Shown: in pieces, positions 1 through 64,000 of the stretch | How positions within the stretch are numbered: the first letter of the stretch is position 1 | How the letters are laid out: each line of letters opens with the position of its first letter | NCBI GenBank assembly: GCA_001642005.1 | Contig: LWCA01000028.1 | Span: forward strand, 9,511-73,510 | Direction of reading: 5' to 3' | Source: Intoshia linei | Lineage: Eukaryota > Animalia > Orthonectida | DNA length: 64,000 nt | Notes under the pieces: generated by a model | The model's database searches: none | Told to the model about the DNA's origin: nothing | The model's input: the letters and a program-made list of their open reading frames with translations, nothing else | Program-made: the position numbers and the translations under genes

Positions 1-752
1 GAAGCCTTTATTTCATGTCAATTGATTGACGATAAAGTATGATTCTATTTATATCTGTAGTATACTATATACACTTTTAGACTGTTTTTTACGGTGATTA
101 TAATGGTAATATAAGTTTTTGTGATACGAGGACCAGTAACAATTCCACTTTAAAGAATACCATATTTTGTGATAAATACTTGTTGAATTCCATGTGCATT
201 GAAGATTATATTTTATATACAACTGATATTTGCGATAAGGTAATAATTTAGTAAATACATTGTATTTGTATCGTGTCTACTTTTTTATTTATTACTAAAA
301 ATTTTTTAAATGGCGAATGTGAACAATATTTTTCTAAAAATTTGTTGAAATCGTTTTTCGCAATTTTCTCACAAATTAACTAGGAGCCAATTATAATTGT
401 TGATAATATTTTTAGATTTTCGTTCACGATATACGAAATTTTTCCAAGCTTTGGGATAATAGTCAATTATTTCTAAAACACAACTGTGTATCAAAATGTG
501 TTCTCAGAAAATACAAAGAATACGTTTATTATAGTGATTTAATCTTTTTCGTTTTTAAATGTAAATTTAGTTGACCACAATAATTATTTATTTGTTTTTA
601 ATAAACAAGGAAATATTGTGTATAGATATCAATTCAACGTTAATGTAAATGTTCATTTAAATCAAGTATTTATCTATGATATCTTGGATTTCCCACAAAT
701 ACTTGCGTTTCATCAAGATGAGTTATTTTATTTGTACAAATACCAATTGTGA
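1..752 (+). CDS. 3' part of a WD40-repeat protein, DCAF4/WDR21-like (partial, spliced)
   Basis: Phase-compatible GT-AG exons about 81-239, 416-533 and 571-752 read TVFYGDYNGNISFCDTR...IFVHDIRNFSKLWD...LAFHQDELFYLYKYQL*. The WD-like D-x-R repeats and the ending resemble DCAF4. Confidence 0.45.
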
Positions 753-1017
753 TTATTATTGTATTGTAAATATAATGTATAAATGTTATTTTTGGTCCAC
801 ATTCAAGACTATTAACTAGTGCTTCCAAATGAGCGATTCGAATCATTTTCAAAATAATAAAAATAATCATTTATATTTTTAACTAGTTAACTTATTTACT
901 ACGTACAAATATCATCTAGCTCTGACCGATGGCACAGTTTTATTCTATAAAAAAATAAATTCAATAAGAAAATCTAACTTAAAAATGCTACTATTCACTA
1001 TTATCAATCCTTTAAAG

Positions 1018-2151
1018 GAGTGGTTTCCAAACTTATTTCACGTGGATCCGTCATATCACATAAATTTAATTTTAATTTAAAGTGAATTATTCCATCTTAA
1101 TTTTTTGTTAACATTTGTGTAAAGAATTTTAAAAATAATTGTTATCACATTTTTTTAATTTATTAGACAGAATGAATGTATAATCTTAATGAATAAAATA
1201 AATGCTAAATGTGAACGCCTTTTCAAAAAATTCTGTATTGATAATAATGATAAAGATATGTGCGATTATTGTTACATGCTGATATTAGATGGCTATCAAA
1301 GGGAAATTGTTTAAAAAAGTTTATGGAATTATTTGGTTCTATCAGTCAATGTTAAGAAAATAAACCTGAACTGGACCTTCTTCTGACTACTGATGGAAAA
1401 ACATATATGAGCTATTTAACTGATATGTTTGAAAAATTAAATACATTGAATAAGAATCTATAAGGAAGAGATAAGACGCTCGTAGAATTAAAAAATCATA
1501 TATTTGGATTTATTTCACTATTAGATGTTTATATAGAAAATATTTCATCCAATAATTATAGTCATTTCTTGGGGTTAAATAAATTATGTTAGAGAATTAG
1601 CAAAAAAACAATATTATATCATTTTAATATACGTTTTGAAGATATTAAACTTATGCATATTCGATTGTGGTTGACGCAAATTTTTTTGATAGATTTATTA
1701 AATGTAAATATCAAATACCAAAAAGAATTGCATGATAAATCTTTACAAACTGTATTTAGCATCAAAGGAACTATGATGTGGCCTACTGAAACTTTCAAAA
1801 ATTATCTGACTTCAACTACTTTTGCTAGTATTGCTTTGTTACCATTTCCATCCTCTTATTCACAGAATGCTGGTTTAGTGCAGTTTTATACGTACTGACA
1901 AAAAAATAAATAGACTACAAATTTCAAAAACGGGACATCTAGGATTAAAGTTTACAACATCTGTACTTAATATTAATAAACTCTGTCAGAATCGTCAGGT
2001 TCAAATGTCTCATTAATTCCAAAAAATAAATACATTATTATTGTTTTTATCATTATTTTATTATAATTCGCTCGAATTTTTTTTCAGTGGGGCCTGGGAT
2101 TTTTTTTAACGTAAAAATGGGGTGTAGCATAAAAAACATTGGGAAACACTG
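1018..2151 (+). mobile_element. Decayed hAT (Buster/Charlie-type) DNA transposon
   Basis: Termini agtggtttccaaac ... ttgggaaacactg. Broken transposase ends LLPFPSSY...NRLQISK..LRLK (hAT C-terminal dimerisation domain). Near-identical to 23819-24469. Confidence 0.85.
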
Positions 2152-3852
2152 GTATATACATTCAATACACATTTTTTTTGAAATTGTAGGATGACAGTAC
2201 GGAAAGACATAATTCTATTTTATATTCAAGGTGTCTTAACCCATTTAACTAACTACCAAAACGTAAATTATTATATGAAATTCAGATTTATTCAGATTCT
2301 GAATAGATTCTTAGTAAAAATTTCTTACAGTCGTTAATATTTTGTTGGTATTTGTAAATAAGTAATTAACTTATTATTTTTGTTGATTATAATCAACAAC
2401 CATAAAGATCTACTAACGTTGAAATTAATCCATAAGCTTAATATCATATTACCAACATTATCGTTTAGATGAATAACTAGCAGCGAATAATACAAAATTA
2501 ATAATATTATTATTATTTAAGACTTAAATTGAGTTTAATTTAAACTTTAAATGAAAAAGTATGTATAAATTATAGAAATATTATAGAAAATAAACTATAA
2601 TATATATGTTTAAATTAATATTAAGTTAAAAATTTTAAATTTAAGTTTAAACGTCGTGCGTAACTCAACCCCAAAATTTTAGCAGATTTTAATGCTGACA
2701 TGATGTTTGTAATTATAATACTAGACTGTTGTAATAGTGAAGTTACAAGCATAAGTTAGAGCAGTTTTAGCAGTTCAATTTGTTGTAATAGTGAACAGTT
2801 CCAACTGAACTGTAACTTCACTTTAATATTAATAAACTTGTTTTAGCACATTTATTTCGATTTTGATAATGTTAGATTCGAACTTCAGATCTAATAGCCT
2901 TATTCTTCATTGATACCATTACATAGACTAATTTTTACTAAGGCTAAGAGAGATTTCGTTATGTGAATGTAGTAATTTCGTCTAAATGGAAACAATACAA
3001 ATATAGATAGATCATTTTCTGTAATATAACAGAAAATAATATTAAGTTTGTAATTTAACGATAAGATTTGTTGCTTTGATTCAAACTTTATTCTGTGTTC
3101 TAGAATAAATGTGATGAAAAATAAATAAAGTATATAGTTTATATGGATATATGAAATATACTACAGTGAAACACCCTAATGATTATTTACTTTTTCAATG
3201 CAACATTTGAAAAATATTGGTTGATAATATGTATAAAATTATTTTTCACCGTGACTGCGTAGATTTTTAGGTTAAAATTTGGTAATTATATCAATTGGAA
3301 TAAGCTGTATCAGAATATTTATTTTTTTTTTAATTGTACAACCGTTAATTATTTCAAATTTTTTGTTTTAAAAATATATTTTGTTAATAAAATAATATAA
3401 TAAAAAATTGAATACTAAAGTGCTTTTTTGACCATGAAGACGTCACTTATATAATACTAGATATAACTATCATTCGTAATTTTTTAAAAATTTTAAGGTT
3501 GTTTTCACTTAAAAAAAGGTAATCTGGGTTTTTTACCATGAAAATTACCTTTGAGATTATCATTTATGATAAGACATTAAATAAGACTTTCTTAATTTTT
3601 ACAAAAAAGGGTAATTTGTGGTTTTGGCCGTGAAGATATAAGATTTTCAAATTAAAAATTATCACAATATTGATGAACTTAAAACTTTTTACTATAATTA
3701 GTGCGACCATATTTTTAACGTACTAATATTGCTTAGAAACGAAAATGTAAAAAATATATAAAAAAAATTGTGTAACTAGACAATAACTAAATTGAGACAT
3801 AGTTTGATAACCATGAGTAATTGCTGAAAATGAAATATATATTTATTAAAAT

Positions 3853-4080
3853 TAAATTCCATTTAAAGTCCAAAAATTATTAGTAACACTAAATACTCTT
3901 TCTACATATGTATTTGAGCAATTTAGAGAATAATAAATCTGGATAAATTTTTTGAATCCATTAGTATCGATATTATCACACAAATCCTTCCAAGGAGGAA
4001 TAGTAAGAGAATTTTTTATACATAAATCAATTGCAACAAATTCATTGAAGATTTCATCTCGATTTATCTGGTTAAATAAA
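3853..4080 (-). mobile_element. hAT-family transposase C-terminal remnant (different subfamily)
   Basis: The minus strand reads ...FIQIYYSLNCSNTYVERVFSVTNNFWT, matching the hAT dimerisation motif SxAxxERxFS. Confidence 0.65.
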
Positions 4081-4712
4081 TTTATTTTGTCATAAATTGT
4101 GATACATTTTTGTATGTTGATCCAATTAACTTGAGTTTTATTAATAACAAAGTAGAATGGTGATAAATATTGAATTTGAATGTTGTTACAATATATACTA
4201 TAGATACGTAAAAATAAGTAAAAGTTATAAATAAGAAAATTTGTAATATAAAATTTAAATTCATAACTTTATTTAGTACGTTAAAAGTATGTTATTAGCA
4301 CTGTGCCAATAATGTATTTTTTTTAAAATAACGTACTTATGGTCACTACTATAATATGTAAATATCATAATTCTAAAACAGGTTTGAATTTAAAAATAAT
4401 CGGGAATTTAGTTTTTAACCTTGAAGGACTCAATCTCTGAAATTGAAATTTGCGATAAAACATCACCCTGGAAAAACTGTTATAAGAATATGAAATTTGT
4501 AAAACTTGTCTCCCATTACTTTCATAAATAAACAAACACATTTTTAACCATTTTACTTTATATATGTAAGGATGTAATTTAAATATAACTTTCCTTTTAC
4601 CGTTAACACTAGTTTATTGTATGTCACCACTGTTACTAAAATGTTATTAAATATTATTTATTGATTACACAGCAACGCTGATAATTTAAACATAATAATT
4701 TATCATTTATAA

Positions 4713-6950
4713 ATGATGAAAATGAATTCGTATCATAATTTGTGGTGGAAAGAGAAATACAATTTCGTAAATAATTTTAAAATGGACAATGTAATGAAAA
4801 TGATTGATAAAACTGTAAAACCAATAACAAATGGATTTCAAGCATACGATTACACAGTATCTTTTGATAGTAGAAAACTAACGATGCAAGATCTCAATAA
4901 AGATGGAACAATTTACAAAAAAGTTATTAAACCAGGAAATGGTGACAAAATTATTCCAACAGGCACTATTTGGGGTAATTTAATTTTCAAAATTGTTTAT
5001 TTTAAATTGAACATGAATAAATCTGATTTCTTTGTAAATTTTCAAAGATTTTTTTGAAATCTAAATGGGAGGTTTTTGGCATTGGATTTACATTGTGTAC
5101 AGTGTACACCTTATTAATCAATATAATTGTATAATTTAGTCGATATGACATGTTATCGTGAGTATGAAATTGAACCATCCATATCTACTTATTTAACCGG
5201 TAAAACTGCTTGGTTGACCATTGAAGATAGTAATGTTTTCATTGTATCTTTTAAAATGAAATTTAGTTGTGGCAATTGGTTTGGTTAAAGCACTTTTATC
5301 AATGAGAGTTGGAGAAAGAGCTCAATTTTTGCTCGATAGCAAAGTCATGTATGGTGATGCCGGTTTATATGAAAATGGTACCATGAAATTTGAAAAAAAC
5401 GAAAATTGTAGTAAAACAGTTTAATTGTATTTATTTCTTTTTAGTATTCTATGATATTGAATTGTACCATTTCAATGATTCTACAATTGTCCAAAAAATG
5501 CATGCAGTTCCAAAGGTATTTATTTATTATAGACAAACATTACATGTTTTATATAGAGTGAAAGACCAGATCTCGATATACAATTCCAGTATGATTATTC
5601 TAGGAAAAACAGAATAGTAACTTTTTATATTTTTTATTTTAAATTTTTATCTAGGAAGGGAATGTTAAATTTAAGGCAAGACGATTTATATCAGCAATTA
5701 AATTATACACTAGAGTAATTTTATTTAATTAATTTTATATAGTACACAAGAAATTATCATTTTCATAATTTTTTGATATAATTAATTAATTAAGAACAGT
5801 AAACTAGGGACACCAAAAATTGACTATTTTATAAACAATTTGTTTATTCTTATTGTTTACAGTTTGTTACCATGATTTGTCAAATATACAAAAAGTAAAT
5901 CTGTTCTTGTACAAAACTATTTTCTTTAACGTTTACTATAGGAAAATTTAGAAATTAAATTTAATTTAAATTGTGTTCTTATACAAAATGTTTACTGTAT
6001 AGACAAAAATTTTTCGTAATTTTTTCGTATAATTGTAAAAAAAATAATCATGTATAGCATCGTATACATCGATTAAACAACTGATAGAGAAACAAAATTT
6101 TTTTATACATGGGGTGGTCTCATTGAATTAACCCCATTTCATTGATTTTTTTAAATTGTTGAATTGAAAATTTAGTCTATTGAGTGTCTGGAAAAAGCTC
6201 GAACAAGAACTCATATTGATAAACTACTCGTAAAAACTGAATTGGTTTTGAATTTATCAAATAGGTCTTTGATTTATTTGATAATGAAAAAATACGACGA
6301 AAGCATAAAGGATTCCCTTGATGTCTTAAAACACGATTCTTCAAATGTAAAGGCGTTATACAGACTCTTAAAGGTACATTGAATATTATTGTAAATATAG
6401 CCCTATTAGAGTCGCACAGCAGTAGATTCAGCTCTATTCGGCACTCTAGTGAAATGTAGTTGAAATTTATAATTGAGAACAATTTATTCATAAAGCATGA
6501 TAATTAAATTAGTGGGCTCTAATACGACGGGTTACAGGAAAATTATATATTTTTAATTTAAAAAATTTGTCCATTTCTACTATACTTTTCCACGGTTTTC
6601 AAAGCTCTTAATTTTTTTACACCGTTAAATGATCAATGATCAATAAAAAATTCAATGTAATATTTTAGGTCTATCGATTACTCGAAAACTATGATGAATC
6701 CTTAATATACCTAAAAAGGTGTAGATCTTTGAACGTGATTGATTCGAATATAAACCGAGAAGCTAAACTGATTGACAGGTTGTTTGTTATGTCTTATAAC
6801 ATATATTTTTTTATTTTTGTGTAAATTTATTAATTATTTTCAATTAGATATTATAAAGATAAAATGGACAAGGAAAAAATGATTTACAAGGATTTTAAAC
6901 ATAATTTATTAAAATATAATTGTGAAAATAAAGTTAGGATTGACATATAA
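4713..6950 (+). CDS. FKBP6: FKBP-type PPIase domain plus TPR protein, FKBP6/shutdown-like
   Basis: Spliced exons give MQDLNKDGTIYKKVIKPGNG..., LLSMRVGERAQFL...FYDIELYHF, EGNVKFKARRF, LVLNLSNRSLIYL...NVKALYRLLK and DKEKMIY. These are collinear with the FKBP6 FKBP and TPR domains. Stop TAA at 6948-6950. Confidence 0.8.
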
Positions 6951-7010
6951 ATACTATGTACAAATATTTGTTTATTTTTGTAAATAAAAATTTTATTTGT
7001 TTTTAATTTG

Positions 7011-9216
7011 ATGACGACACATGAAGAAAATTTGGCTTTAATTCAAATTAATAAAAGTACATTTTATATGGTATATTCAGTTTTTTTAAGGTTGTTAAAA
7101 AATTGATTTTATTTTTAACAGTTATTTTGTGACAATATGAATTATTTCAGACAGCTTTCAAAACTTAAATTTTGATATAAAAATCCTTATATAATTAATA
7201 ATAATAATAACATAATTTCATTTAAAAAATTTAAATTAAATACATCACTGATACATTTTTTTAAATTTTCGACTGTTGATACCAGTGGTTCAAATAGTGT
7301 GCAGATTTTAAAAATATTTTTTTTTATTGAATCAAAAGAAAATATAAAACGTTTATGAAAAAGGAAAGGTTTTTCTCATAAGATTTGATAAAATATTGGA
7401 AACAAAGGATATTTCCTTTACACATTGGTAAACTAATTTTGTATTTTGTGGTTTGATTAAGTGCATTTTTCATTAAAATGTTTGGTAAAATCGGATTTTT
7501 CAAAAAAATATCGGTAAAAGTAGATTTTTCCCTGATGGTTTCAAATGGTAGTTTTTATTAAATTTTATGTTTATGTTTGGATGGTGGGATAAAAGTGGGA
7601 TTTTTGAAATAACGTAGTAGTCGTCTAAGCTTCGGGATAAATCCCAAACATCTGTCAACTGTAATAAATATTAAAAATTTTCAATAAAAATCAAGTACCG
7701 TATATACGTATTCCTAACTTTTTTGACCACAAATTATTTGTATTAAAAAGTTGAATACTATTATAAACTATAAATTTAAATTTGATATCATATCAACTGA
7801 AACATAATTTAGAAAATGATGAATGTGGCAAACAATATTTTTTACCTATTTTAGCATTCTCGTTTTCCTTTGTCTGTGGGTGCAGTGTAGGTTTATATAA
7901 ATGTAACATTTATTTATTGTTTTAAAATAGCATATCCATCTCCAGTTTTACCGATATTGGTGAAAGAAGGATTATTGAGTGAATATTCCAAAACATGGTA
8001 CGCCTCTCTGCTTAGTATTGGTGCGATTTTCGGAGGACCTATAGCAGGGTATATCTCTAGATGTTTAGGAAGGAAAAAGTGTATTTTATTTACGACTCTA
8101 CCTTTATGTTTGGGTTGGCATTTGACCAATGTTGCAGAATTTGTACCAAAGAATTATGCTTTCATATTCTTACTTATTTCTAGAATTTTTGCTGGTATGG
8201 GGTTTTCGATGGCAATTTTGGTGTGTACAACTTATATGAACGAAAGTGTTTCAAAAGATAAAAGAGGATTATATTCAACGTTTTTTAGTTTAGGAATTTC
8301 CAGTGCAATTTTAACAATGTATGGCATTGGAAATTTAATACATTGGAGCACAACTACCATCATTTGTGTTGTTCCATTGATAATTACCATATGTGTTACT
8401 ATATATAGCCCAGAAAGCCCTCGGTGGTTAATTCAAAATAACAAGTATGCTGAAGGAATTGATTCATTGACATGGCTAAGAGGCTCAAGAAGAAATTCAG
8501 TTATAGAAGGAAATGAAATTTTAAATTCGCTTGAAAAGGAGGACAATAAGAAACCCACATTTTACTGTAAAATGATGATGATGCAATCTAGAAAGTATTA
8601 CAAACCTTTTATAATTTGTTTATTTTTGCACATTATTCAACAATTAACGTTTATTAATGGGATCTTGAGTTATTCAAACGAAATATTAATTGATGCAGGT
8701 TATCGGAAAACGGATTTGTTACCATTAATGACCATTGGGTCTATACAATTAATTGCTTCAATATTATGCACTCTATTACTAGATAAATGCGGCAGGAGGC
8801 CTTTATTGCTTGTCAGTATATTAATTTTATTTGGTTCTTTGCTATCGTTTGGTATTTATTACAATGTGGCACAAGTGTCAAGTTGTTATAAATTTCCGAA
8901 ATACATTGTTGTCATTGTTTTGGCTACTTACTTGTTTGGGTTTAATTTGGGATTAGCCATTATCCCATGGACGATTATGACTGAAATTTTACCACCAATT
9001 ACCAGAGATGATGTTGCTTCTTTTATAACAATTTTAAATTGGACTTTGGCCTTTATCACAACGAAAATATTTATAGGTGCTCAAAAATATCTTACCACGT
9101 ACGGTTTTATGTATTTAAATGCCATTTTTACTTTTTTCGGTTTTATTTTTGTAATTGTTATTGTACCGGAAACTAAACACAAATCTCTCGAAGAAATTCA
9201 AAATTCAATCTATTAA
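7011..9216 (+). CDS. MFS sugar transporter, GLUT8/SLC2A8 - Tret1-like
   Basis: ORF 7957-9216 has GRK, PESPRWL, DKCGRRPLL, PWTIMTEILP and PETK motifs. Upstream exons 7011-7056 and 7813-7890 join in phase (MTTHEENLALI...KQYFLPILAFSFSFVCGCSVAYPSPVLP). Confidence 0.9.
7340..7660. repeat. Dispersed repeat with internal minisatellite units (copy in transporter intron 1)
   Basis: Units such as ttttgtggtttgattaagtg and ggtgggataaaagtgggatttt recur, in either orientation, at 11680-12300, 29270-29780, 34050-34320 and 42240-42500. Confidence 0.7.
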
Positions 9217-9754
9217 ATGCAACATGTCTACTTTCTTTTTACTGTATTATTGGTACAATTTAATTTTGAAGGCCAGAAAAATATCTTTAAATGTACAGTA
9301 TTTTAAAAATTAAAATGTTTTTTTATTCATTCGATTTAATGATTACTTTATATTTTTTATTAAATTGTACAATAGGGTGTCCACTTTTTTTATAAGAAAA
9401 ACCTATTTTGCATGTGGATGCCTTTTTGATTTTAAACATTTATTACTCAAAAAAATGAAATCGGTTAATATTTACTTCTTAAATGTAATTATTGCAATTC
9501 ATCAAAAACCAAAATAAATTTAAAAAAACATGGTACACAAAACATGATAAACACATCAAGAGAATTACCAACATAATTATAATTTTTAAATAAAAAAATC
9601 AATAAAACCTTTATAAAAAAACATTTAAATAATTTTATTTCTACTCCACTCCGAACGAGGCCACGTATGTACTCATTTATAAATCAATTTTCTTGTTCTA
9701 TTTAATTTTCGTTCTAAATTAAACATTAAATTTAAATCGGGTCAGCGTGAGTAG

Positions 9755-10285
9755 ATGGAGGAAATAAAATTGGGTAAAATCTTGATAAAAATAAACTTTA
9801 TGTGTAGTTCTGAAAGCGATTTATCAAGAAATTTATAATAAAAGTGGATTTAAAAAAACCAACATACTTTATGCTCTGAGAGCTTCAGGTCAATCACCAA
9901 TCGAAGAAAGTGTGAATGAAGCAACACAAGACATTAGTTTATTATTATAAAACAAATTCATACAATTTAGATGAAAATGACGAAATTACATTAAATGAAT
10001 TTTTAAAAATATGCGACACAATCGGACTAAAAACGAAAAAGGAACAATATGAGCAATTGAATGAAACATTAGAATATTTCGACAAAAATGATACAAATAT
10101 TATCAATTGGAATGAAATGAAATTATGCTTGTTTCAATTTGGATTCGATGAAAAGGAATTGAAAGAAATGAAGGAAGTACTAAAGATACCAAATAATGGA
10201 GAGTGTAGTTTAAAAGGCAAGAAAATTTATAAAATTTAATATATATACCAATATAGATGTAATAGAAAAATTTATGGAAAATTAA
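9755..10285 (+). CDS. Calmodulin/myosin-light-chain-like EF-hand protein (divergent)
   Basis: Four exons give MEEIKLVLKAIYQE...ALRASGQSPIEE...EITLNEFLKIC...EYFDKNDTNIINWNEMK...DVIEKFMEN*. LRAxGQxP and EF-hand loops are present. The last intron is GC-AG. Confidence 0.75.
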
Positions 10286-10325
10286 TAAATTATTCGAAAA
10301 TTTTACAATTCCAAAGATTAACAAT

Positions 10326-13300
10326 TTAAAGGGGTGTAGTTTTTCCAGAAAATTTGGTTTTAACAGTTTCCGCTTTATCAAAATTCCCTTCTAAATCATC
10401 AGCTTCCCTGGAAAGCTGTGCATTGTAATTTTTGTTAATGTTATTTATGAAAGAATCAAAAGAGTCTGTGCATACTTTCATTCCCGATAAACCATTACCA
10501 ATTCCGTCAAGTGTTTTTTTGTAATTAGTTTTACACTTGAACATGTCTAATTCAGGAAACGAATTTACCAATTTACTAAATTCTAAAATGTGACCGGATT
10601 CTTCTTCAGAAAATGGCGATTTTATGTCTTCGTCCAGGTCAACTTTATCATCGTGCGAATTTTGAATACCTTTAGTATATGCAGTATCAGTTAAATTTTC
10701 AAAAGTTGGTGTAACTGCAGCTAAATGATCAGCGTCTCTTAGTGTCACCGGAATTTTTGAAAGTTTTTTGCATTCGAAAGCCTTCATAAATAGTGAACCA
10801 AATGGTATACAGTCAATTGATTCCTCTTTTCTGTTTTTGTATTTAGACCAATCGATAGCATCCAAGTTTGCAAAGACTGGATTATTTAATGGAGGAAGTG
10901 GGTCATACATGGCACTTTTATTATCAGATTCTCTACTCAGCCTCCTGCAGAACTCACTAGAATTTGATGTTAGAATACTCTTTCTAGAATTTATTGGCTT
11001 TTCAAATTGACGATATTTGTTTAATAAGTTACAATTCTCAGTTTTATCACTAGCGTGCGAATTTGACCAGTTTGAATGTGCACCAGGATCCAAGTAAGAA
11101 ATTTCCATAGATTTTGAATAATGCATACTTTTTGTACCCATCGCATCAGGTTCAAGCAAGGCATCTTCTAATGTTTCTTTATCTATCTAAACAATAAAAT
11201 ACTTGAGTAAAAAATTTATTTATTCACGAAACCAATTTCGTGTGTTGCAGAACTACTAACCACAATAGTACAGTATTTCTCGATTGGGGTCCGTGAGATT
11301 CAAATAAAATATAAAAAAAATTTATCAAATTTTGTTGTTTTCCTCTATCAAAGAGAATCCTTTACTGGAGATAAATGAATGTCTGTGTGTGTGTAACAAT
11401 TTATTGAAAAAATTGACAGTCAAAATTTAAACAAATCCAATTTCTAATACAGTTTTTCCCAGAGAGCTAAAAATGTGTATTAAACGTCTACACATTTCCA
11501 ATAAATTAATATGGGTGGAAATATATATAATTGATTCCTTCGGGTTTTTTTGGTTGCTAGGAAATTTTGATTCTCATTTTCAAAACATTTTGTTTACAAA
11601 ATATTTTTAAAATACTGTTAAAAATTTAAATTAAAACTACATCAACAAATTACTAAAATTAATATTATTTCAAAAACCCCATTTTAATTCTAGCATTAAT
11701 AAAATTTAATAAAAAATACCATTTCAAACCATCAGAAAACAATTCTATTTTACCAAACCTTATGAAAATAATCCACTTAATCAAAACCTAAAATAAAAAA
11801 CCCCATTTTTCGAATAATCAACTTAATCAAACCATAAAATAAAAAATACCATTTTAATAACCGTTAAGGGAAAAATCCTATTTTTCCCATATTTTTTTAT
11901 GAAATTCCGATTTTACCAAATCTTATGAGCAAACCATTTCTTAATTCACAACCTAAAATAAAAAATCCCATTTTTCCTGTATTTTTTGAAAAGTCCATTT
12001 AATCAAACCACAAAATAAAAAATACAATTTTAACAACCCTTAAGGGAAAATCCCCTTTTACCAATATTTTTTTGAAATTCCAATTTTACAAAATCTTATG
12101 AGCAACAGCTTATTAATCAAAAATAAAAAATTTCCTTTTTTCAATATTCTCTGTTGAAAAATCCACTTAATCAAACCCCAAAATAAAAAATATAATTTTA
12201 CCAACCCTAAATAGAAAAATCCTCTTTTTTCAATATTTTATCGTAAATACGATTTTACCAAATCTTATAAGCAAAACTTTACGTTTTTCATAAATGTTTT
12301 ATATATCATGTTTCCTTTTGGTTAAAAAAAATTATTGTGAAATTTGGATCCGTATACTATTTGAATCGGAAATCACTGCACTAGTGGTTTATCAGTCATC
12401 TTTAAATGTTTCTAGTAATTAGTAATAAGTAGTTTCTCACTTTTTTCCAGCTTTACGCTGCTACAGTAAAAAAATTTTCCTATACCTTAATTTGATTTTC
12501 TATTAATGAACAATAGTAGCCACGACAATTAGGTCCACCAACCTGAAAATCAGCTATTTAATCTACACACAACCGAATCAACCAAACTCGAGGCCAATGC
12601 CAAAAATGTCAAAAATGATTTAAAAAAAATTTCGTCGAGGTCACAAAAAAAGTTATCAGAATACGCTAGGTTCGACTGTTGGTCTACGTAAAAGCGTTAA
12701 ATCATCGTTATAAATAATACAGGTTTTGGTTATTGCAAAAATTTTGATTCAACCAGGACTGCAATAACCGTTCAAAGCAATTGATTTTTTGACAAATGGA
12801 AAAAACTATCAAGTCGGTTATACAAAAATTTAATTTTAGTTCATTTGTTGCGATACATATTTTCAATTTTTGCCCTAAGAGTTTTGACTAATTAGTCAAA
12901 TAGATTATTTGTCTTGCAAGTTTCTTATTTTGAAGGTAATTCAACCAATTTAAAAAATCCTAATTTAGTCAGTTCAAAATGTAACTGGTCTATGAACCAC
13001 AGTGAGGTTCTGCAACACAATCCAAAGTTCCAGTTCAAAATAATTTGTGTTAAATGGTGTTATTGGACAAGTTAAAACATAATATTCAATATATTTAAAA
13101 ATTGTATTTCAGCCATTATGAATAAAAATTAAATCAATAGTCACTAAAATAAAGCTGAAAATGTTGTCTAGTCAAAAATTCATACGCTGTCTGTATTTAA
13201 ATTTCCATAGGTCGATGGTCGATTAAATTATTCGAATAAATAATAATTCAATACAAATCAAATGAAATTGATTGGCTGTATTAAAAATTTAACAAAAAAG

Positions 13301-14331
13301 ATGCAACAATTAAAAATGCAAGAGGTGTATGATACATTTTTTAGAGACCCATTCAAATGCATAATTATCATAGATTAAATTCCTAAAATGAACTAAGGAA
13401 CTGGGTGCGGAACGCGATTAAAAAATTTAAATACCTTGGAAGAACAAATAATTTTGTTATTTTCAGATATACTTTTATTGACTTTAAATAATTCTTCTTT
13501 AGCTTTGTAGATACCTAAAATATCACGATTGTAATTAACACCCATTGAAATGATTCCTAAAGGAGTATTAACTTCGCCAACAAAAAAGTGTTTTGCGGCA
13601 TAAGGATCGGCTAAGTTATCAATAGTCCTATCTCCCACATACAATTTATAACACATGGAAAATTTATCACTAGAAAGTTGGTCGACAGCCCATTGGTAAG
13701 CAGGAAGGGTTCTGGAGATTAAAAGTAACGATTTTAAAATTTGAGTCATATTATGATAAATATTGTAAGACATTGAATTTGAATTGGTGGAGTATATTTT
13801 TTCATTATTAATATACCAAGTCTCAATTATAATGTGATTAAATTCATCGGAAGGATTTTCTCCATTTATACGATTCAATTTTTTGCATTGATACTTGGAG
13901 TTGATACAAATGGAAATTTCAATACAAATGTCTTGGTTCGGTTCCAAGCATTCATCGAGTATGACTTGTTTCATTTCATTTAGCTTGGGTACATTTTCTG
14001 GGAGAACAATATTAAACCAATTTTTAGATAATTTTGAAATGAGTTTATCATCATTTTTTGAAGTGGAACATTCCTTGTTCTCTGCAACTGGACAGGGAGG
14101 ACGGCATGGAGTATTGAGTGGAACTCCCGTCCTAGATTGACATATAATTTGTATAGCTTTTAAATAAAAATTTCGTAGATAATTCGAAATTTCAAAATTT
14201 GTAGATACACTCAGCTTCTGCATTTGAGTATCAGATTTTAAGTTTGTTAAATGATTTATTGGTTGCATCTTTTCAAATTGTAAATTCGCATTCAAAAGAG
14301 CAGTCTCTCCGTCTTGATATTTTTTTGACAT
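10326..14331 (-). CDS. ATG13: Autophagy-related protein 13 (HORMA domain plus disordered tail)
   Basis: NFYLKAIQIICQSR, WFNI, IIETW, LKSLLLISRTLPAY and VGEVNTPLGIISMGVNY match the ATG13 HORMA domain. Exon 14331-13435 splices in phase 0 to 11186-10326, which carries FDSFINNI like the ATG13 C-terminal FDAFVE motif. Confidence 0.88.
11680..12300. repeat. Tandem array of about 110-120 bp degenerate units in the ATG13 intron
   Basis: Repeated ttttaccaaatcttatgagcaa, cacttaatcaaaccacaaaataaaaaata and ccttaagggaaaa segments, roughly five times. Confidence 0.8.
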
Positions 14332-16414
14332 GCAGATTAGTATATACGGCACGATCTTGTATTATCTTTGTTTTAGTAGATTTTTGAAAAAAAAACAAAT
14401 TCAGTGCGTGCAGACATAGTATTAAACTTGCTATTAAATGACAGATTTAAATGTATTTGATTAATTGTGTAAATATCAATTCTGTTTCTATTCGATTCTT
14501 TAAAAATTTTAATTTCTCAAACAACTTGAAAACTAGTTTCAAATCTTCTTATAATCTTCAAAATGCAACTTTATTTAGCTCAAACACTACTATATTGTAT
14601 TGTTATTTATAGGTCACTATGTATCTACAGAAATAATTTACAATAATCTTGAATTATCAACAAATTTTGTGATTATTAAAAAAATTTATTTGGCTTATTT
14701 TTTTCTCTATTATGTTATCATTATAACCATTGATAATTATAGCAATTGTATTCATCTGAAATTTGCGTCTATAGTCAAATATTAGGCTGTATATAATTTA
14801 TTCTTAAACGTCAGTTGAAAACTAATAAATTATTACAATGAATCTTTGTTTAATCATAAAAATTTATCACATATAAGTTTTGCATAAACACGTGTAGTCT
14901 AATTCTTGAGGCTTGAAATCTTTGCAAAAAATTAATTACACATAGTTACGAAAAAGCAATAAATAATTTGCTAGCAAATTGCTAGTAGCAATACACTATT
15001 TCTCGGTTTGATTTTACAAATAAAACCTTCATGCTGCTTATCATTGATCATTGAAACATGAAAATTCGTAACAATTTGAGAAAAATTAAAATTATTTTAC
15101 GTTAGTCATATTGGAAATTTATGGAATATCGAATTTAAATTTATTTCGTAAAATTTATGAAATTGCAGTCGTAGTTATAGAACTACTCAGTGGAAAAGTT
15201 TTCTGACAACTCTGCTAACATAAAGTGGCCAGAAAAATACGTTATATTACTTAAATTTAGTCTTAATTTATTTGGAATAAATTTCAGCAGAAAATTTTTG
15301 TTTGTCATTTAGTATTTTTGACTTTAACACTAAATAAACTAAAATTGATAGTACGTATTTTTTATGGCCTCTTTAGCTAGAGTGTCCAGTATGGTGTCAT
15401 ATTTTTTCGAAAATGTTAGAATTCGATGGACAATTAGCACTAAAACACTTTTAGTGCTATTTAGTAGTATATAGCTATAGTGTGTATTTTTAAAATAGAA
15501 AAACTAGTTCGCAATCAAAAACATTTAACGCTATCTAATAAAGTAGGTTAAATATAACGCAAAAGGTTAAAATAAAAAAAATTGTTATTCAGCCCTTCCA
15601 ATTTAATTTCATTGAATATAGTTGATATGATACAAAAACATACATTGTCTATAGAAAAAGAATTTGATACATTGAAAAACATCAGTTTCATAAATGACCC
15701 TTGCCAATACAAAGGAAATTTAATTTAAAAAATAATAATTGATGCAGATGATATATCACCATTTAGTTCATTTTTTGAGAAATGACCCATCTACGTCAAT
15801 TATCTTGATACATTAAATTAAATTGAGTTAAATTTAGTACACCTGGAAGCGATTTTTATTTTGAACAAGTAGAAATCACTGTTTCTGCATCATTTTTTTA
15901 AAAATACATCTACATGGCGAAAAAATTCCTAAAACAGGCATATTTGATGGTCATTGGAAATGGTGAATGAAGTAGATATGTGGAGTGTTATATATGATTG
16001 GAAAAGAAAAATCTTTACGTTACACTGTGTGTAATACACACTACGAAATTATAAACAGAAATGAACACTATTAATGAATACTACTAACAAAATGAAGCGG
16101 ATTATATGAAAAATATAATTATAATATATACTGAACTGTTAGTAAAAAATGTTAGTTTATTTATAGATCAGAAAGACTGTACTAATTATAATAATCTAAT
16201 AATAATAATAAATAATTAATTATAAAGAAAATTTGAATAATCTAACCATTAATGATAATGAATTTCATCAGTATTATCTAATGACCATATAATTTGACAC
16301 TACATATTCGTTATTCTGCCGAGTTTAAAATAAGTAATTAAGGAAAATATTGAACAACATTTATCAAAAATATAAATTTACAATATTTGAAATTTGACAT
16401 AAAATTAACATATT

Positions 16415-19400
16415 TTACAATTTATCGTTTCGATCACATTTTTTGGAATAGTTCATACCAAACAAATAATTTAAATCTGAAGGCAAATACATACTTGTAG
16501 GAATAGATGGTTTGGATTTGTTGATATTGACTAATACATTCTGAGGGTTAACTGTATGGGATAAATTAAGAATCTGAGATGAAGTCGATATGGGATCATA
16601 ATTAACAGAATACCCACAACTTGATACTGGACCTTTAAAAGGAGTATATGGCATAGACCCATTTAAAGAATTTCTAGATACACTGTATAGAGATGGCATA
16701 AGTGTATTAAATTGAGCGTTGGTAATATTTGAAAACGTTGATGTGTACTGGTAAGGTAAAGGAACATTTGAAGGACACGTAATATTTACCACATCAACAA
16801 AATTATGTGAATTATCTTTTGGTACAGTAGTTGACTTTTTGATATTTTCATTGACATTCCGAACATGCTTATCTGTAAAAAACTGATATTTCTTTTTATG
16901 TAAGCTAGACCTAGGATTATTCAAAACTGTTTCTGATTTTGAAAATTTTTGTTCCTCGTTTAAAACTGATATAATGCTGTGATTGGCCAAATTTTCATTT
17001 TTTGAGTGCGTTTTTAAAATTGGAGAAACACTATAATTTTCAGGTGAATTATCGGCATTTCCATTATAAATCATTTCATCAAGTTTAGAGTCTATTCGAT
17101 TTTTGCAGGTACCGCTGTTGGAAAGATTGAGGATTTGGTCAGTCTAAAAAATAATTTAAATCGAAATTTACAATAAATGCGACTTTTCTTATACAAATAA
17201 AAGCCAAAAATGTATAAATCATAAACACAAAAAAATAAATATTTTCAGTTATATAAAACAAGTTGCTTTACTTTTTTTAAATGTACAGTTTTTTGTCTAC
17301 TGCAAAGTTCTTTAGTAAAATTTTTCACATAAACTGCATCTTTCGAATTTTTTCCACCCTAATTCAAAATAAATTTCAAAATAACAAATAAAACCAAAAG
17401 CAGCGTAGAATCCTTGAAAATTTTGTCAATTTTTTCATTTATTGAAATGACCATATTTTGAATTTTTTGGTTGTATTTATGCACAGATTCAATTTTATTT
17501 TCTTTGATACTCTATGCAAATTAAAAATTATATATACCAAAAATTACATTTAAATTGTTCTTTAATGTATTTAAATCAAACATGGCATCTTCATGTTCAA
17601 AATTTTTAAAAAACTTTAAACTTTCGTTACAAGTTTTTTGAATAGATTCCTGAAAGGCTCGAAAAACATTGCTAGATATTTGGTTATTTTGATACTTGTG
17701 ACAAATAATGCACAAGTCTTTCTCTTCAGTTTTATTTACTGGCTCGGTTAGATTTGATTTAGGTGATTCATCCTGTTTTACTTTTATTTTACGAACTTTT
17801 TTCGTAACTTTGGGTTTAATTTTCAGGTAATTTCTTTTAGGATCAAAACTATCATCGCTCGATGATTGACATTTGGTAGATTCTTTTATAATGGGAGATT
17901 TTGAATCGTCATTGTACATTTGGGTTAGTTTCCATCTATGGCGAGTAATTCTTCCACACACATCATTAGAATCCCAATTTTCACTAGTATTCTTATATTT
18001 TTTAACAAACTCCTCGTCATTTTCATGTATATATACAGAATCTTTTTTTACATGTTTACGTTTAGGCTTATCGTCATTTTCAACGGATTTTGTTTCAATT
18101 GACTCTTCAGGTTTAAGTAAAACAACATCAACTTTATCAACTACTTTGGGAATAGTTAAATTCAGTAAATTAAGCTTATCCTTCTTTTTTCTTTTCTTCT
18201 CCACCTTAAACATATTTTTTAATTTATGTCTTATGTCGTTTTCATGTTTCACTTTAGGTTTATGTTTGTTGTTTTGTTTTACACTTGGTTTGTTCTCATT
18301 GTTGTTAAAATGAACTAAACATAGGTAAGATGTATAAATCACCAACATACCGGAATTACGAGAATGAATATTATTTTTAACAATCATTTTGATACGATCC
18401 ATGTTTAACTAAACCAATAATCAAATTAAATTAATTTAAATAAAACTGTTTCATTTAATTTTTCTATTTTGACTGGTTTCGGGCTCTCCAACTTGCCATG
18501 GTGCTCTCGTTTCTTTTTAGTATTTTTTTCATCAGATGTTACAAGTTTAACAGAATTTATACTATTGAAATATTTTTCAACCTAAAAATCCATATTAGAG
18601 TAAACATTACACGCATTACATTTTGGCTATCAATAACGTGCAAATAAAAGGACACTTGCTTATCCGTCCATGAAACGTTAGATTTTTTGGACGGACACAA
18701 ATCCAATTCTTTAACTCGCATGATACATCCAATGTCAGATAAACTACGATCCGAAACACGCATCTTCATTTGACAAAAAGCCCTAGACGAAATAATTTGT
18801 GTTTTTTCTCTACAATTCTGAAAGCATTGCTTTAAAGTGTGATCGATTTTAGGACCAAACATGTAGTTATTCACGAAAATTAATCTAAAAATATATAAAA
18901 TTTAAAACCTAATATTTAACTCGCTATCATATATTAAATGCTTGTTTTTTTTTTCCAAAAAATTTCCTTTGACCAGCTAAAATAAATAAGATAAATCACA
19001 CACTAAATAACCGCGAAATCCGAGTAGCCTCTACCGAGAAACGACATTAAGTGTTTAAATTCGTATTCAAAAAGAACAGCGAAATAAGCAGGAATATCAG
19101 ATTTTTCTATTCCTATACATTTCTTGCAGATTTGCAAAGCAGCAATGTGTACTATCACCTAAAATATTCATTATAGAATATAATATATTTTTAATAATGC
19201 GTTACAAATTCAAAAAATAAAATTACATTTCCTATGCCGCTTCCAAGATCGACAAATTGTTGGTTTGGTTTAATTTTAACAACTTTTGGTAAATGCTGTA
19301 TAAAATTAAACGAAGATTCTCCATAAACCTAGAAAAATAATAATTTTTGATCAAAAAATGTAATCCTTAACTTATATAAATTCAGAATAAACAAGATAAT

Positions 19401-21392
19401 GAATGTGTTTAGTGTAGAAAGACCACACTGAAGTCATACAATTTAATAATGTCTATATTAGAATAAAATGTTATAATTATAGAAAATAACATAAAATCTT
19501 CATTAAAAAATACAACCACCGACGGTACTCAGTAAATATACTATATAACTGTTAAAATTTATTTATGCATTTAAAACTTGATTTTTTTTAATATTTAAAA
19601 GGAAAGAATATTTTTATCAGTCCTTAGATAAAAATTTACATATCAATGTAAATGCAGTCATATTTAAACATTGGATAAGTTTAGATAGCATAAATTAAAA
19701 TTGAATTGGCGACGTGTGGGGAAAATCATTAAAATTATTTAGACTGTGAAAGAGTTAAATTCAATTTAATTAAAATATAATTGACACAAATATTATTTTG
19801 AAATATATTTTTTATGATGTGAACTTAAATTTTTTTCTAAAGGTTTCGATCTTTGTAACTATTACCTCCACTGACCCTTACCATTTACCCATGCTGCGTT
19901 GGTGGTGTAATTAATTACTAAAACGCATAAAAAGGTACTATGTTTGCAAAAATTTGTTTTATCTAACCCATTTTCTCTCAATGTCACCAATGCTCATACA
20001 AAAATAAAACATTAAAAGGTGAATCACAAAGTAAATATTAATGCAGAGTTTCCCAAATGTCGGTCCGTGAAATGTTTTTACCGATCCGCAAAATAATTTT
20101 TTTAATGTTGCCTAGTAATTTCGCTTTAATGGTCCGCAATAAATTGTATCATTTATTACCGATTCACTATCAAAAAAGTGTGGGAACCCCTGGATTAATG
20201 TATGGCATATTTAGAATCATGTTAGCATTTGCAAATTACAATGTATTATTCACGATAAAAATCTCTAATTTCGTCACTTACCGTTTACAAATAAAAAATA
20301 TCACATTTGTAGGAAATATCTACACTGTACATTGTACAGTACCAAACATACCGTAACCGAGACTCTATTTGATAATCTCGACAAAATTTTGGTATTATGG
20401 AGCGATCATTTTTTCAAATTAAGTATTGAAAAAAAATATAGTGTTGAATATAACTATTTTGTGTATTAAATTGAACCCGTCAAGTCACTTGAAACATGCA
20501 CATAAAAAACAAGATTCCACAGTCTGAAATGTACAAACTCTAAATACATTATATATATTTTTGGATACACAAAAAATTGACTAAATTTTCACTCTAATCG
20601 CGGATAACTTAATATTGTTAAGAATAAATAAATTTACGTTTGGTGAAAAAGCTTCATAATCGTTTAATTTTTCCGGTCTGACAACAGCTCTTCTATACAC
20701 TGTAGTCATAATAAACTCTAAAAGTTCCTCCTTAATTTGATCTTTTGAAATGGAAAACTTTTTACCCAAATTATTCTAAAACAAGAACAATTAAATTTAA
20801 AAAATTTAAAACAATTAAAAAAAATTTACCGGAACATAATTTGAAATAATATTGTTATATCTATTACATAAGGATTTAACATATTCAAATCTAAAATGTG
20901 GTAAATTAGTAACAGAAAAAAAATTACGTTAAAGTATTATCAAAAGAAAATAACAAGGAATTTAACTCGTCATATTCTGGACAAAATTTGGCGACTATTC
21001 TATAATTGATGTTAAATATTGAAAAAATTAAAAATAAAAAATATTAAAACCTTATATTAGCTATGACTTCATTAATAATATTAGAATTATTTTCCTAAAA
21101 TGAAATGTAAAAATAATTTTGAAAAATGTACAGTATTATTCGAATACCAAACAAACATTTGTTTATATTCATAGCCAATGGGAGACAGTAACGTTATCTC
21201 GTTATCTTTGGACTTGTAAGAATTAATACGCCATTGCCTGAAATTATTTACAGGATTCCGGTGTTCAAGTATACATTCTTCTTTAACAGAGGAATATGAA
21301 GGATATCCTTTGTAAGTTTTCAAATTGTGGGTATTAGTGGGCGGCGTCTTGAAATTAGATAAGTTACTAAATGTAGACAGATTGAATGACAC
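16415..21392 (-). CDS. DOT1L: Histone H3K79 methyltransferase DOT1L (multi-exon; start approximate)
   Basis: ITLLSPIG, VYRRAVVRPEKLNDYEAFSPN|VYGESSF, FVDLGSGIG, CIGIEKSDIPA and FVNNYMFGPKIDHTLKQCF...IISSRAFC match the DOT1 catalytic domain. Lys-rich and low-complexity 3' exons run to 16415. Confidence 0.9.
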
Positions 21393-23133
21393 TTAAAAGT
21401 TGAGTAATAATAAAATTTCAATTTTAAAGCTGGACATTGAAAATTCCAATAATGATTCTGAATCAATAAAAGTTTATATGGAAATGTATAAATTTCTAGA
21501 TAAACAGAACAGTAAAATATAATTTGCGTCAAGTCAAATTTAAAATTTCATAGTATGTAGTCAAAACAAAAATTTACAAAATGAGATACATGACAATTTT
21601 ACATCTAAAGATTTTATATTTACCTATATTAAATTTTTCAATTTTATCACAGATATTTGGACAGAAATTACTACAATAAGAAAAAATACGTTTCAAATTA
21701 AATGAAACAAATAGATACGATATAAACGTATTTCCAAAACTTACAAGTTGTAACTTGGCAATTACAAGTACATTAAAGTTAAAGTTTATACAAAATTAAT
21801 ACAATATTAATTCAATTTCATGTGAATAAAGTTACAAAGCCAAATCGAACTAATTTTTTTACAAAGCATATTGTAAACATTTCCATTCTCTTGTTATTTT
21901 TATAACAGGCAATAACAACTGAAAATACGATACTTGTTTATATTTATATTTATATGCATATCGGACGTTAATCAATCAATTTAGTATGTATTACGTAAGT
22001 TACATATTTTTAAAAATTAAATAAAGTTTTAAATTTGAAGCTTATTCTGCAAAAAGCCCTTTGTATGTTATCGAATTTAACACGTAAAATCAATATATCC
22101 ATTCAGCTTTATTATGGCACCAATACAAATGTAATACACTCCTAGTCTGAGACTAAAAGTTAGACTACAAGTCCTTTTTAACGATATTCATTTTTTGTAT
22201 ATAATTTGTATGAACCTTTTTAATTTTAATTCAAAAATTTTAAAAATATTGGTTTATAATATATTCAGTTATTTTTTATATGAGATGCGTAGATTTCTGA
22301 GGTTAAAATTTTGTATTTATCAACTGTAATAAGCTGTATCAGAATAATATTTTTTTAATTGTAGGACCGTTAATTATTTCAAATTTTTTATTTTACAAAT
22401 AATTAATTGTTAATAAAATAGTTTAGAAATAACAAAATGTATACTAAAGTTTTTTAACTTTTTTCACCGTGAAGGTGACTGTCAGATTGAAATGTTTTAT
22501 GTGTTAACTATCGACTGTAATTTTTTTAATAATGATGAGATTTTTAAATTACTGCAATGTTAATGACTTTCAAACGCGTTTCAGAATATATTTTATTTTT
22601 TTAAATTTTGAGTCTTATTTTAATTGCTATTGCAATCGCCAGTGTGATCGTGATTGCTGCGATACCTATAGTGTCGGTGTTAATTGTACTCACCACTGGA
22701 CTAGAAAAAAACTACTTTTTATGAGTTAATTTAAAATGTCTGGAAATATTGTATACCGTGTTACTTGATCATAATTAAGTGCAAAGTTGAGATATTGTGA
22801 TAAGGATCGCTAAGGATCAAGGAAGTAAGACTCGCGAAGCATGCCTACTGACAGCACACACATTAAGGTTATATAAATAAAGGATGTAATTTTTTTAGGT
22901 TTCACAGCGAAAAGTGGTTGAATATGTCTGTACCATATCTAATAAAAGCTAGTAAGCAATAAAACTAAGAAAATGTGGACCGCAGCGGTTGAAAATGAAA
23001 ATGAGTGGTTGTTATAAAAGTGTGGGACTTAACTAAAATTGTTGCTACAACATGACAATATTTATATTATATTGTTTATACTTTACAATTTGTATCTATG
23101 TGTCAAATTTAAAAACAAATAAAAACATTTAAA

Positions 23134-26100
23134 ATGTCTTTAAACCTACCAAGTTATAACAAAGTTGAACAGGTAAATATAAATCCATTTCATCACAAAT
23201 ATAATATTACTATGTTCATAAATTTACATTATTTTAAGCAAATATAATATATAAGAATATACATTAGACTGGTATAAAATGGGACCCAAGAGTCGCATAA
23301 GACCGGTCGATTAATTATCAAAATTATTTAAATTTTTATATTTGTTTCAGTAATTACATCAATTACTCTGTAATAATAAGATTAGTTTTAAGACCCAAAA
23401 ATATTTTTTTTGTATGATCCTCAATTTTCATCTATCCGGGACCTGTTGGCTTTCCGCGGGTATAATATCAGTCTTATATACAATAATGTTTAAACTAAAA
23501 TATAAACATTTAAAAAAAATTTAGCTGCGCAAAGAGAAATTTCATAAATCTCATCATTTGTATGTAGTTAATGAAACGAACATTGTTTCTAATTCAAAGT
23601 CCGGTATAGGGGGAGAAAAAATTTTAGAAACTGCCCCTGTCAATAATCGAAGTGAATTGGAATCATGTAAGAGAAAATCAGAACCCACATGGTTAGCATT
23701 TGATAAAATGGTATTTTAACAATACATGATATTAAATATTTAAAGAAAATTTACATTTTAATGACAAACTTTCATATTTTTTAAGTTTTTGAAAAATTCA
23801 GTAACTGTTATTGTAAATCAGTGTTTCCTAAGTTGAAAATCCCAACCTTTTTTATGCTAGATTCCACTTTTACTCTTAAAAAAATCCCAGGCCCCACTAA
23901 AAAAAATTCGTGCGAATTATAATGAAATAATGATAAAGACAATAATAATGTATTTATTTTTTAAAATTAATGAGACGATTGAGCCCGACGATTCTGACAG
24001 AGTTTATTACTATTAGGTACTAATGTTGTAAGCTTTAATCGTAGATCTCTCCTTTTTAAAATTTGTAGTCTATGTATTATTTTTTTCAGTAAGTCTAAAA
24101 CTGCACTAAACCCGCATTCTGCTAAATAAGAGGATGGAAATGGCAACAAAGCAACCCTAGCAAAAGTAGTTATAGTCGGATAATTTTGCATATACTCAGT
24201 AATTTAGTTAAATTTGAATTTAATACCCCACGATCATTAAAGATATATTTGTTTTTTGTCATTTTAATAATACAATTAATTGGGTTAAGTATCACATAAT
24301 TACTTATAAACCTGAGAATATTGTATAAAATTAACAATAAATTAATCTAAAGTTTTTATATTCCTATAAATTTGTAATATTTCTCAGGTTCCACCAAATT
24401 TCCAATGTCCCACTAAAAATTTTGTCATTCCCCACCAGTGGGGCCTGGCCCCACGGTTGGGAAACACTGTTGCAAATTATTATTACGGTACCGAAAAAGT
24501 TACAAGAAAAAAAATTTGAAAGTTTAGAAATGCAGTGGTCGCTATAAAAGTGACCAATATTGAAGGTTTTCGATTATTTAGTTTTTTTAAGTAATTTGTG
24601 TGTTTATTGTGAAGATGAAAATTGTTGAGGTTTCAATTTTAACACTGCTGATGATTTAAAAATTTTTTTTTTTCATTTTTTAAAATAAAGCCAATTTGTG
24701 GCTAGGAAGGTGATAATTTTTAAATTTGGAATTTATCTTAGTTTTTGCATCGGAAAAAACTGACTTTTAATTTTTGTTCATGAAATTTTTGGGACTCACA
24801 TTTCTCATTAAATGGTTAGAAAGAACAAATAGAAACACATTTTTAGCAACTTTTTTTACTTTACATATGAGTAGTACTTATTTAACATTTATTGTATTGA
24901 TTAATAAATTGTGTATGAATATCAAAATTTGTTGAAAATTTACTATAAAACTGAAATTTAATTATTTATAAGGATTAGAATATTTTGTGTTTTTTTTATA
25001 AAAATTTGCAAAAAAAATTCTGTTTTGTATTTAATTAGGAGACAAGTTTTTAATAATTTTTTAAATTTTATATTTTTATAGGTTTTGTCTTTTAATGCAT
25101 TTTTCCAAGAATCTGTTGTAGAATCTCAACATGAAAAATATAGAGTTAGAAATTGCAAAGTATATTTTTACCTTGAAGATGATACTATCCAAGTCGTCGA
25201 AGAAAAATACAAAAATTCTGGAATGACACAGGGTATGTTTTACAAATACATTCCATTGTAATTAAATTTTTGAATTATGTGTTAATTTTTAGGTACAATT
25301 CTAAAAAGGCATAGAATAAAAAAACCAGCTCCATATAGTTATGAATATTATACTGTGGAAGACTTTAATGTTGGCGATGAATTACAATTGTACTCTACAA
25401 AATATAAATTGGTCGACTGTGATAAATTTACACACACTTTTTTGACTCGATTAGGTGTTAGAGTAAATGCAGATGAAGATAGGGATAAAACTGTACCAAA
25501 AGATCCGTACGTAGAATATCGCAAAAAGGTAAACTGATGTCCATTATCTAGAGCAGGGCTTTTTAACCTATAAATTTAGCACCCCGTTAGTCAGATCAAT
25601 GATAATGACAATATTTTTTCACCTAATTTTTAAAGATTTTAAAGATTCAATAAAAATTGGGTCAAAAAAACCTCCTTTAAAAACCCTACCAAATTTTGGT
25701 TTTATAGGTTTACAAAATCTAAATATGCTGTGTGAATATCTTCTTTTTTTTAATGTCGATATTGACACGACATTTATCACGTGTGTATCTTTTTTGAAAA
25801 TATAAAATAGGTTGATGATAACATGAAAGCAAAACGACCATATGAATCACATGATACTCTGCGAAAGTTTATACAATTTGACGGAAAAATTTTGAGATTT
25901 TTATGTTATTGGGATGACACAAATACAATGTTTGGAGATAAACGAAACTTGATACTTAAATATTATTTGAGCAATGATACTATAGAAATTGTTGAAGTGT
26001 ATAAGCAAAATTGTGGAAGAGATGCGGTTCCCATATTTTTAAGAAGACAACCTTTACCCAAACACTTGGGTCGACTTCAAGCTCCAGGTTAGTATTATTG

Positions 26101-28224
26101 TATGTTTCAGTACATTTAAAGTTACACCCTGAAAAATCTGGTGAATAATGGATTTATTTGAAACTTACATTTCAACTACATTTGTATTATTTTTTAAATA
26201 ATCAATTTCAACAAATTTTATGGAAAAACCAATTAACCAACACATAATATAATGTTTCATTTTAATTGAATGATAAATAAACCATTTATTTAATCTAATA
26301 CTGCGTGGAAAATTAGTTTTTTTGGACTTGGTAATGGTGAACTATTCACAGAAAATTTCGTAAGGTCACTACTATTATTTCCATGTAATTTTGATAAACA
26401 AACTCGATTTTATGGAGGGTTATACCAAATAATAATATATTATATTATAATTTAAAGGAATGATAACTGATAAAACGCTGTTAAATGTGTTTGGAGTTAG
26501 TGGAATGAATAGTCGATATATTCAAGACGCTTGCCGGGTAATTTATACTAATAAAATTTAAAATGTATATTCTCTTTATTTTCAAAACAATTGCATTTAC
26601 TATAAGGCATTGTTTAGTTAAATGACATAAACGTGAGCAATTACACTGATGCTGATTTCAGAATAGGTGCCAGTATTAACATAATGGGAAGAAATATTAT
26701 TATACATGATTGCGATTCATTTACTCGTGAATTTTATCGGCTCAAATACAATTTAGGTTTGAAATTTAAATTTTAAATATAATGGTTAAATGTGAAAAGT
26801 ACATTTATACATTAAGGCTAATTTTTATAAAAAATTTAAAGTTGGCCTGAATAAAAAATTACTAAAATCTTACTTAATTGAAAAATGTTAGACATGGAAC
26901 CGCTTAAATGTGAAACAAAATGTTACGCTCCAAAATTAGACATGGAGGAAACCATTCCAGCACACGATGGAATAGGATCAGCTGAAGATAGTTATTCATC
27001 TTGTATAAGCTTAATACCGAAACCTCCACAAAAAGATTTTATTAAATTTTTAACTCTTGATAAAAACGGACTAGAAAGTTATACTTTGCGATTCAATTGC
27101 CTTTTGGATAATGTAGATAACACCGACAACAAAGATCGACGATTTATCATATCGTTTCATTTATCAGATGACACAGTTGAGATTCATCAAATGGTTGGCA
27201 GTAATTCTGGAATACAAGGCGGTAGATTCTTACAACGCCGTAAAATCAATAGGTTTGAACCAAAAGAAACCAAAACTCTCAAGGATGAACGCGATTATCT
27301 AATTTCTCAAGATTTTTATGTTGGTGCTCGACTCAAAATCTTTTCTCATTGTTTTTTGATTAACGACGCAGATCAGTATACATATAAATACATGGAAGAA
27401 AACAAGTCTAAGGTATTTTAATAAAAATTTTATTTATTTATTATTATTTAATGATATATTTAGTATCCAAAAGCCAACTCAAATTTAGTATTGGAAAAAT
27501 TACAAAAAATTGTTAAGCTCAACATTGTAAATGAAAAAATCAGTGAAGCATGTTTATGCTCAAAATTGGTTTATTCGTTATCAGATATAAACGACGTAAA
27601 AACTGTGGCTATAACCGCCATTGAAGTGAAATCATGGTTGTCCCAAAAAAAATTGGATTTGATTGATACAATTTCGGCCCACGAATTAATTACTTTGTTT
27701 AGAGAATTTTCAAATAAGGAAAAACAACAAAAGAATGATTATTATAAAGATTTTTGTTTAAAGGACATTCAAATGTACATTAAATCAGAATTAAAAAACT
27801 TGGACTACACTGAATATGATTTAATTGTTAGATATATACGAAATATTTATGAAAGGTAATTTCATTTATTAAAATAAATTAAAAATTAAAATTTAGCTGT
27901 ATAATTACAAAAGAAGAATTACTCAAAACATTGAAAGCTTGTAGATTACCAATAAACATGGATAAGTTGAACTCGTTGTGTGATAAGTAATTATAAATAG
28001 AAATTAAATTAAATTACCTTTTTTATGTAATTTTAATTTATTAAAGATATGTAATGGAAATGGGACCAGAGATTGATGTAGAAGAATTCTTAAAATCAAT
28101 AAATTGGTGTTTGGACATGTCAAATGAATTTGGAAATGAAAACGATTTTACTCCGAAAATTAACAACAAATCGATAATATTGATAAACGAAATAATAGAG
28201 GCAATATTTATTAAAAAACCTTAA
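23134..28224 (+). CDS. EFHC2: EF-hand domain-containing family member C2 (three DM10 domains; axonemal Rib72 family)
   Basis: KEKFHKSHH...GIGGEK...WLAFDKMVLSFNAFFQE...YFYLEDDTIQV..NSGMTQG..KRHRI, then the second and third DM10 repeats (YYLSNDTIEI, FHLSDDTVEI..NSGIQGGRFLQR). Confidence 0.92.
23819..24469 (-). mobile_element. Internally deleted hAT/Buster element in an EFHC2 intron
   Basis: TIRs cagtgtttcc ... gggaaacactg and 8-bp TSD ttgtaaat/ttgcaaat (nnnTAnnn). ORF 23967-24191 contains LLPFPSSYLAECGFS. Confidence 0.9.
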
Positions 28225-28246
28225 TTATGTACATTTTATAAATAAA

Positions 28247-31200
28247 TTAGTTTGATTCACTTTCACTGGTTCCCAGTTGCGTATTTATATTACTTTTGGG
28301 TTTTGATGTTTCAGCTAGGTTTCTAAAATTAAATAAAATTATGACCAAAGCATTAAGTAAAAGAAATAATTACACATCTTGAGTTTCGTTAGTTTTTGAA
28401 ACATCTGAATCAAAAATAAGTAATTTTTCCTCTTTGTCTTCATCCGCGTCACTAGAATCACCGCTAAATGGCCTAAAAATTTAAATTAACAAATTAACAT
28501 GTAAATTAAATAATGCATAAAAACAAATTAAGTCTACATGTTTTTAGATCGTTTCCTTTTTTTCATTGATTTTACTTTTTTCCTTCTTTTTCCGTCATTT
28601 TCATTTTCTGAAGACGAAGCAGAAAATATATCATTAATAATTTTCTTCTAAATTTTAAATTTTAATGCAAAGTTTACGAGCATTCTAAATTTTTCTGAAA
28701 CAATTCAGTCGTATGTTTATGATTAAATTAACTAATGCAATATAATAATACCGATAATAATATTACATACATGTAAAATTTTATATTCTTATTTCAATAA
28801 TATAAACCTTTTTGTTTTCATCTATTTTTTGGAAACTAGCTACTAGTTTAGACCTTTCAATTAAAGCAGCTCTTGTTTCCACATTTTCTTGCATTTTTTG
28901 ATCCATTTTTAACTGTTCCTTTTTCTATTTTACAATAATTATTATATTAAAAATTTAAAAATATGGGAAAAAATAACACGATAACAAATGAACAAAACAG
29001 GCTAATTCCTGGTTAACGGAATAATTGGTGCTGAAAAAACCTTATCACGTTAACGAGGAATTTTTTACAAATAATGTATACATTAAAACAGTGGTTCCAG
29101 ATTGGGGTCCAAAATTATATACTCGGGTCCGTGAAATTCAAATAAAATATACAAATTTTTGATCAACTTTTGTTTATTTTTATGGGAGAATTTTTAATAT
29201 TTAATACATAGTTTCTAGATGTTGATTATCCCATAGCCTAGACGACCCCTACATAATTGTTTCAAAAATCCCACTTTTATCCAACCATTAATAAAATTTA
29301 ATAAAAAATAGAATTTCAAATCCTAAGAAAGAATAGACTTTTACAGATATTTTTTTATCCCATATCGGTTCATAAGTATTATAAGCTCACATAGAACCCA
29401 AGTTAAAAAGGTATACTAATTATTAAAATTATAAGAATATTTCATTTTTTTGAAAAATTCGATTTTAGGGAACCTTATGAAAAAAATCCACTTAATCAAA
29501 TCACAATATTTAAATATTTCACAATAATAAAAAATTTGATTTTACCTACCCTTCAGGGAAAAATACCTTTTTTTAATATTTTTTTGAAAAACACGATTTT
29601 ACCAAATCATATCAGAAAAACCACTTAATCCAACCCCAACGTAAAACTCCAATATTACCAACGCTTAAGAGAAATGTCCTCTTTTTCCAATATTATTTTG
29701 AAAAATCTGATTATACAAAATCTGATGAGCAACAACTTCCTAATCGAAAACCCAAAATAAAAAATAAAATTTTACCAACCTCAATAAATAAAATTATATA
29801 ATGAAAAACTTTTGATTTTCATTCCATTTAACCTATATTTGCAGGTCATTTACTTCGATATAATCAACCATTATTATCATCATTAATCAAGAAAAAAATA
29901 AAAAATTTTTACGTATCTAAAGCTTAAGGCGCCAAAAAAGGTTTAGTATAATTATGATGCTAGTCATTTTAAGTTAAAATTTAACCAAATATTTGTAATT
30001 CAGAAAAATTCAATGGTATTTACAGAAAATAACGGTAATACCTCCAATTCAATTCTTTTGTCCAAATTCTCTTGTATAGTCTGTCGACGTATTTTCTCTT
30101 TTTGTTTACGATCCTGATCTAAAGCTCTAGATCTCTCTAGTTGGTATTTTGTTTGACTCAATAAATCGGAACAATTTCTAATTAATTTAAAATTAGAATA
30201 CATTGCAGTTAGGATATTAGGATTATTATTATATTATATTATTATTATATACATTGAAATTAGGATACATTGCATTTAAACGCCTAGTGGATACGTTGTA
30301 CATAATACACCAGTTGGACCACATTGACTGTGTCTGTGAGTCTTATACACACTATCTTAATTATCAACATCAAATTTGAGTATAAGACAAAAAGACCGGT
30401 AACAACTCGTTAAATACGATAATAAATATTAAATATTAAGTACAATTAAAATTACTGATGTTGAATTTTGGCCATGTTGAATTCAAACCTTTCTTGTACA
30501 TCATGATTCATTAACAAAGAAAAAATTTTCATGGCCAAATTTAAATTTAAAATGGCTTCTTCTACTTGAATTAATTTGGACCTTTCATCCTCCATATAAT
30601 TCCGAGCCATTCTCTGCAAAACTAGTGCTTGATTATAAATAATCATGGTACTAGTAGGCTGAATATGTCGAGCTTTTTTCAACACCGTTAAACAATCCTT
30701 TAATCGATTAAGACGCATATACGAACGCGCCAGGTACATTAAAATTTCAATATTAGGGTACTTGTAAAATTTGGCCAAACAATTTTCATACATTTGAATA
30801 GCAGCCATATAATGTTGTTGTTCAAAATATACATGCCCAATATTAATCCATACATCGCTAAACTCGTTTGTTGCTTCTCGAACTTGCGAAAAAACATCTC
30901 TCGCTTCATTAAATAGGCGACGTTGAGCTAAAAGACAACCTATACCATGAGCCGCCCAAATATTTTGATCGTCATTTTTCAATACAGTAGTATATAATTG
31001 CATGGCTCGATCGTAGTGTCTTTTATCCTTATCCCTATCTCGATTTCCAGACTGCAAAGACTGAAGCCAAATATTTCCTAAAGCAATCATTGAATAAGCG
31101 TCGTTTTTGTCCGTTTTCAATAAAATTCTTTCAAATTTCTTTTGAGAAGCGCCCCATTCATTTTTAAAATAATGCAAATTGCCAATTAAACTCCAAGCTT

Positions 31201-34200
31201 CCTTGTCGTCTTTATTATATTGTAATGCCGTCTTGTACCAATCGGATGCATTGTAAATTTGACCATTATCACGAGCCATACTGCCTAATCGAAAATAGCA
31301 ATCAACATATTGCGGACACTTTTTTAAAACTTGTTTATAAACATTGTTAGCCTCGTTGAATTTATTTAAAGCTTCGCAAGCCAGTCCGATATTATAATTT
31401 ACGGTATGAATGAGAGACGAAAAATATTCATCTTTTTTAATATCCAACTGTGTTTCTGCGTACATTTTGGCTTTTTTGTAATAATTTAGTGATTTTTCGA
31501 AATTGTTTAAATTATAATGCAGAGACCCAACATTGTTGAGAATTTCGACAGGTACCTCAATTTGCATAACGTTTGTTAAAGTTTTTATAAGTTTTTCATA
31601 TGTGTCTATCGATAGACTCGGATCGAAATTTTCCAAAACTTGAGCATACTCGATCCAAGCTTCAATATCATCATTATGGCATTTTGTAATATTTTCTAGG
31701 TATTTTCTCGCTAAATTCATTTTTTCGTGTTTCCCAGATTTAAGATATAAAGAGGCCAACATTTTCAAAGTTTCATAATTATCTGGAAATGTTTTCAAAA
31801 TTCTCTCTAATGCTGCAATCGCATTGTTGTATTCATGATTATTAAGATACATTTGAGCTAAGCCAAAATAAGGCAATACAAATTTACTACTACTGTATTG
31901 ATTACACTGAAAGTAATATTGAAAAGATTTTTTGTAATCCTTTTGAATGTGATGAACTTTGGCTAATAAATAACAACTTTCTGCTTTCATTGATTCATTT
32001 TTAGTATTCTGAAAGGCGTGGATTGCAAGACTGTTTACTTTCTTATAATCTTGTTTATAGAAAAAATGGTTCGCCAAATGATTTAGAATCATGGCTCGGT
32101 TTTGATCTAAACTGTATGCTTTAGTTAACAATTCAACCCCTTTTTTAACATTTTCAATTGTTTTTGAGTTTGTTTCAATAAGTGCCAAGCCAATTAATGC
32201 ACTAACGCAATTTGGATCTAAATCCAGAGTTCTCCTGTACGCAATTCTGGCTCTATCAAAATTTTCTAATTTTGTAAAACAATGACCTATTCCTACTCGA
32301 ATGCAAGGAGGTCCATTAGGGATTAGTCTTAAAACTTTTCTGTAAAAATTTAAAGATTGTTTATAATCTTTTGCATTGTATAACAAGCATGCTTTACCAA
32401 GCAATGCAGGTACGCACCTTTGATCCTAATAAATGTATATTATTAGAAATTAATACAAAATAAGCACATTATCCTATCCCACGATTAAATAGCTCGAGGC
32501 CATCCGAAAATGAAAACCAGGCGCCCCAATTTTTTTGAGAACAATTTGTACAATGAACAACATGTTGCCATATGCACCTATCCAAGAATATTTTTATTTT
32601 TTTTAATTCGAAATTTGGAAAAATGAGGCCCATTGGACCAAAATTTATATTTTTTTAAATTTTGTGGTTAAATTCGAAGTAAACTAGAAACAAGGATAAT
32701 GAAGGTTGTTTTATTACAAAATTTACTTAGCCGAAGATTTAAATAGACAAATTGTTGAAATAAAAAAAACAGACCGGAGGTGGAGGAAAGTGCGGCCTTC
32801 GAACAGTATATGTTTTCTCACCTCTGCACCAGACCATTTAAAATATTTTCAAAAAATGCCAAAAATTAGACACAGAAATTGGTTTTCGGAGATATTTTAT
32901 TAGAATGTAAATTAATAAACTCAGTTTGCACTCATGTATCATCTATGAAATATAAATATTACTCTACTTTTGTAAAATTCAACCAAAATTAGTAATCTTT
33001 TTGTTGGTTTTAAGGATAAATTTATATTTATCAAAGTACCATAATTTCGCAACATCCCACAAAAAATATTCCAAAATATTACGATGTTAAGAATTATTAT
33101 TATAATAGTAACATTAAAATAGAATTATATATTGTAATTGTATAAATATATTTCTGTGTTGAAATAAAAATTAACTCGGCCCAACCATACTCACTCGTTT
33201 ATATTTAAAAAATATCCCCCCGTATCCGTTGGAGGATTACACTTGAAACAATATAAGCGTATATAAATACCTTTGACAAAACATAATTAAATTGTGTTTC
33301 TGCTTGTTCCACCTTGTCACCTCCAATTAAACAAAAATAAGCCCTTCCAAGTAAATGGTTCTAAAAAGTAAATGAATACATTGAAATATTGTTTTTACAA
33401 TATTTAACCCGATACAGTACATGCAGTACCATATACAACAATGAGTGCTGGCAATCAATATAAATGTTTCCATAATTGTATATATTCATTTTTTTAAATA
33501 AACATTTTGTAGTAATTAATTTTGAAAAAAATTCACTTTTACCAACTATTTTGAGTAAATCGAATTTTATCAACCTAGTTAATTAGTTAGTCCAAAGTTT
33601 AATACTTTAAAGAAAATTAATTTAAAACATAGCATAATAAATTATTATAATGTACATTATGTTAGTTTAGATTTTTAAATTTTTTTTCGATTGCCAGCAC
33701 TAACCACGACTAAATTTACGGACAAATATTTTGCAATTTTTACTCGCCCTTTTCTATAGAATTTCTGATTAACCACTAGTACCTTCCTAGTAATTTAAAT
33801 TTTTTTATAGTTAGCCCTAAATTTTATACTCCATATTTCATCATGAGCAAGGGTGGTCGATTTTCTGGTACCAGCAATTTTTTTAAATATATAAATAACT
33901 AATTTTTAAAATGTAAACTAAATACAATAACGCTTGTAAGTCTCTTAAAATTTATAATATTTAGAACTAAGTACTCGGAAAAAAGTATTTTTCCTTCATG
34001 GTTGCTAAAATATTGGAAACACATTCTCGTAAGGTTTCGTAAAATTGAAATTTTTATAAAAATATAGGAAAAGAGATTTTCCCTTAACTTAAGTCTTGCT
34101 AAAATTCCATTTTTTTTGGATTGGATTAAAAGTTTTTTATCACAATGTTTTTTGTAAAATCGTAAGAAAAAGATAATTAAATAAAGGGCTTGAAAAGGTA

Positions 34201-35962
34201 TGTTTTATTAAATATTATTAAATTTTACTAATGGTGGGATAAAAGTGGGATTTTTAAAATAATAATTTAGCGGTCGTCTAGGCTTTAGGATAAAATCCAA
34301 ACATCTGGCAACTTTGCAATAATGTATTTTACAAAAATAAAGTAATTTTGCTGGTAATAATAAGGCACGTGCTTGTAACACATTTGACAATGGTCAAGAG
34401 GTTCTCAATCTTTTTCAAGAATCATCCCCTAAAGTTTAGAAGAATAATTAATTAGTTTAAGCTAAAGCGAAAATTAATGTATATCGCCAGTGGCGATATA
34501 TGTTCGCCACCTATAACGGTTTCACATTTTATCGTTGTATTTTGATTTTTTTCATAAAAAGTTTTATTTATTTTGCTTCTTTTTTATGTTTAAAATCACT
34601 TGAAATTTATATAAAAAAGATTTAAAAAAATTCAAAATCATTGGATGTGAAACCAATAATATTCAATATTTTAAACAAATATTTGACGTACGAGATACAC
34701 AAGTTTTGTATATGAAAAAAATTATATTTAACAAGAGGAAAGAACTCAAAAAAAGTATAAAAATAGTAATAAACGTTGAAATTTCATCTTTTTAAAAAAA
34801 AGGGTCAATTTTTGGAGGTAAAAAATATTTGTAAAACAAATATAGTTAAAGAAATAATTATGAAAATTCGTCTCGCCCATTGAAAACCTCTGATGAGAAT
34901 ATATTAACCATTACACATAGGCAGAAACCATGGCAGTAGAGTTGTGCTAGTGGCTATATGGCCGAGACCTACAATCATTCGGGCTACTTTTTAATTTATT
35001 AATAGGTAATGTTGGAAAATTTCTTAAATATGTCATAATTATAATGACCAATAAGATTTACAATGTTATTTTCAATTTTTGGACAATAAACGATCGATTA
35101 AACAATGTATAGACGTGCCAATTTAAAAAGAATTAATGGGGCCTACATTTCCAATTCTAACATCTGATCCGGGCCTACCGCTATCTCTCCACAGCCATTG
35201 TAGCAACCAATACAAACAATATATGTTAAGTAATCAATAATATATAAATTGGCGCCATACAAGTCATGAATATTAAAAAGGCGTTTTTTCCGCCCTACCC
35301 GTTGTAGTCGTCTAAAATAATGTAGAATGTCCGCAAAAAATTAAATTAAAAATGTAATCATGTTTCAAAAAATATAATAGTTTCATTCTTACACGACACC
35401 GTGATACTGTACATGCAAAAATCTAATCCAAAATTTTTACTCCAAATCAATATACTGGCAATAAAATTAAAAGATTACAATGTCATGAATATTAATTTTA
35501 TCAGCAATGGTGTAATTTTGGGTTGCTTTTTCAAAAAAAGTAGTTTTTTTACTGGAATCTTGTTCACAATGACCCATTTTGACATAATAAGCTGCAAGCA
35601 AATCTAATGCTTTCATTTGATCATCTTCAAAATTATCATAGGAAATGTTTGCAATTTTTGGAGCGGAAGTTAAAATGACTTCAAACGCTTCATAATTTTT
35701 TTGTCTGTAATATTCCAACTAAAATTATTTTTATTACTCTTAATATTAATAATTAAAATATTTAAATTTTTTAATTATAATTACGGCCAATTTTATCCAA
35801 ATGTGCAATGGAGCAATTTCTTGTTTTAAAATATTTAAAACTTCGCTTCCAGATGGTAAATTCGTATATTCCAATTCGATAGACTATTATTTAACTTTTA
35901 TTTAACCAAAATAAACACATTACCTCGCCTTGAGTGTTTCTTAGAGGAATTTCAATAGACAT
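28247..35962 (-). CDS. CTR9: PAF1 complex subunit CTR9 (TPR-rich)
   Basis: Starts [13 protein letters not shown].. then LEYYRQ. The 650-aa TPR exon has [28 protein letters not shown] and [12 protein letters not shown]. Short 3' exons end at stop 28247-28249. Confidence 0.95.
29270..29780. repeat. Copy of the minisatellite-bearing dispersed repeat in a CTR9 intron
   Basis: Same aatccacttaatcaa and ttttaccaa units as 11680-12300. Confidence 0.75.
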
Positions 35963-36339
35963 TTAAGTTTTAAAATTTAAATTGAAGTAATGTTTATTGG
36001 TTATCATGTTTTCAGATATTTTTATTATAAAAATAAAAAATACCAAATGTATCAATCATTTGATATCGAGCCAAAGCTAACATGCGTCAGGCTCTTTAAA
36101 AATCAAAAATTTATTTTTTGTTAGAATTAATTAAGAATCCGTACTCGGCAGAGCTAGATGCTGTTTGTACATAGTACATAACAGAAACCTACTTATGTAT
36201 ATAAAATTATTTTTACAAGTAATATCTGTTTACAACCACACTTAAAATAACCACTAGTTCAATAGTAAACGATCCAATTCCACGACGTTGATTAAATTGT
36301 AAAACAAACAACGTAAATGTGACTCAAGAATCTTGAAAT

Positions 36340-36553
36340 TAGGGGTGTCAGACTCAATTTGCTTGGCGGGCCAAATATGAAAAAAAATTATTACGCGGGC
36401 CGCACAAAAAAATCTTTACTCAAAAAGTTATGTTAAACTAACATATATAATTAATTTATAATAATTTGAATTCATAAAATGGAATAAGTGTAAACATAAT
36501 GTTAAAATTGTAATAATAATTCCATAATTGGGACCGCATAATTGACACTCCTG
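36340..36553. mobile_element. hAT-type MITE
   Basis: Ends aggggtgtcagactca ... ttgacactcctg, with gcgggccg subterminal motifs typical of short hAT non-autonomous elements. Confidence 0.6.
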
Positions 36554-36945
36554 CTCAAGACAAAACAATGATAATTTTCAAGTGGCATAAAAAAAATTAA
36601 AAATCTAATCTAATTAAAAAACTAAATTAAACTCAATATCGATTTTATTAATTATACATTGATCAATAAAATTGATTGATACTTTTCCTGACATCTTGAT
36701 TTACTGACATTGGTTGTGATTTTGTAATATTGTGCTTTTAACAATATGCATTATGTTTTCATTATAATGAACTTGAGCTAAAATTATTGCAATAGCAATT
36801 AAATTAGACACATTTAATGTTTTAGTAATAAATATACTTTTGCTCACATAATTACAATTATCAAAGTAATCTGAGAGATTGAAATTAATATACAAAATAA
36901 TTTTTATAATTTCAATTTCATCTACAAACATATTTAAAATAAAGA

Positions 36946-38141
36946 ATGTTATCTAACCTAACGCTCACAGTTAAAGAAAACATTTTACTGTTTTACAGAT
37001 TCAATCATGACTACTACTCAATGGAAAATTATAAAATAATATTAATTTCTATTATTTTTGGCATCCTTACTCTTGTAGGGTGTATAGAAAATGGATATAG
37101 TCTGGTAACATTAATTAAATAAATTATATTAAAAAAGTTTACTAAACATTTAGTACATTATTCTGTCCAGAAAAAAACTTAGAACATTGAAAAACATTTT
37201 TATCGGAAATTTAGCATTCACAGATATATTCATGTGTTCCATTGTTGAACCTTTCAATATTTATCAAATGATTGTCAATCAATGGGAGTTTGGTTTCATT
37301 ATGTGCAAAGTATAAAAAATTTGCTTTTTTATGGGTTAGTTTAGCGCAATAATGGGAGCCATTGCTTGTTTTGCTTCAACGTATACCATTATCACTATTT
37401 GCGTACATCGATATATTGCAATTGTTTATTTATCAAATACCAATGTAAAAAAACAAGTCATTGTCAGCTTTATGTTGATATGGATCACTAGTATATTTAT
37501 TCCTATGCCATTAATGTATCTAACGAAATATGATGGTATTTTTTAATATTATTATGATCTATCAACAATATGACTCATAACCCTGATGTTAATTTTATTC
37601 ATAATTGAGTATTCTTCATTTATTATCAAGTATTATTTAGATTTTAGATAATGTAATTTTAGTCTTCTACGTTAAGGGCAAAATGGTCAAAATATGTATA
37701 CAAAACCTCAATCATAAAATATTTGGACACTATGGATTAATTTTAATAATAACTCAATTTATAATTCCATCAATCTTGCTAATTTACATTAACTGCAGAA
37801 TAATTTCTTTAATTGTGAAAAGACCAAATTTTAATAAACAAATATCAAAAAAGACAAGTAAAAATGCAATTTCAATGTATGCAACGTATTCAAATTCTTC
37901 AAATGCTCGTAATGCTAAAAATATAACAATTCTATCAATTATTATATTTTTATTCATCGCAGTATGGCTACCACTAAATCTAGTTAATGTAATGTATAAT
38001 TATGGAATTAATATTGGAAATGTCGACATTGTATTGCCAGTTTGTCATTTTTTAGTGAGTCTCTCATCCTGTCTTCACCCAATAATATACGTGTGGTTAA
38101 ATACTACCATTAGACATGAATTTTTTATTCAATGTATGTAA
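36946..38141 (+). CDS. Rhodopsin-class neuropeptide GPCR, NPY/NPF/PrRP-receptor-like
   Basis: Four exons: MLSNLT (N-glycosylation site)...VGCIENG, LRTLKNIFIGNLAFTDIFMC..EPF...WEFGFIMCK, ICVHRYIAIV, QFIIP, VWLPLNLVN, CHFL..SSCLHPIIYVWLN. Seven TM segments. Confidence 0.85.
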
Positions 38142-38269
38142 AAAAGTAAATAATAAATGTATTGTAATAAAGGGTAATTATTCAAGTAAATAATTATAAT
38201 TATATTTATTACTAGTTGACTGTTATAATGATAATTTTCAATTTCAAAATCTTATATTTTCACGGTCAA

Positions 38270-39528
38270 AACTGTCAACTTCTTGACGCGTTCTGGTTAA
38301 ATTGTACTAGACACCTGTTTTATCGCATTCCACAGTGAATTCGTGATTCAATAGAATTATATTGGGTTCTAGCAGCATATAGCCCTTGCACTGGTAGAGT
38401 TATATGTATAGTTAATAGGTTATAAAAATATTACATCTTTATCATGCTCCAATAATTTTCTATTGGATTTAAAACTGGACTGTTAGGAGGCCAAATTATT
38501 AATTTTTCTCCATTAATAGCATTTTCTGATAAAAATGTCCTACTATATGGTCATACATGTGGAAGGTGAATCGTGCATGAATTTGAAATTGTTTTTAAAT
38601 TCTTCACTCTTTGAATTGAACCATGGAAAGTAGTTCTTCTCCAAAAACTCTGTGTAACTAACTATAAAAATTTAAACATGCCAAAATAGTGAGTATTACA
38701 ATTTAGAATTTAATTTTACGCCACTTGGAATTCGAAATGGTCCTAACACTTGACTATCAAGTATTACAGCCCAAAACATGACCCCTCCTCCATCTTTTTG
38801 GCAACGCAATCTAATCGGAACTTTAGCATCATTAAGTACCCAGCCTCTTGACCACCCACCCGGTCCATCTAAAGTTGCACGGCATTCATCAGTGAACATA
38901 ACCATATAGAAATTTATCTTTAAATTGACTTTAACCCAATTAAGACGTTTTACTTTATGAATTGGCTTTAAAATTGGTCTTTTCGTAGATTTTTTGACAT
39001 AAGAAATGGTTTTTAATACCCTACAACGAGTATTTCTCGAGAAATTGTTATGTTACAAGTTGTAAATAATTTGGAACTAGTGGCAAGTGGTGTGGTAGAT
39101 ATTTCTCGCCTTAATCGAGATAATTCTCGCAGTGTCATTACTTTTTTTTGCATATTTGGACCTATCATTTTAATTATTTAATTTTTTGATGGGTAATGAG
39201 CCCATTTTTTAATTTTCGATGGTCGCGTTTTAGAACTTTGGATATAAAGAGTTGTCTTTCCTCTGGCCAATAAGTCTGTTATTTGACTTTTTTCGTCATT
39301 CTTTTGTCTCATTTCAAATTTGCCTAACAAATTGACACACTAATTTAAGTATATAAACAATAATATGTGAATGAAAAGTTTTTTTTACAAATTAAATTTA
39401 GTTTATTTAATGAATAATATTAACATCAATTAAAAGCCACCTAATTACGAAACAAAAAATTAAGTTTTCATTATTCCTAAAGTTTATTAGATGAATTTTA
39501 GTGATCTGCCTAATAAATTAACACACTG
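38270..39528 (-). mobile_element. Decayed Tc1-like transposon (TRT/DD37E-like)
   Basis: VMFTDECRATLDGPGGWSRGW...GGGVMFWA and WPPNSPVLNPIENYW. One terminus (cagtgtgttaatttattaggca, flanked by TA) is at 39528, with an inner direct repeat near 39321. The left boundary is approximate. Confidence 0.85.
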
Positions 39529-39627
39529 TACATTGTAGTTTTTTTAATTTAGAAATACTATAACTTCACTCTACAAAGAAGTTTATTGCTATTTAAATTT
39601 TAGACATCGAAAACTGGAGAACTCGAA

Positions 39628-41420
39628 ATGACAAAAGACATTTACTTGGATAAAAACATTCAGATATGGGCTCTATTTCCAATCACTCTTGTTACGTTGT
39701 TGTTCAGTGTTATCAGGCATTACGCCACCTTTTTGTTTACCAATAAATCTCCAGATAATCTCAAACAGATACATGACACGTACCATTTTTTAATATTCAT
39801 AATATATTACGTTTTAATAGACAGGTAGTCAATAGATGCCAAACACTTCGCAAAAACTTTGGATATATACCTAAAAGGGTAAATAAGAATGTTTATTTGT
39901 AGTTATAAAAAAACTTATTTGTCTTGAAAATCACAGAAATTTTTCGACGCGTGTATAGATACATTTTCTCTAGTTTTATAAATAACTTGTTAATAATTAT
40001 AAACATCAAGTATAATTTTTTTGAGGTTTATCGTTATTTTAAACTAAACCATATTTAAAGTTTTTAAATTCATTGTTTCTACTTTTTTGATTTACGTTCG
40101 ATATAATACCTTTAATGTAGGCCTTTTTAATGAGATTGGATTATTTTGCGCTACGAGAAGATGCTTATCTGAAATTAAAACAAAAAAACAGTGAAAACCC
40201 TACACCTCAAGGTAAAACGTGTGTAATTATATAACAGCATTTTTAGATCCCATGGCCATGATGGATATGATGAAGGGCAATTTTTTCAATATATTTTCAA
40301 TGATTGTTATTGGAGGTTGGGTTAATTGGTTTTTCTCTGGGTTTCTAGCTAGTATGTCTATTTAATTTTATTTAAAAACACTTTATTTCAGCTAAAGTTC
40401 CTTTTCCTTTGACTCATAAATTCAAACCCATGTTACAAAGAGACATACAACTTAGATCTTTGGATCCTTCTTGGTAATACATTGGAATAATTATCTTATA
40501 TTATAATATTAATTAATTACTTATATAATGTGTTTTGTTTGTCTATGTGTTATTGTTTATTTCAATAACTACCAGTCTTGGTAGTGTTGGTAAGATAAAT
40601 TCCAACCTCTATCTTACGGGTGAAAAAGCCCAATTGTCCTTTTTTGAAAATCAAACGAGTTCGAGAATTTAAAAAAATATACTCTGTGATACGGATTTTA
40701 AAATTATAAATTTAAATTTAAAAAAATATATCTTCAAGGCTAAAACCTTAAATTACCCTTTTTTTTAATGAAAACAGTCCTAGAATTTTAAAAAATTTCA
40801 ATCTGACTAAGTGACGTCTCCACGGTCAAAAAAACATTTTAGTATTACGTTATTAGTTATATGTATGTAGTACAAAACCGTCAACCTTGTTATAATATAT
40901 TTTATATTAAGTTAGAGGTACTTCTAAACTTAAAAACACCGTGCTGTATTGAAGTTATGGAATATTAATTATATATAATTATTTAGGGTCAGTTCAATTT
41001 CATGGTGTTTTTTAAACTTTTTTGGGCTTCGTAGTGCTCAAAATCTACTTCTAAATGAAAAATCCGGTATACATGTTATGTTTACATAATTATCATTCAG
41101 ATAGCTCTATGATGCCAATGCCTGGCGCTCCAATGTCGGGAATGCAAGATATGACGAAAGCATACAAAGTATATATTAGTGTGTTCAACTTAGTTAGAAA
41201 CTTAGTACTTACTGAGTTTTACAAAATAAAAACTCAGTCAAAGTAGTTAATTAATTGTAAGTACTTTTTAAAAAAGTTTAACACAGTATATGTAATTATT
41301 AACTTGTAAATATATAAATGATTCATTTAGTCTGAAAGTGAAGCATTAACCTTGATATGCCATAAATGGAAATTAGATAACATTGTGGATGAAGTAATAG
41401 ACCGTTTCGAGAAAAAATAA
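39628..41420 (+). CDS. EMC3: ER membrane protein complex subunit 3
   Basis: [69 protein letters not shown] and DMTKAYK across about eight exons. Confidence 0.95.
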
Positions 41421-41441
41421 TTTTAATCGTTTAATTAAAAT

Positions 41442-42989
41442 TTAATTGTTAATCAAAGTTGATCTTGTTTCCTCCATTAATTGAGGCATCAGTCGTTTTT
41501 CTGGTGGAAGGTGGCTATTATAATTGAGGACAATTTCTCGATCGGCAGGGCAGCTTTTGCTAAATATTTCATCGTTATAAATGTGTTTCAAATATTCTTT
41601 AATTGATGGAAATTCATTGACAATGTCAGTTTTTTGAAATTGCTAAATAAACAAAATTGTAAGACTTGATTCGAAAATACCATCAAAAACACACGCGTAT
41701 GGTGCAAAATCACAGAAAGACTACAATCCGAAAACGACAATTCGTCATTTTCAGCGAAACGTAGACCTTTCTGATGATTTTTAAGAAGGTGTTTGTCTAT
41801 AGTGTGTAAGCTGTTCATTAAGGTTCCCAGCTTTGCTTCTGACCAAGTACGAACGTACTGCAAAAAATACTAAAATTATTATTATTTCGTTAATAGAAAT
41901 TAACTCTTAGTGTGTTTGTATGCGTGGAGGCAGCATTGCCATATTCTTCGCTATTGATGCAATTGTAAAAATAGTCAAAACTATCTAGATAGTCGTCAAT
42001 GTCAGTCACAGATACGGCTGTTGTTTCTACGCCATTCTTTGTTATTTTCATAATGTGGCATTGGCTACCACTGCTGAAATTTCGTACCTCCTTCGGGGGA
42101 TTTTCTTTGTTTCAAAATTATTTATATTTAAATTTTTTTTATTTGACAATATTACATTATAGTCAAAGGTGTTACAGTTATGTACCAGTAAAATTAAAAG
42201 AATTAGTTTATTTTTGTAAAATAAATTATTGCAGTTGCCAAATGTAATTTTATCTCAAAGCCTAGAAGACCGCTAAATTATGATTTTAAAAATCCTGCCA
42301 TTAATATAATTTAATACAAAATACCATTTCAAGCCTTTTATGTAAAACCCCAACGCATTTACAAAAAACCTTTTAATCCAATTTTACCAACCCTTAAGTT
42401 AAAGTAATATCTCTTTTCTTATATTTGTTTGAAAACTTTGATTTCACTGAAACCTCACCAGAAAACTGTTTATTTAACCACAAAATAAAAAACCAAAATT
42501 TTCTGAGTGCTGAGTTGTAAACATGTAAACAAGCGTGATTGTATTCAGTTTACAAATTCCTAAAGGTGTGGTGTAAATTATATATATATATGCAATAGAT
42601 CAACTAATACTCTTATCGAGAATTACATTATATAACATTCAAAATTCAAAAAGTAAGGTCACAATGTATTATCATTAAAAGATACCAATTGCAAAAGAAG
42701 TTACAGTAAGGTGAATAAGTTTATGTTTCATCATAATCATGAGAGTCATAAAATACGATTGACACATTTGACAGGATCCTAGCTTTTTCTAAAGCACTTT
42801 TATTTAACAAAAAAACAAGAAACTTTATCCATGCCAGCCTAAACTCAAAAATAGAATATACAAAAAACTTTATACCCTGACAAAATATTCAACACATGGT
42901 AAATCATTTGGCGTTTTTTCTTGTATACTCTAAAATAATTATGTATGTCCCCTGTAATAAATGTTTACTTGGTTCGCAACATCCGACAT
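41442..42989 (-). CDS. CLIC: Chloride intracellular channel (CLIC/EXC-4-like, GST fold)
   Basis: Spliced: VEYFVRAGMDKKKLGSCQMCQSYFMTL...LTVTSFAIENPPKEV...NDELSFSDCSL..LHHTRV...YLKHIYNDEIFSKSCPADREIVLNY. Collinear with invertebrate CLIC motifs (GxCxxCQxYFM, CPADxxI). Confidence 0.88.
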
Positions 42990-43139
42990 TTGTGGAATAA
43001 AAATTAAATAAATACAAATAAAAAAGTTAGTATTAATAATATTTAATATCTATAGTAATAATAGAGCTATCACAATACTGTATAACTAAACATATAATTG
43101 GATGTTTACAAATTAAACAACAAATATAAACAATGGCTA

Positions 43140-43496
43140 TTATTGCGGTAATCTTGACTTGGATAAATAATCCATAAACCTTGACGCTTCTAAAGATCGT
43201 TTTCCTAAAAAACGGTTGAATCGCTCGTCCGAATTTTCGATTCGTTCCAATAATCTTCGCAGTTCTTCAGATGCTTGTGATCCATATTGATTAATGCTTC
43301 TCGTTTGCATAAACTCATCATTTAGACGACCATTAATTACTTTTCCATTTGGGTAACCGACGTCATTATAAAACTGCTTCCACTTTCTAAATATCGGTAA
43401 AGCGACTTTGTTAACATCTGGGTCTGAATTTTGTGAATTTACTCCAACAAAGATTAAAATATAGTAGAATTTCATAAAACAATTTTTCGAAATCAT
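43140..43496 (-). CDS. Putative neuropeptide precursor (signal peptide, amidated peptide ending RFNRFL-GKR)
   Basis: Single-exon 118 aa ORF with a hydrophobic N-terminus (FYYILIFVGVNS|Q), basic sites RK, RR and KR, and a GKR amidation/cleavage signal. Confidence 0.7.
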   Translation of the reverse strand: MISKNCFMKFYYILIFVGVNSQNSDPDVNKVALPIFRKWKQFYNDVGYPNGKVINGRLNDEFMQTRSINQYGSQASEELRRLLERIENSDERFNRFLGKRSLEASRFMDYLSKSRLPQ

Positions 43497-43713
43497 TATT
43501 AAAATGAAACTTAATGAAATCTATTGATTGCAACTTTTATTAAGAATGTAAATAAACGACACCACTTTTATTAATTGAAATGAGCAAAGTAATACATGTA
43601 TAATTATAAACTAGGTACTACTGCAGAACGGATCAGAAGTCAAAATCGATAAAAGAACATACTAAAACATTTAATTTACACATGTCAAAATATACACAGA
43701 AATTAAAACAATG

Positions 43714-46700
43714 TTAATTTTGATGATTCCCCATATTAGCATTAAAAGGACCTGGAGGATAATTCAAACTCTTCACATCATTAATATCCATTTGGGCTGG
43801 GTTGAAATTGACAGGGTTGTAATTTGCATTATTTGAGTAAATGTTGCGGTTTAATGGCACGTAATTGTTAATAGGAATAAAATTTCGAGGATACTGGTTT
43901 TGGCCACCCAGATAGGGTTGCTGCATTCTGTAATATTTCATATCGTTGGGGTAGTAATTTTGTGGAACCTGGATTGGTTTGTTCATAAGATTATTTTGTG
44001 TATTTGGGTTAAAATTATAAGGATATGCAGGACGAGGTTGGTTCACCACAGATTGTCCGTAATTAAAAATTTCTGGTTGTCTGTAAAAATCAAAAGACTG
44101 GCTGTATTGGCTCATGACAATATGCTGGTTTTGAGCTCGTTCATTTTCTGCGTACAAGTTATTATTATAAATTTTTTCTCTGTATATGTTCTCATTTTGT
44201 GGTTTTTCCATTTCGTTCATAAAAAGTGGATTTTGTCCATGATACATATTGTCATTTTGCAAATTTACTGGTAAAAATTTATCTGCTTTGGTATCAGGGC
44301 TACTTACTATGCTAGTATCAGTATGCATGTTTTCATCTCCAGCTCGGACATGGCTTTTATGCTTTCGTGATGAAATTATATTAGCTACCCTTGCTTTATC
44401 ATGCGTTTCTTCGTTTTTGACATGTTTTGGAGCACGGTCATATGATTTTAAACTGTGGTTATTTTTACACAAACAACTCTTTTTACATTTACTTTTATGG
44501 CGACGTTCACCCTTATGTTTAGAATGTTTGTCGCTACCTTCACATGTACTCGACTGACTAAATTCTGGCGTATGTTTTCCATGAGCATTCTTATCATGTT
44601 TTGACTTTTTACTTTTTTCACTTGGGACATTTCCTGATTGAGCATCTAAAAAATAATTTCAATAAAACAATTTGATTTTGAATTATATCATACAAATTTT
44701 TAAAATGTATATATGAAAAAATTATGGTCAAATTCTATTAGTGCGACCATCAAATGTTAATTACCCAGTCAATTAAAAAATTATCTGTGGGTCTAATGTT
44801 TTCAATTGGTAGAGGTACCGAGTTAATTATACATTTTTAATTTTGTTGTCTAGCTTAACCTAGATGCAACGGAATATAAGTACAAATAATTCAAAAATAA
44901 ACGACCTTAAAAAAGTAAAATTAACAAACTATTTTATTTTAATGTACACTATCTGTAAATAAAAATAAACAAAACTTTTGATAACATAATAATCCAGTTT
45001 TACATTTGCCATAATTAAAAAATTTTTTTAATTTGTTATTTTCCAAACTGTGGGTTTCAACTCTTTTATGTCTTACCTGTAACAATTAACTAATTAATTA
45101 ATTTCCACAACATGGAATACACTTAAGTGATAATGTTTCATAAAAGTAGTATAATTTGTACATCCAAGGACAGTTTAAACCAAGACGAAATACGAGGCGT
45201 TCTAGTAAAAAAGATTGTGGGATTTTTTTGTCAAGTCTTTCAATTGCCTAATAATAATTAAATAAAGCAAAAAAAATCCCGCTCACAATCTTTTTTACTA
45301 GAACGTCTCGTAATCCGTCCTGGTTTAAGCTGTCCTTGGTACATGTTAGGGATAATTATCCCTATAATATACAGTACATTGTATTTGCATGATAAAAATA
45401 TATACAAATTAATAAACGTTTATCAAACTAATTAATTCACAACAAAATATCCTTTTATGTCAAACACATAATTTTTAATTTACAAATTGTAACATTAAAC
45501 TTAAAAATACAATATATCTGACAACTTATTATTGATAACTCAATAAAAATAATTGCATTTCTCTGATAATGTATTTTTGTCGTTATTGCGAAAAATACAA
45601 CCCAAATTAATAAATAAATAATAATCATTAAACTACATTATATATAGATGAATACATTTTTGTAAAAAATTTACAATATATGTAATAAAAATTGGCTAGT
45701 CTTCGTCTCAAATTGTAATTTTGGGCAAGATTTTGAAATTGAAATTTATGATAATTTTAAAATCTATATTAGAGTGTATACATTTTTAAATTCTAGGACT
45801 CGGTTGATTTAAAAAAAGGATATATGTGGTTTTTGACCTCAAGGACTCAATTTCTGATAAAATCTCAAACTCGAAAAACTACATTAGAAATTTGAAAAAC
45901 TACGCCTCTACCTTTCTTAACCCTTTCCCTTTCAATTTTATGTACTATCACTACACGTCTGAAATTAATAAGGCCGTCATTTACGGAAAAATGAAATTTT
46001 ACCAACTACGAAAGCTTTAAAAGATTGAGTAGTTCCATATTAACCCGTGTCACCCTCATCTACATGCATACTATGATAAACAATTACTAGGTGGTAGTTT
46101 AGGATTCCATTCTGTTACCCCTTTTTGTTTCATCATTAACGGGACAATTTTTTCAAAAAAGTATCGCCTGTAACTATTTGATATATTTTGCAATTCATAA
46201 TTATGAATAGACTTCAATCTCATCATGGCTTGAACATGTCTAAAATAAATTAAAATAAAATAAAAAAAAAGTAACTTCATAACAGTTTGCTGGTAATCTT
46301 GATTATTGTAAAGGGCAGCCAGAAAATGTTGTTCCAAGTTTCCATCCTCCAAATTAAAATCAGTAGTAAAGTTAAAATTATGACTTTTATAAAGACTATC
46401 GACATCAGTTTCAATAATATTAGAAGTGGAACTAAAATTATACGAATTTGCATCATTTGTATGAATAGGATTATTCCAGGATTTATCGGAAAACATGAAT
46501 GGATTTAAACCGTACGAATTTTTATTGGTAAATCGATTTGAACGTTGATTCAAAGATTTTTGATCAATATTCTTAAAAAAAATTGAAGATTCAGTGGATT
46601 CTGTTCCAATGTTTGTTGCGATTTTATTAATTTGAAAAATATTGTTACAAATGGAAACAAAGAGACTTCCGTAAAGAGGATCCGTAATCATGGAGTCGCT

Positions 46701-49700
46701 AAGAATTTTTAAATTTAATTCAGTGTCTTTACTGTTTTCATCTTCTGGGATAGTTTTAGATATATGAAACTCATCATTAGTTGAATTTCGTATGAAATAT
46801 GCAAACACTCCGATAAAAATTTTTTGTTCGTCCTTTTCAATATCGTACATAGATAAATTCAAAACATTAATACATTCTACAAGTTCCACTTCCAAATAAT
46901 CCAATGATTGTGGCAGAATATTCAAATTTTTAGTTGATTTGGAAAATTCAAAAAGGGCCTTATAAATTGGTTTCACCAACTTTTGTTTCAAACAATAATT
47001 CACAGAATCTGAAAGTAATTCATTTCCAGCATAAGAAGTTTCCATGTCCTCATTATCATCTATATAAATCTTTTGAGATTCTGAACAAGTTTCATAATTC
47101 TTTTCCTCTTCCACTTCTACAGTGTCATTATTCTCACTTTCGATAATTTGTAATGTATCCTCCTGGTCTTCATTGTTTGACTGGACTTCGGTTTGGTCGT
47201 CGATAGATGTTACTTCAATGTCATTGTCTGTTTGAACTTCTTCCTGGTTGTCGTTAGATTGAACATCTTCATTTACAGAAACATCAATTTCATTGAAATC
47301 GTTTGTATCAATTTGATTAGAACTGTAATCACAAACATTGCTATGTTGCGTTTCGTCATTTTCATCTCGACTTTGACACTTTTCACAAGGACATTCTTTT
47401 TCTTTGATGTCGTCATCCGTTGCCGACACTGCCACAGAATCTGTCTTACTGTTATCGATATTGCTAGAATCGATCATATGAGTATACTCAGAAGAACACT
47501 TTGGTTGTTTATTCTTGACGACTAAATCCATGGCTAAATCGCTTTCATTCTGATTAATTAAATCGCAATTATTAACAGGATCATCACAAGGTACTGCACT
47601 CATAATTGAAACATTTGAATGAACTGAATAAGAATCAAATTCATCTTGGATAGACGTTTTTGAATATTCAAGGCAGTAAATGTTATTTTTGGATATAGAA
47701 TCAGATGGTTGGGCTTGATTGGATACAATCCAATTCGACTCACCTTCCACTTGCGTTGAAACTAGTCTTTTATTCTAAAAAAAATTATCAATATATAAAC
47801 ACTAGGGCGTTACATTTTGTCCACAAGAAAATACATGGTCGCATAATAATTTACATTTTTCTTTAATTGTATAGTCAATACACTCTAATATTTGCAAAAA
47901 TGGACTCCCACACGACATTTAATATTAATTAAAAACTAACTTAAATTAGATTAGAATAGTTAAAAGGCAAATTTATTATCACTCAATATCAAGACCCTTA
48001 GGCGGTTTTCCTAGTTTTAAAAATTATTGCAATAAAATACTAAAACTTCACAACAAAATTAAAGCCAATTACACAATTAAATTTAGTACCGGATACTTGA
48101 AAAATACATAATTAATTAAAGTGTCACAATTTTTAAATGTTAATTTTAGGCTCTAAATAACATTTAGTAACAATTATAATTGTTATATAAGATCAAAATG
48201 TCACGTAATATTCTATACTAATGGTGGCCAAACACGGCCCGCGTAATCATGCTTTCATACTTATGTTTACATTCAAATTTTGAAATTTATTGTTTACATT
48301 GTAAATTTTACATGTCACATTCTATTTAGATAATTAACCGTCTATTTTTGCGCATAAGATAAAATTTTCTTATCTTTATCTCCTTAATAAAACAATTGTA
48401 TATTTTTAATTAGATTAACTAAATGCAATGATATAAAAATTAAATTGTTTGGTTGGTTTTATCAATAGTTGAACAAAAAAATTATTTTTATTATTTATCA
48501 ATAATAGACTAATTTTTTTTTATATTTGATCAAATTTTCTTTTATTGTTTGCAAAAAAATAATTATAAATACGTACAATTTTGAAACTTAATAATTAAAA
48601 TATACTCCAAAAATAATAATTGTTAATTATTCAAATGGAATTTTGACTCTTTAATATTTAAATAAAGCAATCAAATTTACAAGCCAAAATAGAATTTTAA
48701 TCAATTTAAATTGTTTCATGTGTATTCACGATATTTTATCGAATAAAATGAGTTTTTTGAACTCAAATTCAAGTGAATATCAAGACTCTTGCTATAAAAA
48801 TTTAACACAAAACAATTGATATTCAAAAAAATAAATTTTTCAAAGTCAAATTGGAAAAACTAGGCCTTCGTTTTACAAAAATTTTTCAAAGAGTAATACT
48901 AAAAAAAGTTTAGCTACCACTGCAATATGCATGGGCGAAGGTGAATTTAAACATTTACCTCCAATTCTTTTGAAAGTCGTTTGATTTCGTATATAATCAT
49001 GACAAGTTCATTGAGAGGAAGTAAACGAAGATTTAATTTGATATCAAAAATACTCTAAAAATAAAAATTAAAAAATATGATTTAAAATACAAATTATAAT
49101 TACAAAATTTTCGTCATTACGAATGTCTGTATCTTTGTTATACCTCGATAAAATGGATAACCAATAATTATCATCGCTAAAAATAAATACATACATTACA
49201 ATTTAAAATACCGTTTTGATTGATTCGTAAGTATTTCTTCTAATAAAAATAAAAATTATCGAATAAACTTGATAAAAACCTAGGCTGGATATTAACCGAT
49301 CTAGTGATAGACTACTATACATTTCACCCGTATCTAAAGCAGAAAACTGATTGACATTTTCTCCTTCAAAAATTTTTTGATCGGTATCATATGAAGTAAT
49401 CAAAATTCCACCTTCAAATATATCCGAAATAGTCAATGTTTCATCTGGAACGTCTTCACTAAAAATAAAAAAGTGTTATTTACACTAAAAAATATTACAA
49501 ATCCAGTGGTTCCTGAATAGCGATAGGAGCTAAAATGAATTAAAATACAAAATCTTAATAATCATTTTAGTTCATGTAATGTGACGCCACTTTATGTTTA
49601 AAATTGTGATTCTCAAACTAAAATGGTTACTGCAGTGCACTGGTACGAGAAAGATTAAATGAATATCATAGTTTATTTGCAACAGGAGTTTTAAAATCTT

Positions 49701-52700
49701 TCATACACCCATATATTTTATATAAATAAATTTACTTTGTTCCGAATCATAAATTATAACAGCGTTTCTCACCTTTTTTACTCTTGTGGACCATGGAAAT
49801 TTGTAGTTAGATTAAATTTTAACATAAGTTTCAATGGTGAACATTTCTTATTTATTCGAAAGAAATGTGTTATTTTTAATATAATATAAATAATATTCTA
49901 CTGATTCTTCGTAGTTGAGAAACGCTGCTCTATTTTTTGACATTTTTTGGAAAATATCAACCCAGTTATGGTTGAATAACAAGGTTTAAAAAAATATAGT
50001 ATTCTACATTATTTATCTCGCATAAGTATATCAAATTCCAAAGTGGGAGTGTATTAGTAAAGTATAGATAAAATACTGCATTTCCATATGTAAAACTCTT
50101 AAAGTGTTTGTATTGTGCCGCAAACCAAAAAGTTTGAGAATCACTAGTTTGATTAAAAAAATACTCTGATAATCCAATAAAATTCTTGATGTATCTATAG
50201 CGTATTTTATGTAGTCGTTCAATTTAGCTCTAGCAGCTTTGGTTAAACGCGGTAATATAAAGTATGAAGAAATTGCATCTCTAATTGAAAATTCGGATCG
50301 CTCGTTTACTAAAAATTGTTAAATTAATATTAATAACTTGAAAACGTTTTTCAGGGTTTGCAGGTTTTGATTGTAGATGAAAAATAATTTTTGAACGCGG
50401 GTAAGCTATAAATTGATCCAATGCAACCTCCAGTTTAATTTCAGGTTTTTGTACAAAAAAAGGTAATTTTAATAATTCATCCATTGATATTCTAACCAAA
50501 TTATGACCATAAACTTAAAATAATACCTATCAGGAAGTTCTTCTATACATCTGAAAACTAATGCTTTTATTTCTAAATCCCTGATCATATAAATTTCTTT
50601 CGGTTTTATTCCCTAAATAATAAATAATTGTTTTGTAAATAAACATCATTGTATATATACAATGGGGCCAGGTGATCCGCACTTTTTTTAATATCAAAAT
50701 GGCATATACATTATCATATACTATATACCAGTGATTCTTAACCTGGGAAATAGCGCCCCCCTTGGAGCGATATGGGTGGCAAAAATATTTTTATCGCATC
50801 AGTTGGGATTCCAATATAACATCAGATTATAACCGTTCAATGAGCCTAGCTGGCACAGTCGTTATAGTCACATGATTATTTTGTAGAAAGGGTTTGTATT
50901 CATTTTTGGAATGTTACTATTATCTATTGGAATCTTAATGTTACTATTGGCCTTTCCATCTACTTACCTTGTTGAGAAAAGTTTTAGCGTAGTAACTGAT
51001 CTTCAATCAAAAAAGCGGAACAAACTACATTTATCAAAACAGTGACTTAAAATTATGCTTAACAAATATAGCTCCTGATATTGAAAAATTATCAAATAAT
51101 CATCAATATCAGGGTAGCCATTAATAATAAATTTTATCTTTTCTTTGTAAAGCTTAAACATTTATAATGTCATGATTCCATTTAATATTTCTAATTTCAA
51201 ATTTGTTAAATTTATTCATTATAATATATTTTTCTTTTTTTTACATACTCAGTTTTTATGGTATTTTTTGTATACATTATTTTCATGATCCATCAAATTA
51301 AAAAAATAATTTCCAATTTCATTTGCATATTTCTTGAGATACCAAAAAAACAATCATTAATTGCTTTTTTTATTGTATTCTGTATCAAATCTACTGTTAA
51401 AAAAATTTCTGTATAACATGCATTGCACATTCATAACCTTTGTAAATTAAAAAATATCGATTGTCTTTATGAGGCGATAATTTTATTTTTGTTGAAAAAT
51501 GGCCGAATACGATTGCGATTTAATGATTACGATAAAATGATGGCTGAGATGCGGCAATGGCCGCCAAGAAATTTGAGATTGAACCGTCATACATTCTTAA
51601 CTGTAAACAAAAGAGAAACAAAAAATTTCATTGAATATTTGACCTAAGTAAAAAACCTGTATGACAAAATAGCGCAACAAATTTGTAGAAATTTTGAATT
51701 TTTAAAAAAACAAGTTGTTAATTAAATTCATCATTACGGATATTAAATAAATGTACTCGTCCTAAAAGCTATGACATGTTTGCCTAACCCGAATTATAAT
51801 GAGGACACTTTCAATTTAGATATAATAATGATCAAGGATGATACCAGCATTGCTGTTTTATTACCAGCAAAATTAATCAATTTTTTGAATACGATTAAAT
51901 TTTGATGTATAATCACAATTTGAATTAATTTAGAATAAAATCTCTTATTATCATTTCATATTATCGTTCAACAGCATGAATTCATTAAAACACTTTAAAA
52001 AAGACGGAGTTAATTACATGCAATGTTTAGTATGCTCAAAAAGAATCAAATACATAAATTCTCATTCACACATGGCGTCATTGAGGAACCATTTAAAAAT
52101 ACATGGTGACTTGGACAATGTTTCTGTCACGCCAAAAATAACGAGTATTTTAGCAATTAAGAAAGATGAAAAATTTCCAAATTTGCCACATATTCCATAT
52201 CATTTTGTTAAGAATATACAAGATAATTATTCTTCACTATATAGTAATTACTCTGGAATGATTGATATTCAATATGTTGATACTATAAGTGGAAAGTGGA
52301 GAGATGACTACAATAAGTTGTATCAATTGGTTAATGGTCATAAAACCCTTAGAACTTATCATTGCAATCCGAAAATTAACTTTAGAAAACCATGTAGCAT
52401 CTCAAATGCTAGATGGAACTCTAGAAGTATATACTGCCTCAAAGCTTTTATATTAAACGTGGATAGAACGCCAAATATGATCGAAGCGTGTAATTTCATA
52501 TCTTACGTGTGGAGCAATTGCTGGTTTACGTGTCGTTTCCAAAAAGACACCTACAAACCTTTGGTAATTATTTAAACACAATAGTTTTTCGCCAAACTGA
52601 ACGTCTCCGTAATCAATGTTATCTTAAATATGGTCAAACTAAGATAAGCCCTCGGTATATTCTACTCATACATAGTTATAAATATTTATATACAAATCGT

Positions 52701-55700
52701 ATAGTAAAATTCAGTATCCTTTTGAGCACCCTCGTAGAGTTTTCAAATAAAATATCATAAATTTATCTTTATCATTATGGACGAAACTGATTTAAATAGA
52801 TATAAGTACATTAATACTATGATCAGAACATTAGAAACACCTCAGACTGTAATATGATTGTAAAAATATTACAAGTAATATGAACGGACAAATGGTCATT
52901 CATACTCTTCATGATACACATAAAAATAATTAAACAAAACAATACAAAGAAACTTTTTAAAAGATAATTTTAAAAAATATTTGATTTTGTACTACAACAA
53001 ATAATACACATTTTATACATCTTTATTAATACTTAAATTAGAGATCGGAAACCTTTTGCATCTAGTAAACCACTTTTCTATTTTTTACAGGTGTATTAGA
53101 AATAGTAGATATGACTAACGGGTACTAAATTTAAAAAAGGTTATGAAACCCTGAATTAGATATTTACGGACATAAGACAACGCTGCTTGTTCTACAACAA
53201 CTATCTAATAATGGCAATAAAATTATGTTTTAAAATTTATAAAACGGTGCTACAACCGACAAGGCCACAGAAATATTATTATTATGGCGAATAAGAGATT
53301 TCACTATTTCAGACAGAGACAGTATTTCATCACTGTTTAGAAAAAAATTTAACAAAAAAAACAACACTACGTGAATTTTTTTGTTTTTATGGGTTAAAAA
53401 AAAATCGCCCTAATTATAACCTATCAAGATCTGATTAACCAATACGTAGACCAACATTTGACAACTACATTGGTTATCAAATCAGCTATTCCCGGACTCA
53501 CAAAATCAATTCAACGTTAATACTTAAAGTTAAAATAAGAGATTTTGCCAATCTAAGGTATCTAGAAATTTTCAACACAAAATTAAAAAAAATTAAATTG
53601 GTATATTCTTCATACTCAAAATCACTTTCCTTACTCTTGACAAATAAGATGAAAGCAATGATTGAATTTTTCCAACGTTTCAATTATACCAATCTCTACA
53701 AATATCACTCCATTTGATATTATTATAGAATGTTGACAGAATTTAGAGCCTACGCGTCATCCAAACAGCTGAAGATGGTGGCCGCTTGTGTAGACTTCTT
53801 GTTTATGGCGTCGCGAGATAAAACTTACACAGCTTTGAGACTGGCCGCAATAGCAACAAGGTATTATGAACATGCATCCTTATCATTGATGAAGGAGTTC
53901 ATGATTGAGGGACGCATGGATTCATGTTTATGGTTTCATTCAGTGGCATCCACAAATGTATCAGACGAGTTGTGGAAGATAATGGAAGATCCAGGGCTTA
54001 GTGAAAGAGACTCTCTTATACCATATTCAAAATCTATGATTATAGTAGCAAGAAGTCCATACTCATCGTCGGCGAATTCTTATTCTTATGTTAGCATGGC
54101 AACGTCCATGATTTCTATAGGACAAAGATGTTTATAAAAATTTGTTAAACGACATTGAAATTTGTAAAAACATTAATTCTAGTAATAAATATATATTTCA
54201 TTTTCAGCAATTACTCGTGTTTATCACAAACTTTATGTCTCAATTTAGTTATTGTTTAGTTACGCAATTTTTTTATGTATTTTTTAAATTTTCGTCTCTA
54301 AGCAATATTAGTACGTTAAAAATAGTGTCGCACAGTGCGACTCGCACTAGTTAAAATCACATCTTAGATTTAGAAAAATTTATGGTTCCTTATTTGAAAA
54401 GACAGGCATAGAATTCAATTAAAGACCCTCGCAATATATCTACCGCTATCGGATAATATACGAACTTACTTTCGCCTTTTAATTACCGATTCAAAACTGA
54501 TGTAATGAAGCATTTAAAATGGTATGGTACAGGCTTAACATTTGTGGAAGTATATAAACAAAATCTGTAACTACAATAAATACAGCAAGAATTAACCTGC
54601 AAAGATTACAGTCGTTATGATAGAAGAATATCATTATGGATGAGGAAAAATATAGAGCAGCCATGTTATTTAAAATGGGTAAACGCACGCTGTAAGGATT
54701 CACTACAAAAAAGAAACATATATAACAGCAATGATATAGGCGAGATCCCATGAAGCCGTAAAACTAATAGAAAATTTACAAACCTCAAAACAAGGGAAAC
54801 AATGTCTTGGTGCGATAACAACTATATTTCTAAAAAAAATAGCCCTGTATGAAACCACCAATTTTCTCACTGCAAAAAGATGGTCATTTCCAGAGATGGT
54901 GCAGTGGAAAATACGAAAACCTTAACGATATCAAATCCGGCTTAAATACATATATCGATGTCACCAATATCGAAGGCGAACAGGTAAATTTAGTGAAATG
55001 TATTATTGATACTAATGGAAACGAAAATATCATTAAAACAAACATAATTGTATTAAAGCTATTCACTCTCCCCAAAAATGTATAAAGGCGATTTGATCTT
55101 ACGTACTTACACTGCGTTCCAAGTTATTAGGTAAGTCACGTTTTGCCGAACACTATGGTTTACTGTTTATATTGATAATTTTTTTTGCTAAGTAATTAAA
55201 CTTATAATATTTTTTACGAGATTTAAGTTTTTTAAATTTTGTGTATCGTCAAAGAAAAAGTAATTAATTAACTTTTTTAATTAATTGATGTTCCAAATTA
55301 TTAGGTAAATAAATAATGGGGCAAAAAAAAAAAGACCTTACAAAGGACGAAAAAACCAAAATTACCAAACTTTTGAGCAAAGGTAATAGTCTTCACGAAA
55401 TTTTGCGTCAAAAATCGATAGGAATGTAAGGACGATAAAGAAATACACTTTGAACTCTGAACGAAAAAGGGCGCGAAAACCTAAAGGCGGTATCAAAGGA
55501 CTGACTACACGAGGATACCAAAGATTGTTGTTGAACTTGCAAAGAAACCATTATCATCATCAAAAAAACTTTTTCGTCAGCTGGTTTGTCTACAATCCCT
55601 CGAACATCAAGATGTCATGCACTAAATAGAATCGCAAAATCCGTTAAAGCCAAAACAAAACCACTTCTTAGCTAAACAACATAAACATAGAAGAGTCAAA

Positions 55701-58700
55701 TGGGCTCATAATTATATGAAGACCGATTTTTCGAAAGTTATATTCACGGATAAGTGCTGATCGACTTTAGATGGACCGGATGGGTGGACGAGAGGTTGGG
55801 TTTGTAAGGAGTGGGGACCGGTATACCGCCTTCGGAGACAACAAGGTGGTGGAGGTATCATGTTTTGAATGGCAATTGTAAGTGATAAGATTGTTGGACC
55901 ATTTAGACACACTGCAGGGCTAGAGTCGATAGGTTCACGCATATCCAGTTTTTAAAGGACAATTTCTTTCCATGGTATTCTCGACAGACACAAAAGTTCA
56001 AAAGGGGTCTAGTTTTTATGCAAGACAATGCACCATGTCACTCAGCTAATGATACCAAATCTTTTCTAGCATCAAAGCATTTCAAAAACTAAAAATTAAT
56101 GGTTTGGCCGGCTTTGTCACCTGATCTCAACTGCATTGAAAATATGTGCAAAGTGCAAAGTCCATTACCCCAGTACAAATAAAAATGTTGACCGGGTCGA
56201 TGGAAAATAGACTTCTGAAGATCGTAGAAAACGAAGGTGACTACATCAACTACTAATTAATATATTTCTTTTTTTATAGTGTTGTTTGTTTAATTAGTTT
56301 AATTTAATTTAATTATTTAACATTAAATGTTATTTTGGATACATATTTATGTTTTGTAAGAGCAATTAATAAGTTAAAGTGATTAATTGTATAACTTACC
56401 TAATAATTTGGAACGGTCAAAAACCAATATATTTTAAAAACTCGTCAAATAATTTTACTATTTTTCTGAAATTTCGAAGATGTTCTTTCACAAGGTCTAC
56501 GAGTTAACGTAAAAAAATTGTTAAATTTTAACAGCTTAAAATCAGTGAAATGCCACATTTCAACACTTACATAATAATTTGGAACGTAGTGTACACAAAC
56601 ACCATAATTCCATATCAAGGTTGCATTAACCTAATTTTTCCAGATAAAAGCAGAACATTTAATTTTTATATAACCAATGGTCCCAATGTCCTAAGCTGCA
56701 AAACATCGTTGCAAATGAAATTTTGCAAACAAATTTCAAATGAAATGAATTAAAACAGTAGACCAGTCGACAATGAAACCTAAAGCAGTTTAGTATATCG
56801 ATGCAGTCGATTCAGCAACAATATCTCCCATCTATAAAAATATTTTCGTCAAATTTCGGTACGTACTATCTAATTACAAATGTACGAGCAATACCGGCAT
56901 TCACTCAATACCGTTAAGGAAGACACCGGTTATAAAGGACCCATATACACTTATTTATCAAATTTTTCTCGATAATTCTCGAGAAATTGCAAGCTCTAGT
57001 TGTAATGCTTTAACCCAGATGGAGTACGTCAATTAAATAAAATTAGACAAAGATTTCATTTGCACAGACCCCCTAAAGTTGTATTTAGAAAGTCAATTTT
57101 TAAAATAAAAATCTTTACTAATAATAACTCTTCTAAATAGATATAACAAGAGTTTATACCATTTGGAAGGGTTTGCTGATTTCGAATGAAAAAAAAAAAT
57201 GGAAAGTAAATTTTTCATCATAAATTGAAGGCTCTGAAAACCATTAATGCTTCCAATGGAGAAAATGTGTATAATTTCTCGAATGCTACCCTACAAGGTC
57301 CTCAAGGTTTAATATAAATACACCTAAATCTCGAGTTTTTATCAGGGTGGAATTTTCAGTAAATTATTTTGTATAATATTAAAAATTACCACAACGACTT
57401 TTCTGTAAACTTGAATGGCATTTTTACATTCAGTATAAGGATAACGATCGGTAGCCATTTCTACAACACACATACCAAAAGAATAAATATCGACCAATTC
57501 ATCATAATTTTCACTATATATTTCTGGAGCCATAAATTGAGGTGTACCGATAATGGACTTGACATGATCATTTTTTTTAATCCCGGCCAATCCTAAATCA
57601 CCAATTTTAACTGTTCCAGTAGACCCAGAAATGAAAATATTATCGCATTTTAAATCACGATGAATGATTGGTGGTTCTTGGTTATGTAAAAAGTTTAAAC
57701 CGAGAAGAATTTGCTTACTCCAACTCCTAATAAGCTTTCTAGATACAGGTGCTAAACTTTTAATATACGCCTTGAGGGTTCCTGAAGTGAGTAAATCAGT
57801 CACCAACACAAGATCTCCCCGTCTTCGTTCACTATTCCAAAAGTCATGATATTGAACAATATTATTGTGACTAATCCGTTTGAGCAAACGTGCCTCTTTG
57901 ATAAAAAGCATAACAACCTCTTTTGACCACGCTTTACTATGTAATTCACACCAAGCAAGATAGATTCCAGTTTCCGTGTCCAGACAAGGGTAAACAATTT
58001 TATACGAACCTCTTCCCACTGCAACTTTAAAACGCAGGAAACGGCCACAGGGAGACATTAATTTATCATCGTTTTTTTTATCGACGAAATCGTTTTCTTC
58101 AATATCCACTTCAAAATCGATAAATTCATCTGGGTTTTGAACTTCAATGATTATAGAATTATCTGAATCGTCCTCATCGTTTGTTTTGAAAATAATTTCG
58201 TTTAAAATAGCCATAGCTTTTGATTTACTGATATTTTTCCCACCAATATTAGCCTTGAGTCTAAACATTTCATTTTTAATTTTTTTCAATCTACTGTATT
58301 TGAAAACTTTTCGATCACAACTTCGTATCTTTAAAGAATTTCTCATAATATTCATTTGGTGCCAATTGCAGACTTGTGATGAATCATTTTTTAATTGACA
58401 ACCACACACAATTAATCTTTTTACAACAATTTCACGTCCATTACGGTCAATGCCTTTTTTTTCTAGCCATTCGGTAGTTATGTCATGCATTGAACTAGAC
58501 ATATTTTTGGATTTAAGACAATTGTATTTACTGAGTTCCAGAAGATTGAATTCTTCAAAATTAATGCTTCTTTCGGTTAAACTAATAATGTTTATGTTGT
58601 TACACGTTGGAGCGTAAAAGTAACTTTGATCTTGCATTCGTTCTTTCAATATTGGATCAGCGTATCGAACCGTGTCCACGAAATCGTTTGAAGGGTCACT

Positions 58701-59140
58701 GAAATATGCCTCATCGCCTTCTTTATGCTTAAAAAATCTCTTTTTTCGTTTTCGCCAGGCGTGCAGGCCTGTATCTTTGGTATTGACGCATTCATTAATA
58801 TCATAAATCATTGGAATGAAAAGTTTGCCATCTAAAGAAATATTTCTATACTCAAAATCGGAAAAGGATTTTGTAATTTTTAGAATTCCGTTAGTATCGG
58901 TTTTCTCAAAAAATACTTCAGCTTGTTTACCTAAAAACGACACTATAAAATGAATTTTTCAAAATACATACCATCAGTAGTCATCTTTCTGTTTTTTGCA
59001 GTATTGTTAAACACAAACATGCCCTTGCGAGTGTTGTAATAAATTTTCATTTCTGATTTTAAATTTCTCTTTTTCTTTGTCTTTTTAAGTGTTTTTTTGA
59101 CGTTAAAACGTCCCGTTTTAACTGGCTCCATATCTGACAT
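43714..59140 (-). CDS. WNK: WNK (With-No-Lysine) serine/threonine kinase, multi-exon
   Basis: GRGSYKIVY (Lys in subdomain I), [28 protein letters not shown] and [10 protein letters not shown]. The kinase resumes after a 6.8 kb intron (GIKP.. at 50612). Later exons, in phase where checked, include a C-terminal coiled coil ([22 protein letters not shown]) and a Q/N/Y/P-rich last exon ending at 43714. First exon 59140-58972. Confidence 0.88.
45164..45339. mobile_element. Foldback MITE with about 56-bp TIRs and 5-bp TSD
   Basis: ccaaggacagtttaaaccaagacgaaatacgaggcgttctagtaaaaaagattgtg is matched by its reverse complement at the right end. tacat flanks both sides. Confidence 0.8.
48220..48922. 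mobile_element. Probable hAT non-autonomous element in a WNK intron
   Basis: Ends tggtggccaaacacggcccgcg ... tttagctaccactg resemble hAT TIRs and subterminal motifs. Confidence 0.45.
50729..51125 (+). mobile_element. hAT/Buster remnant in the WNK intron
   Basis: Terminus cagtgattcttaacct. Coding relic [29 protein letters not shown]. Confidence 0.8.
51976..52575 (+). mobile_element. BED-zinc-finger transposase remnant (hAT-related)
   Basis: [11 protein letters not shown]...[11 protein letters not shown] (BED finger), followed by a [17 protein letters not shown] transposase core motif. Internally deleted. Confidence 0.7.
53230..53620 (+). mobile_element. Possible heavily decayed Ty3/Gypsy integrase fragment
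   Basis: [11 protein letters not shown] resembles the integrase IVSDRGxxFTS motif. DLINQYVD / [13 protein letters not shown] and VKIRDF resemble the post-catalytic and C-terminal integrase regions. Frameshifted. Confidence 0.4.
53730..54137 (+). other. Endogenous viral element: rhabdovirus-like nucleoprotein (N) fragment
   Basis: [11 protein letters not shown]...[16 protein letters not shown]...[13 protein letters not shown]...[23 protein letters not shown] aligns motif by motif with vesiculovirus/lyssavirus N (KIVAAVDMFF, RYGTIVSRFKDCAAL, VADEMVQMM, DSYMPY, SPYSS). Intronless and richer in GC than its flanks. Confidence 0.85.
54327..54351 (+). mobile_element. Helitron-like 3' terminus (GC hairpin plus CTAG|T)
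   Basis: gtcgcac-a-gtgcgac palindrome followed 5 nt later by ctag and t. Confidence 0.55.
54361..54720 (+). other. Endogenous viral element: nodavirus-like RdRp (protein A) fragment, pseudogenised
   Basis: One frame with four stops reads [49 protein letters not shown]...[29 protein letters not shown]. This matches Nodaviridae motif F (PRNIST..LS.FTY.FK..V....WY) and motif A (DYSxxDG..S.WM..NI). Confidence 0.85.
54790..55109 (+). mobile_element. Ty3/Gypsy (Mag-like) gag zinc knuckles and protease N-half, decayed
   Basis: SWC...SHCKKxGHFQRWC double CCHC knuckle relic, then [14 protein letters not shown] (retropepsin DTG-like). Interrupted at a TA by the Tc1 element. Confidence 0.65.
55110..56591 (+). 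mobile_element. Near full-length, inactivated Tc1-like transposon with both TIRs, DD37E (TRT-like), IR/DR ends
   Basis: TA|cactgcgttccaagttattaggtaagt ... acttacataataatttggaacgtagtg|TA, with inner repeats at about 55290 and 56400. Transposase VIFTD..LDGPDGW...QDNAPCH...SPDLNCIEN has 37 residues between D and E, plus stops and frameshifts. Confidence 0.92.
56592..56950 (+). mobile_element. Continuation of the Gypsy protease and start of RT after the Tc1 insertion
   Basis: [14 protein letters not shown]...[11 protein letters not shown] (protease C-half), later [17 protein letters not shown] (RT N-terminal-like). Confidence 0.55.
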
Positions 59141-59789
59141 GCTAAATTGATTTATTTTTAATTATTATTGTAAATTACTTAAAAGGTAAATAACTATATT
59201 TACAATCTCAAATTAAATAGCCACATTTGAAAAAAAGCATATTTTCAAACAAATCCGAGTCTTGACAAAATTTATATGGTTATCCAAATAAAAGTATATT
59301 CAAACACTGCGAACTGGTTTGTTTGAATACATAGTTCAATTTACAATTTGAGGCCATTATTTTTCAATTTGCAATTTGAAATTTGCGAATGTAAACAAAT
59401 ATATGAGTATAACATTGATTTTGGATATAATTTAAACGCACACATGTGTAGAGTATTTAGTTCATAGCATTATTACTTCAATTGTACCAATGTATACTTT
59501 GATACAATTTATGTATCGATTTAGTTCTACTTTTAATATTTGAATTTGCATATTAATTTACTCGTGGACTCTCATTTAAATTTTAAATGAATCAAATCAA
59601 AAATGACTCAATTGAATTAAACTGTTAAGAAATTTTTATTCCACTTTTAAATTTACGACTGATTTTGTACCAAAACTTCATTTCATTTTTAAATTAAATT
59701 ATGTACTTTTTTTGAGCAAAGCCATTTATTCATTCCAAAAATTCTAAAGTTCATTTATTAATGGGCGTTCAATGTTGCTTCATTTAAAC

Positions 59790-60040
59790 TCTTAAATAGG
59801 GAGTTGAAGATGTCATCTACAACATTTGTTGATTGGTAAAAGTTTATGAGAGATATTTTTATCTCAATGATTATAGATTATCCAGAAAGGATTGGGGGGG
59901 GGGCATGCAGTGAGGTTCAAATTGACGAAAATCAATTGTCAAAAAGAAAGTACAACGTGGACAATTATACCCAGAATAGAAATGATACAGATGTAAATAG
60001 ATTGAATCATTTTATACAACATAAATTCTGGAATGATTTT
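59790..60040 (+). mobile_element. Merlin/IS1595 (ISXO2-like) transposase remnant
   Basis: STTFVDW*KFMRD...IGGG..EVQIDENQLSKRKYN matches the Merlin consensus TIVDW..F.RE...IGG.G..VEIDES.F.KRKYN. Confidence 0.75.
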
Positions 60041-60885
60041 TAAATTCATAAACATTATCATAAATGGTAAACTCAAAAAAGGTATTTTAACGGTTAAAAA
60101 CCCAGATGACCCTTTTTTTAAAAATGAAAACCGCCCTAGAATTTTAAAATTTTTTTCATTGCACGCAATTTTAATTAATTATTTCACATTTTTTGTTTTA
60201 ATAAAATATGAATACTAAAGTGATTTTTTGACCGTGAAGGCGTCACTTATTCAGATTGAAATTTATTGTGTGTGTTAACAGGATACAACTGTACCATCTC
60301 TAATTTTTTTAAAACCTAGAGCTGTTTTCATTTAAAAAAAAATAATAATTTGGGGTTTTGATCGTGAAAATTATCTCTTTTAAGGTTTCCATTTATGATA
60401 ATGTTTATGATTTTAAAAAATAACTCCGAATTTATATTTTATAAAGTTTTAGAACATGTTTCATTTTTAAAACAAAGGGTAATTCGGTGCTTTGACTATG
60501 AAGGTATGCGTTTCAGTATGCTGAAATTTACTACAATATTAATGATTTTAAAACGCGTCGCATAATTTATGTTTTATTACATTTTTTGACTGACTTTATT
60601 TTTAAACTAAAAGGCAAATTGGGTTTTTGACTTTGAAGATGTAAGTGTCTGAGACAGATATCTACGATAGTGTTAATGACTTTAAAACGCGTAGAAGTAC
60701 CTGTTTTTTAAATTTTAGGGCTGGTTAGAGCTTCGACAGAGCTAGATGCTGTTTTTACGAAGTATATAACAGTGAAACCCAAGGAATAAAATATTATTTT
60801 GTGAGTTATAAACTTTACATATCATTTATGCCACCTGTATTTTATAGCCAAGCACAACCATCATTTAACATAAGATTTATTAGAA

Positions 60886-61047
60886 TATAGAGTTTTACGA
60901 TCTTTCACATCAGTTTAGCATTGAATCGAGTCATGTTTGCAAAGAATGAAGTCAATACAGAAGTTTATAATATAGCAAGTCAATTCAAATCATGTTACAT
61001 AACTCGACTCAATGCAAACATGACTTGAAAGATCGTAAAACTCTATA
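60886..61047. mobile_element. Short MITE with perfect 22-bp inverted ends
   Basis: tatagagttttacgatctttca ... tgaaagatcgtaaaactctata, plus an inner imperfect inverted repeat. Confidence 0.75.
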
Positions 61048-62339
61048 AATAGAATGAAATAAACATCTATTTTTACGAAACATAAAAAATTCACTTACCC
61101 CAATCATCATTTACGATTATTCAAATTTGTTATACTTCGAACAAATACAAATACTTGAAAGGCTATATATCCTGATATGACAGCGATCAAGATTTACTAT
61201 AAACATAAATAATTACATTAATTTTCGCCAAAACTAAAGTAAGGTCAAATTTTTAAAACAATTCGATTTCAGTAATTTTAATATTGACATACTCTGTCAC
61301 ATAAGAAAATTTACAAATCATAAACACAGAAACGTATATTTGTGTGTACAATGTACACTGAACAGGATACAACTGTACAACCTGTAAATTTTTTGACATT
61401 CTAGGGCTGTTTTCATTAAAAAAAGAAGGGTAATTTGGGGTTTTGGCCTTGAAGATATAATTTTTTTAAATTTAAATTTATGATAATGTTTATGATTTTA
61501 AAATCCGCATCAGCGTATATATTTTTTAAATTCTTCAACTCGTTTGATTTTTCAAAAGAGGGACAACTGGGGTTTTTGACCCGTAAGATTTGAAATTGAG
61601 AGGTTGGAATTTATCTTATTAAACGTTCCGAGAAAAACTGTAATTGATGTTTTACTTAAATGCCAGGCTATCTTCAATATTCGTTGAAATGCATTAATAT
61701 TTTGGAAATGTCATTTTTTTTACTTGATCACTATTATACCTAAGGATGTTCAAAAATATAATTTTTAATTTTTTTTAAGACACTATAATCTACATTGTAC
61801 AGGTAATGATCTCCATTTAATTTGCTGCGGAATAATGTAATTTATTTTCATTGTGATCAAAAAAAAACTCCGCGTTTTTACCTTTTTGTTTTATCAACAT
61901 TATTCATGGTAAAAAAATGTTTTCATTTCCTTAATATTCGAATATGTCAAACATGACACTAATTGTGCTGATTATAAATATAATTTATTATATTTATTTT
62001 AAAACTTAAATGGATTTGTCAGTGGATGTTTTGCAAATAAAAGTCAAATAACAGGATAACTCGTACACCCGATTGCCGACTCTGGTGTTATCTAATTTTT
62101 GGAATTTTAACCTTTATATTTTCTCATTTCAATACAATCGATTAGGCGTTAATTTTTTAATGTTTGGATATTGGAAGAATCTTCAATGATGTTACAAATA
62201 GAAACCTAGATAACGCGTCAAATTAAAAGTATCTATAGAGAAATTGTGTTTCTGATATTTTAAGTTTATAAATAATCCATGTAAAAGCCATTAGTTTAAA
62301 AAATATAGATAAAATTTATTTATTTTGTTAAAACAAAAC

Positions 62340-63466
62340 ATGGACGATCCAACCACATCTTTTTTGCCTGTTACATCTCAAGATGCGAACATATTGATAA
62401 CTGAAAACATTGATCATTATGATATGGATAAGTTTTTAGCGATACCCATCGAAACTCATAATACTGCGAATTCACGACCAAGTGACTATCTAAAAAAAGT
62501 TAATATTAAATATGCCGAAAAATCGAGACCTCACGCTGTTGCAAGGTTCATTCATTGTATTCTATTATCAAATTACTTTTTTTTTTTAATTTAAATCTTA
62601 GAATTTGTCAATTTGCTGTAAATAAAATTCAACTAAAAAATGAATTTATCAAAAATTGTGCAGATTCAAATGGCACTTTTGCATTTGTTATTGCTTTAAA
62701 AATGAAGGTTTGTAATATATTTACGTATCCGTCCGTCGGGAGTTTCAGTCAATATAAAAGTGTGTTTGAATAAAAATTCTCATTACATGGAATGTGAATT
62801 ATTGAATATTACTAACCCTAAAGAAGAATTCATCTGTATCACCCATACCATTCGTAGATAACATCACTTCTTTTGACTAAGTTGAAACTTTTGTAAGTAA
62901 AAATGGTACTCAATAATTATAATTATAATTATCATAATTAACATTTTAGTATTAATTCCAATAATTCCATTTGAGGAAAGATAAATATTCAGATTTAAGA
63001 TTTTGATTTTATTTTGATAAATTTTTAAAATGAAAAAGGTATCAATGTGCAAAATGGCTTTTTCTCTAAAAAAGTGTCGATGCTTTAGTACTACATATTA
63101 CATTATATTTACTACATAAATTATTTGTAATTTTTTATCTGATTTAAAGTTTAGAGAACTCGTCGTTCAGTAAAATCAAGAGAAATAATAGTAAATATTA
63201 AAGAAAATTTGGATTTACATTGCGACGTTTTGATTACGTTTGCATATTGGCACATGATAAAATTTACATCGGGGTTATCTACATTGGAAGTATTTTTGCA
63301 ACAGAAAAATCGATACATAAAACGACGTGTTTTTGGTTATAAAAACATTGCAATCGGAACAATTTGCATGGATACCCTTCTACAAAAAGGGAAATCTACC
63401 ATGTCATTAAAAATGTTACCTTTTTTTAAAGAAAGTTGTGATCTATTTTCAATATTACACATTAAA
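62340..63466 (+). CDS. PACS: Phosphofurin acidic cluster sorting protein, 5' part (continues beyond window)
   Basis: AVARICQFAVNKI...FVIALKMK|RTRRSVKSREI...FAYWHMIK...LEVFLQQKNRYIKRRVFGYKNIAIGTICM matches the PACS1/2 furin-binding region (VIAVK..KRILRSNEI, YPHFLK, LQRRKRY....GYKTLAVG.INM). Confidence 0.85.
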
Positions 63467-63544
63467 GTTTGTACTAAACCTTATAACAAAAGTTTACTCA
63501 AGTCACGTAATTATTTTATTATAAACTAGGTTGACTGTTATGTA

Positions 63545-63820
63545 CTACGTACAAATAATACCTAGCTCGAGATACTAAGGGCGAACATTTTTAATTCTAC
63601 CAATAAATTAAAACTTACAAAATGATACTATTCACTATTATCAATCCTTTAAAAGAGTGGTTCCCAAACTTGTTTCACCACGGACCGGTAATTTCACATC
63701 ATCTTTTAATTTAAAGTGAATTACCACTTAATTTTAAATTGTTAACATTTGTGTAAAGAATTTTAAAAACAATTTTGTGATCCCATTTTTTTAATTTATT
63801 AGAGAATGAGTGTATAATAG
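63545..63820 (+). repeat. Second copy of the 895-1180 segment, including a hAT left end, in a PACS intron
   Basis: ctacgtacaaata...ctattcactattatcaatcctttaaa.gagtggtt.ccaaactt...gttaacatttgtgtaaagaattttaaaaa is shared with 895-1180. Confidence 0.8.
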
Positions 63821-64000
63821 GGTGTCTACTTTTAACACTTTTTGTTGAATTAGAAAAAGTATATTTTACTGAATTATGGAAATGTAATTTAGAACATAAA
63901 TATCAAGACAAAATTCTTAAGTCTGTAATTTATTCCACCTGAAAAATTTTAAACCTTTTTAAAAAAACTAACTTTATTTAAATTTATTAATTAAAATTAT

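Follow-up and report, generated by a model that had tools for sequence, protein, structure and literature searches.

RNA virus fragments and transposon remnants lie antisense to the host gene in a long WNK kinase intron of the orthonectid Intoshia linei

A 6.8-kb intron of a WNK kinase gene in the orthonectid Intoshia linei, a tiny marine parasite, holds a rhabdovirus nucleoprotein fragment and a nodavirus-like polymerase fragment among transposon remnants, and its anatomy resembles that of a uni-strand cluster of endogenous viral elements (EVEs) and transposable elements (TEs). We favour, with slightly better than even confidence, the explanation that retrotransposon-captured viral fragments collected in an insertion-tolerant WNK intron and were filtered for orientation, which requires no small-RNA role. 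Positions are those of the window, the whole 64,000-nt stretch of contig LWCA01000028.1 that was analysed.

The exon upstream of the intron (57390..58930, minus strand) encodes most of the kinase domain (Pfam Pkinase, E = 1.9e-43) and was found in spliced contigs; the kinase is presumably a WNK, judging from the lysine and cysteine arrangement of subdomains I–II. The intron itself (50613..57389, minus strand, 6777 nt) has GT-AG ends, and the reading frame continues across it into the 3' exon (50527..50612, minus strand), which was supported by spliced contigs and a frame check. The splice joint 50611->57389 was present in runs X2, X3 and X4 of one study, all three of the runs having spliced contigs; the kind of these runs is unrecorded, and they were taken as transcript-derived only from their GT-AG joints. 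The Pfam match, intron ends and splice joint thus bore out an earlier, sequence-only reading, which had placed a 6.8-kb intron in the WNK kinase gene. Its contrast between one giant intron and short typical ones also held: seven of the ten WNK introns measured 35–41 nt, and the remaining three 635, 1184 and 6777 nt.

The rhabdovirus nucleoprotein (N) fragment lies at 53718..54137 on the plus strand, as had been claimed. Its matching part (53748–54089) identified Pfam PF00945 (E = 4.3e-9) and solved nucleoproteins in PDB (E = 4.5e-5), whereas viral contigs contained no relatives of it and a word search returned only the I. linei model. That model, GenBank A3Q56_00514 (OAF71728.1; UniRef 'Rhabdovirus nucleocapsid domain-containing protein'), includes the same fragment, which had gone unnoticed within it. 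The model was generated automatically and links the ORF at 51976 to the N piece as two exons; we rejected it as a real two-exon gene because its joint was absent from the splice joints listed. The N piece is truncated, and one stop occurs in the 193 codons of its frame, just upstream of the fragment.

About 230 nt away lies the trace of an unrelated virus family, a nodavirus-like RNA polymerase fragment in a single frame (54370..54711, plus strand). It gave 224 matches with E ≤ 1e-3 (best 2.1e-16), confirming the proposed plus-strand nodavirus RdRp as nodavirus-like. Among the top matches checked, RdRP_1 was present in 12 of 12 and the nodavirus methyltransferase domain in 11 of 12. Named relatives were Mosinovirus protein A and Beihai noda-like virus 18, and the closest viruses found shared only about 30–44% protein identity with the fragment. 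By itself the piece matched nothing in Pfam, and its sole PDB match, to a 1011-residue RNA polymerase, was weak (E = 1.5). It is truncated, carries four stops in its 114 codons, and is continuous with transposon DNA in a contig (54306–55137) of the DNA-type run X1, possibly the sample from which the window was assembled. Both viral pieces have decayed, as EVEs do after integration, and both are homologous to proteins of RNA viruses without a DNA stage. A live-virus contaminant was rejected on the stops, the truncation and the joins to transposon DNA. In the remaining 57 kb, no further viral piece was found in the 209 ORFs scanned (258 listed), and tblastn with 157 proteins from the nodavirus search gave no viral match.

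Both intron junctions were bridged by X1 contigs (49882–50807 and 56488–58868), and the X1 contig mentioned above ran from a Helitron-like tail through the nodavirus-like piece and a gag-protease-like piece into the start of a Tc1 element. Together with the correct joining of the WNK exons in spliced contigs and a window free of N gaps, these contigs argue against a short-read misjoin over repeats in the middle of the intron, by which the order, neighbours or presence of some pieces would be an assembly product. We regard such a misjoin as very improbable, although the contiguity of this draft assembly is limited to an N50 of 26 kb, pieces end at repeats, and none of the contigs listed for X1–X4 covers the entire intron. 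The core of the N piece lay in no contig listed for the four runs, a gap in partial, filtered tables that proves nothing, and no join of this piece to flanking DNA was found among those contigs. Read depth in its bin matched that of the neighbouring Helitron-like tail.

This tail (54128..54350, plus strand) belongs to a repeated element whose 5' side is cut. It shows a hairpin and CTAG followed by T, a weak signal by score (z = −1.9; 11 of 200 shuffles equally good), and has a 91% copy at 3701–3848. The Helitron end of the earlier reading was therefore supported by structure (hairpin, CTAG and repeated copy), but a 5' TC end and a Rep/helicase gene were not found (the tail is cut at about 54128, and no such Pfam match occurred in the intron); the segment is a Helitron-like tail rather than a whole element. 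Its location between the N and nodavirus-like pieces, with abrupt joins, would suit a virus-rich block assembled elsewhere, either within some bigger cluster of EVEs or as the cargo of a Helitron, then brought into the intron by one copying event. Clustering and common orientation would then be inherited, the intron being a mere landing site, and the lack of target-site duplications at most pieces also favours this view. We nevertheless consider it quite improbable, given that other copies of the tail have different upstream sequence, that neither a Helitron 5' end nor a helicase piece was found, and that the nodavirus-like piece lies outside the tail's end. Contigs from X2 and X3 containing the tail diverged from the WNK-intron locus before 54128–54137.

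Two further DNA transposons were recognized. A full-length, decayed Tc1/mariner element occupies 55110..56591 (plus strand), with inner and outer terminal repeats, flanking TA on both sides and a DDE_3 match (E = 2.3e-7). Its terminal inverted repeats, inner repeats, TA duplication and DDE transposase fit the IR-DR type and substantiated the plus-strand Tc1 proposed earlier; a second Tc1 at 38455–38992 shares 35–57% protein identity with it. At 50729..51126 (plus strand) we found an internally deleted hAT-like element, consisting of one terminal repeat and the last transposase codons. Its coding frame shows homology with that of a repeated element located at 23970–24149 (within-window E = 9e-4 and 2e-4). 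The 'Buster hAT' claimed here stood as hAT-like by this homology and its terminal motif, but Pfam gave no match, only one terminal motif is present and no matching target-site duplication was found; the Buster label is presumptive, drawn from motifs. A second hAT-like terminal end, seen by eye at 53121..53153 (no strand assigned), is flanked by an 8-mer unlike that of the element at 50729–51126. Pfam missed hAT-like pieces elsewhere in the window as well, so blank Pfam results on short decayed pieces are weak.

The retrotransposon pieces are leads at most. At 54760..55085 (plus strand), Atlas neighbours from retroviral protease and zinc-knuckle families suggest that a zinc knuckle and the beginning of a protease, both of an LTR retrotransposon, are probably present; their scores of 0.80–0.89 lie under the 0.9 mark, and Pfam and PDB gave no match, so that the proposed Gypsy gag-protease is retained as a lead. 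A Gypsy integrase piece, claimed by eye at 53243..53500 (plus strand), found no support in Pfam, PDB or a word search, and no LTR pair was among the repeats listed. Similarly, the 213-codon ORF at 51934..52575 (plus strand), the longest in the intron, is coding-like and transposase-like by eye, yet Pfam, a word search restricted to longer proteins, and Atlas all failed to support it as the BED transposase that had been named. Coding-like debris at 56592..57389 (plus strand) gave nothing in Pfam, in PDB with three plus-strand frames or in a metagenome scan. By eye it continues the retrotransposon protease and opens a reverse transcriptase, in which case the Tc1 may have inserted into a retrotransposon remnant; the two sides of its insertion site are out of register.

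'Tiled' overstated the extent of the foreign pieces: of the intron's length, 35% is occupied by pieces confirmed in databases, 9% by pieces with structural support and 17% by leads. All five pieces with an assigned orientation run antisense to WNK (p = 0.06, or 0.24 under an illustrative 75% prior), and p would be 0.008 if all eight claimed pieces were counted; these values treat the pieces as independent, and neighbours may share one origin. The statement that every recognized insert lies on the plus strand held for the five oriented pieces; the BED and integrase claims lacked database support, and the gag-protease is a lead. Coding-like windows numbered 41 on the plus and 13 on the minus strand (222 overlapping windows), and in Pfam searches of minus-strand intron frames, none of three whole and none of nine partial frames matched. 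The plus-strand bias is real in direction and modest in significance, and, as in a uni-strand cluster, the foreign fragments are mostly antisense to the transcript.

In the explanation we favour, viral RNAs would have been copied into DNA by the reverse transcriptase of an LTR retrotransposon and inserted as chimeras whose parts shared one sense; this would account for the nodavirus-like piece running straight into the gag-protease-like piece. Viral DNA in mosquito cells is described as arising by virus-LTR recombination (PMC6797480). DNA transposons, including the Tc1, would later have inserted into already dispensable intron DNA, deletions would have left the majority of pieces only some hundreds of bases long, and selection would have purged insertions in sense orientation because they would truncate or mis-splice a well-used kinase transcript. 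Supplement 1 of PMC7943196 gives the I. linei genome as 41.8% repeats, with 8.0% DNA transposons and 1.3% LTR elements; other repeats are numerous in the window, and WNK has its 635- and 1184-nt introns besides. An antisense bias of intronic elements, ascribed to purifying selection, is described in PMC3088655 for mammalian LINE and LTR elements, DNA transposons excluded; insertions oppose the host gene there as they do in this one I. linei intron. A 42% repeat genome, a shared origin of neighbours and selection against sense insertions could yield the same anatomy.

In line with this explanation, AATAAA was rarer on the host-sense strand of the intron (5 versus 13), as it was in the window's five other long gaps when pooled (13 versus 27), of which one showed the reverse and three count as introns only by an ORF-gap reading; the asymmetry mostly tracks base skew, itself present in short introns too. 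Donor-like motifs were commoner on the sense strand (17 versus 9), which speaks against selection on splice signals. Two virus families about 230 nt apart, with no viral match in the scans of the other 57 kb, are not readily produced by neutral scatter, and the retrotransposon partners of the proposed capture are the gag-protease lead and the unsupported integrase.

The adjoining viral families and the five of five antisense pieces also suit a second reading, close to the small-RNA cluster proposed earlier from sequence, in which WNK-driven antisense RNA (retained-intron, lariat-derived or prematurely ended) would be cut into piRNAs or siRNAs, and viruses and transposons that match them would be silenced. 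An Aedes uni-strand cluster carries TE-EVE hybrids on one strand (PMC7161354), a dog-whelk rhabdovirus-N EVE yields negative-sense 1U RNAs of 28 nt (PMC6085071), and supplement 15 of PMC7943196 indicates that I. linei retains three PAZ-PIWI proteins and one Dicer, although its Argonautes were not found in the alignment supplement of that paper. Contigs of the spliced-type runs, which hold no strand information, cover intron parts 54350–55137 and 56683–57381. Against these points, the WNK mRNA spliced in X2–X4 lacks the intron, whereas the described host-gene route requires an exported, cytoplasmic antisense transcript (PMC13226689); the main WNK form keeps no antisense sequence in an exported precursor, though minor retained forms may occur. 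The intron is also small (6.8 kb versus 143 kb for the Aedes cluster), and the nearest viruses found are so distant from the nodavirus-like piece that they point to no current target. We judge this small-RNA source somewhat unlikely. In the boldest version, a housekeeping kinase intron in a stripped-down parasite genome would be a small immune archive run from the host promoter, its excised or retained antisense RNA being processed into small RNAs that target noda-like and rhabdo-like viruses as well as several transposon families, an intronic flamenco counterpart outside arthropods; we consider this unlikely.

Known systems match the intron in part. Like Aedes aegypti nrEVEs with LTR retrotransposons (PMC6797480, PMC7161354), it has RNA-virus fragments next to pieces of transposons, with a single strand coding; the Aedes clusters are described there as mostly intergenic, up to 143 kb long and shown to give antisense piRNAs, whereas the I. 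linei stretch is intronic, measures 6.8 kb and has LTR partners only as a lead. The dog-whelk EVE shares a rhabdovirus nucleoprotein piece, a marine lophotrochozoan host and host-transcribed antisense; 1U negative-sense small RNAs were measured for that element and no genomic context is described for it (PMC6085071), whereas the I. linei piece has its context. Antisense Tirant in the 3' UTRs of Drosophila host genes (PMC13226689) is likewise transcribed by the host through foreign sequence, but those insertions are exonic and exported, and the I. linei stretch is spliced out.

We found no description of endogenous viruses of orthonectids in the literature searched; PMC6396948 mentions in a single sentence that I. 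linei carries viral-family RdRP genes. The two fragments provide fossil evidence for past entry of rhabdo-like and noda-like viruses into the germline of orthonectids. If the intron does yield small RNAs, spliced-out intronic RNA could supply antiviral and anti-transposon memory, which would contradict the current view of the precursor as necessarily exonic and cytoplasmic.

The host gene carries a kinase domain on the − strand (Pfam Pkinase, E 1.9e-43), which we take to be WNK from how lysine and cysteine are placed in its subdomains I and II. Contigs of four of the six sequencing runs listed, DNA-type X1 and X2, X3 and X4 from one single study, were aligned to positions 47500–60000 of the window. 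A joint 50611→57389 skipping 6777 bases was present in X2, X3 and X4; the skipped segment (50613–57389) starts with GT and ends with AG, and the WNK reading frame is kept across it, confirming the 6.8-kb intron proposed by the sequence-only reading. Short introns prevailed, as that reading had stated: the joints delimit ten introns in WNK, seven of 35–41 nt and the others of 635, 1184 and 6777 nt, and the reported Intoshia linei median is 57 nt (PMC6543705). X1 contigs crossed both exon junctions of the 6777-nt intron, and another covered 54306–55137; none of the contigs listed spanned the entire intron, and X1 is possibly the sample behind the assembly. The order of pieces in mid-intron rests on the assembly. 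We consider an assembly misjoin very improbable, and import of the block from elsewhere improbable.

At 57586, contigs of X2, X3 and X4 matched the kinase exon and then diverged for at least 255 letters, representing either a WNK paralogue or a gene of the host animal. The X4 joint 48418→48959 (region 47814–48461) suggests an alternative exon inside the 1184-nt WNK intron, a minor form; the non-canonical X2 joint 49706→50163 is another minor WNK form.

Both viral fragments claimed for the intron were recovered. The rhabdovirus nucleoprotein (N) piece (53718–54137, +) matched Pfam PF00945 (E 4.3e-9; 36 bits, cut-off 26; profile positions 176–290 of 410) and solved nucleoproteins (best E 4.5e-5). 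The nodavirus-like RdRp piece (54370–54711, +) had 224 matches at E ≤ 1e-3 among 1.84 billion representatives (best 2.1e-16, identity about 30–44%), with Mosinovirus protein A and Beihai noda-like virus 18 as its named relatives; of the 12 best matches scanned, all contained RdRP_1 and 11 the nodavirus methyltransferase domain. When 157 proteins (150 of the 224 matches, as listed, and seven cluster members) were searched against the window by tblastn, this piece was the sole place matched, in one + frame. Both pieces are truncated, contain stops and lie about 230 nt apart. Outside the intron, Pfam found no viral families in 209 of 258 ORFs of at least 48 codons, those left out being mostly alternative frames over known exons.

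The N-like ORF matched one protein record, a 99% identical predicted I. linei protein, and the N piece already lies within an automatic gene model named after the rhabdovirus nucleocapsid domain. This model, GenBank A3Q56_00514 (+), joins an ORF at 51976–52320 to the N piece (53730–54134) inside the WNK intron and is probably an annotation chimera. Viral-family RdRP genes are mentioned for I. linei without detail (PMC6396948). Non-retroviral EVEs beside transposons are a well-known arrangement; in the accessible, mainly non-subscription literature on I. linei or Orthonectida and endogenous viruses, including the available parts of PMC11097642 and PMC6085071, we found no description of this locus.

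Among the transposon claims, the Tc1 held fully: a whole element (55110–56591, +) that has inner as well as outer repeats, is flanked by TA at either end and encodes a DDE transposase with a frameshift. The piece called a Buster hAT (50729–51126, +) is hAT-like, with one terminal motif and a coding-frame match to another repeated element of the window; it may belong to the Buster group. The piece called a Helitron end (54128–54350, +) is a Helitron-like tail with a CTAG and a 91% copy elsewhere in the window, and the hairpin ahead of the CTAG is weak. The Gypsy gag-protease (54760–55085) is a lead: its Atlas neighbours, which all score below 0.9, carry zinc-knuckle and retroviral protease families. 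By eye, the protease runs on past the Tc1 into reverse-transcriptase-like debris, so the Tc1 would be a nested insertion; searched alone, this debris gave no matches. Database searches gave no support for the BED transposase (51934–52575) or the probable Gypsy integrase (53243–53500). Of the intron's length, 35% lies in confirmed pieces, 9% in pieces with structural support and 17% in leads. Pogo-like helix-turn-helix debris was seen by eye at 51455–51690 (+), where Pfam gave no support.

Outside identified introns, transposon debris lay on both strands, at 1150–2144 (+), 3701–4268 (−), 23840–24469 (−) and 38455–39052 (−), and comprised hAT-like pieces (partly by eye), a Helitron-like tail that directly adjoins a hAT-like ORF, and another Tc1. 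Host genes identified by Pfam at 7891–63526 were a sugar transporter, EF-hand, ATG13, DOT1, DM10-domain, TPR (CTR9-like, by eye), rhodopsin-type GPCR, EMC3 and PACS. A 126-codon ORF at 43143–43520 (−), with a hydrophobic start and dibasic and amidation sites by eye and no Pfam match, looks like a neuropeptide precursor.

Every recognised insert had been placed on the + strand, antisense to WNK. This stood for all five oriented pieces (two-sided p=0.06; p=0.008 counting all eight), but their independence is doubtful because pieces that arose together as virus–retrotransposon chimeras would lie on one strand from the start. If an antisense prior of 75% is taken, an illustrative and unmeasured figure, the values become 0.24 and 0.10, respectively. 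Unbiased measures agreed in direction: coding-like windows numbered 41 on + versus 13 on − (of 222), and codons in ORFs of at least 60 codons 1182 versus 637. Two motif controls were weak. AATAAA occurred five times on the sense strand and 13 on the other (13 versus 27 in five other long gaps pooled), a scarcity that follows base skew; donor-like motifs went the opposite way (17 versus 9).

We moderately favour an origin in which viral RNAs would have been copied into DNA with the help of LTR-retrotransposons and integrated into the WNK intron, DNA transposons would have accumulated, deletions would have trimmed the pieces, and sense-oriented insertions would have been lost. Such copying has been shown in mosquito cells (PMC6797480), loss of sense insertions is described for mammalian introns (PMC3088655), and the repeat content of I. 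linei (41.8% repeats, 8.0% DNA transposons, 1.3% LTR; PMC7943196 supplement 1) fits. This origin explains least well the two viral families side by side.

That clustering favours the intron as a putative small-RNA source, a reading we hold to be doubtful. The intron looks like a uni-strand cluster, of which it may be a member: an Aedes cluster has TE–EVE hybrids on one strand (PMC7161354), and here viral and transposon pieces likewise share one. A whelk rhabdovirus-N EVE yields antisense 1U 28-nt RNAs (PMC6085071). I. linei has three proteins with PAZ-PIWI domains and one Dicer, and lacks a cellular RdRP (PMC7943196 supplement 15). However, the host-gene route described so far starts from a cytoplasmic transcript that must contain the antisense piece (PMC13226689), and the WNK intron is spliced out of the main transcript. 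An intronic antiviral small-RNA archive is unlikely.

An FKBP-domain gene with TPR-like exons lies at 4713–6400 (+) (Pfam FKBP_C, E 5.7e-4); against PDB, its match to FKBP6 was not significant (E 0.29), with higher overall scores for two wheat FKBPs. FKBP6/shutdown is a piRNA co-chaperone. If this gene is truly FKBP6/shutdown, it would hint at a retained piRNA pathway.

Follow-up and report, generated by a model that had tools for sequence, protein, structure and literature searches.

Endogenous viral elements (EVEs) derived from the nucleoprotein (N) of rhabdoviruses are common in arthropods. EVEs of various kinds are reported to be widespread in invertebrates (PMC11097642). Betaplatrhavirus was described as a genus of rhabdoviruses from trematodes and cestodes, or from animals infested with worms (PMC12451637). 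Among the flatworms of the data set of Dheilly et al. (2022), rhabdoviruses were described only in neodermatans and none in flatworm genomes; it was proposed that an ancestral neodermatan acquired a rhabdovirus from fish and seeded other rhabdoviruses, and that host switching between co-infecting parasites was frequent (PMC9241645). A rhabdovirus of cestodes was shown by Hahn et al. to be transmitted vertically, a route by which the germ line can be reached (10.1101/803247). The genome of Intoshia linei has not gone wholly without mention of viral relics, since Pinzon et al. (2019) noted an RdRP of a viral family in its proteome (PMC6396948). In the literature searched, with subscription journals outside the search, we found no report of a rhabdovirus or an endogenous virus in Intoshia, and none of endogenous platrhaviruses.

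We analysed a 64,000-nt stretch of DNA (the window) from Intoshia linei, an orthonectid. This species parasitises a nemertean. The locus had been discussed in an arthropod context; because an NCBI protein of I. linei contains the identical 135 residues, the host is not an arthropod, and Orthonectida have been placed in Annelida (PMC12249979). The window carries a truncated piece of rhabdovirus N, antisense in a kinase intron. It is probably a fossil, dead and rather young, left by a Betaplatrhavirus-like virus that likely infected germinal cells of this orthonectid lineage. The features around it are as follows.

50165-50308, 50346-50491, 50527-50612 and 58969-59146, minus strand: further exons of the kinase gene (spliced contigs).
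50613-57389, minus strand: 6,777-nt GT-AG intron of the kinase gene (spliced contigs; GT and AG ends at 57389 and 50613).
51833-52575, plus strand: BED-finger/hAT-like transposase relic, open over 213 codons at 51934-52575 and lying 1.2 kb upstream of the N piece.
52935-53423, no strand assigned: multi-copy repeat left of the spacer (high summed contig depth, differing loose ends at 53414-53419).
53424-53726, no strand assigned: AT-rich spacer, 28% GC, separating the left repeat from the viral piece.
53727-54127, plus strand: rhabdovirus N-derived segment, an EVE (Pfam, profile of seven N proteins, GC island, repeat start at 54128).
54128-54349, plus strand: orphan 3' end of a multi-copy repeat (contig ends; 91% identity over 152 nt to a copy at 3701-3848).
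55108-56593, plus strand: broken Tc1/mariner element with inverted ends (DDE_3, 34 bits, stops read as X).
57390-58927, minus strand: large protein kinase exon (Pfam Pkinase, 151 bits; spliced contigs).

Elsewhere in the window, ordinary host genes were seen at 7891-9213, 13396-14361, 25811-27856, 30455-32425 and 63155-63526; by eye these include genes resembling a sugar transporter, ATG13, EFHC and CTR9, and by Pfam the N-terminal C2 domain of PACS. A short minus-strand frame at 43143-43520, whose N-terminus is hydrophobic and which has a GKR site of amidation type, resembles a neuropeptide precursor by eye. The plus-strand frame at 37641-38138 looks, likewise by eye, like a class A GPCR-like protein of which only the C-terminal half is present, which is notable in a host whose nervous system is very reduced.

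The N frame of 135 codons runs on the plus strand from the ATG at 53730 to the stop at 54135-54137, exactly as the earlier note had given it, and the five motifs quoted there, SPYSS included, were all found in the translation. The stop-to-stop frame has 139 codons (53718-54137), with an in-frame stop five codons ahead of the ATG. The Pfam search that had been suggested as a check matched PF00945 (Rhabdo_ncap) with E of 3.7e-10 and 39.7 bits, against a cut-off of 26, over model positions 180-291 of 410, and this was the sole family at E<=1. When PDB was searched, 7 of the 8 sequences at E<=10 were nucleoprotein or nucleocapsid chains (best E 1.6e-5), the top entries being N of SVCV and VSV by their titles from Foldseek. 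The central motifs of N, namely the D of the VDxF helix, two arginines and PY...SxYS, stood in the expected order and spacing.

By phmmer against 1.84 billion protein representatives, nine matches were obtained, of which seven were rhabdovirus N proteins with 26-32% identity. The best viral match was Himastelon rhabdovirus 1 (WOC29233.1, E 2.6e-8), and the remaining ones were Eptesicus fuscus rhabdovirus, Wenling dimarhabdovirus 9, psilorhabdoviruses 1 and 2, sphaeridiorhabdovirus 3 and Fujian dimarhabdovirus. D22, R37, R44, P98, Y99, S109, Y111 and S112 of the fragment were invariant with these seven relatives. The other two matches were the NCBI gene model A3Q56_00514 itself and an unnamed tandem-repeat protein, P0006. 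P0006 (743 aa, near-identical tandem repeats, on a 298-kb NCBI contig) gave false summed matches in both phmmer and Pfam: its E of 3e-12 sums seven short stretches, the best at residues 63-95, it matches a 33-residue stretch, and none of its four Pfam matches has a stretch passing alone. It was rejected as an N relative, the match being a summed-repeat artefact, and is probably a translated satellite. Pfam, PDB and phmmer thus support the reading as an endogenous element that stems from the N gene of a divergent rhabdovirus, and apart from P0006 nothing cellular or transposon-derived matched better than mononegaviral N.

Mapped onto a vesiculovirus-type N of 422 aa, the segment covers residues ~181-309, which is the middle third only; about the first 180 and the last 110 residues are missing, so it is not a full two-lobed N of ~420-500 aa with both arms. 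The profile of the seven closest N proteins aligned at 53727-54089 with 79 bits and scored the fragment at 82 bits, and a profile from 67 loci of other rhabdoviruses scored it at 50 bits. The comparison loci comprised these 67 and an overlapping set of 61 from other rhabdoviruses together with 17 lyssavirus-type loci, the labels 'alpharhabdovirus-type' and 'lyssavirus' being inferred from motifs. The N piece forms a GC-rich island at 53746-54107, with 41% GC against 21-28% in the flanks; the best change points were 53746 (interval 53724-53754) and 54107 (53975-54135), consistent with the profile match. Third-position GC was 0.40 in the N frame, against 0.26-0.28 across seven host frames. When the bases of the intron were shuffled, 8 of 500 trials gave a frame of at least 139 codons; shuffles of the GC island left it open in frame in 0 of 5000. 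The fold predicted from the single sequence had a pLDDT of 37; the alignment-guided model had a pLDDT of 72 and found rhabdovirus N first in Foldseek, but with E>0.001 and by a circular route.

In the whole window neither N profile gave a second N match, and across six frames of the 6,777-nt intron Pfam detected no L and no other viral family; the fragment is truncated and is linked to no complete viral genome in the window. Rfam gave 0 matches in window positions 50-60 kb, and an Atlas search with the fragment returned nothing at 0.9 or above. No relatives were present among the 19 and 115 candidates of the IMG/VR and JGI scans, and scans for the flatworm-virus group found no member; the word-based searches recovered at most the NCBI model A3Q56_00514, or 2 of 7 seed proteins.

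The viral piece directly abuts the right-hand repeat, which is cut at 54128. Contigs of runs X1, X2 and X4 begin at 54128 or 54137 and continue upstream into letters absent from the window, and an identical 8-nt terminal motif ends the repeat at 54349 and its other copy at 3699. The right repeat is likely the end of a hAT-type DNA transposon, a label which we take from its motifs. The second copy of this end (3699-4268, minus strand) is preceded by a frame with what is presumably a hAT dimerisation-like motif, to which Pfam lent no support. Because the repeat starts at 54128, the last two codons and the stop of the N frame fall in the host repeat. That the insertion split the right repeat was considered and rejected, since the upstream letters are absent from the window and the left terminal motif was not found there. 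On the other side, the left repeat has at 53405-53412 a terminal motif which we assume to be hAT-like, and the spacer (53424-53726) matched neither N profile in three frames. The ~300 nt upstream of the piece had also been tried as decayed N, by a loose by-eye alignment, and were discarded: the anchored score was matched by 33 of 150 shuffles, and the local scores by 333-383 of 1000.

Further out, the 213-codon frame of the BED/hAT-like relic joins a BED-finger region to a second region that is transposase-like; it gave no Pfam match, and Atlas placed zf-BED/Hermes clusters at 0.90-0.93, which is a lead only. Other copies continue differently after 52184 and 52537, and therefore this copy looks internally deleted. 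Each inverted end of the Tc1 relic carries two direct repeats (55108-55136/56565-56593 and 55290-55308/56394-56415), presumably an IR/DR-type layout. The 22-nt direct repeats start at 55115, 55290, 56394 and 56565, with TA at both outer ends, and a related second Tc1/mariner relic lies at 38699-39052 on the minus strand. No retroelement was identified beside the viral piece, and no target-site duplication or poly(A) was found at its edges, the longest shared flanking words being 5-6 nt; a 5-nt candidate duplication was dismissed because the word occurs 4 times in 800 nt. Such retrotransposition marks are not required for membership among EVEs.

The N piece lies antisense inside the intron of a kinase gene which we take to be WNK-type from its motifs, a position overlooked by the earlier note. 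The intron joint 57389>50611 was present in contigs of X2, X4 and X5 (three of four runs, two studies), so that the spliced intron and the multi-copy repeats give the piece a host chromosomal context. The intron is dense in transposons and more than 100 times longer than the median intron of I. linei, which is 57 bp (PMC6543705). The contigs came from five runs, none of them on record as RNA (shares 0.05-0.18), and depth over the fragment was taken from two sets of four runs, five different runs altogether. Contig depth was 0 at 53804-54120 in 4/4 runs and at 53464-54119 in 4/4 runs, but the contigs are filtered and the hole proves nothing; the DNA-like run X1 covers unique intron stretches near the fragment. 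The integration rests on the assembly. Repeats on both sides of the piece make the site prone to misjoining in a short-read assembly, and one might suspect a chimeric assembly, or an insertion that is not fixed in the germ line and entered a pooled sample as a rare allele. We regard this as highly unlikely: neither a misjoin nor an empty site left any positive sign, no joint in the contigs of the five runs skips the fragment, the window has no N letters and the recorded contig is 73,510 nt long, RNA contigs connect the flanking exons with 0 differences, and a negative-strand RNA virus without a DNA form cannot contaminate a DNA library.

The frame had been called recent or constrained on the ground that neighbouring inserts were full of stops. 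This held for the broken Tc1 relic but not for the BED/hAT-like relic, which is open over 213 codons and exceeds the N frame. In a simulation of neutral decay (2000 runs, spectrum from contig substitutions, indel rate assumed to be a tenth of substitutions), the N frame was still open in 57%, 33% and 7% of the runs at 1, 2 and 5% divergence; at 8% divergence with indels an open frame was rare (0.75%), which counts against a neutral fossil. Set against their other copies, the neighbouring relics show 22 differences in 362 letters (BED/hAT-like relic) and 16 in 213 letters. These pairwise differences imply ~3-4% per copy (interpolated), at which the open N frame is unremarkable. Of the two readings 'recent' is preferred; constraint is unsupported as the cause of the open frame and not needed, because both ends of N are missing, the stop is borrowed from the host repeat, and the frame of the neighbouring relic is longer. 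The fragment keeps 16 of the 29 columns conserved among the seven relatives, and each relative left out in turn keeps 24/41 to 29/33. In the 13 columns that differ, 12 of the changes are one base away and 8 are conservative, which may hint at a divergent virus plus light decay. The 16 kept columns would fit either decay or a distinct lineage.

The 135 residues are contained exactly in the NCBI model A3Q56_00514 (OAF71728.1, UniRef100_A0A177BBM1; 249 aa), which was the sole match in the search among longer proteins. The model joins 51976-52316, in the BED-like relic, to the N piece, and carries the UniRef auto-label 'Rhabdovirus nucleocapsid domain-containing protein'. It describes a host gene with a BED-like first exon, and its label omits the intron position, the truncation and the virus affinity. 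Taken at face value, it would describe a co-opted gene in which a BED finger is fused to N, with the N piece as exon two and perhaps a dominant-negative antiviral protein as product. The model exists, its intron ends in GT..AG, both parts are open frames, and the arginines at positions 214 and 221 of the 422-aa vesiculovirus-type N are kept, the former presumably with a role in RNA binding. But what serves as its first exon is a single copy, diverged and internally rearranged, of a transposon present in many copies, in which the frame of the relic continues 85 codons beyond the proposed donor; the model lies antisense within the intron of another gene, its protein is a singleton cluster, and 13 of 29 conserved N columns differ. 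No contig joint matching the 52316>53729 splice of the model was found in the runs examined, the contigs being filtered. A functional fusion gene is thus very improbable, and A3Q56_00514 is likely a prediction artefact, falsely fusing a transposon relic with a viral relic.

The orientation of the fossil allows another role, which is compatible with its being a fossil: carried along in antisense within the kinase pre-mRNA, it could give rise to piRNA-like RNAs complementary to viral N mRNA and so serve as antiviral memory. The antisense orientation is observed, the intron is dense in transposons and of the exceptional length given above, and the N-only element of the dog whelk yields negative-sense 5'U RNAs of 26-30 nt (PMC6085071); yet the orientation of a single insertion is a coin toss. 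We consider such a role quite unlikely.

Which virus left the piece was approached through the seven phmmer relatives. Six of them are ICTV exemplars of Betaplatrhavirus in Table 17 of PMC12451637, and the seventh is Wenling dimarhabdovirus 9. When the fragment was compared by BLASTP with 42 full N proteins (29 + 6 + 7), the six highest scores all belonged to the same group of seven. A tree of 32 rows and 132 columns was built from 21 of the 29, 3 of the 6, all 7 relatives and the fragment, and it thus covers three virus groups only; Alpha- and Gammaplatrhavirus, Beta- and Deltarhabdovirinae and the dog-whelk element were left outside it. In this unrooted tree, the kind of phylogeny that had been asked for, the fragment fell among rhabdovirus N proteins, with the seven relatives at 100/99. 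The seven had been chosen by likeness to the query and therefore the grouping was favoured. The branch of the fragment is long (2.08), and the tree was flagged for long branches meeting. In the best tree the fragment stood outside the seven (84/22), but placement beside Himastelon rhabdovirus was not rejected by the AU test (p 0.42). The AU test rejected a grouping with the four-member alpharhabdovirus-type group containing the best such match of the fragment (p 0.0003) and one with lyssaviruses (p 0.002), the tested groups having been named only after the tree had been seen. At the 13 columns which separate the two virus groups, the fragment has the residue of the flatworm viruses at 9, that of the other group at 1, and neither at 3. 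In a Foldseek search with a model built from other rhabdoviruses, the top match was a rhabdovirus of the sea louse (E 4.6e-3); Fujian dimarhabdovirus came seventh, and there was no match at E<=0.001.

On these sequence comparisons, the fragment is likely Betaplatrhavirus-like, with viruses of parasitic flatworms as its best matches, a link that the earlier note had missed. The ICTV criterion for Betaplatrhavirus is clustering in L-protein trees, and its viruses come from cestodes, trematodes or animals with worms; because the host here is an orthonectid, the fragment is filed as Betaplatrhavirus-like and not as a member. The piece might instead be a real endogenous N from another, unsampled lineage, for example of annelids, nemerteans or molluscs, with the flatworm link a product of thin sampling. 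The long branch, the best identity to any viral N of about 31%, the three virus groups in the tree, and the position outside the seven in the best tree, with the Himastelon placement not rejected, speak for this, and a mollusc N-only element of different affinity has been described (PMC6085071). However, all seven viral phmmer matches at E<=0.001 among the 1.84 billion representatives are of one group, as are the top six BLASTP matches among the 42 N proteins, and 9 of 13 diagnostic columns agree with the seven. We hold an unsampled lineage to be unlikely.

The piece could have arisen as follows. A Betaplatrhavirus-like virus would have infected germinal cells of the orthonectid lineage. Rhabdoviruses have no DNA stage, so that the reverse transcriptase of a host retroelement would have copied the viral RNA, and a partial cDNA would then have been patched into a break within the transposon-rich intron; neither a target-site duplication nor a poly(A) tail pointed to a specific retroelement. 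The piece would now be transcribed only as virus-genome-sense RNA in the kinase pre-mRNA and then spliced out. N needs its arms and two lobes to coat RNA, as seen in the VSV N structure. Because the arms and most of both lobes are gone, the fragment presumably makes no working protein.

If the affinity is true, this would be a chromosomal fossil of a Betaplatrhavirus-like group, of which none was found reported in the literature searched, and a living relative may still exist in Intoshia or its hosts. The link would extend a group of flatworm-parasite viruses to a new animal lineage. A germ-line fossil nearest Betaplatrhavirus in an orthonectid would be a heritable record outside flatworms, and it bears directly on the scenario of Dheilly et al. 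On even terms with its opposite, in our view, is the broader proposition that Betaplatrhavirus-like rhabdoviruses are not confined to parasitic flatworms and that one entered the germ line of orthonectids, which are parasites of marine invertebrates derived from annelids, the virus group either jumping between unrelated endoparasites or predating Neodermata.

Compared with known systems, the fragment is closest to N of Betaplatrhavirus and Wenling dimarhabdovirus 9, with which it shares 26-32% identity centrally, 9 of 13 diagnostic residues and one side of a 100/99 branch. N of the Betaplatrhavirus type has 441-500 aa and belongs to free viruses of trematodes, cestodes and worm-infested animals (PMC12451637), whereas here there is a chromosomal fragment of 130 residues in an orthonectid. 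The dog-whelk element described in 2018 is likewise an N-only rhabdovirus relic in a lophotrochozoan, and is transcribed negative-sense (PMC6085071). That element was placed between lyssaviruses and other rhabdoviruses and had DNA-PCR and piRNA support (PMC6085071); its sequence was absent from our matches. The rhabdovirus N EVEs of arthropods are, as here, truncated N among transposon relics, likely via retroelement reverse transcription. The Intoshia fragment differs from them in host phylum and virus clade, and no retroelement or target-site duplication was identified here. The kind of element is therefore well known, and the novelty lies in its host and its virus clade.

Follow-up and report, generated by a model that had tools for sequence, protein, structure and literature searches.

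The DNA analysed here (the window) is a 64,000-nt stretch of contig LWCA01000028.1 in the genome assembly of Intoshia linei (GCA_001642005.1). Orthonectids, which parasitise marine invertebrates, are reduced animals usually placed with the annelids (PMC12249979, in the part of the text available). Two virus-derived fragments, one of a noda-like protein A (hereafter the fossil) and the other of a rhabdovirus-type nucleoprotein (the N fragment), lie with transposon remains in a single intron of a host protein kinase gene (Table 1), and the rest of the window holds ordinary animal genes. The intron was delimited with high-depth contigs from three sequencing runs (X2, X3 and X5), which leave the window at 57385 and resume with the letters of 50578-50607; this jump therefore marks a minus-strand GT-AG intron of 6,777 nt, across which the reading frame is kept. 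From its motif, we take the kinase to be of the WNK type.

Table 1. Features of the kinase intron and its surroundings, in positions of the window.
Feature	Position	Strand	Basis
Intron (GT..AG, 6,777 nt) of the host protein kinase gene; contains the whole cluster	50613..57389	-	Spliced contigs, splice sites, frame
Exon 1 of A3Q56_00514, with a CxxC...HxxxH stretch; multi-copy by contig depth	51976..52316	+	Gene model, contig depth
High-copy repeat preceding the N fragment	52404..53340		Contig depth
Rhabdovirus-type nucleoprotein fragment, 139 open codons; exon 2 of A3Q56_00514	53718..54137	+	Pfam PF00945, PDB nucleoproteins
Interspersed repeat of the host, separating the N fragment from the fossil	54183..54333	+	Second copy at window 3848-3701 (91% identity over 152 nt)
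Decayed remnant of a noda-like protein A, covering the RdRp fingers and the beginning of the palm (motifs F and A)	54361..54726; core 54373-54711	+	Translation, profile, phmmer, alignment of relatives
Stretch directly following the fossil, on shared contigs; contains ORF 54843-55085	54727..55107	+	Contigs 54306-55137 and 54350-55137
Decayed Tc1/mariner element with a broken DDE transposase	55108..56593	+	Terminal inverted repeats; PF13358 DDE_3, E 4.2e-8
Host kinase exon, upstream of the intron	57390..58958	-	PF00069, E 1.8e-43

Much of the kinase intron is multi-copy by contig depth. Over the high-copy repeat that precedes the N fragment, the summed contig depth in X1 is 93-211, compared with 11.7 in the single-copy flank (8-18 times), and Pfam found nothing in six frames of 52872-53341 or in three frames of 52404-52702. 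The repeat that separates the two viral pieces may belong to a hAT-like DNA transposon, as its 3' end. The same repeat forms the 3' end of a short element far upstream (3701-4310, minus strand), which has matching ends and an ORF; this ORF terminates in what is presumably a hAT-dimerisation-like motif, and a Pfam search with it gave no match. At the end of the repeat, just 5' of the fossil, there is a perfect 7-bp palindrome (GTCGCAC-A-GTGCGAC, 54330-54345), which may represent two transposon ends lying head to head or an excision footprint. Downstream of the fossil, the inverted repeats of the Tc1/mariner element run from 55110 and to 56591, with TA on both sides and inner copies of the repeats. 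A second decayed Tc1-like transposase is located at 38700-39200 on the minus strand (82% identical over 65 nt to the copy beside the fossil). Long direct repeats were not found within 50000-58000, and nothing adjoining the fossil was identified as an LTR or as what is left of a reverse transcriptase. The plus strand, antisense to the kinase gene, carries the fossil and the N fragment as well as the Tc1 transposase, the repeat end and a BED-like ORF.

The N fragment was recognized by the Rhabdo_ncap family (PF00945) on 53718-54134 (E 3.6e-10; 39.8 bits with a cut-off of 26), as a partial domain that corresponds to profile positions 179-291 of 410, and solved rhabdovirus-type nucleoproteins in the PDB match it with an E-value of 4.5e-5. 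An extension of the N fragment upstream of 53718 was rejected because the Pfam match stops there. The original prediction had placed a negative-strand endogenous viral element (EVE) about 220 bp from the noda-like sequence, and this agrees with the N fragment, the stop codon of which ends at 54137, 223-235 nt upstream of the fossil. Its sole relative in the databases is a gene model from this very genome, I. linei A3Q56_00514, and none of 11 candidates in viral contigs was confirmed as a relative. This gene model (249 aa) spans 51976-54137 on the plus strand, inside the kinase intron and on the strand opposite to the kinase gene, and splices exon 1, the CxxC...HxxxH stretch of which we take to be BED-finger-like, onto the N fragment. 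Exon 1 gave no match in Pfam, and no contig joining exon 1 to exon 2 was present among the contigs listed. A3Q56_00514 is probably a prediction artefact, i.e., a false fusion of debris; a real fusion of a BED-like sequence with N would be notable, if true. Contig cover of 53808-54041 is absent in all four runs that were compared, and this hole is uninformative. In the adjacent stretch (53574-53807), contigs are deeper in X2 and X5 (bin means of 41 and 23) than in X1 (0.28), with other letters before 53579; these contigs may match an A-rich stretch by chance or stem from a further copy of the sequence on the 5' side of N.

For the fossil itself, the original prediction had described a nodavirus-like RdRp in frame +1 of 54361-54720, broken by stop codons and overlooked in the list of open reading frames. 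Translation reproduced both the quoted peptides and the stops: the fossil is about 110-115 codons long and is interrupted by exactly four in-frame stops (at 54409, 54454, 54568 and 54577), and the frame is bounded by further stops at 54352 and 54751. It is missing from the ORF list because no open stretch in it reaches 60 codons. The frame is poor in stops (4 in 114 codons): shuffles of the same DNA average 9.5, only 2.6% of 2000 shuffles show four or fewer, and the remaining two forward frames have 10 and 7 stops. The frame was also said to be free of frameshifts, and the alignment with 61 relatives confirms this: within residues 1-110 of the fossil (54373-54702), it has neither an inserted nor a deleted column. 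An upstream extension to 54130-54208, suggested by some tblastn alignments, was rejected, since the host repeat is found there and the profile match starts at 54373.

With stops given as X, an unfiltered phmmer search against 1,835,955,588 proteins returned 228 matches with E<=0.001, 56 of them with E<=1e-10 (best 1.8e-16), so that the similarity expected of a stop-masked comparison was recovered. Among the 40 best of these 228 matches, 36 carry the Noda_Vmethyltr family (PF19222) and the other four match RdRP_1; named relatives include Beihai noda-like virus 18 (40%) and Mosinovirus protein A. The assignment to motifs F and A proved correct as well: residues 530-634 of the Beihai noda-like virus 18 protein (YP_009329958.1) align to the fossil without gaps (40% over 105 aa; E 9e-18 against the window), and the fossil covers the motifs starting at 535 (F) and 596 (A) in order and spacing, those starting at 657 (B) and 697 (C) lying beyond it (F, A, B and C being what we take to be the labels of the protein A motifs). 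The whole Beihai protein matches PDB entry 8fm9, a structure of nodavirus protein A (PMC9945985, in its accessible part), with an E-value of 3.1e-61.

Further relatives of the fossil were confirmed for 233 of 254 pattern matches in viral contigs and for 49 of 115 in metagenome contigs. A profile of 80 related ORFs gave the fossil 78 bits (54373-54750), compared with at most 4.9 bits in ten reversed or shuffled windows; this profile is partly circular, as its ORFs were found with the fossil as the query, and the phmmer search is the independent test. Queried directly, the fossil matched no RdRp family in Pfam, gave 13 candidates in a word-indexed protein search (none significant), had 8fm9 as its sole and weak match in a PDB sequence search (E 0.99), and showed no blastn match to 129 noda-like loci. 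When 53400-55110 was compared with the same 129 loci by tblastx, all 59 matches fell within 54361-54711 and none on the N fragment. In one noda-like contig (L017), the methyltransferase, the RdRp and an S-domain capsid (PF00729) are encoded in one frame of 1669 codons, unlike in the bipartite nodaviruses.

A maximum likelihood tree of 62 rows was built from the 45 best-scoring cores and the named ones, the other cores being omitted, out of a pool of 199 cores from 206 candidate proteins (alphanodavirus and Orsay-like sequences were absent from the tree, and the bootstrap had not settled). The fossil is attached by a long branch (1.82) and belongs to no starred set of the tree; it is positioned outside the starred clade that holds two nervous necrosis viruses, from which the long branch may wrongly shut it out, and its best identities are 40-44%. 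It is 36-41% identical over about 105 residues (F to A) to Beihai noda-like virus 18, Wenling noda-like virus 2 and Mosinovirus protein A, which are whole replicases of about 960-1035 aa with a methyltransferase domain whereas the fossil is a fragment, and none of the three is its supported sister. As judged from sequence comparison, the fossil belongs to a noda-like (Nodamuvirales-type) protein A, and the tree assigns neither a genus nor a formal family. The phylogeny that had been called for was thus obtained, with the fossil in no supported group, and the earlier attribution to the RdRp of Nodaviridae protein A stands for the noda-like protein A and not for the formal family or genus.

Compared with its relatives, the fossil is eroded. 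It retains 16 of 24 columns that are conserved in >=90% of the 61 relatives, which themselves retain 20-24. Its GC content is 0.32 and its GC3 0.28, like that of two host exons (0.28); all 129 viral noda-like loci have a higher GC content (0.37-0.59, median 0.51), and GC3 in the matched part of the Beihai protein gene is 0.57. The four stops and the loss of conserved columns show decay that is incompatible with a replicating virus. The fossil spans residues ~520-634 of a protein A of about 1035 residues, and the match fades near residue 634, ahead of motifs B and C of the relative. A profile search in six frames of the whole window revealed no second noda-like piece (motifs B and C, N-terminal methyltransferase), and tblastx against the 129 noda-like loci gave no frameshifted continuation into motifs B and C. 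Because it is truncated before these motifs, the fossil is dead and cannot encode a polymerase; the truncation bears on its function, not on its noda-like origin. Of a bipartite nodavirus genome, with its RNA2 capsid and B2, nothing but a fragment of RNA1 is left here. The low GC content and the lost conserved residues could partly derive from a divergent, AT-rich source virus instead of decay (the branch of 1.82 cannot separate the two). The lack of indels in 110 codons is slightly unexpected for an old neutral sequence, and the detected stretch may itself be bounded by such breaks.

Part of 53000-55300 is contained in five runs of two studies, and four runs were compared. None of the listed runs is recorded as RNA or small RNA, which speaks neither for nor against expression. 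In X1 (study P1, guessed to be DNA and possibly the assembly's own source), a single contig of 832 nt covers 54306-55137, and in X2 (study P2, run type unrecorded), a single contig of 788 nt covers 54350-55137, each with 1 other letter, so that most or all of the stops are common to both studies. At the 3' end, both contigs extend into the terminal repeat of the Tc1 element; at its 5' end, the X1 contig shares sequence with the host repeat. Run X3, which is labelled as a different organism (coded organism B), also covers the fossil and has a spliced kinase contig. Presence in genomic sequence, on which the original prediction depended, is therefore borne out by contigs from two studies, in which the fossil runs on into the Tc1 end (X1 being DNA by guess only). 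The fossil is a genuine EVE joined to host DNA, inside a spliced host intron. A contig bridging the N fragment and the fossil was not present among the contigs listed, and the link between the two thus comes from the assembly alone.

We regard it as very probable that the fossil represents an interior part of a noda-like polymerase gene, now broken, which was copied by reverse transcription from RNA1, inserted in the germ line, became fixed in the I. linei genome and decayed without function. A fragment of viral RNA1 would have been copied into DNA by the reverse transcriptase of a host retroelement, the cDNA would have been inserted in the germ line among host repeats in the kinase intron, and neutral decay would have followed the insertion. 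Nodaviruses are not known to encode a reverse transcriptase, and for this reason, together with the case of the endogenous nodavirus eBxnv-1, copying by a host element is suggested; retroelement reverse transcription is the route proposed for eBxnv-1 (PMC5177903, as far as the text is available). The rhabdovirus N fragment would stem from a separate and probably later event, because its frame is open and its GC content is 0.39, compared with 0.32 in the fossil, and the host repeat between the pieces argues for separate deposits rather than joint capture. Of the earlier claim that two unrelated viruses were captured at one locus, the unrelatedness holds (no tblastx match on N); the joint capture probably does not, given the host repeat, and the adjacency comes from the assembly alone. 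The two pieces probably lie together because the large intron tolerates insertions and gathers transposon and viral debris.

The carrier of the fossil could be sought in the 380 nt on its 3' side, if these were a gag-pol (protease) remnant of a retrotransposon that was joined to viral RNA by template switching. Such a chimera is a detail of the explanation just given, not an alternative to it, and is possible but doubtful. The ORF at 54843-55085, which is on the strand of the fossil and in its contig, draws clusters of retroviral/retrotransposon aspartyl proteases in a language-model search (the 10 best family-bearing matches all belong to one clan), and eBxnv-1 is located in a Bel/Pao element (PMC5177903, accessible text). 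However, the protease scores are 0.80-0.84, under the line of 0.9, and one in three shuffled proteins likewise yields a list confined to one clan; Pfam, a PDB sequence search and a fold search with a model of low quality (pLDDT 42) returned no protease. Of 36 candidates for the same ORF in viral contigs, none was confirmed.

Selection against sense-oriented inserts in introns produces an antisense bias, and this bias is the same as that expected if the intron were a small antisense trap resembling a piRNA cluster, in which transcription of the kinase gene would yield RNA antisense to the inserts and, putatively, silencing small RNAs. Such a trap is unlikely here. All five pieces are on the plus strand, opposite to the host gene, and comparable arrangements have been described: one-direction clusters of Aedes hold EVEs of several virus families among transposon fragments (10.1101/127498, in the part available), and antisense piRNA-like RNAs have been proposed for a rhabdovirus N EVE of a mollusc, the dog whelk (PMC6085071, likewise). 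Yet five pieces on the same strand are few and two of them are only tentatively identified, the locus measures a few kb, its identified neighbours are DNA transposons and not LTR elements, and the fossil is probably too decayed to match the RNA of a living virus (0 blastn matches to the 129 loci). A wider version, in which the swollen intron of a housekeeping kinase, in a genome among the most reduced of any animal, archives positive- and negative-strand RNA viruses together with transposons and feeds small-RNA silencing, as a putative intron-borne antiviral memory that includes a noda-like lineage without close known relatives, seems to us distinctly unlikely.

The virus may instead have infected the animal parasitised by Intoshia, its RNA or cDNA having entered the plasmodium from the tissue of that animal, in which case the fossil would be no record of an orthonectid virus; we consider this improbable. 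The plasmodium inhabits the tissues of its host and feeds there (PMC12249979, available part), and the tree is without host signal. On the other hand, the host-like GC3 of the fossil is consistent with a long stay in this AT-rich genome or with adaptation of the virus to such a host, and replication of the virus in cells of the parasite itself would be the simplest way to germ-line integration.

A misjoin of the assembly via the flanking repeats, with the fossil genomic but located elsewhere than the N fragment, is a rather remote prospect. Multi-copy repeats bound both pieces, no bridging contig is among those listed, and the depth of the fossil contig in X1 (22.5, about twice the 11.7 of the single-copy flank) fits a second, near-identical copy. 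Against this, the repeat that separates the pieces is only about 150 nt long, which should be within the reach of ordinary read pairs, the window is gap-free here, and contig depth is not copy number (another intronic contig in X1 has a depth of 6.4). Finally, a single chimeric virus with a noda-like polymerase and a rhabdovirus-like nucleoprotein, for which the same strand, the distance of about 230 nt and the N-then-polymerase order might speak, is largely refuted and hardly credible, because none of the 59 tblastx matches falls on the N fragment (N similarity is found in 0 of the 129 noda-like loci), a host repeat lies between the pieces, both are internal fragments, and their GC content and decay differ.

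The closest known parallel to the decayed germ-line insertion favoured here is eBxnv-1 of Bursaphelenchus xylophilus, called the first endogenous nodavirus in the paper that describes it (PMC5177903, in the part available to us), which like the fossil is a nodavirus RNA1 polymerase in an invertebrate genome without a close known virus. The available text gives eBxnv-1 an open frame of 570 aa with the catalytic residues kept, expressed and located in a Bel/Pao LTR element, whereas the fossil comprises about 115 codons with four stops and without motifs B and C, in a host intron among DNA-transposon remains of an annelid-related parasite. The EVE clusters of Aedes aegypti, as far as their descriptions are accessible (10.1101/127498, PMC9962485), combine EVEs of different virus families and transposon fragments in one orientation, as is the case here; they extend over tens of kb, are rich in LTR elements and have piRNAs shown, in contrast to the Intoshia intron with its 6.8 kb and two viral fragments, which is known from sequence alone.

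In the literature searched (mostly non-subscription), no other paper dedicated to endogenous nodavirus elements was found beyond PMC5177903, and viruses or EVEs of orthonectids appeared only in one sentence, in the accessible text of PMC6396948, that mentions a gene for a viral-family RdRP in the predicted proteome of I. linei. An RNA-virus polymerase had thus been noticed earlier in this species; the screen in that paper used predicted proteins with near-complete domains (as its available part states) and would have omitted an unannotated, stop-broken fossil, and its text supplements do not contain 'Intoshia'. The available text of a survey of ant EVEs (PMC6540820) has no mention of 'noda', the text and two supplements of an RdRp survey (PMC12548735) have no 'Intoshia', the main text of a virome paper on 31 phyla (10.1101/2023.11.03.565523) has neither 'nodavir' nor 'Intoshia', and the term 'Beihai noda-like virus 18' matched no paper. 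EVEs of non-retroviral origin are a familiar phenomenon, as are mixed clusters of them; those derived from nodaviruses have rarely been described, and the host group is new.

The fossil reveals no new mechanism, and it illustrates that EVE screens based on proteomes miss pieces of this kind. Together with the N fragment, it is direct evidence for the arrival of noda-like and rhabdo-like RNA in the germ line of an orthonectid, and two separate past RNA-virus infections of the I. linei germ line are likely recorded in this intron. The fossil can be used as a probe for living relatives in orthonectid transcriptomes, and it likely adds an annelid-related parasite to the hosts of noda-like viruses.
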